Positions 1 through 64,000 of a stretch of 64,000 nt of DNA are shown piece after piece. Within the stretch, counting starts at the first letter, position 1, and every line of letters begins with the position of its first letter. The stretch is taken from the NCBI GenBank assembly GCA_017435865.1, contig JAFSEF010000053.1, positions 141,188-205,187 on the forward strand, in the 5' to 3' direction. The notes beneath the pieces were generated by a model. The model did no database searches, was not told the origin of the DNA, and was given only the letters and a program-made list of their open reading frames with translations. The DNA is from Clostridia bacterium (GTDB lineage: Bacteria > Bacillota > Clostridia > Oscillospirales > Acutalibacteraceae). Both the position numbers and the translations under genes were made by a program.

Positions 1-912
1 GCTCTTTCGGGCAGAAGTCTTGAAAATGTTGTCCGCATCAGCAAAGAACTCGGGTATCTGAATGTGCCCGATACTTTGATCGTTCCTCTTGAAAGACTCA
101 AGAATTACACGGATGATCAGATCATTCTGCTTACAACAGGCAGTCAGGGTGAACCGATGTCTGCTCTTTCAAGAATGGCAATGTCTGATCACAGACGTGT
201 TTCTGTCGGGCCGAATGATTGTATTGTTATTTCCGCAACCCCCATTCCGGGTAATGAAAAAACAGTCGGCAATATCATCAATGAGCTGATGAAGCTTGGT
301 GCCGATGTTTATTATGAAAGAAATCTTGAACTGCATGTATCCGGTCACGCTTGTCAGGAAGAACTCAAAATGATGATGAGTCTGCTCAAACCGCAGTATT
401 TTATTCCTGTTCACGGTGAGCAGAAACATCTGCGTAAGCATGCGGCACTTGCTGAAGCGGTCGGCATTGCAAGTGATCATATTGTGATTGCCGATATCGG
501 TATGACCGTTGACTTTACGGACGGAAATATGAAAATCGGCTCTCCCGTACCTGCAGGTAAAGTTCTTGTGGACGGCAGCGGAATCGGTGATGTCGGCAAC
601 ACAGTTCTGCGTGACAGAAAAAGATTGTCACAGGACGGTATTATTGTTGTTACCGCAGTGCTTGACAGTTATTCGGGCGAGTTGATTGCTCCGATTGATG
701 TGCAAAGCAAAGGTTTTGTTTACGTTAAAGAAGCAGGGGAAATTGTTGACTGCATTGCAGACATAGCAACGGCCGCAGCGGATTCTTTTGCTGATTCTTA
801 CGCAATGGATATCAATGCCTTCAAAGCAAAATTAAGGGATAATGTATCCCGCACCGTTTACGAAAAAACAAAAAGAAGTCCCGTCATTATTCCTGTTGTA
901 ATGATGGTTTGA
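1..912 (+). CDS. rnj: Ribonuclease J, C-terminal part (5' end lies upstream of the window)
   Basis: Frame 1 is open from base 1 into the 64..912 ORF. Beta-CASP/RNase J-type motifs are present (LLTTGSQGEPMSALSRMA, HVSGHACQEEL, FIPVHGE). Confidence 0.85.
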   Translation, partial: ALSGRSLENVVRISKELGYLNVPDTLIVPLERLKNYTDDQIILLTTGSQGEPMSALSRMAMSDHRRVSVGPNDCIVISATPIPGNEKTVGNIINELMKLGADVYYERNLELHVSGHACQEELKMMMSLLKPQYFIPVHGEQKHLRKHAALAEAVGIASDHIVIADIGMTVDFTDGNMKIGSPVPAGKVLVDGSGIGDVGNTVLRDRKRLSQDGIIVVTAVLDSYSGELIAPIDVQSKGFVYVKEAGEIVDCIADIATAAADSFADSYAMDINAFKAKLRDNVSRTVYEKTKRSPVIIPVVMMV

Positions 913-922
913 GGTGATTTGA

Positions 923-2902
923 TTGGTACTCAAAGGGACAATTAAATCAAATGCCGTAACAATCGCTGCACTGTTTTTAGCAGCGGTTGCTGCGGGCGTT
1001 ACCGTTTTTTACGAGCCTGTACTTGCATGCATTGAACTTGCTGTTATAGTGATTCTCGCATCGGTCGGTTGTTTCCGCATTTTAAGTCAATTCAACCGTC
1101 TGAAAGGCAATGTCACTTTGCTCAATCAGACATTACAAGTCGGGGATGAGGCGAATTCTGCCAATGAGTTTCCGCTTTCACTTGCCCTTTGTAATGCAAA
1201 AGGTGAGATTGTGTGGTATAACTCTTTGTTTGATGAAAATGTTATTCAGATCTGCGATTTTGAATACATGCAGATGAATGAATGTATGGATTTTGAACAG
1301 ATCTGCAATGCCGAAAAGAATGCTTTTACGGAAGCAGATATTCACGGCCATTATTTCAGCGTATGGTCTGCAAAACTGCAGGATGATCTGTTTGCCCTTT
1401 ATTTTGTGGAAGATACCAATCTCAAAAACTTCAGAAATGCATATCTGAAAACTCGACCTGCCGTATTGCTGATCAATATTGATTCTCTTGAGAATACAGA
1501 AGATACATATTCTCACATTGATTATTCTGCAATCAGTTCTGATATTGACAGACTGATTTCTTCATGGCTCGGAAAATACAACTGTGTTTTCAGACGTTAT
1601 TCCGACGGAAGATATTTCGTGTTGACAGAATATGAAAATCTTGACAAAATGATTGCAGCCCGTTTTGATCTGCTGGATGTTGTCAGAAATTACAGATATG
1701 AAGGAAATGATTCTTCCATCACCTTATCAGTCGGTATCGGTCGTGAAGAATCGTTCAGAGCTTGCGAAAGAAGTGCACGTTCCGCACTTGACATGGCACG
1801 CGGCCGCGGTGGTGACCAGGTTGCAATTAAAATCGGAGATAATTACGAATTCTTCGGTGGCCTGAGTGCAAAAAAAGACAAACGCGGAAAGGTCAAATCC
1901 CGCAGTGTTGCAGCAGCTTTAAGTGAAATTATTGAAAAATCCGACAACTGTATTATTATGGGACATGCTGCTTCCGATTTCGATTGTATCGGTGCAGCCG
2001 TCGGTATTGCAGCACTTTGCAGTTCTTTGAATGTTCCGTCGAATATCGTACTCAACCGGAATACAACACTTGCTATGCAGCAGGTTGAAAATTGCGAAAA
2101 GAACGGAATGCTCGGTGCATTCATTTCACCTGAAGAGGCAGTGACCAAAGTCAGTGACAACACATTGCTTGTTATTACCGATATTTTACGTGCTTCCAAT
2201 GTGGATGCACCTGCTCTGTTGGACAAGACAAAGAATGTTGTGCTTATAGACCATCATCGTATGGCAGTCGACAGAATTGCAAATCCCACTTTGTTGTTCC
2301 ATGAACCTTTTGCATCCTCTGCCTGCGAAATGGTAACAGAGTTGATTCAATATGCACCTTCAAAGCCGAAGTTGTCTACCGCACAGGCGGAAGCATTGAT
2401 GGCAGGTATCATTCTTGACACCAAGAATTTCTCATTCCGTGTCGGCGTGAGAACGTTTGAAGCAGCTGCATTCCTGCGTGATCGGAAAACCGATACTGTC
2501 CGAGTCAAAAAGATGTTTGCCTATTCTGAAGAAGAAAATCTGCTTGTCAACAGGATTGTACAGTCTGCAAAAATTCACAACACCTGTGCAATTGCATACA
2601 CGGATATTCAGAACGAATCCATCCGAAAGCTCAGTTCACAGGCAGCTGATAATATGCTTGATATAAAGGGTGTTGATGCTTCTTTTGTTGCGTACCGGCA
2701 GAATGATGCGATTGGTATTTCTGCAAGATCACTCGGTTATGTCAATGTGCAGTTGATTATGGAAACACTCGGTGGCGGTGGTCATCAGAGCATGGCAGGT
2801 GCACAGCTGCGTGATAAAACACCACAGGAAGCCATGCAGATGCTGGCTGATGCCATTCAACAATATTTTAATACAAACGGAAGTATAAATAAGGAGGAAT
2901 AA
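923..2902 (+). CDS. gdpP: GdpP/YybT-type cyclic-di-AMP phosphodiesterase (2 TM helices, PAS-like and degenerate GGDEF regions, DHH/DHHA1)
   Basis: Two N-terminal hydrophobic helices. DHH motifs GHAASDFDCIG and LIDHHR, plus DHHA1 motif GGGGHQSMAG. Conserved Firmicute position immediately upstream of rplI-dnaB. TTG start. Confidence 0.85.
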   Translation: MVLKGTIKSNAVTIAALFLAAVAAGVTVFYEPVLACIELAVIVILASVGCFRILSQFNRLKGNVTLLNQTLQVGDEANSANEFPLSLALCNAKGEIVWYNSLFDENVIQICDFEYMQMNECMDFEQICNAEKNAFTEADIHGHYFSVWSAKLQDDLFALYFVEDTNLKNFRNAYLKTRPAVLLINIDSLENTEDTYSHIDYSAISSDIDRLISSWLGKYNCVFRRYSDGRYFVLTEYENLDKMIAARFDLLDVVRNYRYEGNDSSITLSVGIGREESFRACERSARSALDMARGRGGDQVAIKIGDNYEFFGGLSAKKDKRGKVKSRSVAAALSEIIEKSDNCIIMGHAASDFDCIGAAVGIAALCSSLNVPSNIVLNRNTTLAMQQVENCEKNGMLGAFISPEEAVTKVSDNTLLVITDILRASNVDAPALLDKTKNVVLIDHHRMAVDRIANPTLLFHEPFASSACEMVTELIQYAPSKPKLSTAQAEALMAGIILDTKNFSFRVGVRTFEAAAFLRDRKTDTVRVKKMFAYSEEENLLVNRIVQSAKIHNTCAIAYTDIQNESIRKLSSQAADNMLDIKGVDASFVAYRQNDAIGISARSLGYVNVQLIMETLGGGGHQSMAGAQLRDKTPQEAMQMLADAIQQYFNTNGSINKEE

Positions 2903-2904
2903 TC

Positions 2905-3345
2905 ATGAAAGTTGTTCTTACACAGGATATTAAAGATCTCGGTAAAAAAGGGGAGCTTGTCAATGTTGCTGACGGCTACGGTAAGAATTATCTCATCCCC
3001 AGAAAACTTGCTGTCCTTGCAGACAATGCTGCTATGAGCGAACTGAAAAACAGAGAATCCGCAAAGCAGCATCACATCGCAATGGAAAAGAAAAAAGCAA
3101 CGGAAGACGCTGCTGTTCTTGAAGGAAAGACAATCAAAATTGCTGCCAATGCAGGTCAGAACGGCAAGTTGTTCGGATCTGTTACTTCAAAAGAAATCGC
3201 TGAACGCATTGCAAAGGATTTCTCCATTGAAGTTGACAAAAAGAAGATCGTTTGTGATGATATCCGTTCTTACGGTCAGTACACTTGTGTTGTAAAACTT
3301 TATCAGGGAATTTCCGCAACACTCTACATTGTTGTCGGTGAATAA
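2905..3345 (+). CDS. rplI: 50S ribosomal protein L9
   Basis: MKVVLTQDIKDLGKKGELVNVADGYGKNYLIPRKLAV is the canonical L9 N-terminus. AGGAGG lies upstream. Confidence 0.95.
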   Translation: MKVVLTQDIKDLGKKGELVNVADGYGKNYLIPRKLAVLADNAAMSELKNRESAKQHHIAMEKKKATEDAAVLEGKTIKIAANAGQNGKLFGSVTSKEIAERIAKDFSIEVDKKKIVCDDIRSYGQYTCVVKLYQGISATLYIVVGE

Positions 3346-3358
3346 TTGAGGTGTCGCT

Positions 3359-4729
3359 TTGAACAGTTTCGGTTCGGCAATGACAACTGAAAAGAGCCTT
3401 CCTTACAGCCTGGAATCCGAACAGGCTGTATTGGGCTGTATTCTGATAGATCCTTCCGTACTCGGTAAGGTTTCTTTGTTGATCAAGCCTGATTATTTTT
3501 ATCTTCCGCAGCACAAATCCATTTTTATGGCAATGCTTGAACTGGATGCTGCTGGCAACGGAAAAATTGATGCTCTGTTGGTGCTGGAGCTGCTGAAAAG
3601 TCAGCATGTTTTCGGCGATGATGACGGTAAAGCTTATCTTGTACAACTTGCCGAATTTGTGCCGACACTTGAAAACCTTGAATCCTATTGCAAGATTATC
3701 AAAGACAAGTTTTATATCCGCACGCTGATTAATGTCTCAAATGATATCATCAGCATGGCATATGATAATCAGGATGAAGCCGAAAAAGTGCTCGATTCCG
3801 CGGAACAACGCATCTATGATATCCGGCAGGGAAAAGCAGTTGCAGGTCCTGCTAAAATCGGTGATGTTATTTCCCTTGTTTATGAACATCTCTATAAATT
3901 GAATTCAGAAGACAAGGAACAGTTCAAAGGCCTGCCGACAGGTTTCCCCGATTTTGATAAAATGGTTACAGGACTGAACCGTTCCGACCTTGTTCTGATC
4001 GGTGCACGTCCCGCCATGGGTAAAACAAGTTTCGCCCTGAATCTTGCTCGTAATGTTGCAGTAAAAACAAAGAAAAAGGTCTTGTTTTTCTCTCTCGAAA
4101 TGTCCAAAGAGCAGCTTGCACAGCGTGTTATTTCTACAGAAGCAAGAATTCCCAGTCAGAAAATGCGAACAGGTGATCTGACCCCGCAGGAATGGGAAAA
4201 TCTTTCAGGTGCTGCTGTATTCCTGGCGGACACACAGTTGTATTTTGACGATACCGCCAACATCACGGTTCCTGAAATGAAAGCCCGTATACGTCAGCTG
4301 AAAAATGTTGAGTGTGTCTTTATTGATTACCTGCAGCTCATGCAGGGTTCCAAAAAGACAGAAAACCGTGTACAGGAAGTATCTGAAATCACACGAAGCC
4401 TGAAACTGATGGCAAAGGATCTGAACATCCCTGTTGTCGTTTGTGCACAGCTGTCGCGTGGTACGGAAGGCAGAGGGCATTCACATAAACCGCAGCTTGC
4501 GGACTTGCGTGAATCAGGTTCTATTGAGCAGGATGCAGACATTGTTGTCATGCTCTACCGCGAAGATTATTATAAAGATGAAAAAGACAATCCGGATGAT
4601 GTGGTTGTCAATACTGCCGAGTTGTTGGTGCAGAAAAACAGACACGGTCCGACCGGTAGTATAAAAATGGCATGGAATCCGAAGTTTACATTGTATACTT
4701 GTGTTGAACCGAAACGCGATGAAGAATAA
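3359..4729 (+). CDS. dnaB: Replicative DNA helicase (DnaB family)
   Basis: N-terminal ESEQAVLGCIL motif, Walker A GARPAMGKTSF, Walker B-like FIDYLQLM, and SGSIEQDADIV. The TTG start at 3359 after GAGGTG is uncertain; ATG at 3380 is an alternative. Confidence 0.92.
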   Translation: MNSFGSAMTTEKSLPYSLESEQAVLGCILIDPSVLGKVSLLIKPDYFYLPQHKSIFMAMLELDAAGNGKIDALLVLELLKSQHVFGDDDGKAYLVQLAEFVPTLENLESYCKIIKDKFYIRTLINVSNDIISMAYDNQDEAEKVLDSAEQRIYDIRQGKAVAGPAKIGDVISLVYEHLYKLNSEDKEQFKGLPTGFPDFDKMVTGLNRSDLVLIGARPAMGKTSFALNLARNVAVKTKKKVLFFSLEMSKEQLAQRVISTEARIPSQKMRTGDLTPQEWENLSGAAVFLADTQLYFDDTANITVPEMKARIRQLKNVECVFIDYLQLMQGSKKTENRVQEVSEITRSLKLMAKDLNIPVVVCAQLSRGTEGRGHSHKPQLADLRESGSIEQDADIVVMLYREDYYKDEKDNPDDVVVNTAELLVQKNRHGPTGSIKMAWNPKFTLYTCVEPKRDEE

Positions 4730-6053
4730 AGTACTTGCTGCCGTTGAGCAATATAATATGCTCAACAAAGGGGATACTGTTGTTGTCGGTGTGTCAGGCG
4801 GCGGTGATTCAATGGCATTGCTGCATTTGCTGACTTCAGTAGCTGATACGTATGAATTGCAAGTGATTGCAGCACATTTCAATCACGGTATACGTGGTCA
4901 GCAGGCCGATGAGGATGAACAGTTTGTTGCAGCGTTTTGTAAAGAGAACGGTATTGCATTTGTCAGAGGTTACTGTGATATTCCGGCCAGAGCAAAGCAA
5001 TTGCAGATCGGTCTCGAAGAATGCGGAAGAATGGAACGCTATGCTTTTTTGCATCAAGTTGCAAATGGAGCAAAAATTGCAACCGCACACACACTGAGCG
5101 ATTCTGCTGAAAGTTTTTTGCTCAATTTCACAAGAGGCACGGGTTTGAACGGGTTGTGCGGTATTCCGCCTGTTCGTGACAACATCATCCGTCCGCTGAT
5201 TTTCTGTACAACACAGGATGTCCGCAGCTATAATGAAGCAAACGGAATTGCATGGAGAGAAGATGCAAGCAATGCAGATCTTTTATATGCACGCAACCGT
5301 ATCCGCCATTGTGTGACGCCTTCTTTGAAAATGCTCAATGAAGCATATGAAAGCAATGCAATGCGGTGTATGCAGTTGTTGCAGGAAGACAGTTTGTATC
5401 TCAATGAACTTGCCGAACAAGCATTTGCCGATTGCAGACAAGACGGCAACAAGCTTTCACTTGACAAACTTGCATCGTATCCGCAAGCGATTTCTTCAAG
5501 GGTGCTGATGCTTTTTGCAGCATCTTTGTCCTGTGAAAATATTTCATACAGACAAATTGCATTCTTAAGGAATTTACAAGAAAATGAATGTATAACATTG
5601 TATGGCAAAAAAGTGATACAACGAAAAGCGAATCGTTTACAGCTGTATGAACCGGCGATTCCGGATGCCGATGTTTCTGTTTGTGTAACAGCTGAACAAA
5701 CGCTGTATCCTTTTTTTGATGATATAGTTGCAATCAAAACAATCCCTTACCATCCTGCTGCTGTTATTGATTATAAAAACACTGCTGATGCCGATAAAAT
5801 CGGTAATATGGTTTTAAGAAATCGCAGAGCAGGGGATGCACTGCGTATTCAGAAGAGAAATTGTACAAAAAGCTTTAAGAATCTGTGCAATGAAAATGCC
5901 GTTTCTGTGTCGGATCGCTCCCGTTTGCCGATTGCAGCAGATGAACACGGTGTGATCTGGATTGCAGGCTTTGGTGTTGACGCAAGTCGTTTACCCGATA
6001 AACATACAAAAAACATTCTTGTTTTTGAATGGAGGAAGAATTATGTTGAATGA
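4719..6053 (+). CDS. tilS: tRNA(Ile)-lysidine synthase
   Basis: PP-loop motif VGVSGGGDSMAL. The ATG at 4719 overlaps the dnaB stop. tilS-hpt-ftsH synteny is conserved. Confidence 0.88.
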   Translation: MKNKVLAAVEQYNMLNKGDTVVVGVSGGGDSMALLHLLTSVADTYELQVIAAHFNHGIRGQQADEDEQFVAAFCKENGIAFVRGYCDIPARAKQLQIGLEECGRMERYAFLHQVANGAKIATAHTLSDSAESFLLNFTRGTGLNGLCGIPPVRDNIIRPLIFCTTQDVRSYNEANGIAWREDASNADLLYARNRIRHCVTPSLKMLNEAYESNAMRCMQLLQEDSLYLNELAEQAFADCRQDGNKLSLDKLASYPQAISSRVLMLFAASLSCENISYRQIAFLRNLQENECITLYGKKVIQRKANRLQLYEPAIPDADVSVCVTAEQTLYPFFDDIVAIKTIPYHPAAVIDYKNTADADKIGNMVLRNRRAGDALRIQKRNCTKSFKNLCNENAVSVSDRSRLPIAADEHGVIWIAGFGVDASRLPDKHTKNILVFEWRKNYVE

Positions 6054-6579
6054 TATCGAAAAGATCTTTTACTCGCAGGAACAATTGCAGGCAAAGGTTG
6101 AAGAACTCGGTAAAAAGATCAGTGAAGATTATAAGGACAAGAATCTGATGCTCGTCAGTGTTCTCAAAGGATCTGTCGTTTTTATGGCTGATATTATGCG
6201 TGCAATCACCGTGCCTTGTGAAATTGATTTTATGGCAGTTTCAAGCTACGGTAACAAGACAAATTCAAGCGGCACCGTCCGTATTATCAAAGACCTTGAT
6301 CGTGATATCGAAGGGTATGATTTGCTGATTGTTGAAGATATTCTTGACAGCGGCAAAACCCTCAGTTATATCAAAGAAATCCTGATGGCAAGAAAACCGC
6401 GCTCCATTCGTGTCTGCACTTTGCTTGATAAGCCTGACAGAAGAAATTCCGAAATCGTTGCCGATTACAGCGGTTTTGAAGTGCCCAATGAATTTGTTGT
6501 CGGTTATGGCCTCGATTTTGCACAGAAATACAGAAATCTGCCTTTTATTGGTGTTCTGAAGGAAGAAATCTATAAATAA
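6043..6579 (+). CDS. hpt: Hypoxanthine phosphoribosyltransferase
   Basis: PRPP-binding motif [20 protein letters not shown] sits 6 nt upstream of ATG 6043; the track start at 5962 lies inside tilS. Confidence 0.9.
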
Positions 6580-6589
6580 TTTTTTCGGA

Positions 6590-8524
6590 GTGAATGTTAC
6601 ATTGAAGAGAAACAAAATTCTGCAGTTTTTGCCTTTGCTGTTGATTGCGGCGACTCTGGTTACATCTTTTGTTTTCTTTAACATGGATGAATCGGAACGT
6701 AAGAAACCGACTTATTATGAAATTGTCGATATGTTCCGTAAAGATGCCATCGCTTCATATGAACTCAACTGCAGCAACGGAAAACTGCAATACGCTACAA
6801 GAGAAGATCCCGAAACCGTGCACGTATATTCTGTGCCGAGTGTCAACTTGTTCATTGAAGACGTACACAAATATGTTATTGACTACAATGAAAACAACGG
6901 GGAAGCAGAAGACATAAAATATGATTATCTGCCGGGCAGCTCCGGTGAATGGATCACCAGTCTTTTGCCCATCATTGTCCTGCTCGGCTCCACGGTTATT
7001 CTGGTTGTATTTGTCACCAAGAAAATGAACCAGAGCATGATGAGTGAAGCAAACAGAACCCTCAGCTTCGGAAAAGCCCGTATCAAAAAACTTGGTGACG
7101 ATAAAAAGAAAACTACATTTGATGACGTGGCAGGTGTTGACGAAGAAAAAGAAGAGCTTGCTGAAATCGTAGATTTTCTGAAAGATCCAGTAAAATACAG
7201 CGATCTTGGTGCTCGTATACCGAAAGGTGTTTTGCTTGTCGGCCCTCCCGGTACCGGTAAGACCTTGCTGGCTCGTGCTGTTGCAGGGGAAGCCAATGTT
7301 CCGTTTTTGTCCATTTCAGGTTCCGATTTCCTCGAAATGTATGTCGGTGTCGGTGCATCACGTGTTCGCGATTTGTTTGAACAGGCAAAAAAGAATTCCC
7401 CTTCCATTATTTTCATAGACGAAATTGATGCCGTCGGCAGACACAGAGGTGCCGGTATGGGCGGCGGTCACGATGAAAGAGAACAGACTCTTAATCAGAT
7501 GCTTGTTGAAATGGATGGCTTTGTTACCAATTCCGGTGTTATTGTGATTGCAGCCACAAACCGTCCTGACATTCTTGACCCTGCATTGCTGCGTCCCGGT
7601 CGATTTGACAGACAGATTACGGTTGGGTATCCCGATCTCAAGGGCAGACTTGCCATTCTTAAGGTGCACGCAAGGAATAAATCCATTGCAGCTGATGTCG
7701 ATCTGAATGATATTGCCCGTTCTACTGTTGGTTTTACAGGTGCTGATCTTGAAAATCTTCTCAATGAAGCGGCTCTTCTTGCTGCACGTCGCAATCTGAA
7801 AGCCATTACAATGGCAGAGATTGATGAAGCCACATTGAAAGTCATTGTCGGTACGGAAAAGAAATCCCATAAGGTTTCTGAAGATGAAAAGAAACTCACT
7901 GCCTTCCACGAAGCAGGTCATGCACTTGCAACCTACTATCTTGAGGGACAGGATCCCGTACAACAGGTATCCATCATTCCCCGCGGTATGGCAGGCGGCT
8001 TCACGATTTCCCGTCCCCTGGAAGACAAATCTTATAATTCCAAGAAAAAGATGGAACAGCAGATTGTCATTCTTCTCGGTGGTCGTGTCGCAGAAGCTTT
8101 GGTGCTTAAGGATATTTCCACCGGTGCATCCAACGATATCGAACGTGCCTCCGAAATTGCCCGTAAGATGGTTACCAAATACGGTATGAGTGAAAAGCTC
8201 GGTCCGATTGCTTTCGGTACGGGACATGACGAAGTGTTCCTCGGTAAGGACTACGGAACTGTCCGCAATTATTCCGAAACGATTGCTGCCGTGATCGATG
8301 AAGAAGTCAACGGCATCATTACGAACGGTTATACCGAATGCGAAAATATTCTCAAAGAACATGACGACAAGCTGCATGAGCTTGCAGAATATCTTATGCG
8401 TAATGAAAAGATTGATGGTGCAAGCTTTGAAAAGATGATGCAGGGATTGCCGTATGAAGACGTCAGCCTTGACGAAAAGACAGAAGTTGCTGTCGTCGAA
8501 GATGACCCTGAAAAAACAATTTGA
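6590..8524 (+). CDS. ftsH: ATP-dependent zinc metalloprotease FtsH
   Basis: Two TM segments, AAA Walker [12 protein letters not shown], Walker [13 protein letters not shown] region, and HEAGH zinc motif. The GTG start is uncertain. Confidence 0.95.
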
Positions 8525-8541
8525 ATCTTCAAGGAGTAGCA

Positions 8542-9246
8542 ATGATGAAAAAAACAGCAATTGTTCTGGCTATGATTATGTTATTTGCGGCTTTGTTCGC
8601 AGGTTGTTCCGGTACGGATTCTGTCACAGACGGAAATGCTTCCGATAATATTAACAGTGAAAAAGGAGATAGCAATATGCTTGAAAAGTACAAAGAAACA
8701 GGTCACCCCATTGCAGTGATCGAAATGGAAGACGGCGGAAAGATTATTGTCGAGCTTTATGATGATATTGCTCCGAATACCGTTCATAACTTTATTTCTC
8801 TCGCAAATAAAGGCTTCTATGACGGTACAATTTTCCATCGTGTCATTCAGGGATTTATGATTCAGGGCGGTGACCCGCTCGGCAACGGTACCGGCGGCCC
8901 CAGTTACTGCATCCCCGGTGAATTCAAAAACAATAATTTTGACAATACCATTTCACACACCAGAGGCACCATTTCCATGGGCAGACGCGGTAGCCAGTTT
9001 GCTGACTATATGTATTACGATACAGCAGGATGCCAGTTCTTTATCTGTGATGCTGACTCCACTTTCCTGGACGGCAACTATGCTTCTTTCGGTCGTGTGT
9101 TGGAAGGCATGGATGTTGTTGATGCGATCGCTGCAACAGCAAAGAATTCGTCTGACAAACCTCTGAAAGATCAGGTCATGAAGAAGGTTTATGTTGAAAC
9201 CTTCGGCAAAACATATGAAGAACCCGTAACACTGGCTGAAAAATAA
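8542..9246 (+). CDS. Cyclophilin-type peptidyl-prolyl cis-trans isomerase, lipoprotein
   Basis: Signal peptide with lipobox LFAGC. Cyclophilin motifs FHRVIQGFMIQGGDP and GCQFFI. AGGAG precedes ATG 8542. Confidence 0.88.
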   Translation: MMKKTAIVLAMIMLFAALFAGCSGTDSVTDGNASDNINSEKGDSNMLEKYKETGHPIAVIEMEDGGKIIVELYDDIAPNTVHNFISLANKGFYDGTIFHRVIQGFMIQGGDPLGNGTGGPSYCIPGEFKNNNFDNTISHTRGTISMGRRGSQFADYMYYDTAGCQFFICDADSTFLDGNYASFGRVLEGMDVVDAIAATAKNSSDKPLKDQVMKKVYVETFGKTYEEPVTLAEK

Positions 9247-9253
9247 AAATTTC

Positions 9254-9282
9254 TTGCTTTTTGGCAAGGAATGTATTATAAT
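9254..9282 (+). promoter_or_regulatory. Sigma-70-type promoter (TTGCTT-17 nt-TATAAT) for the small ORF
   Basis: TTGCTT at 9254-9259, a 17-nt spacer, and TATAAT at 9277-9282. Confidence 0.55.
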
Positions 9283-9314
9283 AAAACCGTACAAAAATAT
9301 AGGAGGATATTCAA

Positions 9315-9464
9315 ATGGGTGCTATACTTTGGATAGGCAAAATGTTTGCAAAACTTGCAATCCTTTTTGCAAAATTTGATTCACTGGGCCTCTTTGATGC
9401 ACTTGCAATGCTTTTCGGTGCAGTCAATGAAAACGAAGAAGAAACCACAACTCCCGCTGAATAA
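9315..9464 (+). CDS. Unannotated small protein, 49 aa (MGAILWIGKMFAKLAILFAKFDSLGLFDALAMLFGAVNENEEETTTPAE)
   Basis: AGGAGG at 9301-9306 lies 8 nt before ATG 9315. The ORF has its own promoter and terminator. It falls below the 60-aa cutoff of the ORF track. Confidence 0.55.
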   Translation: MGAILWIGKMFAKLAILFAKFDSLGLFDALAMLFGAVNENEEETTTPAE

Positions 9465-9493
9465 GAAACAAATCCTTACTTATTTTGCAATTA

Positions 9494-9526
9494 TTGCCGC
9501 TGAAAAACAACTCAGCGGTAATTTTT
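9494..9526 (+). terminator. Rho-independent terminator after the small ORF
   Basis: Stem ttgCCGCTGA / TCAGCGGtaa (about 10 bp, 8-nt loop) followed by TTTTT. Confidence 0.65.
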
Positions 9527-9547
9527 ATTTCCAAGGAGGCTGAAACA

Positions 9548-10018
9548 ATGACTGCACAGTGGGTTATACAACGTGCTTATGATATTCTTGACAGTGCACA
9601 ACCCGTACCGTTCGATTGCGGCAGGTTGTGTGACAAAAAGTGCTGCAAGGGAAGTGAACAGGACGGAATGCTGTTATTTCCCGGTGAAGAAAAATTATTT
9701 AAAGGAAAAGAAGGATTTGAAATCAGGGAAGTACCGCAAGGGAAGATGTTGCTTTGCAGCGGTGCGTGCGATCGAACACTTCGGCCCATTGCTTGTCGTA
9801 TTTTTCCGTTCTTTCCGTACGTTACACAGGAAAACGGGAATTATAAAATCAGTGTACTGAAAGATATACGGGCTTTGCATTATTGTCCTTTGCAGGATGT
9901 ATCGAAAGATTTTGAAAGAACGGTTCGTATTGCAGCAAGAAATCTCTTAAGAGATGAATCGTGTGCCGACTTTTTATTGCGACTTACCGAAGACCTGACA
10001 GATCTCGGAAATCTTTGA
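9548..10018 (+). CDS. YkgJ-family cysteine-cluster protein (CxxCxxxCC zinc/iron-chelating domain)
   Basis: CGRLCDKKCCKG and RPIACRIFPFFP motifs. GGAGG upstream of ATG 9548. Confidence 0.7.
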   Translation: MTAQWVIQRAYDILDSAQPVPFDCGRLCDKKCCKGSEQDGMLLFPGEEKLFKGKEGFEIREVPQGKMLLCSGACDRTLRPIACRIFPFFPYVTQENGNYKISVLKDIRALHYCPLQDVSKDFERTVRIAARNLLRDESCADFLLRLTEDLTDLGNL

Positions 10019-10044
10019 TTTTTATAAATTTTTAATATTTGGTG

Positions 10045-10073
10045 TTGCTTTTTAGTGATAATTTTTGTATAAT
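10045..10073 (+). promoter_or_regulatory. Sigma-70-type promoter with extended -10 (TTGCTT-17-TGTATAAT)
   Basis: TTGCTT at 10045-10050; TG at 10066-10067; TATAAT at 10068-10073. Confidence 0.55.
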
Positions 10074-10104
10074 ATTATAAATAATTTAAAGAGGTAGATT
10101 GCTG

Positions 10105-11532
10105 ATGTTCGATGTTGTCATTATCGGTGCCGGCGTTGTCGGCTGTATGATTGCGCGTGAACTGTCAAAATATAAACTGAAAATTGCATTGCTCGAACGA
10201 GCCAATGATGTCGCCATGGGTGCAACAAAAGCCAATTCGGGTATTGTGCACGCAGGGTTCGATGCAAAACCGAACACGTTGAAGGCCAGAATGAATATCC
10301 GCGGCAATGTGTTGATGGAAGATGTCTGCAAGCAGCTCAATGTGCCTTATCGCAAAAACGGTTCTCTTGTTCTTGCTTTTTCTGAAGAAGAAATTGAAAC
10401 GCTTAAGGAACTTTTTGAAAGAGGCAAACAAAACGGAGTTGAAGGCTTGTCATTGCTTGATAAGGCAGAACTGAAAGCTCTTGAACCGAATATCAGTGAT
10501 GAAGCCATGGGAGCCTTGCGTGCAGAAACCGCAGGCATTGTCTGCCCGTATTCTCTGGCAATTGCTGCCGTTGAAAATGCTGTGACTAACGGTGTTGAAT
10601 TCAAACGGAATTTTGAAGTAACCGATGTCGCTTTTCAGGATGACGTATTTACCGTTTCTTCCGACAATGATTCCGTAGAATGCAGATTTGTTATCAACGC
10701 CGCAGGTTGTTTTTCCGATAAAATTGCCGCTTTGATGGGGGAGGAAGATTTTCACATTGTACCCAGACGTGGTGAATATTATATTCTTGACAAATCTCTC
10801 GGCTCATTGGTCGATCATATCATTTTCCAGTGTCCTACCAAAATGGGAAAAGGAATTCTGGTTTCGCCGACCGTGCACGGTAATCTTCTGATCGGACCGA
10901 GTGCAGATGATGTGGAAGATAATGATGATCTCGCCACAACTGCACAGGGACTTTTTGATGTGAGATCGCTTGCACTTAAAAGTGTTCCCGATGCTGTTAC
11001 CCGTTTTGCAATTACTTCTTTTTCGGGGAACAGAGCACATGATCTGAAGAATGATTTTACGATTGCACCTTCAAAATACAATACTCATTTTATTAATGTT
11101 GAAGGAATTGAATCTCCCGGTCTGACCGGATCTCCTGCCATCGCAGAATATGTTGCAGAGATTCTTTCTTCTATGGCAGATTTGCAGCAAAATGAAAGTT
11201 TTGTAGGCACACGTGAAAAACCTTTCCGTTATCATACCGCAACAGATGAGGAAAAGGCAGCAGCCATCGCACAGAATCCTTTATACGGTCGCATCATCTG
11301 TCGCTGTGAATCCATTACAGAAGGTGAAATTGTGGATGCAATTCATGCACCTGCAGGGGCTATGGATGTTGACGGTGTCAAACGCAGAACAAGAGCCGGT
11401 ATGGGGCGTTGTCAGGGTGGTTTCTGCGGATCTAAGGTTGTTGAAATTCTTGCAAGAGAACTGCAGGTTGAACCGAATATGATCACAAAGTACGGCAAAG
11501 ATTCTGTTTTGCTGTATGAAAGAACAAAATAA
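10105..11532 (+). CDS. FAD-dependent oxidoreductase, anaerobic glycerol-3-phosphate dehydrogenase (GlpA)-like with BFD-like [2Fe-2S] C-terminal domain
   Basis: DVVIIGAGVVGC dinucleotide fold, ANSGIVHAG, and C-terminal CRCESITEGEI...GRCQGGFC cysteine pattern. Confidence 0.8.
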   Translation: MFDVVIIGAGVVGCMIARELSKYKLKIALLERANDVAMGATKANSGIVHAGFDAKPNTLKARMNIRGNVLMEDVCKQLNVPYRKNGSLVLAFSEEEIETLKELFERGKQNGVEGLSLLDKAELKALEPNISDEAMGALRAETAGIVCPYSLAIAAVENAVTNGVEFKRNFEVTDVAFQDDVFTVSSDNDSVECRFVINAAGCFSDKIAALMGEEDFHIVPRRGEYYILDKSLGSLVDHIIFQCPTKMGKGILVSPTVHGNLLIGPSADDVEDNDDLATTAQGLFDVRSLALKSVPDAVTRFAITSFSGNRAHDLKNDFTIAPSKYNTHFINVEGIESPGLTGSPAIAEYVAEILSSMADLQQNESFVGTREKPFRYHTATDEEKAAAIAQNPLYGRIICRCESITEGEIVDAIHAPAGAMDVDGVKRRTRAGMGRCQGGFCGSKVVEILARELQVEPNMITKYGKDSVLLYERTK

Positions 11533-11545
11533 CGGAGGTGCAGCT

Positions 11546-12802
11546 ATGTTGAATTATGATCTTGTTGTTATCGGCGGCGGTCCTGCCGGTATGGCTGCTG
11601 CACTTCGTGCAAGAGATTTCGGTATCAGGGATATCATCATCCTTGAACGTGCCGAAACGCTCGGCGGTATTCTTGAACAGTGTATCCACACCGGATTTGG
11701 TTTGCATTATTTTGGCGAAGAGTTATCCGGACCTGAATATGCAGCCCGTTTTATTGAACTTGTAGAAGATCAGAAAATTGAATATAAAGTTGATACCATG
11801 GTAACGGATGTCACTGAAGACAAAGTTGTTACCGCTGTCAACAAAACAGACGGTTTGCTGAAAATCCAGGCAAAAGCTGTTATCCTTGCAATGGGATGCA
11901 GAGAACGTCCACGCGGTGCTTTGTCGATTGCAGGCACACGTCCTTCTGGGATTATGACAGCAGGTACAGCGCAGAAATACGTTAACCTTGACGGGTATAT
12001 GCCGGGTAAAGAAATTGTAATCCTCGGAAGTGGTGATATTGGGCTGATTATGGCACGTCGCATGACTCTTGAAGGTGCCCATGTCAAAATGGTATGCGAG
12101 CTTATGCCTTATTCGGGCGGACTTACAAGAAACATTGTTCAGTGTCTTGACGATTTCGGTATTCCGCTTCATTTGAGTACGACCGTTATCGCAACCCACG
12201 GAAACGGAAGACTCGAAGGAGTCACAATTGCAAAGGTTGACGATAAACTCAATCCGATTCCGGGAACAGAGGAGTATGTTGCTTGTGACACACTGATGCT
12301 TTCAGTCGGTCTGATTCCTGAAAACGAATTGACAAAGAATATCGGTATCGGTATGGATCGCATCACCAATGGTGCTGTTGTCAATGAAATGCGTGAAACA
12401 GACCATGAAGGTATTTTTGCCTGCGGCAATGTATTACATGTGCACGATCTTGTCGATTATGTCACACTCGAAGCACAGATTGCAGGTGAAGGTGCCGCAA
12501 GATACATACTCGGACAGAAGGCTGCAGCTGCTGAATATCTTACATTGACAGCAGGCAACGGTGTTCGCTACACCGTTCCGCAAAGAGTCAATATCAGATC
12601 TGAAGAATCCGTAAAAGTGTATTTCAGAGTCGGCCGGATTTATAAGAATGCAAAGGTCGTGCTGACTTGTGCAGGGAAAGTTGTTTCTTCCAAAAAGAAG
12701 GTCAAACTTGCTCCCGGTGAAATGGAAAATGTTATCATTCCCAACGAAGTGCTTGCAACACTTACGGTGAATGATGAAATCAAGATTGAAGTGGAGGAAT
12801 AA
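11546..12802 (+). CDS. FAD/NAD(P)-binding pyridine nucleotide-disulfide oxidoreductase family protein
   Basis: YDLVVIGGGPAGMAAA and a second GSGDIGLIMA Rossmann motif. GGAGG before ATG 11546. Second member of the GlpA-like/DUF1667 trio. Confidence 0.78.
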   Translation: MLNYDLVVIGGGPAGMAAALRARDFGIRDIIILERAETLGGILEQCIHTGFGLHYFGEELSGPEYAARFIELVEDQKIEYKVDTMVTDVTEDKVVTAVNKTDGLLKIQAKAVILAMGCRERPRGALSIAGTRPSGIMTAGTAQKYVNLDGYMPGKEIVILGSGDIGLIMARRMTLEGAHVKMVCELMPYSGGLTRNIVQCLDDFGIPLHLSTTVIATHGNGRLEGVTIAKVDDKLNPIPGTEEYVACDTLMLSVGLIPENELTKNIGIGMDRITNGAVVNEMRETDHEGIFACGNVLHVHDLVDYVTLEAQIAGEGAARYILGQKAAAAEYLTLTAGNGVRYTVPQRVNIRSEESVKVYFRVGRIYKNAKVVLTCAGKVVSSKKKVKLAPGEMENVIIPNEVLATLTVNDEIKIEVEE

Positions 12803-12805
12803 GCC

Positions 12806-13159
12806 ATGACAAAAACGATGACTTGTGTTGCTTGTCCTCTCGGTTGTCAGTTGAGTGTTACGCTGGATGGTGACACTGTAGTTTCTGTTACGGGTAACAC
12901 CTGTAAACGCGGCGATGCTTATGCACGTACCGAAATCAGCAATCCTGTCCGTTCGCTGACGACCACCGTCCGCTGTGAAGGCGGCCTGCATCCTGTTGTG
13001 CCTGTAAAAACGACATTACCGATTCCGAAAGACCGCATGTTTGAATGTATGAAGCTTATCAACGAAACGGTCGTGCAGGCTCCCGTTGAAGTGGGACAGG
13101 TGCTGATTCATAATATTCTGGGGACAGATGCGCACGTTATTGCAACAAATAATAATTAA
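12806..13159 (+). CDS. DUF1667 domain protein
   Basis: N-terminal CVACPLGCQL...GNTCKRG pattern typical of DUF1667. 3-nt gap from the upstream gene. Confidence 0.75.
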   Translation: MTKTMTCVACPLGCQLSVTLDGDTVVSVTGNTCKRGDAYARTEISNPVRSLTTTVRCEGGLHPVVPVKTTLPIPKDRMFECMKLINETVVQAPVEVGQVLIHNILGTDAHVIATNNN

Positions 13160-13179
13160 ACCGATTGGAATTGTACTAT

Positions 13180-14580
13180 ATGAAACCTTATGAAATCGCA
13201 GCCAATGCAAAACCGACCGAACGGCAGATCAAATGGCAGCAGACAGAGTTTTATGCTCTTATCAGTTACGGTATGCCGCCTTTTACAAATAAGCAGTACG
13301 GTGACGGTTTTACACCTGCCACAATGTTCTGGCCGGAAGATCTTTCTGCCGAAGAATGGGCACTTGCCGTTAAAAGTGCAGGCATGAAAGCAATTGTGCT
13401 GACTTGCAAACATTACGACGGTTTTTGTCTTTGGCCGACAAAATATACCGATTACAGTCTGAAAAATTCGAACTGGAAAGACGGAAACGGTGATATTGTC
13501 CGTGAAGTTTCCGATGCCTGCAAACGAAACGGACTGAAATTCGGTGTCTACATTGCACCGTGGGACAGACATGAACCCACCTACGGCAGCGGTAAGCCTT
13601 ATGATGAGTTTTTTATGAATCTGTTACGCGAGTTACTGACAGATTACGGTGATATCTTTTGTGTATGGCTGGATGCCGTTTGCGGTGCAGATGAACGCAA
13701 TGTGCAGGACCATGACTGGGCTGCCTACTACAAGCTTATCCGTGAACTGCAACGCGATGCCGCAATTTGCTTCCGCGGACCTGATGTGCGTTGGATCGGC
13801 AATGAACGCGGTGTGACAAGAGAATCCGAATGGAGCAGCGTTCCTGCTCACCTCGGTGTGTATGAAGACGGTACATCCGCAAAGTCAAAATCCCGCAAAT
13901 CAAAAGGTGTTATGGATCTTGATATCGGCAGCCGTAAAGCAATCAAGAATGAAGATGAATTTATCTGGTATCCTGCCGAATGTTCCGTGCCGATCCGTGA
14001 CCATTGGTTCCATGTGGCTGATGATAAGTACGGTATCAAGACCAAGGACAAGCTGTTGAAGCTTTATTACCGTACTGTCGGTGCCAACTGCAACCTGATG
14101 CTCGGTCTGGCTCCCGACAAGCGTGGCAGACTTGACGAAACAGATTTGCAGGTGCTTTCGGCTCTCGGTCACGATCTGAAACTGTATTTCGGTTATAATC
14201 TTGCACAACGTGACGGCACGGTTACAGCTTCGAGTGAATTCAGCAAGCAGTTTGCGGCAACAAATTGCGTGGATGACAATGAGTATGTTTATTGGAAACC
14301 CGCTGATAAAGATAAGAAGCCGTATATCGAAATTGAACTCAAGGAAGCAGACCTTTTTGACAAGGTTGTACTTATGGAAAACATCCGCAACGGACAACAT
14401 ATCGAAGCTTTTGAAGTCAGTTATCTGAATGAAAAAGGGAAATGGAAAAAAGCACTTGAAGGCACTGTTGTCGGTTACAAGCGGATTTGTTGTCTGAAAC
14501 CCACCAAAACCAAAAAAATCCGCATCACATTCACAGAGTACCGTGCTCCTGTAGAAATCCTCAATGTCGCGGTCAACTGA
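13180..14580 (+). CDS. Alpha-L-fucosidase, GH29, with C-terminal F5/8 type C (discoidin)-like domain
   Basis: KHYDGFCLWPTKYTDYS, GVYIAPWD and WLDAV motifs characteristic of GH29. Confidence 0.85.
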   Translation: MKPYEIAANAKPTERQIKWQQTEFYALISYGMPPFTNKQYGDGFTPATMFWPEDLSAEEWALAVKSAGMKAIVLTCKHYDGFCLWPTKYTDYSLKNSNWKDGNGDIVREVSDACKRNGLKFGVYIAPWDRHEPTYGSGKPYDEFFMNLLRELLTDYGDIFCVWLDAVCGADERNVQDHDWAAYYKLIRELQRDAAICFRGPDVRWIGNERGVTRESEWSSVPAHLGVYEDGTSAKSKSRKSKGVMDLDIGSRKAIKNEDEFIWYPAECSVPIRDHWFHVADDKYGIKTKDKLLKLYYRTVGANCNLMLGLAPDKRGRLDETDLQVLSALGHDLKLYFGYNLAQRDGTVTASSEFSKQFAATNCVDDNEYVYWKPADKDKKPYIEIELKEADLFDKVVLMENIRNGQHIEAFEVSYLNEKGKWKKALEGTVVGYKRICCLKPTKTKKIRITFTEYRAPVEILNVAVN

Positions 14581-14615
14581 TTTTTTAATTTGCGGAATAT
14601 TTTTTAAATTAGGTG

Positions 14616-14643
14616 TTGACATTTTCAAAAAGAATGGTATAAT
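14616..14643 (+). promoter_or_regulatory. Near-consensus promoter for tRNA-Ala (TTGACA-16-TGgTATAAT)
   Basis: TTGACA at 14616-14621; extended -10 TG at 14635-14636; TATAAT at 14638-14643, 12 nt before the tRNA 5' end. Confidence 0.7.
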
Positions 14644-14655
14644 AATATCGTTCTT

Positions 14656-14731
14656 GGGGGTATAGCTCAGCTGGGAGAGCGCTTGACTGGCAGTCAAGAG
14701 GTCAGCGGTTCGATCCCGCTTATCTCCACCA
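14656..14731 (+). tRNA. tRNA-Ala (anticodon GGC)
   Basis: Hand-folded cloverleaf: acceptor GGGGGTA/TATCTCC with the G3:U70 alanine identity pair, anticodon loop CTGGCAG, T-loop GGTTCGATCC, and encoded CCA. Confidence 0.9.
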
Positions 14732-14740
14732 AGTAAAAAA

Positions 14741-14766
14741 CCGAGGTTTTATGACCTCGGTTTTTT
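14741..14766 (+). terminator. Rho-independent terminator after tRNA-Ala
   Basis: CCGAGGT / ACCTCGG stem followed by TTTTTT; an A-run lies upstream. Confidence 0.8.
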
Positions 14767-14845
14767 ACTTGGTTCTTTTGTAACTGATATGTTTATTAAT
14801 CATTTATACACAATTTCAAGGGTTAACGCAAGTACCGTGCTACTA

Positions 14846-15460
14846 TTAACCGATTTTCTCAATTTTCTCACCTAATATAACAACTGCTTGATTATCACTT
14901 ATCGTAACCACTTCTTTACCATTGTTCATTAATAAACTGACAGTATCAGAAAATTCTTCGTTGTAATGTGGAATCAGTGCTGATGAAAGGAATGAAAGAC
15001 CTGCTGTATCATCTAGTTTACAGTCATTTTCATCCATGCAAAGAATATAGTTTATGTCAGAAGTTGCAATCACACTGCCTGCACTTATACCAACATAAAA
15101 CAAACCTTTATTTACAAATTCTTTAATTCTAGAGAAATAATTGTTTTCTTTTAGTTTTTTTAGCAAATAAAATGCATTACCACCACAAACATAAATACAA
15201 TCAAATTCAGAATCATTAAAGTATGTTGATACATCATCAGCATCAAACCAAACAATATTATCTTTGTTAATACCAACGGATAAAAGTTCGTTTAATGACT
15301 TCCTTACGAATACTTTTTCATCATCAGTTCTTGAAGCTGTCGGCACAAATAAAATCTTGAGTTCTTTTACTGGTTTTGGTACAAGGGCAATAAATTTTTC
15401 TGCTACCATTTTATTTTCAAGACCAGTAGAGGTCAAAAGGATTTTTTTCAAATAAAACAT
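14846..15460 (-). CDS. Peptidase S51 (dipeptidase E-like) family protein
   Basis: ILLTSTG N-terminus, YVCGGNAFYLL and GISAGS (nucleophile serine context). AT-rich. Start is uncertain: ATG at 15460, or TTG at 15451 nine nt after AGGAG. Confidence 0.7.
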   Translation of the reverse strand: MFYLKKILLTSTGLENKMVAEKFIALVPKPVKELKILFVPTASRTDDEKVFVRKSLNELLSVGINKDNIVWFDADDVSTYFNDSEFDCIYVCGGNAFYLLKKLKENNYFSRIKEFVNKGLFYVGISAGSVIATSDINYILCMDENDCKLDDTAGLSFLSSALIPHYNEEFSDTVSLLMNNGKEVVTISDNQAVVILGEKIEKIG

Positions 15461-15504
15461 CTCCTGTGAATACAAAACATTTAATCGAACATTTGTTCCT
15501 TCTC

Positions 15505-15533
15505 ATTCTAAAAGAATTTCAACTATTTGTCAA
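15505..15533 (-). promoter_or_regulatory. Promoter for the S51 peptidase gene (TTGACA-17-TAGAAT on the minus strand)
   Basis: The reverse complement reads TTGACAaatagttgaaattctttTAGAAT. Confidence 0.55.
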
Positions 15534-15604
15534 CACCTTTTTAAGAAAAGCTAAAAAATATGGTACCAAAGAATTATCTACCTGTCGCCATTTCATAAAA
15601 GATT

Positions 15605-16162
15605 TTATGCCACCTTATCAATACCAACCATAAACTGCTCAAAGTCAATATTAAGCTCAACTTTCAGCTTATACCCTCTGCTAACCTCAACACGTTTAAT
15701 TAAGCAATTAACAATCATTTTTTTCTTTTCAAAACTCGCTTCATCATAAAGCTCCGCCCAAGAAATCAATTCATCAAAGCTGTCAGATAAGTTTTTGAGA
15801 ACACTTTCACCGTCTGCAACATCTTTTTCTGCATCAGTGCATAAGCCAAACAGTCGATTGCACTCTTTCTCTGATTCTGTAATCAATTCCGAAAGAGTAT
15901 CAGCCGAAAAAGAGCTTTCACCCTTAATTGCCTTAATAACTTCCGATTTCAGTATAGTGAGATTTTCAAACTCTTTACTGTAATCCGCTTTCAGCATATT
16001 CAGTCTTGCTTTTCTAACTTCAAGTTCATCGGCATAACGGAGCTTGATTATATCAGATTTTGATACACCTTTCATCTTCCTGAAAATTTCACGGACAATT
16101 TCATCAATCAAATCATCGAGAATGTGCAGAGTGTAACCCGACTGACCGTCACACTCCGTCTG
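15605..16162 (-). pseudogene. 3' fragment of a large serine recombinase gene (coiled-coil/C-terminal region only; catalytic domain absent)
   Basis: The reading frame opens directly after a TAG at 16163-16165 with ...ECDGQSGYTLHILDDLIDEIV, and there is no RBS. Coiled-coil region, and a C-terminus CLIKRVEVSRGYKLKVELNIDF resembling large serine recombinase tails. No resolvase domain is present anywhere nearby. Confidence 0.5.
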
Positions 16163-16245
16163 CTATTCTTGAAATACTTGAATTACTGCAATTTCTAATT
16201 AAATTCTACCTCGATTTTGTTGAAAAAAAGCGAAAAACGAGTACA

Positions 16246-17544
16246 ATGAAAGCAGAGGTGATGTATGTGAATATGTATAAGTTCGGAAACTACATTTGCA
16301 AGTTGCGTGAAGAAAAACATCTCACGCAGGCTGCTCTTGCCAATGAATTGGATGTTTCTGATAAATCGATTTCCAAATGGGAAAACGGACAGGCATTTCC
16401 GAGAATAGAAACTTTGGAAAGACTTGCGGTTGCACTGGATACAACAGTGGAAGACATTTTTTCAGCGAGCAAAGACGGAGTAAAAAGAATTTGCATTGTC
16501 AATGATTTTTATTTTGTAATGCAGATCGATGTTGACGGACAATTGCATTCTATCAGAGCCGATGAAAGCAAATGGATTGAGATTGCCGATAATAATAAAC
16601 CGATTGTGCTGAAGATTACCGGCGATCTCGTAACTGATGATGTGTTCGTAGAATTGGATAGCAGTGCTTCCAACCTGAAAGACAAGTTGATTTTTAAGTT
16701 TGCCAAAAAGGCAACAACAGAGTTGATGAGCATGGTTTTGCAGGTGGATTGTACTTATAAATTATCAAATATAAATCCGGACTCTCTGATTACAATTGAA
16801 CACGACGGTTTTGATCTCGGAGATAAAACATGGATGATGCAAGACTTTCAGATTATGTATCCCAAAATCTCTTGCGATGCCGATGTTGTCGTTGATCTTT
16901 TGGACGCAAAAGGTAAAAACAGCAAAGAAGTTATAAAGGCATATAAAAGATTGGGCTTGCAATCTGATTTAGGCTTGGATTTTATTACGATGTTTCTTGC
17001 ATACCCGTTACGAGGTATTTATTTTAAGCATTTATGCAAGCCGCATGTCTTAAAAAGGAATATTCTGAATGCCGAAAAGCACAAAGCAAATTCCAAAAAA
17101 CGCAAAAAAGGGAAAAGATTCGGTTGCATCAGTGGTTTGTTTTCTGTGATTGCTGTATGCCTGCTTTGGTTTGTTCTGGAAGTATTTGTTTTCTCTGTTC
17201 TTTTTGTGTCATCTGAAAAACCGTATCTGGTGGCGTCGGATTATTCGTCGATAACCTACAAAGACAATGTATATCTCAGAATAGAAGAACTACCGGATTA
17301 TGCATATCCTACAAAAATTTTTGGTGCAACGATCTGGGAAGATTCAAGAACAGACGGACTTACAAAATGGGACCAGTCTATGCAAGGCGATAAAGTGCAG
17401 CTTTTTGAAGATGATGAAGGCAGAGAATATCTCTGGTTGGTTGAAGATTATGTTGATACCGTTCTTGGTGCAAAGGAGAATGGTGATGATAAAGAGTACG
17501 AAGATTTCGATAAGCATTATGTATATGTTTGTGATAATCCATGA
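16246..17544 (+). CDS. Membrane-anchored XRE-family HTH transcriptional regulator
   Basis: HTH motif LTQAALANELDVSDKSISKWENGQAFP. One long hydrophobic segment FGCISGLFSVIAVCLLWFVLEVFVFSVLFV, followed by about 110 aa of C-terminal domain. Start is ambiguous (16246, 16261 or 16273). Confidence 0.75.
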   Translation: MKAEVMYVNMYKFGNYICKLREEKHLTQAALANELDVSDKSISKWENGQAFPRIETLERLAVALDTTVEDIFSASKDGVKRICIVNDFYFVMQIDVDGQLHSIRADESKWIEIADNNKPIVLKITGDLVTDDVFVELDSSASNLKDKLIFKFAKKATTELMSMVLQVDCTYKLSNINPDSLITIEHDGFDLGDKTWMMQDFQIMYPKISCDADVVVDLLDAKGKNSKEVIKAYKRLGLQSDLGLDFITMFLAYPLRGIYFKHLCKPHVLKRNILNAEKHKANSKKRKKGKRFGCISGLFSVIAVCLLWFVLEVFVFSVLFVSSEKPYLVASDYSSITYKDNVYLRIEELPDYAYPTKIFGATIWEDSRTDGLTKWDQSMQGDKVQLFEDDEGREYLWLVEDYVDTVLGAKENGDDKEYEDFDKHYVYVCDNP

Positions 17545-17609
17545 TGTATTTGTTTATCATGCCGAGAGAATCATTGTTTTACAACAGATTATAGAACACA
17601 GGTGATTAT

Positions 17610-18737
17610 ATGAGAAAATATTGGATCAGTACAATGCTTACGATTGCAGATCCTGTTTTGCGAAATCTGGCAAACGGAACTTTACACAGTGCAATCCCCA
17701 AAGAGTTTCATGCGGATCGAAAAAACTATATCATGTTAGAAGCATTTGGTCGCACTGCCTGTGGTGTTGCACCTTGGCTTGAACTTTCTTTGCCCGACGG
17801 TGAAGAAAAAGAATTGCAGGCAGAATACCGTTCACTTATGATCGAGTGCATCCGCAATGCTACCGATTCATCTTCCCTTGATTATATGAATTGGTGCAAT
17901 GACGGCGGTCAACCGTTGGTGGATGCCGCCTTTTTGGCTCATGCAGTTGTCAGGGCACCGCAAAGTTTGTTTTATTCTCTTGACAGCAACACAAAACAGC
18001 GGTTTATTACCTGTCTGAAAGAAACAAGACGCATCGCACCTGCAAACTGCAATTGGTTGTTTTTCTCTGCCATGGTGGAAACCGGACTCTATGTCATGGG
18101 TTCGGACTTTGATTTTGCTCCGATTGATCGTGCAATCGACACATTTAAGAACTGGTATGTAGGAGACGGCACTTACAGCGACGGAATGTATTTTCATTGG
18201 GATTATTATAACAGTTTTGTCATTCATCCCATGCTGCTTGATATTCTGAAGGTGTTCTCTGCAATTCGTCCCGATTATAAAGAATTCTATGAAGTGGCTC
18301 TCAAACGAGCTTCCCGTTATGCAGCTGTGCTTGAACAGCTGATCAACAGTGACGGAACGTATGCTGTATTCGGTCGATCATCAGTCTATCGCTTCGGTGC
18401 ATTTCAATTGTTGTCACAGGCAGCTTTGCAGGAGTTTCTTCCCGATAACCTGCAATATGCACAGGTGCGGTGTGCTTTGAATGCAGTGATTCATAAAGTA
18501 TGTGAGAATGTGAAAATGTTTGATAAAAACGGATTCCTTACACCGGGCATATACGGTTTTCAGCCTTCTTTGGCAGAAGAGTATATCAATATCGGCAGTC
18601 TGTATCTTTGCGAAACGGTTTTTCTGCCTTTGGGACTTGCTCCCGACCACAGATTCTGGACAGATGCCAATGCAGACTGGACCGCGAAAAAAATATGGTC
18701 AGGGCAGAATGTTTGTCGTGATCATGCAACAGACTGA
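17610..18737 (+). CDS. DUF2264 domain protein (glycan-utilisation associated, function unknown)
   Basis: The family assignment is from memory of DUF2264 N-terminal domain sequences (WYVGDGTYSDGMYFHWDYYNSFVIHPML). Needs HMM confirmation. Confidence 0.55.
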   Translation: MRKYWISTMLTIADPVLRNLANGTLHSAIPKEFHADRKNYIMLEAFGRTACGVAPWLELSLPDGEEKELQAEYRSLMIECIRNATDSSSLDYMNWCNDGGQPLVDAAFLAHAVVRAPQSLFYSLDSNTKQRFITCLKETRRIAPANCNWLFFSAMVETGLYVMGSDFDFAPIDRAIDTFKNWYVGDGTYSDGMYFHWDYYNSFVIHPMLLDILKVFSAIRPDYKEFYEVALKRASRYAAVLEQLINSDGTYAVFGRSSVYRFGAFQLLSQAALQEFLPDNLQYAQVRCALNAVIHKVCENVKMFDKNGFLTPGIYGFQPSLAEEYINIGSLYLCETVFLPLGLAPDHRFWTDANADWTAKKIWSGQNVCRDHATD

Positions 18738-18749
18738 AGAAGAAGCAAA

Positions 18750-18783
18750 CGTCGGGAATGAAGAATATCCCGACGTTTTTTAC
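18750..18783 (+). terminator. Rho-independent terminator after the DUF2264 gene
   Basis: CGTCGGGA / TCCCGACG stem followed by TTTTTT. Confidence 0.75.
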
Positions 18784-18844
18784 TTTATAGGAAACTGCGT
18801 TTCCATAAAGTAAAAAATATTGTATGTCCCTCCGAACGCACGCT

Positions 18845-19723
18845 TCACGTGCTCGGAGATGGACGAATCGAAAACGGTCGCCGCGTTACGGCGAAGCCGT
18901 TTTCTTGTATATCTTTTCTGAAAATATCAAGCATATGAATCGACAAGCCTGTGCAGTCCTCCCGTTCACAAAGAACGGACAGAAATTTCATATACTCCTC
19001 AAACTCACGATCACCCAGTTGATCAAATCTGTCATCAAAAAGGTAAGATAACATATCAACACCCACAAAATGCAGTCTTGATACTTTTTTGTTTTGCATC
19101 AGTTTATCAATGTCCGATTTTCTGTACAACTCAAATATTTCCGCAGGGGATGACACTGTATGGTAATCTTCTTTGATCATACCTTTGTCAATATAAGGCA
19201 ATATCCTGTTTGTGTAAAAGAATTTGTATATTGTAGTGTCGTTGTTGCAATAAGAAGCAAAAATGATGCCTCCCTTTTTAGCAATACGAATGGCTTCATC
19301 GAGTGCCTTGTGTTTATCCTCATCTGTAAACAGGTGATACATCGGCCCTAACAGCAAAACAATGTCGAATGATTCATCAGCAAAACAGGACATATCGCAG
19401 GCATTTCCCTGACAGATTGTAATATTATACAGCGGCTTCACTTTTTTCTTCATGATATCAATGTTATGTTCCACCAATTCCACAGCAGTCACATCATATC
19501 CTTTTTCAGCAAGTGCAACGCTATACCGTCCTGTTCCGGCACCGATCTCAATGATTTTAGCTCCCGGGAAAAGGTATTTGTCAATATATTTCATTGTCGT
19601 CAGGTATTCCGGACGTCTGCTTTTTCGCAGCAATCTTCCTTCCTCATCATAATTGTTGTAAAAATCAACAACCGGATTTGTGCTTGTTTTTGTTTTCTTC
19701 CTGAATAGTTCTGAAAGTTTCAT
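18845..19723 (-). CDS. Class I SAM-dependent methyltransferase
   Basis: SAM motif IIEIGAGTGRYS. GGAGGA lies 6 nt upstream of ATG 19723; the track's 19864 start runs through a terminator hairpin. The last ~20 codons overlap a hairpin at 18871-18903, so the 3' end may be extended relative to homologs. Confidence 0.75.
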   Translation of the reverse strand: MKLSELFRKKTKTSTNPVVDFYNNYDEEGRLLRKSRRPEYLTTMKYIDKYLFPGAKIIEIGAGTGRYSVALAEKGYDVTAVELVEHNIDIMKKKVKPLYNITICQGNACDMSCFADESFDIVLLLGPMYHLFTDEDKHKALDEAIRIAKKGGIIFASYCNNDTTIYKFFYTNRILPYIDKGMIKEDYHTVSSPAEIFELYRKSDIDKLMQNKKVSRLHFVGVDMLSYLFDDRFDQLGDREFEEYMKFLSVLCEREDCTGLSIHMLDIFRKDIQENGFAVTRRPFSIRPSPST

Positions 19724-19747
19724 GTGTTTTCCTCCATTCAATATAAA

Positions 19748-19784
19748 AACGGTGCAGACTTCTGATTCTGAAGTCTGCACCGTT
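19748..19784 (-). promoter_or_regulatory. Terminator-type hairpin in the 5' leader of the methyltransferase gene (candidate attenuator or riboswitch expression platform)
   Basis: Perfect 14-15 bp stem ACGGTGCAGACTTC/GAAGTCTGCACCGT with a 7-nt loop. On the minus strand it is followed by TTTTTAT and then the RBS. Confidence 0.6.
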
Positions 19785-20030
19785 ATAATCATATCGAAAA
19801 TACTATTATAAAATGACCCGAAATGAATATAGTGATACAGACCTGCACATGGTAGGTTGTGCAAGCCAATAAGTATACTGATTCATTTTTGATAAATTAT
19901 GAGTGAGCATAATTTTATCTCCGTTGTGTCTTTTATTCATAAATAGCACAAAAACGAGTGTTTGTCAAGAGTTGTTTTTTGCACAAAAAAATGATAATAT
20001 GATTGCATCAATCATGTCGGAGGGATTCTT

Positions 20031-20888
20031 ATGAGCCGTTTTCTTGAGGATTTTGCAAAGTATATTAAAGAGAATGACGGACGTGTGTTTTCGATTGCAG
20101 AAATTGCGGGAGACAAGGCTCCCGCAAAAGTGGAAATCAAAGAAAACAATGCCTGCCAGAATATATATTCTGTTTCCAAAGTGTACACCGTAACCGCAAT
20201 CGGTATTCTGTGTGACAGAGGTTTGCTTCATACAGATGATACCGTAACAGACATTCTCGGAGATGAATGCCCTGAAGGATATGATCCCTACTGGGATTCC
20301 ACCACCATCGATATGCTCATGCGGCACAGAATCGGTTTTCCGGGTGGATTTGACATAGATGTAAACGATGCTTCAAAATATGATTTTGATTATCTCAAAG
20401 AAATTATGTGCAAGCAATGGGTATGTCCTCCCGATACCAAACGTCGGTATGAAGATGCCGGCTACTATGTTCTTTCAAGAATTGTCAACAAAGTGGCAGG
20501 TAAATCGCTGTTTGCTTTTTGTTGGGAAACGATTTTTCAACCACTCGGTTTTCGCGAAGCTGCGTGGAGTTGCTGTCCGAAGGGGCACGCCATTGGCGGA
20601 ACGGGGCTTTATATACGTGTCGAAGATATGATCAAAATCGGTGCTGTCTATCTTAATAACGGTATGTATCTGGGAAAACGCATTGTGTCTGAAAACTGGG
20701 TACGCAAAGTCCTTGAACGACAGTACGAATTAAGCCCCAACGGTATTCGTGATGCCTACAACAAGGGCGGCATGAACGGTCAGAATCTGCTTGTGATTCC
20801 TTGTGAAAACAGAGTCGTCGGATGGCAGGGGTATGATATTCATCCGGGTGGTCCTGACCTGACCCGTTTTGCTGCAGAATATCACTGA
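20031..20888 (+). CDS. Serine hydrolase, beta-lactamase/transpeptidase-like family
   Basis: SxxK motif SVSKVYT near the N-terminus and YxN-like region. GGAGGG before ATG 20031. Confidence 0.65.
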   Translation: MSRFLEDFAKYIKENDGRVFSIAEIAGDKAPAKVEIKENNACQNIYSVSKVYTVTAIGILCDRGLLHTDDTVTDILGDECPEGYDPYWDSTTIDMLMRHRIGFPGGFDIDVNDASKYDFDYLKEIMCKQWVCPPDTKRRYEDAGYYVLSRIVNKVAGKSLFAFCWETIFQPLGFREAAWSCCPKGHAIGGTGLYIRVEDMIKIGAVYLNNGMYLGKRIVSENWVRKVLERQYELSPNGIRDAYNKGGMNGQNLLVIPCENRVVGWQGYDIHPGGPDLTRFAAEYH

Positions 20889-20905
20889 TTGCTTCCTGTC
20901 GCGGA

Positions 20906-21433
20906 TTATTTTATGCCGTATCGGTTGCAGTAATCAACAACAATTTTCTTGAAATGATCGTGTCTGAAATTATTTCTTACATCACTGATGTCAATGTAGT
21001 ATCCTGCTTTCAGATTCTGAATGATCGCTTCGGCTAAAAATGCTTCAAATACATACTCATCACGGAATGCTTCTTCGATATCGGTGTTGAGTTCCGTGTT
21101 GATTCCTTTGATGGCAGAACGGTAAAGAAGATTCTCTTTCCCCAGATATTCACCTGTACTTTTCAGACATAACAGCCCCTTTTTCAAATCTGCAACCTGC
21201 AGCTTTCCTTTGTATTCTACAGTTTTTTCGGTGCCGCACAAAAGATAGTCAATGGTTGTTTCCAGAATGTTTGCAAGATCCGGCAGAATTGCTGTGTCGG
21301 GCAGTGCTTCACCGCGTTCCCATTTGCTGACTGCCTGAAATGATACCCCGATTCTTTCGCCCAATTCATTTTGTGTTATGCCTTTTGTTTTGCGTAATGC
21401 GGCAATCTGTTCGCCTGTCTTTTTGATATTCAT
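20906..21433 (-). CDS. XRE-family HTH transcriptional regulator with C-terminal domain of unknown function
   Basis: ITQNELGERIGVSFQAVSKWERGEALP helix-turn-helix motif. GGAGGAAA upstream of the ATG. Confidence 0.8.
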   Translation of the reverse strand: MNIKKTGEQIAALRKTKGITQNELGERIGVSFQAVSKWERGEALPDTAILPDLANILETTIDYLLCGTEKTVEYKGKLQVADLKKGLLCLKSTGEYLGKENLLYRSAIKGINTELNTDIEEAFRDEYVFEAFLAEAIIQNLKAGYYIDISDVRNNFRHDHFKKIVVDYCNRYGIK

Positions 21434-21535
21434 GTTGTTTCCTCCTTTTCTGTTGTCATTATTATAACATGAGATTGTTGCGATGAAAATAACCTCTTGA
21501 TTGAATGTTAAGACAGGATTCTCAACTTATAAATG

Positions 21536-21567
21536 CAGCCGTGTGCAGGAAAATCTGCACACGGCTG
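21536..21567 (-). terminator. 13-bp perfect hairpin downstream of the GH38 gene (probable terminator, weak U-tract)
   Basis: CAGCCGTGTGCAG gaaaat CTGCACACGGCTG, located 31 nt after the GH38 stop. Confidence 0.55.
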
Positions 21568-21597
21568 TGTCTGTTTCAGATGTACATTAAGATCCGA

Positions 21598-24500
21598 TTA
21601 TTTTTCAACAAGAACAGTAACAATTTCAAACGGCTTGAAAGGAAGTACAAAAGAGTTTCCGTTGACAGCAATTTCTTCTTTTTTGTCTTCAAGCATATTG
21701 GTAAGCCATACCTTCTTGAACGGAGTATGCAGCGTAACGGTTGCATTGACAGCATTGCGTTCACATTCATACATGCGAAGCACATATGCATTTTCAATGA
21801 GCTCGGCAGGCTTGACAGCTTCGCAGATAACATCGGAAGCATCAATGGTAAGGAATGCATCCGTGTTCTTTGCAGCACCTGCAACAGCAACCGTGGGGAT
21901 GTTCAGTTCATAAGCAGGCTTTACAACGTTGTCGCTGCTGAAATCACTGTTGTGCGGCAGCAGGGAATAAGTCATTTCATGAACACCCCGGTCACCTGTG
22001 ACGTCGGGATGTGTACCGCCGCGATGCAGGGACAGACGAAGATTTGTATCCGTTACGGTGATACCGTATTTGCAATCATTGAGCAATGCAACACCAAAAC
22101 GGCTTTCGGAAACGTCAGTCCACTTATAGTTGCAGACTTCGAATTTTGCATATTCAAGAGAAGTGTTTCTTGTTGTGGGACGATCAACGTGACCGAACTG
22201 AATTTCATTCTTTGCGTTGATGGTGCGAACATCAAGATCAAAACCGACTTTCAACAGGGAGTGCGGAGAGTTCCAATCAACAAGTGTCTGGAAGTCAACT
22301 CTCGGATTGTTTGCATAGACGATCATATCCTGTGTAAGGGTAGACTTGCCGAACTTGAAAACAGAACGCAAACGCATTTCAACAGCACCGTCGGAAACAA
22401 CTTCACGGGAAACAAAACCGTCAACAATCTGCAGTCTTTCAACAACATCGGTTTCAAGATCCCAGTTGTCCCAGCTGTGAGGAACGTCTTCACCGAACAG
22501 CAGACAGTTCAGCGGAGCACCGTCTTTTTTACGCAGTTCTCTGCCGGAAGCTTTGTCAATAAACGAAGCAATGTAACCTTTGTCGTCAAATGTGATGACT
22601 GCATAAGGAGTTTCAAGTTTTGTTCCCTCATAGGCAAAAACAGAAGTATTTGCAGGAGCAGCATCTGTCATTCTGATGGTTTTTGCTGCAAATCCGTCAA
22701 TGGTGCCGGCTGCTACAGCAAGGCATTCTCTGCCGCATACATCTGTATATTTCTGGCTGGGAACGTCAGCAGCAAATCTGGTTTCATTTTCAATAACGGC
22801 AACATCGTTTCTTGCAAAAGAAAGGGTGTTGTAAAGTGTAACAGAAACAGCAGCACTGTCCGTAATCATGTCAGCATAAGCAAGAGCCTGTGTGTTCAGA
22901 TCGGAGATCAGCTCATCCATTTCGGTGTTATAAAGAGTATAAACAGGAGTAATGCAGGTGCCAGGAAGAATATCATGGAACTGATTCTTAAGAAGAATCT
23001 TTGTCCATTTGTCAGCGTTTTCACAGCAGGGCTGATCACTGATGACGTTAAAATATTCCATGTTTCTGACTGCAAATTCACCCTTGCGGTTCTTTCTCTT
23101 GACATCGTGCATCTGGGTGAGGGTGCCTCTGTGCAGTTCAAGGTAAAGTTCTCCGTCATAGGTGGGAAGGTATTCTTTTTCAGCTTCAAGTTCTTTCATG
23201 AAGTTGCTGATGGTCATGTCCTCAATTTCAGGCATACCTTCCATGGAAGAAGATCTTCTTGCAGATTCGATCATGCCGTAGGTCGGTCCGCCGCCACCGT
23301 CACCATAGCCGTAAGCCACAAGACGCATGTCGTTTGCTTCTTTGAGCGTGATCTGATTAACAGCTTCTGTGATCGTGCTCACATCGGGGAAGCAGTGCGT
23401 TCTGTTGAAATGAGTGAGCACTTCGCTGCCGTCGATACCCTTCCATGTAAAGCTCTCGAACGGGAAGTGGTTCATTTCGTTCCAGCCGATTTTGGTGGTG
23501 TAGAAATAAGGTACTTCACAACCACGCATGATCTGCGGGATGTTGCCGTTGTAACCGAATGTATCAGGCAGCCAGAAGGAGTCAGCTGTGTAGCCGAAGT
23601 GCTCACGAGTGAACAACTGGCCTTTGAGGAACTGACGAACCATAAACTCACCGCTGGTCACGTTGCAGTCGCATTCAACATAAACGCCGCCGTTGGGTTC
23701 ATATCTGCCTTCGGCAACATATTTTTTCATATCTTCAAAAATATCGGGATAGTAATCCTTCATCCATTCGCAATGCAGTGCGGAAGACTGAATGAACTTA
23801 TATTCCGGATACTGACGCATCAGGGACATAGCGTTGCAGTAAGTACGTGCACATTTGCGGATGGTTTCAGATACGGGCCAGAGCCATGCAGTGTCCATAT
23901 GGCTGTGACCGATGATGCCGACACGGCCGAACGTACGGCTGTTGCCGCCTTTGTTAAAGAATTCGCGGGTGTATTTCAAAGCTTCGCGGATACCTGCCTG
24001 AATTTCTTCATCAGTATAATGAAGCGGATAGAAGACAACACAGTCTGCTACTTTGTCAAGTACTCGCATAGCTCTTGTTCTTGCAAAATTGTTCTTTGGA
24101 AGTGCTACTCTTGCGGCAAGCAGTTCACGAACGTCAAAAACAAAGTCCTTGATTTCTTCGTTCATGTAGCAAAGCTTAACACCGTTGTAGGTGTGCAGGT
24201 AATCTTTTTCGGGAATATCAGGATAACCGTAATTGTCATAAGGAGAACAATCAACACAGAAATGACCTGCATAGCATTCAAACGAAAGCTGATAGCTGTC
24301 ACCCGGCTGTGCATTGTCGCAAACAAGCAAAGCACTGTGATTGCCGCCGACAAAATCATTCTTTGAATTATAAAGTCCCATCGGTTTGCCGTCGATGAAG
24401 AACAACTGTTCAACACCACCGCAATTGGAAACAGCGAACAGCTTTTTGCCGGCTGCTTCAGCAGGCACTACCGCTTTACCTGTGTACCAACGGTTCTGCC

Positions 24501-24696
24501 ATTCACCGCCCCATTTTTCACCAAGGACAGCAGGTTTCCAACCGTCTGCAGGCGGCTTGCGAAGATGTTCGGCACCGCAATCGGCATAGTTGACATCCTC
24601 AAGTGTTCCACAGGGGACAAAAATCTTCTTTGCATAAATGTTAAGAAGTGCTTCTAATTTTTTATAGACTTTCTCTTTCAGAGGTTCGTTAAACAT
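21598..24696 (-). CDS. Alpha-mannosidase, GH38
   Basis: GHSHMDTAWLWP motif, full-length about 1030 aa architecture, GGAGAC RBS. The 953-aa plus-strand ORF opposite is a shadow. Confidence 0.9.
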   Translation of the reverse strand: MFNEPLKEKVYKKLEALLNIYAKKIFVPCGTLEDVNYADCGAEHLRKPPADGWKPAVLGEKWGGEWQNRWYTGKAVVPAEAAGKKLFAVSNCGGVEQLFFIDGKPMGLYNSKNDFVGGNHSALLVCDNAQPGDSYQLSFECYAGHFCVDCSPYDNYGYPDIPEKDYLHTYNGVKLCYMNEEIKDFVFDVRELLAARVALPKNNFARTRAMRVLDKVADCVVFYPLHYTDEEIQAGIREALKYTREFFNKGGNSRTFGRVGIIGHSHMDTAWLWPVSETIRKCARTYCNAMSLMRQYPEYKFIQSSALHCEWMKDYYPDIFEDMKKYVAEGRYEPNGGVYVECDCNVTSGEFMVRQFLKGQLFTREHFGYTADSFWLPDTFGYNGNIPQIMRGCEVPYFYTTKIGWNEMNHFPFESFTWKGIDGSEVLTHFNRTHCFPDVSTITEAVNQITLKEANDMRLVAYGYGDGGGGPTYGMIESARRSSSMEGMPEIEDMTISNFMKELEAEKEYLPTYDGELYLELHRGTLTQMHDVKRKNRKGEFAVRNMEYFNVISDQPCCENADKWTKILLKNQFHDILPGTCITPVYTLYNTEMDELISDLNTQALAYADMITDSAAVSVTLYNTLSFARNDVAVIENETRFAADVPSQKYTDVCGRECLAVAAGTIDGFAAKTIRMTDAAPANTSVFAYEGTKLETPYAVITFDDKGYIASFIDKASGRELRKKDGAPLNCLLFGEDVPHSWDNWDLETDVVERLQIVDGFVSREVVSDGAVEMRLRSVFKFGKSTLTQDMIVYANNPRVDFQTLVDWNSPHSLLKVGFDLDVRTINAKNEIQFGHVDRPTTRNTSLEYAKFEVCNYKWTDVSESRFGVALLNDCKYGITVTDTNLRLSLHRGGTHPDVTGDRGVHEMTYSLLPHNSDFSSDNVVKPAYELNIPTVAVAGAAKNTDAFLTIDASDVICEAVKPAELIENAYVLRMYECERNAVNATVTLHTPFKKVWLTNMLEDKKEEIAVNGNSFVLPFKPFEIVTVLVEK

Positions 24697-24919
24697 ACGA
24701 GTCTCCTTTCATATTTATTCATTATAAGTATATCAATACAATAAAAAAGATGCAAGTGTCAGCATTGTAGAATTTTGATAAAATTTATGTGCAAGTTTGC
24801 CATATTCTTGTTCTGCAATTTATAACACAAATAATGTTAAAAGAAAAAAATACTTGCATAAACTGCAATAATATGTTTTAATAATATTATCTGTATAAAC
24901 TTTTCGGAGGATGCAAATT

Positions 24920-26368
24920 ATGAATAAAATTTTTCTCAGAAATATCATCATCACAGTTGTGGTTGTTGCATTGGCAATCGGTGGTGTTGTCGGAATGGTC
25001 CGAAAAGGTGATTCTGAAGCATCGTGGTCCAACAAAAGTGTGGTTTCGTTGCAGGTCAACATGGGCGGTGCGGTATCAGAACTCGGTGACACAGCTTCTG
25101 ATCTTGTAGGTGACATTACAGGCGGCGGTTTATCTGTCGAGTCGGTTCTGGGCACAGTCAAAGGATTTGTGTATTCGGATGCAATTGTCAATGTTATTAT
25201 GTCTCTTGCATATCCTCTGCTCAAAGAAGTGCTGACAGATCTGAATATGCTCGAATTTGCTCATACCATAGATTTGTATTACAGCGGTCCTTCACTTGCC
25301 GAACAGCTGGGCGAAAACTCTTATACCTGTATCGACAAAGACGGTACTCGCAAATCTCTGAATGAAGTGCTCAACAGTGTCGGTGATGACTGGACTTATA
25401 TGGACACGGAAGTCACTTATACAAAAGAAGATGGTTCCACTGCTTCTACTTCTCTCTGGAATTCCATTGAATGGGGCGTAACGGACGAAGAAAGCTTCTT
25501 CAGAATCATGGGTGAAATGAGCAAAGGCTTGCGCGGTGTTCTGGAAGTCTGCATTCAGGGTAAAACCCGTGTTGTCAATGTCAATGTCCTTGAAGTTTTG
25601 CTTGATTTTGATGCAATTCCCATTCGTATGGATGCTGCCGATATCTTCAATGAGTCCGAAAAGCCCGGTTATGAGCTTTGTCTTGTTTCTCTTTTCAATA
25701 TGCTCGGTCTGAAAGAAGGCGAATATCCTTCGGTTGAGGAATACTGCGCTTATACCGAAATTTCCGATATGTGGAAGGGAATTCTGCAGCCTGTATTTGC
25801 AGCTGTAGATAAAATTGCAACCAGTGATGATCCCGTCGGTGGGCTTATGAGTTTGCTTGTGAATTTTGCAAATGCAGTTGACAGTGGTATGCTTGTTGAC
25901 GGTATGCGTACGCTTCGTATGGATGCAAAATTCAATCCCCTTGCTGCTTTGGTTATGGGATTCGAAGATGGCCTGCTGTTCAATCTCGGTCAGTCTCTTG
26001 TGGAGATGATCGGTTCAATCGGCATACAGCTTGACGGTGATTTCAACACCTTACTTGACAGTCTTCTGAGAATGATTGTAAAAGCCGAAGATGCTGATCT
26101 TCCCAATATGGATGTTGCAGCTCTGACAGCCTGTGCTACGTCAGAAACACTTTCCAACGGCTATGTTTATTATGTTGCCGATGCACAAAAGGTTATGGAT
26201 TTTATGATCGAATATGTTGTGCAGGAAGCAACCGTTGAATCGGTTCTTAAGCACACTCCGCTTGCGGGAACTGCCACTGCTTCTGAAATTGTGAACGGTG
26301 TCAGTGCAAGCAAAGACGGTGTTGTGCAGATTCTGAAGACCTTGTTCGGCGCGATTCTTTTTGAATGA
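24920..26368 (+). CDS. Hypothetical membrane-anchored protein (single N-terminal TM helix, about 450-aa extracytoplasmic region)
   Basis: GGAGG 9 nt before ATG 24920. N-terminal IIITVVVVALAIGGVVGMV helix. I recognise no family motif. Confidence 0.6.
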   Translation: MNKIFLRNIIITVVVVALAIGGVVGMVRKGDSEASWSNKSVVSLQVNMGGAVSELGDTASDLVGDITGGGLSVESVLGTVKGFVYSDAIVNVIMSLAYPLLKEVLTDLNMLEFAHTIDLYYSGPSLAEQLGENSYTCIDKDGTRKSLNEVLNSVGDDWTYMDTEVTYTKEDGSTASTSLWNSIEWGVTDEESFFRIMGEMSKGLRGVLEVCIQGKTRVVNVNVLEVLLDFDAIPIRMDAADIFNESEKPGYELCLVSLFNMLGLKEGEYPSVEEYCAYTEISDMWKGILQPVFAAVDKIATSDDPVGGLMSLLVNFANAVDSGMLVDGMRTLRMDAKFNPLAALVMGFEDGLLFNLGQSLVEMIGSIGIQLDGDFNTLLDSLLRMIVKAEDADLPNMDVAALTACATSETLSNGYVYYVADAQKVMDFMIEYVVQEATVESVLKHTPLAGTATASEIVNGVSASKDGVVQILKTLFGAILFE

Positions 26369-26389
26369 TAGTATAAATCGGAGGACAGT

Positions 26390-28654
26390 ATGAGAAATAT
26401 TAAAGTTATCAATGATAATTGGTTGTTTTCAAAAACTGCCAAGCAGGTTCCTGCAAGCATACCGACGGATTGGGAAGCAAAGAATCTTCCCTATACCTGG
26501 AATGAAAAAGACGGCCAGGACGGCGGTAATGACTATTACAGAGGCACTTGCTATTTTGCAAAAACTCTCGCAAAATCCGATTTCCCGGAAGGCGAAGTTT
26601 TTTATCTGCAGTTTGACGGTGTCAACTCCTCGAGTGAAGTTTTCTTCAACGGCAAAAGCCTTGTAAAACACGACGGCGGTTATTCCACCTTCCGTGCAAA
26701 AGTCGAAGATATCAAAGATGAAAATCTGTTGGTTGTAAAGGTTGACAACGCTTATACAGACCGTGTGTATCCGCAGATGGCCGACTTCACCTTCTATGGC
26801 GGCATCTATCGTGATGTCAGTATCATTGCTGTCGGTGAAAAACACTTTGACCTTGATTACTACGGTGCACCCGGTATGCAGGTAACGCCCGAAATCAAGG
26901 GTAAGGATGCTGTTGTCAAAGCAAAAGCGTTCTGTGACGGTAAGGTCCGTTTTGATATTATCGACAATGGGGAAGTCATCCTCACTGCATTTGCAGAAGA
27001 TGATGAACATCCCGAAGCTCAACTGAAAATCGAAAATGTGCATCTGTGGCACGGCACGATCGATCCCTATCTCTACACCATGAAAGCAACCTTGCTTGAC
27101 GGTGACAAAGAAGTTGATTGCATTTCCACCCGTTTCGGCTGCCGTTCTTTCAAAGTTGATCCGCAGAAGGGATTTATTCTCAACGGCAAGGAATATCCGC
27201 TTCGCGGTGTATCCCGTCATCAGGACAGACCCGGCATCGGTAACGCACTTCTTCCCGAGCATCACAGGGAAGATATGGAACTTATCAAAGAGGTCGGTGC
27301 AAATACCATCCGCCTTGCACATTATCAGCACTCGCAGGTGTTCTATGACCTTTGCGACGAATACGGTATGGTTATCTGGGCAGAAATTCCCTATATTTCA
27401 AAGCACATGCCCAACGGTTATGACAACACCAAGTCGCAGATGAAAGAGCTTGTTGCACAGAACTACAACCATGCATCCATCTGTTTCTGGGGGCTTTCCA
27501 ATGAAATCTCCATCGGTGGTGCCGCGGATGAAAGCCTTATTAAGAACCATAAAATGCTCAATGACCTTTGCCATGATATGGACAAGACCCGTCTGACCAC
27601 CGTTGCAGTCGTATCCGTCTGCGGTATTGACGAAGAATATGTCCACATTTCCGACATTGTGTCTTATAACCACTATTTCGGTTGGTACGGCGGTACGACC
27701 GAAATGAACGGCCCGTGGTTTGATAATTTCCATGCAAAATACCCCAACCGTCCCATCGGTCTGAGTGAATACGGTTGCGAAGCACTTAACTGGCACACCT
27801 CCAAGCCCATGCAGGGGGACTACACGGAAGAATATCAGGCTTATTATCACGAAGAACTCATCAAACAGATTGCAGACAGACCCTATATCTGGGCAACCCA
27901 TGTCTGGAATATGTTTGACTTTGCTGCAGACGCAAGAAGCGAAGGCGGCGAAGACGGCATGAACCACAAGGGTCTTGTCACTTTCGACAGAAAGTACAAG
28001 AAGGACTCTTTCTACGCCTACAAAGCATGGCTCAATCCCGAACCCATGGTACACATCTGCTCCAAGCGTTACATTGACCGTGTGGAAGATGTTACCAAAG
28101 TCACTGTTTATTCTAACTGTGACGAAGTGGAACTGTTTGCAAACGGCGTAAGTGTCGGCAAGCAGAAAATGGGTAAGAATCCGTTCTTCTATTTCGACGT
28201 GAAGAATGTCGGTGAAACAACGCTGAAGGCTGTTGCAGGTGAGCTTTCCGACGAAAGCACCATCCGCAAGGTTGATAAACCGAACGAGGATTATATTCTC
28301 AAGGAAGAAGGCGATGTCATCAACTGGTTTGACATTACCACTCCTGACGGCTACCTGTCCATCAACGACACCATCGGTGAAATCGCAGCTACCGCAAAGG
28401 GTAAAATGGCTCTCGTTTCCGTTGTTCTGATGCTCGTAAAGAAAATGAAGAACAAAAAGAAAAACGGCGGCAGCGGAGGCGAAGTCGCAGGCTTTGACAT
28501 CAGCGGTGTCAAGATCAGCAAGAGTATGATCAGCGGTCTGTGGCAGATGCTTTCCGGATTTTCCATCAAGCGTGCAAGCTCCATGGCAAAGGGACTCTTC
28601 ACCCGTGAAGATCTGCTTTCCATCAATGCAAAGCTTAATAAAATCAAAAAATAA
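26390..28654 (+). CDS. Glycoside hydrolase family 2 (beta-galactosidase/beta-glucuronidase-like) with a non-catalytic C-terminal tail
   Basis: GH2 sugar-binding region FYGGIYRDV, acid/base WGLSNE, nucleophile LSEYG. About 90 aa of hydrophobic/basic C-terminal extension. Confidence 0.88.
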   Translation: MRNIKVINDNWLFSKTAKQVPASIPTDWEAKNLPYTWNEKDGQDGGNDYYRGTCYFAKTLAKSDFPEGEVFYLQFDGVNSSSEVFFNGKSLVKHDGGYSTFRAKVEDIKDENLLVVKVDNAYTDRVYPQMADFTFYGGIYRDVSIIAVGEKHFDLDYYGAPGMQVTPEIKGKDAVVKAKAFCDGKVRFDIIDNGEVILTAFAEDDEHPEAQLKIENVHLWHGTIDPYLYTMKATLLDGDKEVDCISTRFGCRSFKVDPQKGFILNGKEYPLRGVSRHQDRPGIGNALLPEHHREDMELIKEVGANTIRLAHYQHSQVFYDLCDEYGMVIWAEIPYISKHMPNGYDNTKSQMKELVAQNYNHASICFWGLSNEISIGGAADESLIKNHKMLNDLCHDMDKTRLTTVAVVSVCGIDEEYVHISDIVSYNHYFGWYGGTTEMNGPWFDNFHAKYPNRPIGLSEYGCEALNWHTSKPMQGDYTEEYQAYYHEELIKQIADRPYIWATHVWNMFDFAADARSEGGEDGMNHKGLVTFDRKYKKDSFYAYKAWLNPEPMVHICSKRYIDRVEDVTKVTVYSNCDEVELFANGVSVGKQKMGKNPFFYFDVKNVGETTLKAVAGELSDESTIRKVDKPNEDYILKEEGDVINWFDITTPDGYLSINDTIGEIAATAKGKMALVSVVLMLVKKMKNKKKNGGSGGEVAGFDISGVKISKSMISGLWQMLSGFSIKRASSMAKGLFTREDLLSINAKLNKIKK

Positions 28655-28672
28655 TTGCAATTGAATGCATAT

Positions 28673-28709
28673 TGCTCCTCAATCTGTCGCAGGGTTGAGG
28701 AGCATTTTT
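28673..28709 (+). terminator. Rho-independent terminator after the GH2 gene
   Basis: TGCTCCTCAA / TTGAGGAGCA 10-bp stem followed by TTTTT. Confidence 0.8.
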
Positions 28710-28773
28710 ATTATTTTTGTGACAAATTGTTTCGATTTTGGCATATAATGTAACAAAAATCTTAAATTAGGTC

Positions 28774-28802
28774 TTGCTTTACAGCGTATTTTCATGTAAA
28801 AT
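28774..28802 (+). promoter_or_regulatory. Promoter (TTGCTT-17-TAAAAT with TG extension) for the cysteine synthase-like gene
   Basis: TTGCTT at 28774-28779; TG at 28795-28796; TAAAAT at 28797-28802. Confidence 0.5.
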
Positions 28803-28832
28803 ATCCGTTGAATTTATTAGGAGAATGATTAT

Positions 28833-29759
28833 ATGATTTATCAGAATATATTGGATGCCATGGGGCAGACTCCGCTTATTCAGCTCAATCGCATGGTTCC
28901 CGAAAATGCAGCTCGTGTGCTTGTGAAGTATGAAGGTCTCAATGTGGGCGGATCTATCAAAACCCGCGTTGCCTATAATATGATTACGGATGCTGTCAAA
29001 AAAGGCAGAATCACCAAAGATACAATTATCGTCGAACCGACATCCGGCAATCAGGGAATCGGTCTTGCTCTTGTCGGTGCGGTATTAGGGTATAAGGTGC
29101 GTATTGTTATGCCTGATTCCGTCAGCATGGAAAGAGAAAAACTCATGCGTCATTACGGTGCAGAAGTTGTGCTTATTCACGATGAGGGAAACATCGGTGA
29201 TGCCATTGCAAAATGCCTTGAAACTGCATTGCAGATGGAAAAAGATGATCCGAATGTTTTTGTGCCGCAGCAGTTTGAGAATCCTGCCAACCCGATGATT
29301 CATCGCCATCAGACCGGACTTGAAATTCTTGAACAGGTCGGCGGTCCGATTGACGGTTTTTGTTCCGGAATCGGTACGGGTGGTACTATTACAGGTATCG
29401 GTGAAACCCTGAAAGCACTCAATCCGGATATGACCATATGGGCAGTTGAGCCTGCTAATGCTGCGATTCTGGCAGGCGGGACGGTTGGTACACATCTGCA
29501 GATGGGAATCGGTGACGGTTTGATTCCTGCTATTCTGAATCAAAACATATATGAGGATATTTATATTGTGTCCGATGAAGAAGCTTTGCAGACGGCAAAA
29601 GATCTTGCAGCAAAAGAAGGTCTGATGTGCGGCATTTCTTCCGGTACAAATGTGGCAGCAGCCATTCATCTTGCCAAAAAGCTCGGCCCCGGAAAAACGG
29701 TTGTTACCGTGTTGCCTGATACCGCAGAGCGTTATTTTTCAACTCCGTTGTTTGATTAA
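28833..29759 (+). CDS. cysK: Cysteine synthase A-like PLP-dependent enzyme (fold type II)
   Basis: GQTPLIQLNR, GGSIKTRVA (PLP lysine context), EPTSGNQGIGLA, and GIGTGGTITG glycine loop. Confidence 0.75.
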   Translation: MIYQNILDAMGQTPLIQLNRMVPENAARVLVKYEGLNVGGSIKTRVAYNMITDAVKKGRITKDTIIVEPTSGNQGIGLALVGAVLGYKVRIVMPDSVSMEREKLMRHYGAEVVLIHDEGNIGDAIAKCLETALQMEKDDPNVFVPQQFENPANPMIHRHQTGLEILEQVGGPIDGFCSGIGTGGTITGIGETLKALNPDMTIWAVEPANAAILAGGTVGTHLQMGIGDGLIPAILNQNIYEDIYIVSDEEALQTAKDLAAKEGLMCGISSGTNVAAAIHLAKKLGPGKTVVTVLPDTAERYFSTPLFD

Positions 29760-29773
29760 TACACATAAATTAA

Positions 29774-29806
29774 GAGCGTTTCCGTTGCAGCGGAAACGCT
29801 CATTTT
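29774..29806. terminator. Bidirectional terminator between the convergent cysK-like and GH16 genes
   Basis: GAGCGTTTCCG / CGGAAACGCTC 11-bp stem, with T-rich sequence downstream on the plus strand. Confidence 0.7.
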
Positions 29807-29818
29807 ACTTATATGGAT

Positions 29819-30721
29819 TTATTTGTACTGATATACGCGGACATAGTCAACAATGAACTCAGCCGTGTCACCGGGTTCCATGCTCATTTTGCCTGTACCA
29901 TGTCTGTCGGCATGGGCAATGCCGTTGTCACCTGCAACTTCACAGGAGAGCAGCAACCATTCGGGATTCTGGCTGACACCACCTGCAGACAGCCTGCCTG
30001 TTTCAACACCGTTGATGTAGAAAATATATTCATTTTCATTCCATTCAAGGCCATAGGTGTTGTATTCTTCGTACGGATTGTTTGCATACCATTTGTCAAT
30101 GCTTGCGTTCTGTGTATCGGGACCGTAACCGTCATATACGATACCGCTGATGACGCAATCACCGTAGCCGATCCATTCATCCTTATAGAACATGGATTCA
30201 AAAATGTCAACTTCCGTACCGTCCTGACCGGAACCGTCCACATTCACAACTCCACCGTTCATCATCCAGAATGCGGACCACATACCTGTGGATTTCGGAA
30301 GAATACATCTGCATTCATAATACCCGTAGGTCTGTTCAAACAAACCCTGTGAGGAGATGCAGGCAGTGTACCAACCGGGTTTGTATTCTTTGAAATTGAT
30401 TTCATCTTTCCATTTGTCATAATAGCGGTTTTCAAGGGGCTCATCAAAATAGGCAGTGGTGATGATCAGGTTTCCGTCTTTGACCTCAACCATGTCTTCA
30501 TGCCAGTATCCGCCTTTGCGTTCTGTGACCCACCATTCGGTCTGCCACTTGGATCTGTCGAGTTCGGTGCCGTCAAATTCATCACTCCAGGTCAGCTCAA
30601 AGCGTTCCTCAAGATTGATTTCCTGTCCTTGCGGAATTGCCGGCAGATCGATCATGTGCGGCAATGTAGGGGAGATCATCATCATAACGATAACCATGAA
30701 TCTTATAATTTTTGCAAACAT
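29819..30721 (-). CDS. Secreted glycoside hydrolase family 16 (beta-glucanase/laminarinase-like)
   Basis: N-terminal signal-like segment, WSDEFDG, WSAFWMM, and catalytic GTEVDIFE (ExDxxE) motif. Confidence 0.85.
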   Translation of the reverse strand: MFAKIIRFMVIVMMMISPTLPHMIDLPAIPQGQEINLEERFELTWSDEFDGTELDRSKWQTEWWVTERKGGYWHEDMVEVKDGNLIITTAYFDEPLENRYYDKWKDEINFKEYKPGWYTACISSQGLFEQTYGYYECRCILPKSTGMWSAFWMMNGGVVNVDGSGQDGTEVDIFESMFYKDEWIGYGDCVISGIVYDGYGPDTQNASIDKWYANNPYEEYNTYGLEWNENEYIFYINGVETGRLSAGGVSQNPEWLLLSCEVAGDNGIAHADRHGTGKMSMEPGDTAEFIVDYVRVYQYK

Positions 30722-30834
30722 ACAAAACCTCCTTGTTTTTTTTCATTATAACAAAAATGACGTGAGCTTGTCAATCATATAATCTGTTGACTTTTTTCTG
30801 ATTTTATATAAAATGTAAGAAAGGAGGGATTGTT

Positions 30835-32262
30835 ATGAAAAAATTGTATTTGGACACAAAACACAGCATTTATCGTGCGACTTCCGTTCTTTTTATCATT
30901 CAGTTGTTTGGTGCATTAGGAGCAGGCTTCTTTTTTGTGATTCAGAATCTTTTTCAGACCTACCATGTATTTGGTTTGACAGGTGCTGAAAATGAACCGA
31001 CATTGTGGTTTGTTTTATTCTGGACAACGGACTTCTTTTTTATCGCTTTGGCGATTATTGTTTCTTATCTGATTGCAGGTTTGCCGGCCATTGCACCATC
31101 TATGGCTTTGAGTGTATATTTTGCACATTTTTCTGCACCTGCCACAGATGCGGAAAATATGTACCGATGCTTCTTTGCAACACCGCAAAACTATGCACAG
31201 TCCACAACAATAGGATATATGGGCTATCTCATTATGGCTGTTTCTCTTGCTTTGCTTATTAAGCTTTTGTATGCAGGATGGAGCAATCTGAAACCGATTA
31301 TCGGCAGGAAAGTTGATTCTTTGTTTGCAAAACTCCGTAAGGTCATTAAAATAATACCTGCTGATTTACAAGGATTGACAGTGATTGAAGGGGTAGATCT
31401 GATTGTTCTTATCCTTATTATCCCCGTAGCCTCAGCAGCAAGTGTTTTTATGCTTATTAAGTACGGTATTGAAATTCCTTATGCAGCGCTTGCAGAAGGG
31501 CTGACGGAGGTATTGACAGCTCTTTCTGAAACAAATGTCATTCTGATGTCAGTTCTGATGGGATTGATGGTCGGATTTGATTTGATCGGGCCGGCATCTC
31601 TTGCTGCATTTTCCGTTGCAACAAATGCTTATCTGGCAACCGGCAATGCACAACTGATGACAATCTACAGTGTGTGTTTCATTACCGTCGGCTGGTCTTC
31701 TTTCTTTGGTATTTTCTGTTGCAAAATATTTAAAAAAGGGAAGACTGACACAGATGACATGAACCTTGCAACAACAGGTCCCATCAATGCTTTTTTTGAA
31801 AATATCAAACTGACAACCGCTTTTTCCATGCCTCTTGCCTGCCGTAGTCCGCTGACCGTAATTCCCGGTTTGATGACAGGTTCAGCGATCGGCGGATTGT
31901 TGACAGCTTTGTTCGGTATTGTCAACACGGCGTATACAGATGGTTCTTTGCCGCGATATGCTACTGGCAATTATACATACGGCAATGTGGATTATACATA
32001 TGCCGAATTGTTTAAATCGGGTGAAATCTATATGAGTTTTACATTGCCTCTTCGTTCGGGAGATTGGTTGCATTGTCGTTTGCCGTTGTTTGTTATTATT
32101 CTTGTCAGTGCATTCCTCGGCGGAATTGTGACGATGCTGCTTAAACATGGTGAATATCGGTTCTTGTCAGCTCGTGGATGTTATTGTGAAACTACCGGTG
32201 ATCTTGTTCTTGAGATGCGTGAACACGGTAAAAAGCTTGCAGCACAACTGAAGGGACAATGA
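30835..32262 (+). CDS. Polytopic membrane protein, divergent PTS EIIC (fructose family)-like, stand-alone
   Basis: About 10 hydrophobic segments. GFDLIGPASLAAF and PLTVIPGLMTGSAIGG resemble EIIC-Fru GFDMGGPVNKAAY and RVIP..M.GSA blocks. No IIA or IIB nearby. Confidence 0.45.
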   Translation: MKKLYLDTKHSIYRATSVLFIIQLFGALGAGFFFVIQNLFQTYHVFGLTGAENEPTLWFVLFWTTDFFFIALAIIVSYLIAGLPAIAPSMALSVYFAHFSAPATDAENMYRCFFATPQNYAQSTTIGYMGYLIMAVSLALLIKLLYAGWSNLKPIIGRKVDSLFAKLRKVIKIIPADLQGLTVIEGVDLIVLILIIPVASAASVFMLIKYGIEIPYAALAEGLTEVLTALSETNVILMSVLMGLMVGFDLIGPASLAAFSVATNAYLATGNAQLMTIYSVCFITVGWSSFFGIFCCKIFKKGKTDTDDMNLATTGPINAFFENIKLTTAFSMPLACRSPLTVIPGLMTGSAIGGLLTALFGIVNTAYTDGSLPRYATGNYTYGNVDYTYAELFKSGEIYMSFTLPLRSGDWLHCRLPLFVIILVSAFLGGIVTMLLKHGEYRFLSARGCYCETTGDLVLEMREHGKKLAAQLKGQ

Positions 32263-32363
32263 TTTTTACAATTTCGGTTTACAATTATTTTTAAATATGT
32301 TATACTTTAAAAGCTGCTTTTAATAATTTCGGCACATAATTTAACAAATGAGGACTAAGAGAT

Positions 32364-33449
32364 ATGAGTGAAAAAATTATAAAATTCGGTGTTGTCGGCC
32401 TTGGTCGCGGAACTGCCATTGCTATTAATCTGTTTCATATTCCCGGAGCAAAACTGATTGCTGTTTGTGATCACAATCCTGCAATTCTTGCATCCGGCTA
32501 CAAAGAGCTCAGCGAAGCAGGAAAGTGTGATCCGCAGCAGTTCAGTGATTATGATGAAATGCTCAAAACGGATATTGATGCAGTTATCGTTGCAACGGAA
32601 GCTGTTTATCATGTTCCGATTGTTGTCAAAGCACTTGAGGCAGGCAAACACGTTCTGAGTGAAATTCCTTCCGTCAATTCTGTTGAAGAAGCAAAAATAC
32701 TCAAAGCTGCCGTGAATGCACATCCTGATCTCATTTACATGGCGGCCGAGAATTGCTGCTATTGGGCATTTATTGAAACCTGGAAGAAAATGCATGAAGA
32801 CGGGCAGTTCGGTGAACTTGTTTATGCGGAAGCTGAATACCTGCATGCATTGGATCCCAATGAGTTTTCACCTGATAATTATCCCGAAGGACATTGGAGA
32901 ACCGTCAATCCTGCAATCAAATACCTGACACATGAACTCGGCCCCCTGCTTTACATTATGAAAGACCGTTGTGTCAGTGTCAGTTGTTATGAATCGGATA
33001 TCATTTACAATCCGTATTTTCCGAACATCAAAGCGACCGGTGCTGCAATCATGAAGACGGCAAAAGGTGCAGTTATCCGCATTCTTGTCAGCTTTGGTGC
33101 TTATACAAGCTACGATCATAATTTCCGTATCTGCGGTACAAAAGGTTCCATCGAAACCGGCAGACTGGATGTTGTTGACAATGCATATTCCTATGCAAAC
33201 CTTCACAGCATTCCCGGTACATTCTCCAAGAAGATTGAGATTCCCGTTGCTTCTGCTTATGAAGGAGAATCCACCGAAGGTCATGGCGGTGCTGATGCCA
33301 AAATGGTAAAGGATTTCTACAATTGCCTTGCTGAAAACAGAAAGCCTGCATTGGATGTTGATTTTGCGATTCAGATGTCGCTGCCCGGTGTTCTTGCTCA
33401 TGAGTCAGCAGAACAGGGCGGTATGCCGATTATAATTCCTGAAATCTGA
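32364..33449 (+). CDS. Gfo/Idh/MocA family NAD(P)-dependent oxidoreductase
   Basis: N-terminal KFGVVGLGRGTAIA Rossmann motif and the EIP motif region typical of the family. Confidence 0.8.
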   Translation: MSEKIIKFGVVGLGRGTAIAINLFHIPGAKLIAVCDHNPAILASGYKELSEAGKCDPQQFSDYDEMLKTDIDAVIVATEAVYHVPIVVKALEAGKHVLSEIPSVNSVEEAKILKAAVNAHPDLIYMAAENCCYWAFIETWKKMHEDGQFGELVYAEAEYLHALDPNEFSPDNYPEGHWRTVNPAIKYLTHELGPLLYIMKDRCVSVSCYESDIIYNPYFPNIKATGAAIMKTAKGAVIRILVSFGAYTSYDHNFRICGTKGSIETGRLDVVDNAYSYANLHSIPGTFSKKIEIPVASAYEGESTEGHGGADAKMVKDFYNCLAENRKPALDVDFAIQMSLPGVLAHESAEQGGMPIIIPEI

Positions 33450-33456
33450 TTATAAA

Positions 33457-33483
33457 AGCCTCCTGTCGGTTCGGCAGGAGGCT
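33457..33483. terminator. Bidirectional terminator between the Gfo/Idh/MocA gene and the minus-strand GH operon
   Basis: AGCCTCCTG / CAGGAGGCT stem flanked by A-run and T-run. Confidence 0.7.
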
Positions 33484-33488
33484 TGCTT

Positions 33489-34733
33489 TTATCTTTTTGC
33501 GTCTTTTTCTTTGAATGATGCGAATGCTTTTTGCACTGCATAATATGACGGCTTCGGTCTGCCGTCATTGTCCACCAATCCCCAACGGGTCTCAGTCGGG
33601 CAATCAGCTTGCCCGCAGTAGGCGCAATGCGGAAAATCGGTGTAGCAGAACACGATTGCACCGCAAATGAAATCCAGGTTATAAAATCTGTCAAGAAGTT
33701 TTGTGTAAAACTTTGCCTGTCCTTCAGGGGTGTGCGGATATCCGGGAATCACCGTGATGCCGGGAAGCTCTTTATAAAGATGATTTGTCATATCTCCGTC
33801 AAACAGAAAGTCGGCATACCTGTTCTCATCGTGCTCGCAGACATTTTTGACATGATCTCCGAAATGCTTCGGAAGATTTTCCACAAATTGTGTTATGTTT
33901 TCTCTTGCAGCTTTTTCGCTGTCAAAGCCGTAGCTCTGCAGAATTGCTTTCTTTTCTGCCTTTGATTTCGGCTTGCCTGCACTGATGTAGCCGAATTCCT
34001 GCATCAGAATCGGTTTCTTTGTGAAGCTCCAAAGGTATCTTGCCATCACATCGAACAAAAACATAAATCCGGGAAGTTTGAAGAAGCAGCCGAGATACAT
34101 GTCAAGTCCCACATAATCGCAGTATTTGTGATAGGGTTTTAACCCTGCGTGCAGGTCTGCCTGCGGTCCTGCGGAATTGTAGCCGATGATGATATTTCCG
34201 CGGAAATCATACATTGCTTGCAGCTGCATTCCGATAAATTCAATGCCCTCTTTCATGTTCAGCGGTACGGTAAATCGCGGCATGCCGATTTCATTTGCCA
34301 CCTGAATGCCGTCGATCACGCCCTGCAAGTCCTCTACGGTAAAGCGAGCTGCCTTGCAGATGAGTGCCTTGCCATCCTCTGTGCGCGGATCAATGCCGAG
34401 GGCAATGCATTGTGACGGGATGGCGGTCATGACCATGATTTTAAGGCCGTTTGCCTTGATGGTTCTGAATTCCTCCTTGCGCCTGGTGTATTCCTCGCGC
34501 ACGTTGCCATCCTTGTCAAACGGAAACGGCACATCGGTGCGGATCCATTCTATATTAGCAGCTTTGACCTGCTCGTGGTCTTCACTCACATGACAGGCTC
34601 CACGGATAAATCCGAGTCTTTGGCGGATCGCTTTGGTTTCATCGGAATATGTTTTTGTAAAGTAGGATTTTATAATATTGGTCGGTATGTATTTTATGCT
34701 GTTGACGATCTGATTTTTCATAAATTCGTCCAT
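33489..34733 (-). CDS. Putative clan GH-A (TIM-barrel) glycoside hydrolase, unassigned family, paralog 1, with C-terminal Cys cluster
   Basis: VANEIGMP (candidate acid/base NE), ILMQEFGY (candidate nucleophile), terminal WGLVDNDGRPKPSYYA, and CAYCGQADCPTE cysteine cluster. Confidence 0.55.
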   Translation of the reverse strand: MDEFMKNQIVNSIKYIPTNIIKSYFTKTYSDETKAIRQRLGFIRGACHVSEDHEQVKAANIEWIRTDVPFPFDKDGNVREEYTRRKEEFRTIKANGLKIMVMTAIPSQCIALGIDPRTEDGKALICKAARFTVEDLQGVIDGIQVANEIGMPRFTVPLNMKEGIEFIGMQLQAMYDFRGNIIIGYNSAGPQADLHAGLKPYHKYCDYVGLDMYLGCFFKLPGFMFLFDVMARYLWSFTKKPILMQEFGYISAGKPKSKAEKKAILQSYGFDSEKAARENITQFVENLPKHFGDHVKNVCEHDENRYADFLFDGDMTNHLYKELPGITVIPGYPHTPEGQAKFYTKLLDRFYNLDFICGAIVFCYTDFPHCAYCGQADCPTETRWGLVDNDGRPKPSYYAVQKAFASFKEKDAKR

Positions 34734-34736
34734 GCT

Positions 34737-35981
34737 TTATTCCTCGCTATTCTTGACTTTACCGTAGATTTCCTTAACTGCATAGTATGCAGGCTTCGGC
34801 TTGCCTTTTTGGTCAACCAATCCCCAACGGGTTTCTGTCGGACAATCCGCCTGTCCGCAGTAGCCGCATTTTTCGTAGTCGGAATAGCAATAAATGAAGC
34901 ATCCGCACACAAAATCAAGGTCATAAAACAATTGAATCACTTTTTTGAAGAACTTTGCCTGCCCCTCGGGGGTGTGTGCAATGCCGGGGATGACGGTTAT
35001 GCGGGGCAACTCCTTGTAAAGATGATTTTTCATGTCGCCGTTGAATAAAAGCGTTGCGTATTTGCTTGCATCATTGCCGCAGGCACGGCGCACGTGCCCT
35101 GCAAAATGAGGAGAAAGACTGTTTACAAAGGCTTCCATATCCTTTTTTGCATCCTCTTCACTTTCAAAGCCGTAGCTCTGCAGAATTTGCTTCTTTTCCT
35201 GTTTTGTCTTCGGTTTTCCGTCCCCGATGTAGCCAAATTCCTGCATCAGGATCGGCTTTCTTGTGAAAGCCCACAGAAAACGCACCATAACAGAGAACAT
35301 GAACACAAAGCCCGGCATATTGAAAAAGCAGCCGAGATACATATCAAGCCCAACATAATCGCAATATTGGTGATACTTTTTCATAGGCAGATGCAGATCA
35401 AGCTGCGGTCCGGCTGAATTGTAGCCGATGATTGCATTGCCCTTTAACGGATGCATTTCTTCCAGCTGCACGCCGATGAATTTCACGGCCTCGTCCATAG
35501 TCAGCGGCAATGTAAAATGCGGCATGCCCATTTCATTTGCCACCTGAAAGCCACCCACGCAATCTTTTAAGTCATTCGCAACAAACCGTGCAGTTTCGCG
35601 AAGCTTTTGCTCGCCCTCGGGCGTGCGCACATCCGCTCCTAACTTTATGCATTCGGCAGGGTAGTATGTGATTGCCATGACCTTGAAGCCGTTTTCGGTA
35701 AAGCGGATACATTCTTGCTTGCGGTCAAGATAAATCTGTCTTACACTTCCGTTTTCGTCAAACGGATAGGGAATATCCAGTCGCACCCAACTGATGTTGG
35801 CTTCGTGCAGTTGTTTATAGTTTTCAGGTGCATGGCAGACCCCACGCACAAAACCTTTTTTTCGCAGTGCTTTCGTTTCGTCGGAGCTTTTTGCAATGAA
35901 AAACGATTTTACAATGTTGATCGGAATATATTTGATGCTGTTGATGATCTGATTTTTCAGAAAATCATCCACTTGAATCAT
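34737..35981 (-). CDS. Putative clan GH-A (TIM-barrel) glycoside hydrolase, unassigned family, paralog 2
   Basis: Collinear with paralog 1 (VANEMGMP, ILMQEFGY, CGYCGQADCPTETRWGLVD). The ATG at 35981 lies 2 nt (35984-35985) downstream of the GH43 stop codon (35986-35988); the track start at 36026 overlaps GH43. Confidence 0.55.
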   Translation of the reverse strand: MIQVDDFLKNQIINSIKYIPINIVKSFFIAKSSDETKALRKKGFVRGVCHAPENYKQLHEANISWVRLDIPYPFDENGSVRQIYLDRKQECIRFTENGFKVMAITYYPAECIKLGADVRTPEGEQKLRETARFVANDLKDCVGGFQVANEMGMPHFTLPLTMDEAVKFIGVQLEEMHPLKGNAIIGYNSAGPQLDLHLPMKKYHQYCDYVGLDMYLGCFFNMPGFVFMFSVMVRFLWAFTRKPILMQEFGYIGDGKPKTKQEKKQILQSYGFESEEDAKKDMEAFVNSLSPHFAGHVRRACGNDASKYATLLFNGDMKNHLYKELPRITVIPGIAHTPEGQAKFFKKVIQLFYDLDFVCGCFIYCYSDYEKCGYCGQADCPTETRWGLVDQKGKPKPAYYAVKEIYGKVKNSEE

Positions 35982-35985
35982 CCTT

Positions 35986-36933
35986 TCAGATGTGATCTTT
36001 GTATCTTTCAGCCGTGATGATGCCATCCTTTACATGCAGCTTGCAGATTCTTGCATTTCTTGCATCAAATGCACTTGAATCAAGTCCGTCTTCGTAATCT
36101 CTTGCGTGGTAAACAGCATACCACTGTCCGTCAAATTTGATCATCGAATGATGTCCCGTTCCTTCTTCGAATTCATTGGCAGCAAGAACAGGTGCGTAGG
36201 TATTCTCATCGGGATATTTTTCAAATTTAATTTTGGTTAAATCTGTTTCGTCTGTTTTGGCTCTTGCGTAGCCGATGTAATAGGTCGGTTGCTCATAGCA
36301 GTTGCCCGAATACATCACATAATGCCAGTCACCCTCTCTGAAATAGAAAGCACCTTCAATGGTGTGCCAGTGCTCGCCCTTTTTGTAGCGGTCGCGTCTG
36401 AAAATATCCTCATCGAGTGTCGGCACGACTACGGGAACGGGATTGCCGGCAGGTGTTTCGGGATCAAGCATGCGGTCTACGACAATATATGTGCCGGGAC
36501 GTTCACAGTCAAAGCGGTTGGTGGAATAAAACAAAAACAGTCCGTCTTCATTTTTCACAATATGCGAGTCAATGGAAAACGGATGCAGTATCTGCTTTGC
36601 ATCTGTGAACGGACCCAGTGGATTATCCGCTTTTGCTACATGCATGGTCTGTCTGTGTCCGCCCTTATCAGGAGTGTCATTGTAAAACTCAAAGGAAGTG
36701 TACATATAAAACGTGCCGTCAAGCTCAATGACGGACGGTGCCCAGTATTCACTGTGTCCGTTATGGGAAAAGACCTTGCCGTGCAGCTTCCATCCGTCGA
36801 ACAGGTTGTCCGATTCATAGGCATAAATGCCGTCGTGTCCTGTTGTGTAAATATAGAATCTGCCGTTGCTTTCAAGAATGTAAGGGTCTGCTTGTCCGAT
36901 GTAGTTTTCTTTGTTGATTGCAAGAAGATGCAT
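35986..36933 (-). CDS. Glycoside hydrolase family 43
   Basis: ADPYILESNGRFYIYTTG N-terminal beta-propeller motif, WAPSVIE, and GHHSMIKFDGQWYAVYHA. Confidence 0.82.
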   Translation of the reverse strand: MHLLAINKENYIGQADPYILESNGRFYIYTTGHDGIYAYESDNLFDGWKLHGKVFSHNGHSEYWAPSVIELDGTFYMYTSFEFYNDTPDKGGHRQTMHVAKADNPLGPFTDAKQILHPFSIDSHIVKNEDGLFLFYSTNRFDCERPGTYIVVDRMLDPETPAGNPVPVVVPTLDEDIFRRDRYKKGEHWHTIEGAFYFREGDWHYVMYSGNCYEQPTYYIGYARAKTDETDLTKIKFEKYPDENTYAPVLAANEFEEGTGHHSMIKFDGQWYAVYHARDYEDGLDSSAFDARNARICKLHVKDGIITAERYKDHI

Positions 36934-37022
36934 ATTTTTACCTCACTCAAATGTATTTCATCATGCGAATATGCCTTGTTTTGTTTTTTATCTTATCATG
37001 ATATTTCTTTTTTTGCAAGTGC

Positions 37023-37051
37023 TTGACGGAATTGCAAACTTTTAATATAAT
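37023..37051 (+). promoter_or_regulatory. Promoter (TTGACG-17-TATAAT)
   Basis: TTGACG at 37023-37028; TATAAT at 37046-37051. Confidence 0.55.
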
Positions 37052-37079
37052 AACACTGACAAAGGGGGAGTGATTGAAA

Positions 37080-38042
37080 ATGAGCTTCAAAGAATATTTG
37101 AATCAGGCACGTCTTGCACCCGAAGAGGGAGACGTCATCGAAATTCTTGATGTTCGCAGCCGTGTGTTCAGCAATGCACTTGTGAATGCACAACGTGAGA
37201 TTCCTGCAGTTTGCTGCAATTACAATGCCGATATCACCGCATTGTGGGAAGAATATGAAAACCTGAAAAAGAACTGCGGCTATGCATTGCCGTTCAACAC
37301 CCTGATGATCAGAATTCTTGTTGAAGGACTCAAGGCTGCACCCCGTCTGAATGCACATATCGAATACAAACATCTTTCTACCTCAGGCAGGCTTATTATC
37401 AAAAAACATATTGATGTTACCGTACCTGTTTGCTCGGATAAGGGCGAAACCATTCAGGTCAAGGCACGTCATCTTGAGGAAAAATCACTTGCCGAAATCG
37501 CTGCCCAACTTGAAGAACTCAAATATCGATTAAGCAAAACCAACACCAAACACGCCTATTTCAATGTTGCTGCAAAGCGTATGGCAGGCTATGCAGCCAA
37601 AGGCAAAGTCGGCACCACTTTTGCACAGTTTGTAAGTGCCTACTTCGGTAAAAACAAAATTGCAAAGTTTTCAAAGCTCTTCAAAAAGAAAAAGCATTCT
37701 ACCGGGACCCCTAAACCGAAGTACGAAGGATTACGTCCTGACGATTTTACCGAAGGGACGGTCTGCTTTACGAACTGGGGCACTTTGTATGAAAACTTAA
37801 ATGTGAACATAACCTATATTTCTCCGATGTATCCGTCTGTTTTTCTTCTTGCTGCCGGCAGAGTAAAGGATGAAAGCTTTGCGTTTAAAAATGAACAAGG
37901 ACAAGTGGATATCGGCACCAGGAAAGTGCTTCCGCTGACACTGATTTTTGATCACAAAGTAGGGGGAGCTGCTGATATCATGCCGTTTATAAAACGATTG
38001 GATGAGATTTTTGCAGCACCGCAGGAAATAAGAAATTGGTAA
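37080..38042 (+). CDS. 2-oxoacid dehydrogenase E2-type acyltransferase catalytic-domain protein, stand-alone (no lipoyl or E1/E3-binding domains)
   Basis: C-terminal LTLIFDHKVGGAADIMPFIKRL corresponds to the E2/CAT-fold DHRxxDG active-site block. GGGGGAG RBS. Confidence 0.6.
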   Translation: MSFKEYLNQARLAPEEGDVIEILDVRSRVFSNALVNAQREIPAVCCNYNADITALWEEYENLKKNCGYALPFNTLMIRILVEGLKAAPRLNAHIEYKHLSTSGRLIIKKHIDVTVPVCSDKGETIQVKARHLEEKSLAEIAAQLEELKYRLSKTNTKHAYFNVAAKRMAGYAAKGKVGTTFAQFVSAYFGKNKIAKFSKLFKKKKHSTGTPKPKYEGLRPDDFTEGTVCFTNWGTLYENLNVNITYISPMYPSVFLLAAGRVKDESFAFKNEQGQVDIGTRKVLPLTLIFDHKVGGAADIMPFIKRLDEIFAAPQEIRNW

Positions 38043-38050
38043 CAAAAAAA

Positions 38051-38084
38051 AGGTGACTTCCGTTGTTTGCGGAAATCACCTTTT
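38051..38084. terminator. Bidirectional terminator between the convergent E2-like and M28 peptidase genes
   Basis: AGGTGACTTCCG / CGGAAATCACCT 12-bp stem (one G:U pair) flanked by an A-run and TTTT. Confidence 0.75.
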
Positions 38085-38113
38085 AACATTATTCTGTGAG
38101 TATGGTACGCCGA

Positions 38114-39382
38114 TCAGATACCGTACTGGTTGTAGTTGAAAATAGCCTGCAAGGTTACATTGAGAGCTTTTTCCATGGTTTCGGGTACAAGAATGTCGGC
38201 AGTGTCGAGTCTCGTGTGATAATATCTTGCAGGAGCAGGATCCATAGCAACAAAGCTTGCGGCTTTGATTCCTGCCTGTGATGCGGCTGCTGCATCTGTA
38301 GAGCCGAGCGGGATTGCACCGACGGGAATATCCATACCGAACTCAGCACCTGCCTGCTTCAGAAGCGTGCAGACACGTTTGTCATTTTTGACAGTGCCTG
38401 TCATATCTCTTTCGTAAATCATCATGTATTCTTCATCACGGATGGTGTCAAGGCTGATGAAAATAGTTTCCACACCATCGTTTTTCAGTTCGGGATGTGC
38501 TTCAAAATATGCCTTGGAACCGCGAAGACCTGCTTCTTCACCACCGGCAAGCATGCAGACCACTTCCGTATTTTCGAAACGGATGTCATTGTCGCTGAGG
38601 TACTTCATGACAGCAGCACTGATATAGCAACCTGTCAGGTCATCATTTGCACCATCTACATAACGCTTATTGTTTGTGAATTTATAAAGTGCACCGTATG
38701 CAGGCAAGAAAGCTGCCTGACCGAGTGCCATTTTTTTTGCGGTGCAGATGTTTTTGTTTTTCAATACCATTGCGGTGGTGGCAGCTGTATAAGCAAGGCC
38801 GGCAATAGCATATCCTGCAACCATAATGACACCGTGTGAGCCGAGTTTATAGGTGTATGTCCATTCGGGAGCAGAATCGGTATGACCGGAAATAATGACT
38901 CTGCGTCTTGTTTCACCTTTTGCTTTTCTGACGGCTATAACATTGCCGGATTCCTTTTCTTTGAAGAAAGGATCAAGCATTTTTTTGTATGTTACAAATT
39001 CGCCTGCAATGCCGGCCAATGCACCGCCAATGAGTGCTATTGATCCCAAAGCGGTTTTTGATTTCTTGAATGCACCGATTGTGTTGAGTGCAGATGCTCC
39101 GATGAGTGCTGTACCTGCAATCGGGACAAATGACATGAATGCATCGGGATTCACTTTGAAAGTTTCTCTTGTAACGCTGTCGCAAAAACCTTCCAGGTCC
39201 TGCATCATGGCTTCCTGTGCCTTTTTTTCACTGTCCTCACCGCAAGGACGGGGGCCGAATGCAGAGCAGATGTTCTTAATACCGTTAACTGCAAAATCAG
39301 TACAGTCTTTTACTGTTGTTTTTGCATCTTTGAATTTTTCGGAAAAAATCATTTGTTTCACTTCCTCAAATTTTTGTTTCAT
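38114..39382 (-). CDS. M28-family metallopeptidase with membrane-spanning segments
   Basis: Zinc-ligand blocks ISGHTDSAPEW, GANDDLTGC and GGEEAGLRGSKAY. Internal hydrophobic helices. Confidence 0.7.
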   Translation of the reverse strand: MKQKFEEVKQMIFSEKFKDAKTTVKDCTDFAVNGIKNICSAFGPRPCGEDSEKKAQEAMMQDLEGFCDSVTRETFKVNPDAFMSFVPIAGTALIGASALNTIGAFKKSKTALGSIALIGGALAGIAGEFVTYKKMLDPFFKEKESGNVIAVRKAKGETRRRVIISGHTDSAPEWTYTYKLGSHGVIMVAGYAIAGLAYTAATTAMVLKNKNICTAKKMALGQAAFLPAYGALYKFTNNKRYVDGANDDLTGCYISAAVMKYLSDNDIRFENTEVVCMLAGGEEAGLRGSKAYFEAHPELKNDGVETIFISLDTIRDEEYMMIYERDMTGTVKNDKRVCTLLKQAGAEFGMDIPVGAIPLGSTDAAAASQAGIKAASFVAMDPAPARYYHTRLDTADILVPETMEKALNVTLQAIFNYNQYGI

Positions 39383-39529
39383 CCATTATACAGTAAAAGT
39401 TAAAAATAATCAAGTCTTACGTATTCTTAAAAAATCTGTATATTGCTGTTTCTTTACTTGTAAAAATTATTTACTTGTGCTACAATAATACGGTACGTCC
39501 AATCTTTAAAATAAAAAGGGGATTATTAC

Positions 39530-41089
39530 ATGAGTAAACAATATGATGTTATTGTCATCGGTGCAGGCAACGGCGGTCTTGCTGCTGCTGCCACCTGTGC
39601 AAGAGCAGGACTTTCTACACTTTTGCTTGAACGCCATAACATTCCCGGCGGTTCGGCATCTTCTTTTGTCCGCGGACGATTTGAATTTGAACCGTCTCTG
39701 CATGAGTTGGCAGGTGTCGGTTCTCCCGATAAATCCGGACAGATTGAAGATATGTTCGGTCGTTTTGAAGCGAATGTTGAATTTTGTCAGCATGATTCCA
39801 CATTCCGTCTTGTTGTCCCTGCTAAAGAAGGTGACACGGATACATTCGTCAACGAAAACGGTGTAGAAGTTGTTGTCGATGCCCGCATGCCCGTCGGCTT
39901 TGAAGCTTTTGCACGCAAGCTTGATGAACTTGTACCCGGTTCGTATGAAAGCTGTAAGGAAGCTTTCAGATTGTCTGATCGTATGTTCAAGGCTTTTGAT
40001 TGTCTTGAGGATCTTTCCAAATTGCCGGGTTCTCTGAAAGACGTTCCCAACCTTCTTCGTATGATTTCCCATACCATGAAGGATTCTCTTGATGCACTGG
40101 GAATGCCCAAGAAGGCGCAGGATATCTTCAATACTTATTGGTGCTATCTCGGTTCTCCCGCATCACAGCTTGACTTCCTGTATTATCTTGCAATGGTGCA
40201 CAGCTATATTAAAGACGGCACAGGGATTCCGAAGCTGAGAAGCCATGAAATGAGCCTTGGTATTGACGAAGTTATCCGCAGGCATGGTGGTGACATCTGG
40301 TACAATTCCGAAGTCACCAAGGTCATCGTCAAGGACGGTAAGCCCGCAGGTGTTGTCATCAACGGCAATAAGGAAGTATATGCAAAATACTTCGTCTGCA
40401 ACTCCTATCCTTATGCAGTGTTCAAAGATCTGTTCGACGCAAAGGATATCCCGGAAAAGCAGCTTAAAATGCTCAATGCCAGAAAAACCGCTTGCTCACT
40501 CACAACCGTTTATCTCGGTATGAACAAGACCAAAGAAGAACTCGGAATCAAGGACTATTCTGTCTTTATTGCTCCCGATTCGGATTCTGATAAACAGTAT
40601 GAAGCAGCTCAGAATTTCGGCAGCGGTTTCTGTATCATCAACTGCCTGAATGAAATTATTCCCGATTGCACACCCGAAGGAACCAGCCAGTTGTTCCTTA
40701 CAACCATGACCTTCGGTGATGTAATGAAAGATGTAAAACCCGAAGATTACAAGAAATTCAAGACCGAAGTTGCAAGAGACATGATTGAAACCTGTGAAAA
40801 GGCTCTCAATATTTCCATCATGCCTTATATTGAAGAAATTGAAATCGCACTTCCGCCTACATTTGCAAGATACCTCAATACTCCGTTCGGAACGCCTTAC
40901 GGATATATGCTTGAAAAATGGGACAGCATGATTCCGAGAACCGTACAGTATCTGCAGGATCAGCCGTTTGATAATTTCTTCTTCTGCGGTGCTTCGCAGG
41001 AACGCGGCGACGGTTACGGCTGTGCATACTACACCGGTGAAAAAGCAGGCGGACTTGTTGTGAATGCAATGAAAAAGGAGGGCAAATAA
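39530..41089 (+). CDS. CrtI/phytoene-desaturase-family FAD-dependent oxidoreductase
   Basis: YDVIVIGAGNGGLAAAATCARAGLSTLLLERHNIPGG dinucleotide-binding N-terminus and a family-typical C-terminal GGLVV-type region. Confidence 0.75.
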   Translation: MSKQYDVIVIGAGNGGLAAAATCARAGLSTLLLERHNIPGGSASSFVRGRFEFEPSLHELAGVGSPDKSGQIEDMFGRFEANVEFCQHDSTFRLVVPAKEGDTDTFVNENGVEVVVDARMPVGFEAFARKLDELVPGSYESCKEAFRLSDRMFKAFDCLEDLSKLPGSLKDVPNLLRMISHTMKDSLDALGMPKKAQDIFNTYWCYLGSPASQLDFLYYLAMVHSYIKDGTGIPKLRSHEMSLGIDEVIRRHGGDIWYNSEVTKVIVKDGKPAGVVINGNKEVYAKYFVCNSYPYAVFKDLFDAKDIPEKQLKMLNARKTACSLTTVYLGMNKTKEELGIKDYSVFIAPDSDSDKQYEAAQNFGSGFCIINCLNEIIPDCTPEGTSQLFLTTMTFGDVMKDVKPEDYKKFKTEVARDMIETCEKALNISIMPYIEEIEIALPPTFARYLNTPFGTPYGYMLEKWDSMIPRTVQYLQDQPFDNFFFCGASQERGDGYGCAYYTGEKAGGLVVNAMKKEGK

Positions 41090-41090
41090 G

Positions 41091-42296
41091 ATGGCTGACC
41101 TGAAAACTTTAAAAGCAAGAGAATTTCTTTCCATGCTTCCCGACAGACAGGAAAGATTCAATTCTGCAAAAGCAGAGTTCCCGACATTTTCTGACAATGC
41201 TGCGGTTCTTGCCCGTGCATTGCATCCCAAAAGACAGTATCTGAAAGTTGCCGAAGTCATTGAACGCGGAGAAGATTGTAAGAGCTTTGTTCTTGTTCCC
41301 GATGCAGACAAAGGCACCACTGCACTTGCATATTTCGGTGCAGGTAAATACCTGACCGTGTTTGAAACCATTGAAAATATGCCTGTTACCAGAGCATATT
41401 CCATCTCATCATCTCCCAAGGATGCCCTCAACGGAAAATATGTTCTTACCATCAAGCTTGTGGAAGGCGGACTTGTATCACGTTATATTCTTGATACATG
41501 GACAGTCGGCACTTCTGTTGAAGTTTCCGCTCCTTCCGGTAATTTTGAATATCAGCCGCTTCGTGATGCCAAAAAGGTCATTTGCCTTGCTGGCGGCAGC
41601 GGTATTACTCCGTTCCTGTCGATGGCAAATGCTGTTGCTGACGGTGATGAAGACTTTGAAATGACCCTTCTTTACGGCAGCCGTAATGCAGATGTGATTC
41701 TGTTCCGTGAAGAACTGGATGCTGTTGCTGCTGCTTGTGATAAAGTAAAGATTGTTCATGTGCTCAGTGATAAAGGTGCATCCAAGAAACTCAAGGGTTC
41801 CGAAAGCGGTTTCATCACTGCAGAACTGATCAAAAAGTATGCACCTGCTGACGAAGAGTATTCCGTATTCCTTTGCGGTCCTCAGCAGATGTACGAGTTT
41901 GTAGATAAAGAACTCGAAAAACTCAATCTTCCCAAGAAATTCATCCGTCACGAAATGTTCGGTGAGTTCCATAATCCTTCCACACAGGCAGATTATCCTG
42001 CTGGTGTTCCCGAAACAGTTAAAATCACTGTTACCATCCAGGATGAAACCACCACTGTTGAAGGTTCTTCCAATGACTCTGTCATGCAGATTCTCGAAAA
42101 GAACGGCATTTCTGTGCCTGCCCGTTGCCGCAGCGGTGAATGCGGATTCTGTCATTCCCATCTGCTTTCGGGTGAGATTTATGTGCCTGCACATCTCGAT
42201 TACCGCCGTCTTGCTGACTATAAGTTCGGTTGTATTCATCCGTGCTGTTCGTTCCCGCTTACTGATCTTGTTATCAATGTTCCTGTTGCAAAATAA
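41091..42296 (+). CDS. Ferredoxin-NADP reductase-type flavoprotein with C-terminal plant-type [2Fe-2S] ferredoxin domain
   Basis: RAYSISS (FAD RxYS), LAGGSGITPFLS (NAD(P)H site), and CRSGECGFCHS...C cluster motif. Starts 1 nt after the upstream stop. Confidence 0.8.
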   Translation: MADLKTLKAREFLSMLPDRQERFNSAKAEFPTFSDNAAVLARALHPKRQYLKVAEVIERGEDCKSFVLVPDADKGTTALAYFGAGKYLTVFETIENMPVTRAYSISSSPKDALNGKYVLTIKLVEGGLVSRYILDTWTVGTSVEVSAPSGNFEYQPLRDAKKVICLAGGSGITPFLSMANAVADGDEDFEMTLLYGSRNADVILFREELDAVAAACDKVKIVHVLSDKGASKKLKGSESGFITAELIKKYAPADEEYSVFLCGPQQMYEFVDKELEKLNLPKKFIRHEMFGEFHNPSTQADYPAGVPETVKITVTIQDETTTVEGSSNDSVMQILEKNGISVPARCRSGECGFCHSHLLSGEIYVPAHLDYRRLADYKFGCIHPCCSFPLTDLVINVPVAK

Positions 42297-42310
42297 AGGA
42301 GAGAAGATAA

Positions 42311-43990
42311 ATGGATAAACTGTTTACCATCAAATTTAAAAACGGCAATGAGACTATAACAACACGCGCTACCGAAAACGATTTTTTCCGTCTTGATATC
42401 GTCGATACAGGAAGTCGTTACACTGTTACCCTTGTTCCCAAGCAGACTTTTGAGATGGTTGACTTCTTTGTGGAATTTCCTTACTGCTTTGCTGAAAATG
42501 ATAAATTCTTCGGCAACGGTTATCAGTCCTGGACAAAATCCAAAGAGTGGACTGCCGATGAAATTATGCCCGGTTGTATCAAGCTGAGCAACATCAGCGA
42601 GTTCACAAAAGGAATTGCCAGAAAGACAAGCGATGAATGGATTGTCAAATATTCCGAAATTCCCGGTGAATTCCACAGCCATTGCTATACCTATGTCCGC
42701 AACGGTGAAAATGTAAAACTCTGGGGTTCTTTGAATGAGAAGACCGGTTATACCATTTTCAAGGTTAAGATGAATGAAAATCGTTTTTACTTCTGTAAAG
42801 ATCTGCTTGGTAAGGTCATTACGGAACCGTGGCAGATTTTCGATATCGTTTATTTTGAAGGCGGTTATGAAGAAGTCTTCGATAACTATTTCGCATTGTG
42901 GAAAATGCCTGAAACCAGACACGGAACCATGAGTGGTTACACATCCTGGTACAATTATTTCCAGAAAATCGACGAAAATATCATTCTTCGTGACCTTGAC
43001 GGTCTTGATCCTTATAAAGATCAGGTTTCCATCTTCCAGATCGATGACGGTTATGAAACTTTCATCGGTGACTGGCTGGATCCCAATCCTGCAAAGTTCC
43101 CCAACGGTATGAAGTACATTGCCGATAAGATTCATGACAAGGGCTACAAAGCAGGTATCTGGCTTGCACCTTTCAACTGTCAGAGAGTATCCCGTATGGC
43201 AAAGGAACATCCCGATTGGCTCATCCTTGATGACAACGGCAAACCCATGGTAGGTTGTATTGCATGGGGCGGTGCTTATACATTCGATATTTACAACGAA
43301 AATGTCCGTGCTTATCTGAAGGAAGTTTTCGATGTTGTACTCAATGACTGGGGTTATGACATGGTTAAGCTCGACTTCCTGTATAGTCAGTGTATCAAAC
43401 CCAGACACGGAAAGTGCCGCGGTGAAATCATGTGCGATGCCATGGCTTTCCTGCGTGAATGCGTCGGTGATAAGCTGTTCCTCGGCTGTGGTGTACCCAT
43501 CGGTCCTGCACTCGGTGTTGTGGATGCCTGCCGCATCAGCTGTGACGTTGACCTTACTTACAAGGGACAGTTCTACAGCCGCATTCAGGTCAGCAACGAA
43601 ATGCTCAGTGCAAGAAGTGCCATCAATAACTCCATCTTCCGTCGTCATCTCAACGGCAGAGCATGGATGAATGACCCCGATGTTTTCTTCCTGCGTAAAG
43701 ACAATCTTACCTTTACCGATGAACAGAAATATCTGTTGGGCAAAGTCAACAATCTTTGCGGAACGGTTCTGTTTGTATCTGACAATGCAGGTGATTATGA
43801 TGCATCTGCAAGCCGTCTGCTCAAGAAATTCTTTGAAAAGACCGATGAAAAAATCATTTCTGCCGAATACATCAACAAAGATGTGATCACCGTTGAAACA
43901 GAAAAAGACGGCAATCGCAGCAGATTCACTTTCAATCTTGCAAAGGGTAAGTTCATTGAAGGTGAAAACTGGAAAGAATATTTTTGCTGA
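42311..43990 (+). CDS. Alpha-galactosidase-like glycoside hydrolase, GH36 family
   Basis: FQIDDGYE, GIWLAPF, VKLDFLY and WMNDPDVF motifs. Confidence 0.78.
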   Translation: MDKLFTIKFKNGNETITTRATENDFFRLDIVDTGSRYTVTLVPKQTFEMVDFFVEFPYCFAENDKFFGNGYQSWTKSKEWTADEIMPGCIKLSNISEFTKGIARKTSDEWIVKYSEIPGEFHSHCYTYVRNGENVKLWGSLNEKTGYTIFKVKMNENRFYFCKDLLGKVITEPWQIFDIVYFEGGYEEVFDNYFALWKMPETRHGTMSGYTSWYNYFQKIDENIILRDLDGLDPYKDQVSIFQIDDGYETFIGDWLDPNPAKFPNGMKYIADKIHDKGYKAGIWLAPFNCQRVSRMAKEHPDWLILDDNGKPMVGCIAWGGAYTFDIYNENVRAYLKEVFDVVLNDWGYDMVKLDFLYSQCIKPRHGKCRGEIMCDAMAFLRECVGDKLFLGCGVPIGPALGVVDACRISCDVDLTYKGQFYSRIQVSNEMLSARSAINNSIFRRHLNGRAWMNDPDVFFLRKDNLTFTDEQKYLLGKVNNLCGTVLFVSDNAGDYDASASRLLKKFFEKTDEKIISAEYINKDVITVETEKDGNRSRFTFNLAKGKFIEGENWKEYFC

Positions 43991-44100
43991 ATGTGATGCA
44001 ATTTTTGTCAATATTATTGAATATTGATTCATTTGTACTGTTTTATAAAAAGCACTGTCCGATGGATGGTGCTTTTTTCTGTTGCAGTGAGAAATGCCTC

Positions 44101-44129
44101 TTGAAAACAGAACAAAAGTTTGGTATAAT
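44101..44129 (+). promoter_or_regulatory. Promoter of the TerB/ATPase/helicase operon (TTGAAA-17-TGgTATAAT)
   Basis: TTGAAA at 44101-44106; TG at 44121-44122; TATAAT at 44124-44129. Preceded by a hairpin plus T-run at about 44047-44078. Confidence 0.6.
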
Positions 44130-44167
44130 CAAACAAAAGTTCGATTATTTGTTTTGCGGAGGTTTTT

Positions 44168-45631
44168 ATGTCTGATACGCAAGCGATCATAAATGCAGTC
44201 AATGCAGGGTGGCAGCAGGCAAGTAAAAAGAATCCTGCTGTAAAAATATACCGTGATGAACCGATCATCATGCGTGCATCTCAGATGCCGTCTTATACAC
44301 CTGCTATGTACGCAAAAATGCGTAGAATTGCAGTGGAATGTTACGCAAAAACGGAGAGTGAAGTATTTTACAGGCAAGCGAAATTCATGGAGAATTTTGA
44401 AGATGATTGCTGCTACAAGGGCGAATTCAAGCGTTATTATCCAACTTTTCGCAGCATGAACGATGCACAACTACGTGGATATTTTACATGGCGTTCTAAA
44501 GTCAGAAAAGGTTTGATTGAAAAAACATCACTATCATATGTTTATGTTTATCTGTATGAATTGCTTAACGGTGTCGGACAAGGGACACCGCAGGAACTGT
44601 TTTTGCATTTGCTGCATTTCTGGAATGAATACGAAAAACTCGATGATCGGATTGCCGTCTACAAAAACAGATGGTTGAAAGATTTTTGTATTTATTATAA
44701 TCTGCCTGTTTGCTTTTATGCTAAAGTGTCTGAAGATACACAAGAAAATAAAAACGCCGCATTGATTCATTGTGCAGAAGAATCAGATCAGGCAGTTTTT
44801 GAAGCTCTGGAATCAATTTCTTCTTACAAAATCCGCAATTCGGCTTTCTTTAAAACACACACTGAAGAATGTATAGCAGTAACAGCATCTGTTGTCAGGG
44901 CTCTTGCAGTGTATGACAAAGCAAAGAATCCTCAACAGGATTCATGTTGTTTCGGAGCTTTTTGTTCGGGGAAACGAATGCTGTTTTCCGGAGCTGTGTT
45001 TTTTGACAGGTTGAAGCATGAAGAATATGAATACAGAATCAATGAATCGGAAGTGTATACCTGCAACAACGGACAATGGAGATATGCACAGTTTATGTGC
45101 TACACGGGTAGGAATCAACCTGCCGGAGCTGTCTTGCGAACCATTGACAGCAAACTGCGTGAAAAAACGGGATATAAGAGCAAAATCAAGGCAGGCGAAC
45201 TGTCTGTTGACAGGGAAAAGATAATTGAACAATGTATTGATGATTATTTTATCAGCCGGAGATTCAGAGCAGCAGAATCCATTGAAATTGATCTGTCCTT
45301 GTTGTCTGCAATACGCAGCGATGCCCTTGAAACACAAGGGCGACTGCTGACAGAAGAAGAACAGGAACCTGTCCGTGTTGTTGAAATCAAGCAACCGGAA
45401 AACTGTACGCAGCTTTCAGATCTGCAGTTCGCATTCCTTTTGCGACTGATTAAAAATGAGTCCTATGATGATCTGTTGCAGCAAAGCGGACAATTTGTGA
45501 ATCTGTTGGCAGATGAAATCAACGAGGTGCTCTATGAGGAATTCGGCGACACAGTTATAGATTTTAACGGAAATTTACCATTTATTATAGAAGATTATGC
45601 AGATGATTTGAAAGGATATATCGGTTTATGA
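44168..45631 (+). CDS. TerB-N/TerB-C domain protein (Shango-type component)
   Basis: YPTFRSMNDAQLRGYFTWRSKVRKG...SYVYVYLYELLNG matches the TerB-N pattern as I remember it. C-terminal region is acidic and helical. GGAGG RBS. Confidence 0.7.
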   Translation: MSDTQAIINAVNAGWQQASKKNPAVKIYRDEPIIMRASQMPSYTPAMYAKMRRIAVECYAKTESEVFYRQAKFMENFEDDCCYKGEFKRYYPTFRSMNDAQLRGYFTWRSKVRKGLIEKTSLSYVYVYLYELLNGVGQGTPQELFLHLLHFWNEYEKLDDRIAVYKNRWLKDFCIYYNLPVCFYAKVSEDTQENKNAALIHCAEESDQAVFEALESISSYKIRNSAFFKTHTEECIAVTASVVRALAVYDKAKNPQQDSCCFGAFCSGKRMLFSGAVFFDRLKHEEYEYRINESEVYTCNNGQWRYAQFMCYTGRNQPAGAVLRTIDSKLREKTGYKSKIKAGELSVDREKIIEQCIDDYFISRRFRAAESIEIDLSLLSAIRSDALETQGRLLTEEEQEPVRVVEIKQPENCTQLSDLQFAFLLRLIKNESYDDLLQQSGQFVNLLADEINEVLYEEFGDTVIDFNGNLPFIIEDYADDLKGYIGL

Positions 45632-46944
45632 AAATACCTAAAAGAATTGCAACCGTACTGATGAATGCGCTCAAAGGCGGCGTTGTGCCGCGTATCGGCT
45701 TGCCGTATGTTACAGTCGGCAGAAAAGCTGAAATTGAAGCGATTTTACATGATGTTGATATTATTGCCGAAGGGGGAGCTGCCTTTCGGTTTATTGTCGG
45801 TAAGTACGGTAGCGGTAAGAGTTTTCTTCTGCAGACTATACGTAATTACTGCATGGATCGCAATTTTGTTGTTGCTGATGCAGATTTGTCACCTGAACGC
45901 AGGTTGCAAGGTACAAACGGACAGGGCTTGGCAACCTACAGAGAACTGATTCGCAATTTATCTACCAAAACACGTCCCGAGGGCGGTGCTCTGCCGTTGA
46001 TTCTTGATCGTTGGATCAGTGCTGTGCAGTCCGAGGTTTTTCTTTCCGGCGCAGAAGGTGAATGTGAACTTGAAAGAAAGATTGAAAAGAAGATCTATGA
46101 AACAGTAACTTCTTTAACCGAACTTGTGCATGGATTCGACTATGCAAAGTTGCTGATGCTTTATTATTCAGCATCAAAAAATGATGACGAGGAAAAGAAG
46201 GCGGCAGTGCTGAAATGGTTTCGTGGAGAATACAACAACAAAACGGAAGCAAAGTCTGCACTCGGTGTCAATATCTGCATAACTGATGATTCCTGGTATG
46301 ATTATCTGAAATTGTTGTCCGCTTTCCTACAGCGTGCAGGATACAGCGGTATGATTGTTATGCTTGATGAACTTGTCAATATTTATAAAATTCCGAACAG
46401 CATCACAAGACAATACAATTATGAAAAAATACTGACTATGTATAACGATGTTCTGCAAGGAAAAGCACAGTATCTCGGTTTCTTAATGTGTGCAACACCG
46501 CAATGCATGGAAGACCGTCATCGCGGTGTGTTCAGCTATGAAGCACTTCGGTCCCGTTTGCAGGCAGGCAGATTCTCTGATGAAAATACGGTGGATATGC
46601 TCGCTCCGATTATTCGTCTGCATCCGCTGACATATGAAGAATTGCTTGTGCTGACCGAAAAACTGCGTGACATTCACGCTTCACTATATGATTATCAGCC
46701 CATTCTCACACAGGAAGATCTTGTATCATTTATTCAGATTGAATGCAGCCGTGTCGGAGCTGATACAAAAATAACCCCGCGTGAAATCACACGTGACTTT
46801 ATAGAACTGCTTAATATTATTATGCAAAATCCGCAATGCAGCGTAAAATCCTTGTTGAAAGCGGACTCTTTCTGTTTTGCCAAAACGCAGACAGAAGAAA
46901 AATCGGCTGTCAGCGAAGAAGAATTTGCTGAATTTGAGGTTTGA
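45628..46944 (+). CDS. P-loop ATPase, DUF2791/BrxD-like (Shango-type component)
   Basis: Walker A GKYGSGKSF and Walker B IVMLDELV. ATGA start/stop overlap with the upstream gene. Confidence 0.7.
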   Translation: MKIPKRIATVLMNALKGGVVPRIGLPYVTVGRKAEIEAILHDVDIIAEGGAAFRFIVGKYGSGKSFLLQTIRNYCMDRNFVVADADLSPERRLQGTNGQGLATYRELIRNLSTKTRPEGGALPLILDRWISAVQSEVFLSGAEGECELERKIEKKIYETVTSLTELVHGFDYAKLLMLYYSASKNDDEEKKAAVLKWFRGEYNNKTEAKSALGVNICITDDSWYDYLKLLSAFLQRAGYSGMIVMLDELVNIYKIPNSITRQYNYEKILTMYNDVLQGKAQYLGFLMCATPQCMEDRHRGVFSYEALRSRLQAGRFSDENTVDMLAPIIRLHPLTYEELLVLTEKLRDIHASLYDYQPILTQEDLVSFIQIECSRVGADTKITPREITRDFIELLNIIMQNPQCSVKSLLKADSFCFAKTQTEEKSAVSEEEFAEFEV

Positions 46945-46946
46945 AA

Positions 46947-49190
46947 ATGAGTGTCTTTGATCGTTACGCACCTTTTGTGCAGGATTTTATTTACGAAAAC
47001 GGATGGCAATCATTACGCGGAATTCAGGTTGCTGCAGGAGAGGCAGTATTTGAAACAGATGATAATGTGCTGTTGTGTGCATCCACTGCATCAGGCAAAA
47101 CAGAAGCAGCTTTCTTCCCGATTCTGACACAGTTTTATGAAGATATGCCGAAATCTGTCGGTGCTTTGTATATCGGACCTTTGAAAGCTCTTATCAATGA
47201 CCAGTTTTCTCGTCTTGATGATTTGTGTTCACGTGCTGATATTCCGGTGTGGCATTGGCATGGAGATGTTGCTCAATCTCACAAAAACAAGCTCTTAAAA
47301 AATCCGTCGGGCATTCTGCAGATTACACCGGAATCTTTGGAAGCATTGCTGATGAGAAAACACGCTTACATCGGTCGTCTGTTTTGTGATCTTCGCTTTA
47401 TCGTGATCGATGAAGTGCATTCTTTGTTGCGAGGTGATCGCGGCGGACAGACTCTGTGTCTTATAGAACGTCTTTCAAAACTTGCGGGTGTAAATCCCAG
47501 AAGAATCGGTTTGTCGGCAACCCTCGGTGATCCGATAGCCGTCGGTGAATATCTTGCTGCGGGCACAGGCAGAAAAACGTTCATTCCACAACTTGAACAC
47601 CAACCTGTGAAATGGCGGCTTGCAATGGAACATTTTTTTGTTCAGGGGGAACAGGCACAGACAGAACATGAGATTGAAGATGTGCAGCAGTTGCTTGCAC
47701 AACCCTCAGACTCTGCTCCCGAACAGGCTGATCCCGGTTTTGGTTATATATTTGAACATACACGGGATCGCAAATGCCTTGTCTTTGTCAATTCCCGCGA
47801 AGAATGTGAAGCTGTCACCACTACTTTGCGTCAGTATTGCGAAGTCAATAATGAAAGAGACAGATTCATGATTCATCACGGCAATCTGTCTGCATCTTAC
47901 CGTGAAACGGCAGAAACTGCAATGAAAGACGATGAAGTACAGCTGACAACAATAACAACCGCCACGCTTGAACTTGGAATTGATATCGGCAAGCTCGAAC
48001 GTGTTTTTCAGCTTGATGCACCTTATATGGTGTCTTCATTCCTGCAACGTCTCGGTCGTTCGGGGCGACGTGATCTGCCGCCTGAAATGTGGTTTGTTAT
48101 TCGTGAGGATATGGCAGAAGCAAGAGCAATGCTGCCCGAAACAGTACCGTGGAAACTTATACAGGGAATTGCACTCGTACAGTCCTATCTTGATGAACGG
48201 TGGGTTGAGCCGCCACGATTAGATCGCTTGCCGTTCAGTTTATTATATCATCAGACAATGGCTACATTGACTTCCTGTGGGGAGCTGACTCCTGCTGCAC
48301 TTGCTGCAAGGGTATTATCCTTACGGGTTTTTCAACGTATTACAAAGGATGATTATAAAGTTCTTTTACGGCATCTGCTTGAAACCGGACAGATTCAACG
48401 CACGGAAGAAGGCGGTTTGATGGTCGGGCTTGCAGGTGAAAGGCAAGTGAATTCATTTAAGTTTTATGCGGTCTTTCAGGAGAATGAGGAATATACCGTA
48501 CGAAGTGCATCTCATGAAATCGGTACTCTTTGTATGCCGCCGCCACCCGGTGAGAAAATTGCAATTGCAGGTCATGTCTGGCTTGTGGAAGAAGTGGATC
48601 ACAAACGTCACATTGTCTATTGTGAACAGATCCGCGGTAAAGTACCTGCATACTTCGGAGCCTGCCCGGGGGATATCAATACGCACGTTCTTGAAAAGAT
48701 GCGATCCGTATTGTCGGAAGATCGTTCGTATCCTTATGTCATGAAAAATGCCGCAGCGAGATTGTATCAGGCACGTCAGTCTGCACGTTATGCAGGAATT
48801 ACAAAAGAACCCCTGATCAATCTCGGTGGCGATATGTGGTGTTTGTTTCCGTGGTTAGGTACTTATGCATTTCTCGCATTGGAACGATTTATAAAAATCA
48901 AATGTGCAGATCGTCTCGGTATAAAAGGGTTTGATTCATGTCGACCTTACTTTATCCAGTTTAAAATGAAAGCAACCAAAGAACAGTTTTTCAATGTCCT
49001 GTCTGAAGAATCAGAAAAAGAGATTGAACCTTTGTCTTTGGTTTATGAAAAAGAAGTACCGCTTTTTGAAAAATATGACTCTTTTTTGCCCATGGAACTT
49101 GTCCGCAAAGGTTTTGCATATGGTGTGCTCGACATTGAAACAATGATAAAACGTATCAAAGAATGGAAAACAAAGACGGATTCTGAATAA
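46947..49190 (+). CDS. Lhr-like DEAD/DEAH-box superfamily 2 helicase (Shango-type component)
   Basis: Motif I ASTASGKTEAAF, motif II VIDEVH, motif III GLSATLG, motif VI QRLGRSGRR. GAGGT 6 nt before ATG 46947; TTG at 46941 overlaps the upstream stop. Confidence 0.8.
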   Translation: MSVFDRYAPFVQDFIYENGWQSLRGIQVAAGEAVFETDDNVLLCASTASGKTEAAFFPILTQFYEDMPKSVGALYIGPLKALINDQFSRLDDLCSRADIPVWHWHGDVAQSHKNKLLKNPSGILQITPESLEALLMRKHAYIGRLFCDLRFIVIDEVHSLLRGDRGGQTLCLIERLSKLAGVNPRRIGLSATLGDPIAVGEYLAAGTGRKTFIPQLEHQPVKWRLAMEHFFVQGEQAQTEHEIEDVQQLLAQPSDSAPEQADPGFGYIFEHTRDRKCLVFVNSREECEAVTTTLRQYCEVNNERDRFMIHHGNLSASYRETAETAMKDDEVQLTTITTATLELGIDIGKLERVFQLDAPYMVSSFLQRLGRSGRRDLPPEMWFVIREDMAEARAMLPETVPWKLIQGIALVQSYLDERWVEPPRLDRLPFSLLYHQTMATLTSCGELTPAALAARVLSLRVFQRITKDDYKVLLRHLLETGQIQRTEEGGLMVGLAGERQVNSFKFYAVFQENEEYTVRSASHEIGTLCMPPPPGEKIAIAGHVWLVEEVDHKRHIVYCEQIRGKVPAYFGACPGDINTHVLEKMRSVLSEDRSYPYVMKNAAARLYQARQSARYAGITKEPLINLGGDMWCLFPWLGTYAFLALERFIKIKCADRLGIKGFDSCRPYFIQFKMKATKEQFFNVLSEESEKEIEPLSLVYEKEVPLFEKYDSFLPMELVRKGFAYGVLDIETMIKRIKEWKTKTDSE

Positions 49191-49314
49191 CGTATAGTAT
49201 TATACAGAAGTAGGAGTAATTATTCTTGAAAACTTGGTAATTTGATAAAATAGAGATTTACAATTCATTAATATTATGTTATACTATACAACATATATAA
49301 TATTGGAGGTTCCT

Positions 49315-50772
49315 ATGAAAACTTTATTTTTGTTTTCCAAAGAAACCAAGGGTGAAGGGTATGTGCCCAATAATGAGATTTTTGCTCTTGCATCAGGACT
49401 TACGGGACAGAATCTGACTTACAGCTATACATCCAGTTGGTTGAAGTACTTCTGTGTAAACCTGTTGCATATGGATCCTGCAAAAGTCGGTTATATTTTT
49501 TCTCTCAGCCACGTGTGGGATGCGATCAACGATCCCATTGTAGGCGGTTTTGTTGACAGAAGAAATTACAAACCCTTTATGAAATTGCGACCGTTTTTGC
49601 TTTATACACCGCCGATTCTCGGCATTCTTGTAACTTTGATGTTTGTCAATGTAAACTTCAGTGAAAACGGTAAGGTTGCATACATTCTGGTTTTGTATTT
49701 CATGTTTGACTTGTTTTATTCTTTCCAGGATGTCAGCTTGTGGGGGATGATAGCCTTGTCGTCGCCGCATTCACAGGAGCGATCACGTGTCGCACAGTGG
49801 GTTTCCATCGGTGCAGGTGCAGGCGGAGCCATTGTCGGTACGTTCCAACAGATCCGTTCCATTCTGAGTGGTCTTGGTGTTTCCGATGTTACCATTTTCC
49901 TGATTTGCGGATTTGTGTTCGGTCTCGGCGGTGAGTTGATTTCCATGAACTCCTATCGCATGAAAGAACGAATCTGTTCCGAAGTGCCGAAAGAAGAGAG
50001 TCTGTTGCAGTCACTCACCATTCTTCGTCACAATCCGACATTGTTGCTCATTTCTCTTGCACGTTTTTCACAAGGTCTCAGTCCTAAAGTGCAGAACGCT
50101 TATTTCTTTGAGAATTGCGTTACACTGCAGGTTGGCAATACCACAATCAACGGCCAGACCGCAGAATTTCTTTTCGGACTTTTCGGCGGTATTCCCGGTA
50201 CGGGAGCTATGTTCTTTGCAAATAAGATTGCAGACAAAATCGGTGGTATGAAGCGTATACTGCTTTCTTCCCAGATTGCTGCGATCGTATTGCGTGTGGT
50301 TACATATTTTATCGGCTATAATACATTGCCGAAGTTTATCATCATGACCGTACTGATCTCACTTGTCAATCTTCCCGGTAGTATGATGGATATTGCTCAT
50401 CGTTCATTGACAAGTGACTCCATAGATGAAGTTGAATACAAAACGGGCATCCGTTGTGAAGGTGTGTCATTCTCCATGCAGAACTTCACTACCAAAATGC
50501 AGAGTGGTGTTGCTTCGCTGATTGAAGGCAGATTGCTGAAGTATCTCGGCTACGACAGTTACGCAAAAGAGGCAGGCAAGCCGCAGAATGAAACATTTAT
50601 GAAGTGGCAGTGGCCGATGTTTATTCTCGGTCCCGTTGTCGGTGCTGTTTTGTATCTTGTTATTATCAGTTTTGTCAAGGACTCTAAGGAGAAGAGAGAA
50701 GAAATCGAAAGAGTTCTGAAAGAACGTCGTAAGCAGATTGAAGAAGAATCTGCTGTCGTTAATGCAAAATGA
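49315..50772 (+). CDS. MFS transporter, glycoside-pentoside-hexuronide (GPH):cation symporter family
   Basis: DAINDPIVGGFVDRR signature, about 12 hydrophobic segments, GGAGG 5 nt before ATG 49315. Confidence 0.8.
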   Translation: MKTLFLFSKETKGEGYVPNNEIFALASGLTGQNLTYSYTSSWLKYFCVNLLHMDPAKVGYIFSLSHVWDAINDPIVGGFVDRRNYKPFMKLRPFLLYTPPILGILVTLMFVNVNFSENGKVAYILVLYFMFDLFYSFQDVSLWGMIALSSPHSQERSRVAQWVSIGAGAGGAIVGTFQQIRSILSGLGVSDVTIFLICGFVFGLGGELISMNSYRMKERICSEVPKEESLLQSLTILRHNPTLLLISLARFSQGLSPKVQNAYFFENCVTLQVGNTTINGQTAEFLFGLFGGIPGTGAMFFANKIADKIGGMKRILLSSQIAAIVLRVVTYFIGYNTLPKFIIMTVLISLVNLPGSMMDIAHRSLTSDSIDEVEYKTGIRCEGVSFSMQNFTTKMQSGVASLIEGRLLKYLGYDSYAKEAGKPQNETFMKWQWPMFILGPVVGAVLYLVIISFVKDSKEKREEIERVLKERRKQIEEESAVVNAK

Positions 50773-50784
50773 GTTTACGCTTAT

Positions 50785-52281
50785 GTGAAGAGGGAAGGAA
50801 ACGTTGTTTTGATTAAGGAAAATATTCACAATCTTGTAGTTAAGCAGAATCAGTTTTTTGAAACGGGAGCGACATTACCCGTTGAAACGCGAATTGCATA
50901 CCTGAAAAAAATAAAAGAATACATTCTCAAAAATGAAGATGTCATTGCCGCTGCTCTGAGAGCAGATCTCGGAAAAAGTCCGTATGAATCATATTTATGC
51001 GAAATTGCTGTTGTTCTCGCGGAAGTGAATTTTATGCTCAAAAACATCCGCAAGCTCACAAAAGACAAAACTGTTGCAACTCCGTTCGGTCAGCAGTTGT
51101 CACACAGTTACGTAAAAGCCAAGCCGTTGGGCACAGTGCTGATTATGAGCCCCTGGAACTATCCGTTCATGCTTACACTGCCGCCTGTCATCGATGCAGT
51201 TGCAGCAGGCAACACCTGTGTTGTAAAAACAAGTGCATATTCACCGAATACGGGATATGCTGTCAAGCGTATGCTCGAAACCATTTTTCCGCCTGAATAT
51301 GTTACTGTGCTGACCGGAGGCAGAGATGAAAATGCCTGTCTGTTGGATGAGAAATTTGATTATATTTTCTTCACAGGCAGCAAAAAAGTCGGTAGGCTTG
51401 TCCTTGAAAAAGCTTCAAAGAATCTGACTCCTGTTACTCTGGAACTTGGAGGAAAGAGTCCCACCATTGTTGATGAAACTGCAAACTTAAAAATTGCAGC
51501 ACGTCGCCTTGTTTTCGGTAAAGGATTCAATGTCGGACAAACCTGCGTTGCACCTGATTATGTTTATATTCATAAGAGTATCAAAGATAAATTCATATCT
51601 CTTGTGAAAGAGGAAATCGAACGTCAGTTCGGTGATTGTCTGCACAATGAAGATTACGGATGCATTATTAACGATAAGCATTTCAAACGTGTCTGTTCTC
51701 TGATTGATCCCGATAAGGTCGTATGCGGAGGAAACAGTGATCCTGAAACAAGAAAGATTCAGTTGACCGTGATGGACAATGTCACATGGGATGATGCTGT
51801 TATGAAAGAGGAGATCTTTGGTCCTGTTTTACCGTTCCTGACTTATGAAAATCTTGACGAGGTCATTGCTGCAATCAAGGGTTTTGATAAACCTCTTGCT
51901 TTGTACATATTCTCTGAAGACAAGAATAATATCAAAAAGATACATGATTCTTGTTCCTTCGGCGGCGGTTGTGTCAACGAAACCGATATTCACGTCATTA
52001 CTACAGCTATGGGATTTGGCGGTGTCGGTGAAAGCGGAATGGGGCAGTATCACGGCAAGTGCGGTTTTGATACATTCACGCACTATACAAGCATCGTTGA
52101 TAAAATGTCGTGGATTGATCTCGGACAAAGATATCAACCTTATACGAAGCTCAATATCTGGTTTTCGAGAAATATGAATTTCGGTTCAACCATCCATAAA
52201 ACATTAAAGACGGATTATAAAGCTGCACCGGATTCATTTTTTGATTTATTGGGATTCTACTTCAAAAAGAAAAATGATTAA
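50785..52281 (+). CDS. NAD(P)-dependent aldehyde dehydrogenase (ALDH3-like class)
   Basis: ELGGKSP, catalytic-Cys block FNVGQTCVAPDY, EEIFGPVLP. Start is uncertain (GTG 50785 or TTG 50809). Confidence 0.85.
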   Translation: MKREGNVVLIKENIHNLVVKQNQFFETGATLPVETRIAYLKKIKEYILKNEDVIAAALRADLGKSPYESYLCEIAVVLAEVNFMLKNIRKLTKDKTVATPFGQQLSHSYVKAKPLGTVLIMSPWNYPFMLTLPPVIDAVAAGNTCVVKTSAYSPNTGYAVKRMLETIFPPEYVTVLTGGRDENACLLDEKFDYIFFTGSKKVGRLVLEKASKNLTPVTLELGGKSPTIVDETANLKIAARRLVFGKGFNVGQTCVAPDYVYIHKSIKDKFISLVKEEIERQFGDCLHNEDYGCIINDKHFKRVCSLIDPDKVVCGGNSDPETRKIQLTVMDNVTWDDAVMKEEIFGPVLPFLTYENLDEVIAAIKGFDKPLALYIFSEDKNNIKKIHDSCSFGGGCVNETDIHVITTAMGFGGVGESGMGQYHGKCGFDTFTHYTSIVDKMSWIDLGQRYQPYTKLNIWFSRNMNFGSTIHKTLKTDYKAAPDSFFDLLGFYFKKKND

Positions 52282-52296
52282 ATAAAGACTTTGGTG

Positions 52297-52328
52297 AAAA
52301 AGAATTGGTTGAAAAGCCAATTCTTTTT
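52297..52328 (+). terminator. Rho-independent terminator after the ALDH gene
   Basis: AGAATTGG / CCAATTCT stem with flanking A/T pairs, followed by TTTTT. Confidence 0.65.
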
Positions 52329-52354
52329 GTGGTCTTCAAAGAGAGGGTTTTGTT

Positions 52355-53758
52355 ATGGTAAAAACACTGCCGAAAAGAAAGATGATACGGTATTGTCTTT
52401 CTGATATCGCAAAAGGTCTTTTTAACGGCATGATAGCCAACTATCTGCTGTATTTCTTTCAACCGACTCTGAAAAGCGGTCTGCCTGTGCTTCTGCCGCA
52501 GAATAAATTGTTCGGTTTTATCACGATTATGGCATTGCTGACAGGGGTCGGTAAAGTCGTCGATGCTGTGACGGATCCTTGGGTGGCTTCTTTGTCTGAT
52601 AAGTGTACACACAAGGATGGCAGACGTATGCCGTTCCTCAAATTTGCTGCTGTTCCGTATGCAGTCTCCGTGCTGATGATCTTTATGGCACCATTTGCAG
52701 ACGGTTCTGCTTTGAATGCTGTGTGGGTCGGTTTCTTTTTGATTTTGTATTATGCTGCATATACATTTTTCTTTATTCCGAGAAATGCTCTTATTCCTGA
52801 AGTAATTCCGGATGCAAAAGATCGTGTCGGTTATTACGGAATCAGCACGGCTTTCTTTATGGGATCAAGTTCATTTATGTATGCAGCCACCTTGTTTGTG
52901 GATCTGATCAAAAAGACAGGTGTCAGCCCTCTGTGGTCATGGAGAATTGTATTTACTGTTTTTGCGGCCATTGGTCTTGTCTGCGTTTTGCTTGGTGCCA
53001 CCGCATTTAAAGAGAATGATTATGTTGCCCAGCACAATAAACCGCAGCAGTCATTGCTTGTTTCTGCAAAAACCATTTTCAAGAATAAAACATTTCTTAC
53101 ATTTTTTGCCGGTGATTTGTTCAGTTATATTTCCATGGCATTTTTTCAGACAGCCATGTTGTATTACATCACTATGCTTCTCAATGTGCCTGAATCGCAG
53201 TCTTTTCTCGTTATGCTTGCCGCGATTGTGGTCGCACTCTGTTTGTTCCCGTTGATTGTAAAATGCAGCAAAAAGTACGGTAAAAAGAAAATGCTTGTTG
53301 TTGCAAGTGTCATTTTCACAATCGTATTTGCATTCATCTATTTTGGAGATAAACTCGCAGGTCTTGTGGTTGGATATGAATTATACCTCGGTCTTTTTAT
53401 GGGACTTGTTGTTGCTTTTCCGTTTGCTGCTATTAATATTCTTCCGCAGTCTGTTATGTCTGATATCATTCAGAAAGACAGCATCGAAAACGGTGTCAAT
53501 CGTGAAGGTTTTTTCTCTGCAACCAAAACCTTTGTTGAAAAGATTGCTTATTCTCTTGCAATGGTTGTTGTGTCGAGTGTTCTTGCAATCGGAGCTCCGA
53601 CAGGGGAGTCGGTCGGAATGCTTGGTGTAAAACTTACGGGTGTTTTTGCGGGATTGTTCAGTCTTGTTTCCCTTGTTTTCTTTACTTTATACAAAGAAAA
53701 ATCGGTTATGGAATTCATTGAAACAAATACAAAACAGTTATCAGATGAGGTGACGTAA
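52355..53758 (+). CDS. MFS transporter, GPH:cation symporter family (second copy)
   Basis: DAVTDPWVASLSDK signature and 12 hydrophobic segments. Confidence 0.78.
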   Translation: MVKTLPKRKMIRYCLSDIAKGLFNGMIANYLLYFFQPTLKSGLPVLLPQNKLFGFITIMALLTGVGKVVDAVTDPWVASLSDKCTHKDGRRMPFLKFAAVPYAVSVLMIFMAPFADGSALNAVWVGFFLILYYAAYTFFFIPRNALIPEVIPDAKDRVGYYGISTAFFMGSSSFMYAATLFVDLIKKTGVSPLWSWRIVFTVFAAIGLVCVLLGATAFKENDYVAQHNKPQQSLLVSAKTIFKNKTFLTFFAGDLFSYISMAFFQTAMLYYITMLLNVPESQSFLVMLAAIVVALCLFPLIVKCSKKYGKKKMLVVASVIFTIVFAFIYFGDKLAGLVVGYELYLGLFMGLVVAFPFAAINILPQSVMSDIIQKDSIENGVNREGFFSATKTFVEKIAYSLAMVVVSSVLAIGAPTGESVGMLGVKLTGVFAGLFSLVSLVFFTLYKEKSVMEFIETNTKQLSDEVT

Positions 53759-53760
53759 AA

Positions 53761-55893
53761 ATGACAAAAATTATAGCATTCTTTACAGCAATTGTTACTT
53801 GGTTTGCGGTAATTATTTGTCCTGCAAAACCTGAAGAGGGTATTTTTTCAGAACCTGAAGTGACCGGAAAGATAGCCTTTGATGAAGGCGAATTTGTTCT
53901 GGGTGCGAATGATATTATTGTGGCTCCCGATGGTAACGACAACAACGCAGGCACAGAAGATGCTCCCATTGCGACGCTCGAAAAAGCCAAAGAGCTTGCA
54001 AAAAGTATCGACACGGATGAAAGAATTACGGTATGGTTCAGGGAAGGTACCTATTTCATTGAAAACACGGTACAGTTCACTACAGAGGACAAACAGAATG
54101 TTTTGTATCGTTCTTATCCCGGTGAAAAGGTTGCGTTTTCAGGTGCAAAAGCAATTTCCGACTGGAGCGAAACCGTCATCAACGGTGTGAACGCATTTGT
54201 TGCGGATGTATCAGTGGAAGACGATGCAGATTATTTCCGTTCCCTTTATAAAGGCAACGTCAGACTTGCACGTTCAAACTATCCCAAGCAAGGCACCTTC
54301 AAGATCGCTGATCCGCTCACTGACGAAGCTGTTGCACCCGAAATCGATGCAAACTTCTTTACCCATTCTCTTGCTTTTAACGCACATACGTCTGATGTTC
54401 TCGATTTTGCAAACCCCACCGATATTGATGTCAAGATCATGCATTTCTGGTGCGATGATCTGCTGCCCGTGCATTCTGTTGATGCAGCAAGCGGACGCAT
54501 TGAAACCGAAAAGGCCTCCGCAATGACCGTCAGAGTGGATGACAACTATATTTTTGAAAATGTCAAAGAAGCACTTTCTTTGCCCGGTGAATGGTATCTC
54601 GACAGAACGGAAGATAAACTTTATTACATTCCCGAAAACGGCGACACGGTTGACAATACCACCCTGTATGCCGGCATGACCAAACAGCTGCTTACCTTTG
54701 CAAATGCAGAAAACATTGCATTTCAGGGCATTGATTTTGTCAATACCGACTGGGATCATGTGGACGGCAAGCACACAGGCAAGCCTTTTGCCCCCTCGCA
54801 TCCGCTTTACGACAATATGAAATACGGCACTGATCATCCGCAGGCTGCATTCGAAGTGCCTGCCGCCATCCTCATTTCCGCCTCTGCGGGAATCGACTTT
54901 ACAGATTGCCGCTTTGAAAACATCGCTTACACGGCAATGAAGTTTGAAAACGCATCGCAGAATTGCGATGTCACAAGCTGTCTGTTCAATGAAATCGGTG
55001 CAAATGCCATTTTCATCCACGGCGATTTCGTTGTGCCGGCAACCACAAAGAACATCAACATAAGAGACTGTCACATCAGCTTTTACGGCAGAATCTTCAA
55101 CAATGCCATCGGCATTCTGCTCACCCATGCCATTGACTGTGAGCTTGCCAACAATGAGATCCACGATGGCTGGTACACAGGCGTTTCGGTCGGCTGGAAC
55201 TGGGGATATTCCGATAACCCCACAAACAACATTCAGATCAGAGACAACCTCATTTACAACATCGGCAACGGCTGGCTTTCCGATATGGGCGGTATTTATA
55301 CACTCGGCATTCAGCCTGATACGGTCATATCCGGCAATGTTGTTTACAACGTCGGCTGTGACGAAGGTGCTTACGGTTACGGCGGTTGGGGAATTTATCT
55401 TGATGAAGGCACAAGCTATATGACCGTCGAAAACAACCTTGTTTACGATTGTTCCTCACAGACCTTCCACCAGCACTACGGCAAAGAAAACATCGTCAGA
55501 AACAATATCTTTGCATTCGGTGGTGAAGGACAGTTTGTCATCACAAGGAATGAAGACCACAATTCTCTTACCCTCACAAATAACATCCTTGTCGGTGAAA
55601 ACACGGTCATGTATAACCATTCCGTAGAAAGAGATTGGTTTGTTGACGACAGCAATCTTTATTGGGACTACGAAAAAGGCGGCAATGTCTTCTCGGGCGA
55701 CTCAACAAAACTGTTTGAAAGAAACAACCTCGTCATCATGACCGCAAGAGGTTATTACAACAACGCCGTGTTTGCAGATCCGCTTTTCAAAGATGCCGCA
55801 AACAGAGACTTCACCCTTGCAGAAAACAGTCCCGCTTGGGATGCAGGTTTCGTTCCCTTTGCATACGATGCCGGAACACTGACACAATTCTGA
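53761..55893 (+). CDS. Membrane-anchored right-handed parallel beta-helix repeat protein (pectate-lyase fold; candidate glycanase or lyase)
   Basis: N-terminal anchor IIAFFTAIVTWFAVIIC. Repeated NN.I/G.Y periodic blocks (NNEIHDGWYTGVSVGW, RDNLIYNIGNGW, GNVVYNVG, ENNLVYD, RNNIFAF, TNNILVG). Confidence 0.7.
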   Translation: MTKIIAFFTAIVTWFAVIICPAKPEEGIFSEPEVTGKIAFDEGEFVLGANDIIVAPDGNDNNAGTEDAPIATLEKAKELAKSIDTDERITVWFREGTYFIENTVQFTTEDKQNVLYRSYPGEKVAFSGAKAISDWSETVINGVNAFVADVSVEDDADYFRSLYKGNVRLARSNYPKQGTFKIADPLTDEAVAPEIDANFFTHSLAFNAHTSDVLDFANPTDIDVKIMHFWCDDLLPVHSVDAASGRIETEKASAMTVRVDDNYIFENVKEALSLPGEWYLDRTEDKLYYIPENGDTVDNTTLYAGMTKQLLTFANAENIAFQGIDFVNTDWDHVDGKHTGKPFAPSHPLYDNMKYGTDHPQAAFEVPAAILISASAGIDFTDCRFENIAYTAMKFENASQNCDVTSCLFNEIGANAIFIHGDFVVPATTKNINIRDCHISFYGRIFNNAIGILLTHAIDCELANNEIHDGWYTGVSVGWNWGYSDNPTNNIQIRDNLIYNIGNGWLSDMGGIYTLGIQPDTVISGNVVYNVGCDEGAYGYGGWGIYLDEGTSYMTVENNLVYDCSSQTFHQHYGKENIVRNNIFAFGGEGQFVITRNEDHNSLTLTNNILVGENTVMYNHSVERDWFVDDSNLYWDYEKGGNVFSGDSTKLFERNNLVIMTARGYYNNAVFADPLFKDAANRDFTLAENSPAWDAGFVPFAYDAGTLTQF

Positions 55894-55919
55894 TTTGAAT
55901 AATCTGAAAAATAAAACAT

Positions 55920-55949
55920 GAGCCGTACATCTTTGTATGGCTCGTTTTT
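55920..55949 (+). terminator. Rho-independent terminator after the beta-helix gene
   Basis: GAGCCGTAC / GTATGGCTC stem (one G:U pair) followed by GTTTTT. Confidence 0.7.
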
Positions 55950-56061
55950 GCAGGTATTATTCTTTTCGATGTCCGTCGGTGTATGCAGAAACTTTCTCTT
56001 ATAGATACTCGCTACGGTTCATAGTGACGACCTGTATTAGTCTCTTTATCTTTTCTGCGGC

Positions 56062-56098
56062 AAAAAAAATAGCAGAACGACAATAGTCATTCTGCTAT
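56062..56098 (-). terminator. Rho-independent terminator downstream of tRNA-Pro
   Basis: ATAGCAGAA / TTCTGCTAT stem. An 8-nt A-run on the plus strand gives a U-tract on the minus strand. Confidence 0.7.
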
Positions 56099-56101
56099 TT
56101 T

Positions 56102-56177
56102 TGGTCCGAGTGGCGAGACTTGAACTCACGGCCTCTTGACCCCCAGTCAAGCGCGCTCCCAACTGCGCCACACCCGG
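56102..56177 (-). tRNA. tRNA-Pro (anticodon GGG)
   Basis: Hand-folded from the reverse complement: acceptor CCGGGTG/CACTCGG, D-arm GCGC-AGTTGGGA-GCGC, anticodon loop CTGGGGG, T-loop TTCAAGT, encoded CCA. Confidence 0.85.
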
Positions 56178-56194
56178 ATTTCTCAACGGCACTT

Positions 56195-56223
56195 ATAATA
56201 GCACACTTGATTACAAAAAGCAA
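56195..56223 (-). promoter_or_regulatory. Promoter for tRNA-Pro (TTGCTT-17-TATTAT on the minus strand)
   Basis: The reverse complement of 56195-56223 reads TTGCTTtttgtaatcaagtgtgcTATTAT. Confidence 0.5.
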
Positions 56224-56285
56224 GAGGAAAATGAAAAATTTTTTAAATTTTTCAAAAAACTTTTTTCTATATGAACCTCAGTTCG

Positions 56286-56314
56286 TTGACAAAAGGGTTG
56301 AATGGGAATATAAT
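56286..56314 (+). promoter_or_regulatory. Consensus promoter (TTGACA-17-TATAAT) for pepT
   Basis: TTGACA at 56286-56291; TATAAT at 56309-56314. Confidence 0.7.
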
Positions 56315-56344
56315 GCAGTTAATATCATTATATAGGAGAGCATT

Positions 56345-57571
56345 ATGAAAGAAAATGTTCTTAAAAGATTTCTGCGTTATGTAAAAATTGATACGCAGTC
56401 ACAGGAAGATGCGACTTGTTTTCCGAGTACGGAAAAACAAAAGAATCTCGCAAGAGTGCTTGCTGATGAATTGACTGCTATGGGAGCCAGTGAGGTCTGT
56501 TTCGATGAACAATACGGCTATGTGTATGCTGCAATTCCTGCAACAGATGACGGTGAGCATTCGGAAGTGCTCGGCTTTATTGCTCACATGGATACATCCC
56601 CTGATGTAAGTGGTGCTGATGTAACACCGCTTGTTTGGGAAGATTATGACGGTAAAGATATTCATTTGCATCATGAAAAGAATATTGTTTTGTCTGTTGA
56701 GGAATTTCCTGAATTATGCAATTATATCGGAAAGACAATTATTACTTCTGATGGTACAACATTACTGGGTGCAGACGATAAAGCAGGTGTAGCGGAAATA
56801 ATGACGATGGCCGAATGCTTGTTGATGAATCCCGAAATCAAGCACGGAAAGATTGTGGTTGCCTTTACTCCGGATGAAGAAGTCGGTGCAGGGGTTGATC
56901 ATTTTGACATTGCACGTTTCGGTGCCGATTATGCTTATACGGTAGACGGCGGTGAACTCGGTGAGTTTGAATACGAAAACTTCAATGCTGCCGCTGCATC
57001 CGTTACCGTTAATGGTGTGAGTGTGCACCCGGGCAGTGCTAAAGATAAAATGAAAAATGCAAACCGCATTGCAATTGAATTCAGCTCTATGCTGCCGCAA
57101 AATGAAGTTCCTGAACACACACAAGGATATGAAGGTTTCTTTCATTTAACGGATATGCACGGTGATATTGAGAAAGCCACAATGCAATATCTGATCCGTG
57201 AACATGACAGCGTAAAGTTTGCCGAAAGAAAAGACCTCTTTTTAAAAATTGCAGACGAACTGAACAAAAAATACGGAAACGGAACAGTTGTCGCAGAAGT
57301 CAAGGATTCTTATTACAATATGAAAGAGCAAATTGTTCCGAAGTATGCTTTCCTTGTTGACAACGCCGTTGACGCTATGAAAAAACTTGGTATCAACCCT
57401 TTGGTACGACCTGCCAGAGGCGGTACGGACGGTGCTGCACTGTCATTTATGGGATTGCCGTGTCCGAATTTATGTACAGGCGGACACAATTTCCACAGCC
57501 GTTTTGAGTATTGCTGTGTTGAATCCATGCAAAAGATCGTTCTGTTGCTTATAAACTTATGTACTTACTGA
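56345..57571 (+). CDS. pepT: Peptidase T (tripeptide aminopeptidase, M20B)
   Basis: RFLRYVKIDTQS N-terminus, IAHMDTSPD, GADDKAGVAEIM, FTPDEEVG. Confidence 0.9.
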   Translation: MKENVLKRFLRYVKIDTQSQEDATCFPSTEKQKNLARVLADELTAMGASEVCFDEQYGYVYAAIPATDDGEHSEVLGFIAHMDTSPDVSGADVTPLVWEDYDGKDIHLHHEKNIVLSVEEFPELCNYIGKTIITSDGTTLLGADDKAGVAEIMTMAECLLMNPEIKHGKIVVAFTPDEEVGAGVDHFDIARFGADYAYTVDGGELGEFEYENFNAAAASVTVNGVSVHPGSAKDKMKNANRIAIEFSSMLPQNEVPEHTQGYEGFFHLTDMHGDIEKATMQYLIREHDSVKFAERKDLFLKIADELNKKYGNGTVVAEVKDSYYNMKEQIVPKYAFLVDNAVDAMKKLGINPLVRPARGGTDGAALSFMGLPCPNLCTGGHNFHSRFEYCCVESMQKIVLLLINLCTY

Positions 57572-57581
57572 GGGAATTTGT

Positions 57582-57983
57582 ATGACACAGGTTGTAGCGG
57601 CTTTGATATGGAAAGAAGACAGATTCATGATCTGTCAGCGACCTGCCCATAAAGCAAGAGGATTGTTGTGGGAATTTGTCGGCGGCAAAGTGGAACCCGG
57701 AGAAACAAAGAAGCAGGCATTGATCCGCGAATGCAGGGAAGAACTTGATGTTCTTGTGGATGTCGGTGATGTGTTCTTTCAGGTTGAACACATGTATCCC
57801 GATATCACAATCGAACTGACACTTTTCAATTGTTCGCTTGCTGCAGGTGTGCCGAAACTGCTCGAACATAATGACATACAGTGGATATTGCCGTCTCAGA
57901 TCGATGAATTTCCTTTTTGTCCCGCAGATGAAGAAATTCTGAAAGAAATTAAAAAGATATATGTAAGTGAGGATGTACTATGA
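57582..57983 (+). CDS. Nudix hydrolase, MutT/(d)NTP pyrophosphohydrolase-like
   Basis: Nudix box GGKVEPGETKKQALIRECREELDV. Confidence 0.85.
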   Translation: MTQVVAALIWKEDRFMICQRPAHKARGLLWEFVGGKVEPGETKKQALIRECREELDVLVDVGDVFFQVEHMYPDITIELTLFNCSLAAGVPKLLEHNDIQWILPSQIDEFPFCPADEEILKEIKKIYVSEDVL

Positions 57984-58795
57984 AAAACATTTTGACAGCT
58001 CCCTTTGTGGAAGAAATGAAAAAGACAACAGCCAACATGTACCGTCTTGGTTGGGATGAAAGAAACGGCGGTAATATCAGCTATATGCTTGAAGAAGATG
58101 AAGTTGCCGAATACCTTGATCTTAACAATGTCCTGCGTACCATTCCGACGGGTTTTGATGCGACTGCATTGAGCGGTAAAATCTTTATCGTGACCGGAAC
58201 CGGTAAGTATTTCAAGAATGTTCAGGATGATCCTGAAAACAATCTCGGCATTATCCGTATTGCAAAAGACGGCACAACTGCCGAACTTCTTTGGGGCTAT
58301 GCTGACGGCGGCAGATTTACCAGTGAATTGCCTGCACATCTTATGAGTCATATGGCAAGACTTACCGTGGATCCGTCCAACAGAGTTGTTATGCACAGCC
58401 ATCCTACCAACACACTTGCAATGAATTATGTGCATGAGCTGGATGAAAAGAGCTTTACGCATACGCTTTGGGAAATGTGCACCGAATGCATTGTTGTATT
58501 TCCTGACGGTATCGGTGTTCTTCCGTGGATGCTTTGCGGTACCAATGAAATCGGTATGGCAACGGCAGAAAAGATGAAGGAATTCCGTCTTGTCGTATGG
58601 GGAATGCATGGTATTTACGGTGTCGGTAAAAATCTCGATGAAGCTTTCGGTCTTATTGAAACAGTCGAAAAAGCAGCACAGATTTATATGCTTACCGCAC
58701 ATCTGCCGAGAGTCAACACCATCAAGGACAGTGAAATGGTGGAACTTGCCGAATTTTTCGGCGTCAAATACAGAAAAGATTTTCTGAATCTGTAA
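57980..58795 (+). CDS. rhaD: Rhamnulose-1-phosphate aldolase-like class II aldolase
   Basis: GWDERNGGNISYML, FIVTGTGKYF and HSHPT blocks typical of RhaD. ATGA overlap with the Nudix gene. Confidence 0.75.
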   Translation: MKNILTAPFVEEMKKTTANMYRLGWDERNGGNISYMLEEDEVAEYLDLNNVLRTIPTGFDATALSGKIFIVTGTGKYFKNVQDDPENNLGIIRIAKDGTTAELLWGYADGGRFTSELPAHLMSHMARLTVDPSNRVVMHSHPTNTLAMNYVHELDEKSFTHTLWEMCTECIVVFPDGIGVLPWMLCGTNEIGMATAEKMKEFRLVVWGMHGIYGVGKNLDEAFGLIETVEKAAQIYMLTAHLPRVNTIKDSEMVELAEFFGVKYRKDFLNL

Positions 58796-58844
58796 AAAAA
58801 GCTTGCATTCTTGCAAAGCAGGGTGTAAAATAAGAACGAAATAA

Positions 58845-58984
58845 AAACAGGGGAGCTTGTTGTGACAGGCTGAGAGGAAGTACCCGAACTTCGACCCTAT
58901 AACCTGATTCGGATAATGCCGACGTAGGAAGTCATAGCGCTGGATTTTTTACTGGAGGCATCCGTGAGGTTGTCTCCTTTTTTA
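58845..58984 (+). promoter_or_regulatory. TPP (THI-box) riboswitch 1, aptamer plus its own intrinsic terminator
   Basis: CAGGGGAGC...GGCTGAGAGG...ACCC...AACCTGATTCGGATAATGCCGACGTAGGAAG, then GGAGGCA/TGTCTCC hairpin plus T7 at 58954-58984. Confidence 0.85.
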
Positions 58985-59000
58985 TTTGAAAAACTGAAGA

Positions 59001-59174
59001 TGCAGGGGAGTCTGTATTGACAGGCTGAGAGGCAGGTGATTCTGCGACCCATTGACCTGATCCGGATCATGCCGGCGTAGGAAGCATTCAGAAATACATT
59101 TCAGCTTGTATTAAAGGCTCACAATGATATGTGTTTTACGTTTCTTCGCCGGATAAGTCCCGCGAAGATTTTTT
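59001..59174 (+). promoter_or_regulatory. TPP (THI-box) riboswitch 2, aptamer plus its own intrinsic terminator
   Basis: TGCAGGGGAGT...GGCTGAGAGG...GACCC...GACCTGATCCGGATCATGCCGGCGTAGGAAGCA, then TCTTCGC/GCGAAGA hairpin plus T6 at 59143-59174. Confidence 0.88.
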
Positions 59175-59199
59175 ATTATATTTACAGGAGGAAAAAATA

Positions 59200-59502
59200 A
59201 TGAATGCAAGTGTAGCAATTCAGGTTCTTCCGGCAGTAGCCGACCAAAAAGAACTTGTGAGAATCGTGGATGAGGTGATCGCTTATATTAAAAGCAGCGG
59301 TCTGCATTGTCATGTCGGTCCTTTTGAAACAACTATAGAGGGGGAAGATTACAATCAATTGATGGACATTGTAAAAGAATGTCAGCATGTTGCCATCAAA
59401 GCAGGTGCAAAAAAGGTCTCTGCGTATGTCAAGATTGCGTGGCAACCGCAAGGTGATATTCTGACGATTGACGAAAAAATTGCAAAGTATGATAAAGCGT
59501 AA
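59200..59502 (+). CDS. MTH1187/YkoF-family thiamine-binding protein
   Basis: About 100 aa. SVAIQVLP N-terminus and HVGPFETTIEG motif. AGGAGG 6 nt before ATG 59200; the track start at 59131 runs through the riboswitch terminator. Confidence 0.75.
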   Translation: MNASVAIQVLPAVADQKELVRIVDEVIAYIKSSGLHCHVGPFETTIEGEDYNQLMDIVKECQHVAIKAGAKKVSAYVKIAWQPQGDILTIDEKIAKYDKA

Positions 59503-61249
59503 TTTGCCTGCTGTACTTACTGTTGTATTGATAATAGCAGCCTGGCAGCTCATTTGTACTACAGGAATCCTTCCGCAGTATCTGCTGCCGTCGCCTGTAC
59601 AAGTGCTTACAGCAATGATTGAGGAAGCTTCTTTGCTATATGAGAATGCTTTGATTACTTTACGCGAAGCGTTTATCGGTTTGATTGTCGGTGTCAGCAC
59701 CGGTTTTATTGCAGCGGTTTTTATGGATGCCTTTAATGTAGTCTATAAAGCATTTTATCCGCTTCTGATTATCACGCAAACAATACCGTCGGTTGCTGTA
59801 GCGCCATTGTTGGTGCTTTGGTTCGGGTATGAGATGACGCCGAAAATAATTCTGATTGTCATTTCAACATTCTTTCCCGTTACGGTCGGTTTGCTGGATG
59901 GGTTCAGGAGCGTCGACAAAGATGCAGTTGCATTGTTGCGATCCATGGGCGCTGATCGATTGCAGATCTTCCGATATATAAAATTTCCGTCAGCATTACC
60001 GCAATTGTTTTCAGGTTTGCGTATTGCAGCGGCTTACAGTGTTGTCGGAGCGGTGATCAGTGAATGGCTCGGCGGTTTCGGCGGCCTTGGTGTGTATATG
60101 ATCCGTGTTAAAAAGGCTTTTGCCTTTGACAAAATGTTTGCCGTCATTTTTCTGATATCAGGGATATCACTTGCACTTATGGCTGTTGTGAGTGCAGCAG
60201 AGAAAAAAAGCATGCCGTATCGTTATACGGACACAAAAAACAGGAGGAAAAACATGAAACAGTATATCAGTTTATTTTTATCGTTATTGCTTGTAATATC
60301 GTTATCAGGTTGCGTTGCCTCTGATAGTGATACGTACGCAGAACAAATTACCATTGTTCTTGACTGGACACCGAATACAAACCACACCGGTATTTATGTG
60401 GCACAGGAAAACGGATATTTTGAAGATGCAGGTCTTGATGTTGTCATTGTGCAACCGCCTGAGGGTGGTGCCGAAACGCTTGTTGCATCAGGAAAAGCAC
60501 AATTCGGTGTTTCATTTCAGGATTCTCTTGCACCTGCCTTTGCGGGAGATAATAAATTGCCTGTAACAGCTGTTGCAGCAGTGGTGCAGCACAATACATC
60601 AGGTATCATTTCACGTGCAGGTGAAGGGATGGATCGACCGAAAGGACTGGAAGGAAAAACATATGCAACATGGGATCTTGATGTTGAAAAAGCAACCATT
60701 CGAGATGTCATGGAAGCCGACGGCGGTAATTTTGATCTTGTGAATCTGATTCCCTCTACAATCACTGACGAAGTGTCTGCCTTGCAAAGCAAACAGGTGG
60801 ATGCTATATGGATTTTTTACGGTTGGGCAGGAGTTGCATGTCAGATTGCAGGATTGGATACGGATTATTTTGCATTTGCGGATATTGACTCTGTTTTTGA
60901 CTATTATACACCTGTGATCATCGGCAACAATGATTGGTTGGAACAGAATCCCGATGCAGCAAAGGCTTTCCTCTCTGCACTTTCAAAGGGTTATACATTT
61001 GCAGCAGAAAATCCTGATGCAGCTGCCGACATTCTTATGAATGCGGTTCCTGAACTGAGTGCTAACAGTGAGCTTTTGTATGCGAGTCAGCAATATCTGT
61101 CGAAAGAATACATTGCAGATGCAACGCAGTGGGGTGAGTTTGATGACGACAGATGGGCAGCTTTTTATGAATGGCTGAATGAAAATAATCTGCTGGAAGA
61201 AAAGATTGACCCTCATTTCGGATTTACAAATACATATCTGAGCGATTGA
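59489..61249 (+). CDS. Fused ABC permease (ThiX-like) and NMT1/THI5-type lipoprotein substrate-binding protein (ThiY-like)
   Basis: N-terminal half has 6 hydrophobic segments of a binding-protein-dependent permease. After about 255 aa there is an in-frame MKQYISLFLSLLLVISLSGC lipoprotein signal and LDWTPNTNHTGIYVAQENGYF. No stop codon separates the halves. Confidence 0.75.
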   Translation: MIKRNLPAVLTVVLIIAAWQLICTTGILPQYLLPSPVQVLTAMIEEASLLYENALITLREAFIGLIVGVSTGFIAAVFMDAFNVVYKAFYPLLIITQTIPSVAVAPLLVLWFGYEMTPKIILIVISTFFPVTVGLLDGFRSVDKDAVALLRSMGADRLQIFRYIKFPSALPQLFSGLRIAAAYSVVGAVISEWLGGFGGLGVYMIRVKKAFAFDKMFAVIFLISGISLALMAVVSAAEKKSMPYRYTDTKNRRKNMKQYISLFLSLLLVISLSGCVASDSDTYAEQITIVLDWTPNTNHTGIYVAQENGYFEDAGLDVVIVQPPEGGAETLVASGKAQFGVSFQDSLAPAFAGDNKLPVTAVAAVVQHNTSGIISRAGEGMDRPKGLEGKTYATWDLDVEKATIRDVMEADGGNFDLVNLIPSTITDEVSALQSKQVDAIWIFYGWAGVACQIAGLDTDYFAFADIDSVFDYYTPVIIGNNDWLEQNPDAAKAFLSALSKGYTFAAENPDAAADILMNAVPELSANSELLYASQQYLSKEYIADATQWGEFDDDRWAAFYEWLNENNLLEEKIDPHFGFTNTYLSD

Positions 61250-61250
61250 T

Positions 61251-61985
61251 ATGCAAAAGTTGGAAGTAAAAAATGTCAGCAAGAGCTTTGGCGACAAACT
61301 TGTTTTACAGGACGTTTCTCTCGCACTCAGACAAGGTGAGATTGTGTGCCTGCTCGGTGTCAGCGGTGGCGGAAAAACAACTTTGTTCAATGTGATTGCA
61401 GGTCTTTTGTCGCCTGATAGCGGACAGATTCTGTTGAACGGACAGGAAATTACAAATCAGTCGGGACATATCAGTTATATGCTCCAAAAAGACTTGCTTT
61501 TGCCGTATCGTACGATTGAAGACAATGTTATCCTGCCGTTGTTGTTGAAAGGAATAAACAAAAAAGAGGCCCGAAAACAAGCATCCGCATATTTTGCTGA
61601 ATTCGGACTCGACGGAACACAGAAAAAATATCCGTCACAACTGTCGGGCGGTATGCGGCAACGTGCGGCACTCTTGCGTACATATTTGTTTTCACAGGAT
61701 GTTGCATTGCTTGACGAGCCGTTTTCAGCTTTGGACACTCTGACAAAAGCTACCATGCACAGATGGTATCTGGATGTGATGGAAAAAATTCAGCTTTCTA
61801 CTCTTTTTATAACGCATGATATTGATGAGGCGATACTCTTGTCAGATCGGATTTATATTTTGTCAGGTTCACCCGGAACAATCAGACAGGAAATTGTTAT
61901 CCATCAACCAAAACCGCGGAGAGATGATTTTAATCTCTCCACGGAGTTTCTTGAGTATAAACGAAGAATCCTTTCATTACTGTAA
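61251..61985 (+). CDS. ABC transporter ATP-binding protein (ThiZ-like; nitrate/sulfonate/HMP class)
   Basis: Walker A GVSGGGKTT, signature LSGGMRQR, Walker B ALLDEPFSALD. Confidence 0.88.
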   Translation: MQKLEVKNVSKSFGDKLVLQDVSLALRQGEIVCLLGVSGGGKTTLFNVIAGLLSPDSGQILLNGQEITNQSGHISYMLQKDLLLPYRTIEDNVILPLLLKGINKKEARKQASAYFAEFGLDGTQKKYPSQLSGGMRQRAALLRTYLFSQDVALLDEPFSALDTLTKATMHRWYLDVMEKIQLSTLFITHDIDEAILLSDRIYILSGSPGTIRQEIVIHQPKPRRDDFNLSTEFLEYKRRILSLL

Positions 61986-62050
61986 TGCCTGTTGCGATAA
62001 TGTGTGCAATGTGCTATTATGAATAAAGAATGAAAAGGAGGCTGATTGCT

Positions 62051-63244
62051 ATGCTTTTTAATGAAACAACAATCTCTCGTATATCCGTAAAAAACAGGAT
62101 CATACGCAGTGCTACCCATGATGGTCTTGCTGATGAACAAGGTGCTCCCACAGAAGCACTCATTAACAAGTATGTGCAATTGGCAAAAAATGAAGTCGGA
62201 TGCATTATTACAGGATATGCTGCAGTAAGCAGAAATGGTGTTTCTCCGTATCCGCGTATGCTCAGGATTTACGATGACAGTGCAACAGAAAAGTATATGG
62301 AACTTACACAGGCAGTGCATTCACAGGGAGCTGCTGTTGTATTGCAGCTTGCACATTGCGGCAGACAGACATCTTCAAAGGCTATCGGTATGCAAAAGGT
62401 AGCTCCGAGCAATGTCCTTCATACGTTTTATCCCGACAAGGCAAAAGAGCTTGATGAAGATGAAATATATGCAATCATAGACGATTTTGCAGAGGCTGCC
62501 GTCAGGGCGGAAAAAGCCGGTTTTGATGCTGTGCAGTTGCATGGCGGTCACGGTTATCTGTTGCATGATTTTCTTTCCGCTTTTGGGAACAGAAGAACCG
62601 ACAAATGGGGAGGAAGTCTGCAAAACCGATGCAGAATTGTCGAACTTATCATAAAAGAAATCAAAGAACGCACAAATCTGCCCGTGTGGATTAAAATCAG
62701 TGCCGAAGACAACAGAAAAGGCGGTATGCGTATTGATTCATCCGTAGAAATCTGTAAACGTCTTGAAAAGGCAGGTTGTGATGCAATTGAGGTTTCCTGC
62801 GGTACAGTACAGGATGGCATGAACACCATGCGCAGCAAACGGATGCCAATGGATGCTGTTTTTAAGTATCGCGAACCCTGTGCTTCATTTCCCGCATTGC
62901 TTAACAAAATCGCATTGCCTGCAGCCAATCTCATAAACCCTTTGTTAAAACAACCGCAACCACTTGAAAACTTCAATGTTGAGAATGCTGCAACAATCAA
63001 AAAGAACGTATCTGTACCGATCATTGTTGTAGGCGGTATTTTCGAATTAAGTGAAATGGAGAAGATACTTTCAACAGGCCAGGCGGATTTTGTTTCCATG
63101 TGCAGACCTTTCATCTGTGAGCCGAATCTTGTCAAAAAGCTCAAAGACGGACAGAAAAGAGCAAAGTGTATCATGTGCAATTATTGCGGTCTCGTTATTG
63201 AAAAAGAGCCGACAAGATGTTTGTACGGAAAAGTAAAAATGTAA
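62051..63244 (+). CDS. Old Yellow Enzyme/2,4-dienoyl-CoA-reductase-like NADH:flavin oxidoreductase (TIM barrel plus C-terminal Cys motif only)
   Basis: LQLAHCGRQ, DAVQLHGGHGYLLHDFLS..NRRTDKWGGSLQNR, and C-terminal CIMCNYC...C. AAGGAGG before ATG 62051. Confidence 0.82.
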   Translation: MLFNETTISRISVKNRIIRSATHDGLADEQGAPTEALINKYVQLAKNEVGCIITGYAAVSRNGVSPYPRMLRIYDDSATEKYMELTQAVHSQGAAVVLQLAHCGRQTSSKAIGMQKVAPSNVLHTFYPDKAKELDEDEIYAIIDDFAEAAVRAEKAGFDAVQLHGGHGYLLHDFLSAFGNRRTDKWGGSLQNRCRIVELIIKEIKERTNLPVWIKISAEDNRKGGMRIDSSVEICKRLEKAGCDAIEVSCGTVQDGMNTMRSKRMPMDAVFKYREPCASFPALLNKIALPAANLINPLLKQPQPLENFNVENAATIKKNVSVPIIVVGGIFELSEMEKILSTGQADFVSMCRPFICEPNLVKKLKDGQKRAKCIMCNYCGLVIEKEPTRCLYGKVKM

Positions 63245-63253
63245 AAACAAAAA

Positions 63254-63285
63254 AACCTGATCGCATAGGGCGGTCAGGTTTTTTG
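63254..63285 (+). terminator. Rho-independent terminator after the OYE gene
   Basis: AACCTGATCGC / GCGGTCAGGTT stem (one G:U pair) followed by TTTTTT. Confidence 0.8.
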
Positions 63286-63483
63286 CAGCCAATGAATACC
63301 ATCCTCTGCTCCGCATTCACACTGCGGATTTATTTTATGAGTTAAAGAAACGTGGAAAGCTACTCTGTTAATACGGAGAAAGCTTTATATATGAATCCAA
63401 TAAAAAAATCCGACCCCTTTTTCCTGTTAGGAAAATTCGGTTCGGATTTTTTTAATTTGAATTGTAACACAAATTTTGATACG

Positions 63484-63540
63484 GGTTGCAAGCGGTTGCA
63501 AAGTTGCACCAAAATGCAACCGAAAATGGATATGCAACTT
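63484..63540. repeat. Cluster of direct and inverted GTTGCA/TGCAAC repeats (iteron- or operator-like)
   Basis: GGTTGCAA at 63484 and 63494, GTTGCA at 63503, TGCAAC at 63515 and 63533. 8-bp inverted pairs CGGTTGCA/TGCAACCG and AAGTTGCA/TGCAACTT. Confidence 0.6.
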
Positions 63541-63547
63541 TGCGGTT

Positions 63548-64000
63548 TTATTTTGTTGGGTTAAAACTAATGATACTTTCTAAAGACCCCAAACGCCGAT
63601 ATCCACTTCGATCAGCAGCACAAAAAGCGGGTTCATAATAGAAGCAGCTATCGTCGATAGGGTTTAAATGACTGGGGGTGCTCCACTTGTCAAATACCTC
63701 TGTAAGAGAAATTGAATGTTCTTTTTCGAAATAGTATTCCAATTGTTTTGTAATTCGAAACATTCCTTCTTCCGAAACCCTTTTGTTTTCCGGAATATAC
63801 TTATACCAATGAAGATAATCAAAACATTCATAGTCTTCTGCAATCGTTGGCACTTCCTTTGCAAAACGGTTTATTTCATAATATTCTATTGGTATGGGAT
63901 TTAGTCGCATCGCGGAAGCTCCACCATATTGAACATTTTCTTCGTATATAAAGTAAGGCAATCCATCTTTGCAATCCAAAGCAATATATATTTTATAATC
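63548..64000 (-). CDS. Hypothetical protein, AT-rich gene; the 5' end probably lies beyond the window
   Basis: The frame stays open upstream of the TTG at 63979 to the window edge (DYKIYIALDCKDG...). No recognisable motif. Confidence 0.5.
   Translation of the reverse strand, partial: DYKIYIALDCKDGLPYFIYEENVQYGGASAMRLNPIPIEYYEINRFAKEVPTIAEDYECFDYLHWYKYIPENKRVSEEGMFRITKQLEYYFEKEHSISLTEVFDKWSTPSHLNPIDDSCFYYEPAFCAADRSGYRRLGSLESIISFNPTK

Follow-up and report, generated by a model that had tools for sequence, protein, structure and literature searches.

The stretch of DNA analysed here, hereafter the window, spans 64,000 nucleotides of an uncultured herbivore-gut Clostridia genome, and the subject of the analysis is a pair of neighbouring minus-strand genes, paralogs A and B. 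The features of the locus, with the residues discussed below, are as follows:

35986..36933, minus strand: GH43 glycosidase gene, 315 aa, without signal peptide, at the head of the putative three-gene unit
34737..35981, minus strand: paralog B, predicted member of a clan GH-A family without class (open reading frame 34737-36026)
35532-35543, minus strand: VANE motif of paralog B
35229-35243, minus strand: QEFGY motif of paralog B
34821-34868, minus strand: CxxCx4C block of paralog B
33489..34733, minus strand: paralog A (P0001), open reading frame of 414 aa
34290-34301, minus strand: segment of paralog A containing N147-E148
33987-34001, minus strand: segment of paralog A containing E246
33774-33785, minus strand: segment of paralog A containing H318
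33714-33734, minus strand: HTPEGQA of paralog A
33579-33626, minus strand: C370/C373/C378-P-x-E381-x-x-W384 of paralog A
33456..33484, no strand assigned: G+C-rich 13-bp hairpin, flanked by the end of paralog A and a convergent GFO/IDH/MocA gene

The initial annotation had placed a GH43 gene directly upstream of the pair, and this is borne out by a match to the Pfam GH43 model PF04616 (3.7e-31); the top PDB sequence match of the same gene is 4qqs, a GH43 protein of 315 aa (6e-24). The 2 nt formerly counted between the GH43 stop codon and the ATG at 35981 are in fact 4 nt (AAGG). The pair had been described as proteins of 414 and 415 aa with a 3-nt gap; the gap stands, while the length of 415 aa arose because the stop codon was counted, and from ATG 35981 paralog B is also 414 aa long. 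The true start of paralog B, as judged from sequence, is more likely the GTG at 35972 than this ATG: it lies 8 nt downstream of GAAAGGA, which would serve as its own RBS, and the protein then reads MDDFLKNQ..., in agreement with the family consensus MDxFLKDQ. The gene order GH43-B-A and the gaps of 4 nt (GH43-B, or the GTG with its own RBS) and 3 nt (B-A) suggest co-translation, and the three genes may be read as a single translationally coupled unit that the hairpin likely closes as a bidirectional terminator.

The two proteins had been considered collinear paralogs, alike by eye at well over half of their positions, and BLASTP agrees, with 241/411 identities (59%), 77% positives and one gap. 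In the tree, paralog A falls within an A clade and paralog B within a B clade, each of nine rows (the window copy and orthologues from eight other genomes) and each with a support of 100. Since each copy makes its own clade of nine, the duplication is an old one, kept under selection, probably with different subsite preferences. There are 37 clade-fixed differences between A and B, 24 of them in catalytic-face loops of the barrel, and the earlier suggestion of a duplication for two related substrates is plausible.

The AlphaFold model of paralog A (pLDDT 92.8, pTM 0.90) is a (beta/alpha)8 barrel with its eight strands in barrel order and helices alternating with them. The glutamates of the VANE and QEFG motifs had been expected on strands 4 and 7, and the model puts N147-E148 just past strand 4 (residues 142-145) and E246 on strand 7 (residues 242-249). 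The barrel fold, the Asn-Glu pair after strand 4 and the Glu on strand 7 are structural features of clan GH-A membership. The VANE, QEFGY, WGLVD..G.PKP.YYA and five-Cys blocks are found in both genes where they had been reported. The AlphaFold and Foldseek comparison proposed in the initial annotation points the same way: the best 50 of 701 matches (E<=1e-3) all belong to clan GH-A, namely to GH53, GH5, GH2, GH10, GH39, GH1, GH158 and GH164, with a probability of 1.00 each and 10-17% identity. Among 127 non-redundant family members, on which all conservation counts are based, N147 is retained in 127, E148 in 126, E246 in 125, and R65 and Y213 in 124 each; the remaining invariant residues of the barrel are R65, N186, D211 and Y213. 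From clan GH-A chemistry, a double displacement is proposed for both paralogs, in which E148 would act as acid/base and E246 as nucleophile, with a predicted retention of the anomeric configuration. The strand-8 loop would contribute E381 and W384 to the -1 sugar pocket.

Pfam and NCBIfam scans of A and B matched no family model and gave sub-threshold matches only for 32 diverse members, and PDB sequence searches with A and B, both single-sequence and profile, returned no confident match to an existing family. The relatives named in NCBI, JGI and nr are all labelled 'hypothetical protein', and literature searches brought up no described family with a matching Cys motif or taxon. The family amounts to some 236 clusters in a set of 1.84 billion representatives, and its members come mostly from Acutalibacteraceae MAGs of herbivore guts; one to three copies are present in 28/36 genomes of the herbivore-gut genus, usually beside a sugar symporter. 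The genome of the window has a third paralog, on its contig C88. The possibility of an unclassified glycoside hydrolase family, raised from the sequence, thus gains support from the lack of a confident match in Pfam, NCBIfam and PDB sequences. Because all copies are labelled 'hypothetical protein', the family is invisible to annotation, and the characterisation of a single member would probably be enough to establish a new GH family.

The nearest classified family is nominally GH53, the endo-beta-1,4-galactanases. The top Foldseek match is the GH53 enzyme of Ignisphaera aggregans, IaGal (PDB 7osk, 3e-11), BlGal of Bacillus licheniformis (PDB 1ur0) being another member of GH53; the E-values of GH5, GH2 and GH10 lie within about 1.5 orders of magnitude of that of GH53, and TM-scores are all about 0.5. 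Alignment of the family against GH53 with hhalign (97.4% probability, E 9.6e-12, 312 columns) pairs QIxNE with VQLGNE and KPVxxxEFGY with KKVMVAETSY, and in this way both assigned catalytic glutamates coincide with the acid/base and nucleophile of GH53. A T-x-(E/Q)-G-Q-A motif ahead of helix 7 is also common to the two. Identity is about 17%; A and B have no match to the GH53 model PF07745 (cut-off 24 bits), and among the 32 diverse members the best value is E 0.0013 (18.2 bits), none reaching the cut-off. The family, unlike GH53, has a largely helical extension of about 85 residues in the strand-7 loop (about residues 250-335), of which roughly residues 262-330 are absent from short members, and its loop 8 carries a Cys knuckle where GH53 has an aromatic/Ca2+ loop. 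Secretion is typical of GH53 enzymes, while A and B are proteins of the cytoplasm. A canonical GH53 was not found in any of 19 genomes of the host genus (19/19).

GH2 gives the sole PDB signal at the sequence level, a profile match (E 0.002) to the TIM-barrel of beta-glucuronidase/galacturonidase (PDB 6ncy, 6ncw) that spans helix 7, strand 8 and the C-terminus and pairs KPVIVTEFG of GH2 with KPILMQEFG of the family, and one distant member matches Pfam GH2_C (4e-6). The GH2 E-values are non-significant for A and B themselves, and membership of GH2 was rejected, both being single-domain proteins of 414 aa that lack the N-terminal sugar-binding and Ig-like domains of GH2 and match no GH2 Pfam model, Glyco_hydro_2_C included. 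A genuine GH2 gene with the complete domain set is present in the same window (26390-28654).

An existing CAZy family without a Pfam model or a solved structure, either a recent clan GH-A family or a very divergent subgroup of GH53, could also accommodate A and B, and the label 'unclassified' would then lapse. The hhalign result represents real remote homology to GH53, the family comparison covered Pfam, NCBIfam and the PDB, and new clan GH-A families without structure exist, GH173 being an example (PMC8810776). [quoted passage not shown] Such an assignment is unlikely in view of the missing Pfam and NCBIfam matches, the sub-threshold scores of the 32 members, the uniformly 'hypothetical' relatives and the low identity to GH53. 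We consider it probable, from sequence and model together, that A and B are retaining glycoside hydrolases of the cytoplasm and belong to a small clan GH-A family, unnamed with respect to Pfam, NCBIfam and the PDB, with GH53 as its nearest relative.

The C-terminal cluster had been described as five conserved cysteines. All five are present in both genes, but only C370, C373 and C378 (124, 125 and 125 of the 127 members, respectively) are family-wide, C357 (47/127) and C363 (81/127) being subfamily features. The invariant knuckle C370-x2-C373-x4-C378-P sits on the strand-8 loop, like E381 and W384, and residue 318, on the strand-7 loop, is His in 101 members and Cys in 20 (121/127), with His in the long members and Cys in the short ones. 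Given the three family-wide cysteines and the His or Cys at position 318, the knuckle and this residue most likely form a structural Zn2+ site, Zn(Cys3-His/Cys), beside the active site; conservation and loop topology suggest that C370, C373, C378 and H318 meet at a single point. Alternatively, the fourth ligand could be H334 (conserved in 119/127 members), E381 or D366 in place of residue 318. A metal bound there would act as a clamp between loops 7 and 8 and hold E381 and W384 in position.

Thermus A4 beta-galactosidase of GH42 contains a structural Cys4 zinc site. The likeness of GH42 to the present family extends to the clan GH-A barrel, the Cys-ligated structural zinc and the cytoplasmic finishing of imported galacto-oligosaccharides (the last two putative in the family); however, the GH42 site occupies another part of the barrel than the knuckle, and no sequence relationship with GH42 was detected. 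In the solved structures of GH53, with the exception of BtGal, loops 7 and 8 are held by a disulphide (fungal enzymes) or by a Ca2+ site (bacterial and archaeal enzymes) (PMC8447715). The putative zinc of the family would be the counterpart of these ties and, if the clamp is true, a third staple for this pair of loops in GH53-like barrels, besides disulphide and calcium.

The cysteines might instead carry an Fe-S cluster, or regulate the enzyme as a disulphide or redox switch. In favour of this, the host is strictly anaerobic, both paralogs reside in the cytoplasm, C-x2-C-x4-C-P with its trailing Cys-Pro faintly resembles ferredoxin motifs, and one member has a very weak match to Fer4_20 (E 0.42). 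Yet the spacing is unlike any known Fe-S signature, Zn sites typically show His/Cys swaps of the kind seen at residue 318, and three invariant cysteines leave one unpaired after disulphide formation. Furthermore, all three cysteines are retained in 24/24 alignable members with a predicted N-terminal signal or anchor, and Sec-exported Fe-S proteins are unusual. We therefore hold an Fe-S or redox role to be quite improbable.

A GH43 partner is found in 5/8 related tandem loci (6/9 with the window), while the other three, among them the two closest relatives, have an M15 dipeptidase gene at that position. Of the upstream neighbours, a GPH sugar symporter is the most frequent, directly upstream in 27/81 loci, and GH43, GH123, GH29, GH38 and GH130 recur at the family loci; other clades have beta-lactamase-fold (+1, 12 loci), AP_endonuc_2 (sugar-isomerase-fold; +2, 13 loci) and GFO/IDH/MocA neighbours. 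For the symporter, oxidoreductases, beta-lactamase-fold and isomerase-fold proteins, NCBIfam gave generic, below-cut-off matches only, which point to no particular substrate. The enzymes of the GH43-B-A unit would act on imported oligosaccharides, and the affinity to GH53, together with the GH43 partner, leads us to a best guess, of low confidence, of beta-galactoside or arabinogalactan-type oligosaccharides. The galactan reading is weakened by the M15 dipeptidase in the two closest relatives and by the beta-lactamase-fold, sugar-isomerase-fold and GFO/IDH/MocA neighbours elsewhere. Peptidoglycan recycling is a minor possibility, to which the M15 dipeptidase and beta-lactamase-fold genes would point, but classical GH genes for plant and host glycans neighbour the family just as often.

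It is very unlikely that A and B retain the GH-A scaffold and are non-hydrolases in vivo, that is, work as transglycosylases or act on some non-carbohydrate glycoconjugate that enters via the GPH symporter: retaining GH-A enzymes can transglycosylate, and the recurrent beta-lactamase-fold, AP_endonuc_2 and GFO/IDH/MocA neighbours are unlike a plain polysaccharide locus, but the complete catalytic set is invariant and classical GH genes are frequent neighbours. A bolder version appears doubtful, according to which this is a new CAZy-level GH family whose substrate, a linkage beyond known enzymes, is imported by a zinc-ribbon membrane protein/Big_2/GPH symporter cassette, and the Cys3-His/Cys site beside the -1 pocket is needed for function, as a loop clamp that depends on metal or is gated by redox state and not a passive staple. 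Since fold and chemistry are conventional, the family is of incremental value to enzymology and of practical value to annotation; once characterised, it would extend models of fibre or glycoconjugate breakdown in the rumen and hindgut by one glycan-processing step. As a separate observation, the zinc-ribbon membrane protein, the Big_2 protein and the GPH symporter form a conserved cassette at the family loci.

A and B are tandem members of an unnamed, phyletically narrow protein family in which a confident clan GH-A barrel carries invariant catalytic residues; the family is remotely homologous to GH53, and its genes lie near sugar-uptake or glycosidase genes. The unit to which A and B belong comprises the following features:

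35986-36933, minus strand: GH43 gene (Pfam PF04616, 3.7e-31), tightly packed with B and A
34737-35981, minus strand: paralog B, from the ATG of the initial annotation; middle gene of the packed trio
33489-34733, minus strand: paralog A, last gene of the packed trio
33456-33484: 13-bp hairpin between A and a convergent GFO/IDH/MocA gene, closing the unit

A and B, separated by 3 nt, share 59% of 411 aligned residues, with a single gap, in agreement with the collinear, more than half identical paralogs of the initial annotation, and all the motifs quoted there are found in both proteins. The GH43 gene lies directly ahead of B, as had been noticed, but the gap is of 4 nt (stop codon, AAGG, ATG 35981) and not of 2 nt. 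The true start of B is probably GTG 35972, rather than ATG 35981 or ATG 36026, because the resulting 411-aa protein (MDDFLKNQ...) fits the family N-terminus MDxFLKDQ and a GAAAGGA ribosome-binding site is located 8 nt upstream.

Neither protein has a match in Pfam or NCBIfam. Among PDB sequences, the only match was to the C-terminal portion of the barrel in GH2 beta-glucuronidases, insignificant with a single sequence and weak (E 0.002) with a profile. Among 5.8 billion proteins, a word-indexed search recovered 784 relatives, none with a precomputed Pfam domain and, when named, always a "hypothetical protein". Only 236 clusters at E<=1e-3 came out of an exhaustive HMM search across 1.84 billion representatives, and the family is therefore small. 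When 32 diverse members were scanned singly, only sub-threshold matches were obtained, scattered across clan GH-A models (GH128 core, GH113, GH53, GH10, GH2_C and GH5). The earlier suggestion of a possibly unclassified GH family thus stands with respect to Pfam, NCBIfam and the PDB sequences.

The AlphaFold2 model (44-sequence alignment; pLDDT 92.8, pTM 0.90) shows eight strands (43-47, 63-67, 98-102, 142-145, 182-188, 207-214, 242-249 and 356-361) with intervening helices, an additional N-terminal helix and a strand-7 loop lengthened, ahead of helix 7, by a largely helical segment of ~85 residues (about 250-335). In the model, N147-E148 follow strand 4 and E246 lies on strand 7, which is the clan GH-A arrangement and agrees with the acid/base and nucleophile roles previously proposed for the VANE and QEFG glutamates. 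Among 127 members, non-redundant at 80% identity, N147 is kept in 127, E148 in 126 and E246 in 125, together with R65 (124/127), N186 (125/127), D211 (125/127), Y213 (124/127), E381 (119/127) and W384 (118/127). Foldseek retrieved 701 PDB matches at E<=1e-3; the best 50 are all clan GH-A enzymes (10-17% identity, TM about 0.5), with GH53 (7osk, 1ur0) first and GH5, GH2, GH39, GH10, GH1, GH158 and GH164 close behind.

Profile comparison by hhalign, using a GH53 alignment built from a relative's genome, gave 97.4% probability (E 9.6e-12, 312 columns). QIxNE is paired with VQLGNE, HTPEGQA with TVQGQA, the C-terminal GLVD..G.PKP with ALFD..GHP of GH53, and KPVxxxEFGY with KKVMVAETSY, whose identity as the nucleophile segment is supported by 2gft, a Foldseek match to BlGal with its nucleophile mutated (E263A). 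Given the Foldseek ranking and this profile match, GH53 is the nearest classified family, the kinship being of clan and not of family. A canonical GH53 gene (PF07745) was not found in the 19 genomes of the genus searched, whereas the GH53-like orphan family is present in 28 of 36, with one to three copies each.

The five-cysteine cluster described as conserved is indeed present in both genes, but only C370, C373 and C378 are family-wide (124-125/127, the remainder being alignment gaps); C357 (47/127) and C363 (81/127) are not, nor are C216, C205 and C299. At position 318, 101 of the 127 members, those that possess the helical insertion, have His, and 20, short proteins (~345 aa) without it, have Cys. 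Such a His/Cys swap at an otherwise fixed position is the behaviour of a metal ligand. Residue 318 belongs to the strand-7 loop; C370, C373 and C378 belong to the strand-8 loop and directly precede the invariant residues E381 and W384, and the equivalent positions of clan GH-A enzymes form part of the lining of the -1 subsite. In all solved galactanases except BtGal, loops 7 and 8 are stabilised, in fungi through a disulphide and in bacteria and archaea through a Ca2+ site (PMC8447715). On the basis of the His/Cys interchange, the loop placement and this GH53 precedent, a structural Zn(Cys3-His/Cys) clamp formed by C370, C373, C378 and residue 318 is predicted, which would take the role of the GH53 stabilisers. 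Zinc is favoured over an Fe-S centre at this putative site since 26/127 members have an N-terminal signal or anchor, and the 24 of them that can be aligned through the block all keep the three cysteines.

The genome, a 3.1-Mb MAG, carries A, B and a third copy on another contig. Beyond its own family, copies occur in just 2 of the 24 other families of the order. Named records are Acutalibacteraceae, Oscillospiraceae or Clostridia MAGs from goat, sheep, horse, water-deer and rumen samples, with a few distant members from other taxa, e.g., Chloroflexota. In a tree of 88 members, A and B fall in separate clades of nine (support 100 each), each made up of the window's copy and its orthologues in eight further genomes, which are the same for both clades; by this topology, the duplication predates these species. 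On average, members of the A clade are 82% identical to each other, those of the B clade 79%, and pairs across the two clades 61%; 24 of the 37 clade-fixed differences are in catalytic-face loops.

The linkage with GH43 holds in the window and in five of eight related tandem loci, but in the other three (L010-L012, including the window's two closest relatives) an M15 (VanX-type) dipeptidase is upstream. This 241-aa Peptidase_M15 of D-Ala-D-Ala dipeptidase type occupies the GH43 slot and overlaps the start of B; at this translationally coupled position, one gene has cleanly replaced the other. In the 81 loci compared, the most frequent order is a zinc-ribbon membrane protein, a Big_2 anchored protein, a GPH symporter (at -1 in 27/81) and the family gene, often followed by beta-lactamase-fold and AP_endonuc_2 proteins. 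The third copy of the window's genome has the same order (locus L009, contig C88, 8004-14653): a zinc-ribbon, multi-TM membrane protein without Pfam match, a membrane-anchored Big_2 protein also bearing a CxxC...CxxC ribbon, the symporter, the family gene and, last, a GFO/IDH/MocA oxidoreductase; the three leading genes recur at -3, -2 and -1 in about 25/81 loci. In one clade, the family gene always follows a secreted 385-aa protein without Pfam match (L026 4912-6528 and 12 other loci) and adjoins a divergently transcribed gene for a cytoplasmic, divergent GH123-like protein; GH29 fucosidase genes are frequent nearby, and the GH123-like and GH29 neighbours hint at glycoconjugate-type substrates in this clade. 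GH29, GH38 and GH130 are recurrent neighbours across loci, and some distant members are fused to esterase, metallophosphatase, dockerin or cell-surface repeats.

A and B would thus be putative retaining hydrolases of imported oligosaccharides or glycosides, possibly with diverged subsite specificity. The GH53 kinship and the GH43 partner, whose best PDB relative is 4qqs (an alpha-L-arabinofuranosidase), make beta-galactoside or arabinogalactan fragments the leading guess for the substrate, itself a low-confidence one. Fold and mechanism are classical, while none of the libraries searched describes the sequence family, its helical insertion or the Cys3-His/Cys motif. As new GH families are found regularly, the family represents a solid, moderate lead.

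A stand-alone E2-type (2-oxoacid_dh) acyltransferase gene adjoins the unit (37074-38042, plus strand). It is a conserved neighbour in related loci (L001 6963-7922; L002 4704-5663), where it is divergent and lies immediately ahead of the GH43/M15-B-A unit (opposite strand, position -2, in 6 loci), and may be functionally linked with it.

Follow-up and report, generated by a model that had tools for sequence, protein, structure and literature searches.

A three-gene operon that encodes a TerB-type protein, an ATPase and a helicase, and that stands among genes of sugar metabolism in a gut bacterium, raises the question of what kind of system it is and what switches it on. The region is an ordinary, complete and intact three-gene Shango (SngABC) operon, located on the chromosome of an uncultured ruminant-gut Acutalibacteraceae bacterium. 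Shango has been demonstrated experimentally to act against phage in E. coli and P. aeruginosa (10.1101/2022.05.11.491447; 10.1101/2022.11.11.516204). The kind of system is therefore already known, and what is new here is a LexA/SOS regulatory lead for Shango; LexA operators at Shango are mentioned by no paper in the literature searched. The window refers below to the whole stretch of 64 kb that was analysed.

The trio is assigned to Shango because the PADLOC SngA, SngB and SngC models match it at nearly full length, each being the best match of the respective gene in the HMM search. The sngA product matched SngA at 2.8e-67 (aa 42-484 on model positions 65-526 of 528), the sngB product matched SngB at 5.9e-186 (over 2-437) and the sngC product matched SngC at 8.6e-270 (over 3-736). 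Searches against Pfam assigned TerB_N (2.2e-27) and TerB_C (2.1e-14) to SngA, BrxC_BrxD/DUF2791 (PF10923, 3.1e-166, full length) to SngB, and DEAD and Helicase_C to SngC. These are exactly the domains foreseen in the original prediction, which had proposed a Shango-type candidate belonging to a described family, and all the peptide motifs quoted there were located in the three proteins. The TerB_N block lies at aa 91-135 of SngA; Walker A GKYGSGKSF (aa 58-66, K64) and Walker B IVMLDELV (aa 243-250, D247-E248) are found in SngB; and SngC carries motif I ASTASGKT (aa 45-52), DEVH (155-158), SAT (190-192) and QRLGRSGRR (367-375). The TerB-type label of the first gene stands for TerB_N and TerB_C and falls for the TerB domain proper (PF05099), since only the former two were detected at E ≤ 0.01. 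Ter families (terC, terD, terZ and others) were absent from the neighbour genes in Pfam scans and public gene calls, and a tellurite-resistance (Ter) stress cluster was rejected as an identity, the TerB core domain and the Ter partner genes both being missing. The gene order A-B-C is common to 37 other complete loci, in all of which the TerB_N/TerB_C gene leads the operon.

Features of the Shango operon and its flanks (positions of the window)
Feature	Position	Strand	Remarks
Intrinsic terminator	44047-44082	+	strong hairpin and T-run closing the upstream GH36-like gene; RNA fold
Sigma-70-type promoter	44101-44129	+	-35 TTGAAA at 44101-44106, 17-nt spacer, extended -10 TG-n-TATAAT at 44121-44129
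Predicted LexA (SOS/Cheo) operator 1	44110-44121	+	GAACAAAAGTTT; in the -35/-10 spacer, abuts TG of the extended -10
Predicted LexA operator 2	44131-44142	-	GAACTTTTGTTT; 2 nt downstream of the -10 box, covers the expected transcription start
RBS GGAGG	44158-44162	+	5 nt before the sngA ATG; direct sequence reading
sngA	44168-45631	+	487 aa; TerB_N and TerB_C protein without the TerB core domain
sngB	45628-46944	+	438 aa; BrxD-like (ORC/Cdc6-type AAA+) ATPase
sngC	46947-49190	+	747 aa from ATG; BrxHI/Lhr-like SF2 (DEVH) helicase
Intergenic region without terminator	49191-49314	+	fold z = +0.55
Promoter-like site for the downstream MFS gene	49257-49285	+	TTTACA-17-TATACT with TG; consensus scan

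The ORF list and direct reading of the sequence place sngABC at 44168-49190 as three contiguous, co-directional genes. As had been claimed, sngA and sngB overlap by ATGA at 45628-45631, and sngB meets sngC at a stop/start junction reading GAGG-TT-TGA-AA-ATG, with the stop at 46942-46944; the ORF lister starts sngC at TTG 46941, and its length is counted here from ATG 46947. The ORFs, the RNA fold and the promoter scan likewise bear out that the genes follow a hairpin and a promoter of their own. In the fold of 44036-44090, the hairpin that closes the GH36 gene has -23.7 kcal/mol (z = -6.2), and none of 200 shuffles was as good. The description of the operon as self-contained was not confirmed at the other end: no terminator-like structure was found 3' of sngC, where 49186-49275 folds no better than shuffles. 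Transcription read-through from sngC into the MFS gene, which starts at 49315 in public gene calls, is therefore possible.

The neighbours within about 10 kb on either side are metabolic genes. The gene upstream of sngA has only a partial Pfam Melibiase match (2e-14), and the gene downstream of sngC is an MFS_2 sugar transporter. Among the 41 larger ORFs of the window, PADLOC and Pfam detected no other defence or mobility gene, in line with the expectation of an isolated locus. The comparison of the GH36-to-MFS interval, which had been proposed as a check, revealed both presence and absence: a second species carries the trio in this very slot, and synonymous sites between the two are saturated, whereas the nearest GH36-syntenic relatives lack it. 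Related species display a clean occupied versus empty site. The earlier picture of an insertion is left unsupported for this genome by the shared slot and the saturated sites, and the trio is no recent insertion here; it is nevertheless accessory, as the occupied versus empty site shows. Elsewhere, one Shango copy lies on a plasmid beside a relaxase and IS110.

SngA is the fastest-evolving subunit, diverging two to three times faster than SngB and SngC: dN is 0.333 for SngA versus 0.137 for both SngB and SngC, and the median identity is 36% for SngA, 68% for SngB and 73% for SngC, the last reaching 74-78% across phyla. The AF2 model of SngA has a pLDDT of 87.5, and no structure in PDB or BFVD matched its fold with E < 0.2. 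The nearest solved structures to SngC by sequence are Lhr (5v9x/7lhl) and MrfA (6znp), which cover the helicase core only. However, SngC was rejected as an Lhr or ligase-associated DEXH repair helicase, given scores far under the equivalog cutoffs (197 bits versus 850 for TIGR04121, which aligns over aa 11-482, and 173 versus 849 for PRK13767) and no Pfam match to the Lhr-type DEAD_assoc domain (PF08494) or to DUF1998. Its C-terminal part is predicted to form a winged helix, a small beta-barrel and an alpha/beta domain, in a low-confidence model (pLDDT 61) with weak fold matches to a MarR-type wHTH and the TrmU/MnmA barrel. No nuclease, toxin, protease, NADase or pore domain was detected in SngA, SngB or SngC by Pfam, PADLOC or fold searches.

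The regulatory lead comes from the promoter. The near-consensus extended -10 promoter that had been described was confirmed as the best site within 43800-49500 in a consensus scan (11/12 with TG), but the two predicted LexA operators in it had been missed. With consensus forms GAAC-N4-GTT(C/T) taken from PMC4234289, operator 1 is an exact match to the clostridial form GAACnnnnGTTT, which is used by lexA, recA and ruvC of C. difficile (PMC4234289) and may not be the host's own. No recA, lexA or uvr signatures were found in the 2.3 Mb of loci examined. Operator 2 is an exact match to GAACN4GTTT and reads CGAACTTTTGTTTG with its flanks; at its position, the orthologous locus L006 has a perfect GAACAAAAGTTC. 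The two operators are 21 bp apart, centre to centre, and bracket the -10 box; both overlap core promoter elements, and LexA binding there would occlude RNA polymerase. Only 6 distinct GAACN4GTTY sites are present in the whole 64 kb window. The promoter, with its boxes, is nearly invariant in the L006 and L168 orthologues though SngA is only 60% and 45% identical, respectively, and operator 1 is conserved in L006, L168, L179 and the L100 group.

Whether these sites are LexA operators at all has to be weighed against the reading that GAACN4GTTT arose by chance in an AT-rich promoter or serves some other regulator (autoregulation via the winged-helix-like modules of SngA or SngC would be one example), with Shango constitutive or otherwise controlled. 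When SngA proteins were clustered at 70% identity into lineages (n=47), a box was found upstream of sngA in 18 of the 47 clusters, where chance would give fewer than one. The density of strict boxes is 2.69 per kb upstream of sngA, compared with 0.035 per kb elsewhere in these loci, an enrichment of ~77-fold that argues against chance, and the boxes always overlap the -35 box, the spacer or the start site. The half-sites are invariant and the N4 spacer varies by lineage (AAAA, ATGT, AAAT, ACCT, ATCT, AAGT, GTTT), which counts against that reading, as do the flanking positions: although the search did not select for them, they fit CGAACAnnTGTTyG, the Gram-positive LexA consensus. The AAAA spacer and the whole 29-mer nevertheless recur in several lineages, where a shared promoter cassette could be the cause instead of selection for LexA binding, and weakly supported wHTH-like folds are found in the SngA C-terminus and in SngC. 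The motif is also missing from many Shango loci: ~60% of the SngA lineages are box-less, including Victivallis, a Planctomycetaceae MAG, Anoxybacterium and a Clostridium plasmid copy. For that reason SOS control of Shango would be lineage-restricted and no defining Shango trait. Further points against a non-LexA origin are that box-bearing loci are both low-GC and high-GC (locus GC 0.32-0.67), that the four box-less loci of known non-Firmicute origin (Victivallis L175/L176, Synergistaceae L087 and Planctomycetaceae L174) go without it, and that in a Ruminococcaceae contig (L173) the same box precedes radC-uvrA-sngABC. On this evidence a non-LexA origin of the sites appears unlikely, and the two sites at the promoter suggest that DNA damage turns Shango on across many gut Firmicutes. 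A published survey speaks against such control: in transcriptomes of 14 species, with 15 E. coli strains among them, the expression of defence systems was overall negatively correlated with recA transcript levels.

Alternatively, the trio might primarily be an SOS-regulated module for DNA-damage repair or tolerance, in which an Lhr-like helicase with its loader and adaptor works on stalled forks, R-loops or lesions and phage restriction is a by-product. The predicted operators themselves speak for it, as do the radC-uvrA operon of L173, a UvrA-like ABC ATPase directly after sngC on a C. estertheticum plasmid, the kinship of SngC with the repair helicases Lhr and MrfA and its very strong conservation, the retention of the trio at one chromosomal site in two species past synonymous saturation, and a window free of defence-island or mobile-element context. 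Against these points, the family restricts phage in two hosts, the cassette comes and goes cleanly between related species, SngA evolves at arms-race-like speed, one plasmid copy lies beside a relaxase and IS110, UvrA adjoins Shango in only 2 of ~90 loci, and SngC falls far short of the NCBIfam repair-helicase cutoffs; a repair module is thus rather improbable. A remnant or satellite of a type-2 BREX (Pgl) system, in which BrxD and BrxHI form a linked dyad, would account for the nearly full-length matches of SngB to BrxD (4.3e-50) and of SngC to BrxHI (2e-122). Yet the Sng models score far above the Brx models, SngB reaches only 169 bits against the 350-bit cutoff of NCBIfam BREX_BrxD, and a TerB_N/TerB_C gene at the head of every complete relative does not fit BREX. 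Membership was rejected, because the core PglZ (BrxZ), PglX methyltransferase, BrxC/PglY and PglW are absent from the locus, namely from the 41 window ORFs (PADLOC, Pfam) and the L004 gene calls, and the remnant reading is very hard to sustain.

The best joint explanation, which we hold to be reasonably probable, is an intact Shango operon that is LexA-repressed and encodes an SOS-inducible helicase machine with a non-suicidal action. In the unstressed cell, LexA dimers on both operators would block the strong promoter, as the sequence, its conservation and the enrichment suggest. DNA damage, prophage induction or phage replication intermediates would activate RecA, LexA would cleave itself and the promoter would fire; SngA, SngB and SngC would then be made together by translational coupling at their overlapping or abutting junctions. 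By homology, SngB, an ORC/Cdc6-type AAA+ ATPase of the BrxD family, would load or activate SngC on DNA, in agreement with a proposal for BrxD (PMC12839542), and SngC would be an Lhr/BrxHI-type 3'-to-5' SF2 translocase with extra DNA-binding modules. SngA may be the specificity or regulatory subunit, either sensing a cue from the phage or being itself attacked by phage inhibitors. Restriction is probably direct and ATP-driven rather than cell suicide, because none of the three proteins carries a domain recognisable as nuclease, protease, NADase or pore; it would act by disrupting phage replication or recombination intermediates, possibly with host nucleases. No paper on the mechanism of Shango was found in the literature search, which agrees with the original prediction that the system is mechanistically open. 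More tentatively, Shango might be a member of the LexA/SOS regulon in a large block of Firmicute lineages, and its real trigger would therefore be the RecA*/LexA damage signal. If true, phage restriction would be one output of damage-induced helicase activity, not a dedicated sensing pathway, and the substrates would be aberrant replication or recombination intermediates of phage or host origin.

Like the Shango of E. coli and P. aeruginosa PA14 (Millman et al., 2022; Johnson et al., 2023), the present copy encodes, in this order, a TerB_N/TerB_C protein, a BrxD-like ATPase and a helicase of the DEAD/DEAH type, and its catalytic motifs are intact. It differs in its host, an uncultured Oscillospirales gut anaerobe, in its position outside a defence island or hotspot and alone among sugar-metabolism genes, and in a promoter with two predicted Gram-positive LexA operators; phage protection has been seen for the homologues of those two species, whereas this copy is known from its genes. 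BrxD and BrxHI are a tightly linked dyad, in which BrxD, an ORC/Cdc6-type AAA+ ATPase, is proposed to load BrxHI, whose SF2 helicase part continues into a wHTH, a beta-barrel and an Lhr-CTD-like domain (PMC12839542). SngB and SngC are full-length homologues of the two, their genes are adjacent and the domain layout is the same, with a SngC C-terminal topology that agrees at the low confidence of its model, and the pair probably acts as loader plus helicase. Unlike type-2 BREX, Shango here has a TerB_N/TerB_C protein in place of the BREX core and no methyltransferase, PglZ, BrxC or PglW, and therefore no epigenetic self/non-self marking. With the Lhr or ligase-associated DEXH and MrfA (YprA) helicases, SngC has the SF2 DExH core in common, together with a likely DNA-damage-response link via the LexA boxes and uvrA adjacency, whereas SngC is an obligate partner of SngA and SngB, with an accessory distribution. 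Defence under DNA-damage control is exemplified by CapH/CapP-regulated CBASS and by WYL-type regulators such as BrxR. A WYL activator reported from Moraxellaceae (PMC12392091) is a further example. The likeness proposed here is an immune operon kept off until a DNA-damage signal arrives; in contrast to those systems, no dedicated regulator gene adjoins the trio, and control would be exerted by the global LexA of the host through the operators in the promoter.

The three genes are close to certain to form a Shango system. Their products had SngA, SngB and SngC as best PADLOC models (3e-67, 6e-186 and 9e-270, respectively), each covering nearly the whole protein, and Pfam assigned TerB_N and TerB_C to gene 1, BrxC_BrxD (3e-166) to gene 2 and DEAD with Helicase_C to gene 3. 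The Shango-type proposal of the original prediction is thus upheld by the HMM searches it had called for, and the peptide motifs quoted with it were all found in the three proteins; an NCBIfam search with these proteins returned no model above cutoff. The SngA family has 906 cluster representatives (50% identity clusters, E <= 1e-30); Shango is widespread, with copies in S. aureus and B. cereus also described in the literature, and as an instance of it the window copy is ordinary. The system had also been called mechanistically open, in agreement with a literature search that turned up no paper on Shango mechanism, trigger, effector step or solved structure, and according to a 2025 preprint the role of TerB-type proteins is still unclear. 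In SngA, Pfam finds TerB_N and TerB_C alone and the TerB domain proper is absent, so that inferences from tellurite-resistance TerB (e.g., membrane association) have little basis for this protein.

The co-directional reading frames, the ATGA overlap of genes 1 and 2, the stop/start junction of genes 2 and 3, the extended -10 promoter and the hairpin with T-run closing the upstream GH36-like gene are all present as described (see table). The label "self-contained" fits the start of the unit and not its end: no terminator-like fold was found downstream of sngC, and the MFS transporter gene that follows has a promoter-like site of its own, so sngABC has its own start and no clear end. An Rfam scan of 43500-49800 gave no match. 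A 16/20 direct repeat (44089-44108 and 49214-49233) flanks the cassette; it is absent from L006, a related locus sharing the gene order, and is taken as chance.

Features of the sngABC operon (window positions) and of the SngA model (residues)
Feature	Position	Strand or direction	Remarks
Terminator hairpin and T-run closing GH36-like gene	44047-44082		-23.7 kcal/mol, z = -6.2
Promoter-like TTGAAA-17-TG-n-TATAAT	44101-44129		11/12; top-scoring site of region
Predicted LexA operator 1, GAACAAAAGTTT	44110-44121	+	in -35/-10 spacer, touches TG of extended -10
Predicted LexA operator 2, AAACAAAAGTTC	44131-44142	minus-strand reading GAACTTTTGTTT	begins 2 nt past -10 box
sngA (gene 1)	44168-45631	co-directional with sngB and sngC	487 aa
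sngB (gene 2)	45628-46944	co-directional	438 aa; stop TGA 46942-46944
sngC (gene 3)	46947-49190	co-directional	747 aa; ATG 46947, GAGG before start
SngA TerB_N	aa 46-253		helical; AF2 model
SngA four-stranded beta unit with helices	aa 263-393		AF2 model
SngA C-terminal unit	aa 418-484		three helices and hairpin, winged-helix-like; disordered linker before; AF2 model

The window is core chromosome, with RNase J, GdpP, DnaB, TilS, FtsH, many glycoside hydrolases and an unremarkable GC content. Ruminant-gut metagenome contigs carry identical or near-identical copies, and the nearest named genomes are Acutalibacteraceae MAGs. As predicted, no defence or mobility gene adjoins the trio, and the 41 window ORFs include no integrase or transposase. 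PADLOC matches outside the trio (IetA, TRIP13, HTH_VI, a CARF model that includes a beta-galactosidase, and others) look generic; their likely sources are the FtsH, HTH and GH2 genes of the window, although the scan does not assign ORFs to models.

The trio had been described as inserted between sugar operons, of which the accessory nature stands and a recent insertion does not. The GH36/sngABC/MFS order is shared with L006 (21 kb collinear, 78.7% nucleotide identity), where synonymous sites are saturated (pS 0.59-0.79) except in one recently exchanged 3-kb patch; dN is 0.137 for both SngB and SngC, similar to the faster flanking genes, and 0.333 for SngA, while dN/dS is not computable owing to the saturation. 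The shared slot, the saturation and the flank-like dN of SngB and SngC show that the trio is old at the GH36-MFS site. In four other relatives (L007, L008, L009 and L050), GH36 is followed by a GH38 gene whose window counterpart is 18 kb upstream, and neither the trio nor the MFS block is present. Another species (L167 and L168) has the trio flanked by MOSC and a Peptidase_S11/two-component pair, adjoining the MFS orthologue. A clean occupied versus empty site is seen in L179 and L166, two loci with flanks 66-80% identical, in which ArgZ-like and Peptidase_S11 genes are separated by 5.5 kb with sngABC and by 75 nt, respectively. The trio is therefore still accessory in related species. No SngA relative was found among IMG/VR viral contigs, and tblastn of a plasmid collection with SngA matched only two records; one of them, a Clostridium estertheticum plasmid, has all three genes, with a relaxase and IS110 alongside.

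The exchanged patch (39242-42239; FAD oxidoreductase and FNR-like Fe-S flavoprotein) is 89-98% nucleotide-identical to L006 with dS 0.31-0.36, amid 18 kb at 70-85% identity with saturated dS, and looks to have been recombined or transferred between the two species recently. The GH36 label of the gene at 42311-43990 is loose, as it derives from a partial Pfam Melibiase match (aa 249-356, 2e-14) and a weak Glyco_hydro_31_2nd match in public gene calls. Two antisense ORFs wholly opposite the GH36-like and GH38 genes (42236-44032, minus, 598 aa; 21505-24366, plus, 953 aa) have no Pfam match and are therefore most likely shadow ORFs, not genes.

Alignment of the regions preceding sngA in the window, in L006 and in L168 showed a nearly invariant promoter, although the SngA proteins are just 45-60% identical (60% for L006). 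Both predicted LexA operators are exact matches to the clostridial forms GAACnnnnGTTT and GAACnnnnGTTC; in C. difficile, the lexA, recA and ruvC operators have the GTTT form and that of uvrB the GTTC form (PMC4234289). The 64-kb window holds six distinct sites of the LexA operator form, two of which bracket the sngA -10 box. In 79 related loci, the frequency of the strict motif is 2.69 per kb within the 160 nt preceding sngA and 0.035 per kb in the remainder of those loci, and 18 of 47 SngA clusters (70% identity) have a box, with <1 expected by chance. The 19 sites compared share invariant half-sites around a variable N4 spacer, and positions that the search left unconstrained agree with CGAACAnnTGTTyG, the Gram-positive consensus (12/19 have C before the box, 17/19 A after GAAC, 13/19 T before GTT and 17/19 G after the box). 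The box overlaps the -35 box, spacer or start site in every box-bearing locus. The operators are predicted from sequence, conservation and enrichment, and LexA control of the window sngABC is likely. Under such control, DNA damage or prophage-inducing conditions would switch Shango on. If the copies tested behind native promoters are similarly repressed, this could be one reason why weak phenotypes have been reported; the box analysis covered loci related to the window copy, and blastn of sngC against all complete E. coli genomes gave no match.

Elsewhere in the window, a Peptidase_S51 gene (14846-15475, minus) has a perfect palindromic LexA-type box, CGAACATTTGTTCC (15487-15498), 12 nt ahead of its listed TTG start. 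In the vicinity of this box are tRNA-Ala (14656-14731) and a 168-aa orphan ORF (15605-16111), whose reading as a recombinase fragment has no Pfam support. Upstream of sngA in Anoxybacterium hadale (CP042469, L172 7680-8000) are two full tandem copies of a ~115-nt unit and the start of a third, each unit ending in TGATATAATAAATGC and holding the inverted repeat CAAACCGGAGCAACGGTTTGC; as no LexA box is present there, this may be another regulatory design.

Variant loci were also found. In L173, a Ruminococcaceae contig (Ga0318466_10007046, 4376-13233), the LexA-box promoter TTGACAACAGAACAAATGTTTGATAAAAT precedes a five-gene operon, radC-uvrA-sngA-sngB-sngC, with a uvrA-sngA gap of 15 nt. The C. 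estertheticum plasmid (L171 11933-14479) encodes, directly 3' of sngC, a UvrA-like ABC ATPase bearing a UvrA_DNA-bind domain. Four loci (L087 7866-11183, L098 2755-6725, L090 and L109) have sngA and sngB without sngC within several kb, followed in L098 by a biotin-synthase-like radical SAM gene. Seven others (L107, L127, L130, L133, L137, L141 and L160) have a 0.5-2 kb insert between sngB and sngC or a partial SngC match. The loci lacking sngC, interrupted or with partial SngC may be decayed or variant Shango.

The three proteins evolve at different rates. Median identity to the window proteins in 37 complete loci is 36% for SngA, 68% for SngB and 73% for SngC, and SngA and SngC identities co-vary (Spearman 0.78), which indicates joint divergence at unequal rates and not an exchange of modules. 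The best 120 SngC matches (90% identity clusters) are all at least 74% identical and include Ruminococcus proteins and, at 75-76%, Victivallis (including Victivallis vadensis, Lentisphaerota); among defence proteins, such conservation is unusual. The asymmetry in rates points to SngA as the putative phage-facing subunit, with a slow BrxD/BrxHI-like motor behind it. The SngA model is confident (pLDDT 87.5), and conservation peaks in a motif at aa 87-137. SngA has no sequence relative with a solved structure, and Foldseek gave no match at E < 0.2 against PDB and BFVD, the only ones being weak LysR-type wHTH matches at the C-terminal end and a single phage "TerB-C" fragment of 43 aa.

The predicted operators, the uvrA-fused variant and the rate asymmetry are previously unreported and open the Shango trigger to direct testing. 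On balance we favour a model in which Shango would be repressed by LexA and SOS-inducible, SngB would load or activate the SngC translocase on DNA, fast-evolving SngA would set specificity or be the subunit contested by phage, and restriction would be direct, not suicidal. That the trio is instead an SOS repair module, with phage restriction incidental, is rather unlikely; it would suit the association with UvrA, which is confined to L173 and L171 (2 of about 90 loci), and the anti-phage activity of other Shango copies is experimentally validated.

It is improbable that the boxes are not LexA sites, given their enrichment and consensus-like flanks. They are absent upstream of sngA in the Victivallis, Planctomycetaceae MAG, Synergistaceae MAG, Anoxybacterium and Clostridium plasmid loci, and the motifs of other phyla (CTGT-N8-ACAG, GTTC-N7-GTTC, TGTTC-N4-GAACA and the cyanobacterial type) are not enriched there; a lone CTGT-N8-ACAG site (L126) is a terminator hairpin stem. 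A signature search of all related loci examined found no recA, lexA, uvrA, uvrB or dinB, and a literature search found no Shango-LexA link. A BREX type-2 remnant is very hard to credit: BrxD (4e-50, gene 2) and BrxHI (2e-122, gene 3) were the PADLOC runners-up, behind the Shango models.

SngB has no solved relative; its family, BrxD, is described as an AAA+ ATPase of ORC/Cdc6 type and a possible loader of BrxHI (PMC12839542). The nearest solved relatives of SngC are Lhr and MrfA, for the helicase core only. Its C-terminal part is modelled as a winged helix, a five-stranded barrel and an alpha/beta domain, at low confidence (pLDDT 61) because of the shallow alignment (all homologues at least 71% identical), so that fold matches there are only hints. 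None of the three proteins showed a nuclease, protease, NADase or membrane domain, and the lack of a toxin or nuclease domain together with the BREX type 2 and Lhr link suggests a shared loader-plus-helicase module, the understanding of which would inform both Shango and BREX. The modelled C-terminal layout of SngC agrees with the published description of BrxHI (PMC12839542).
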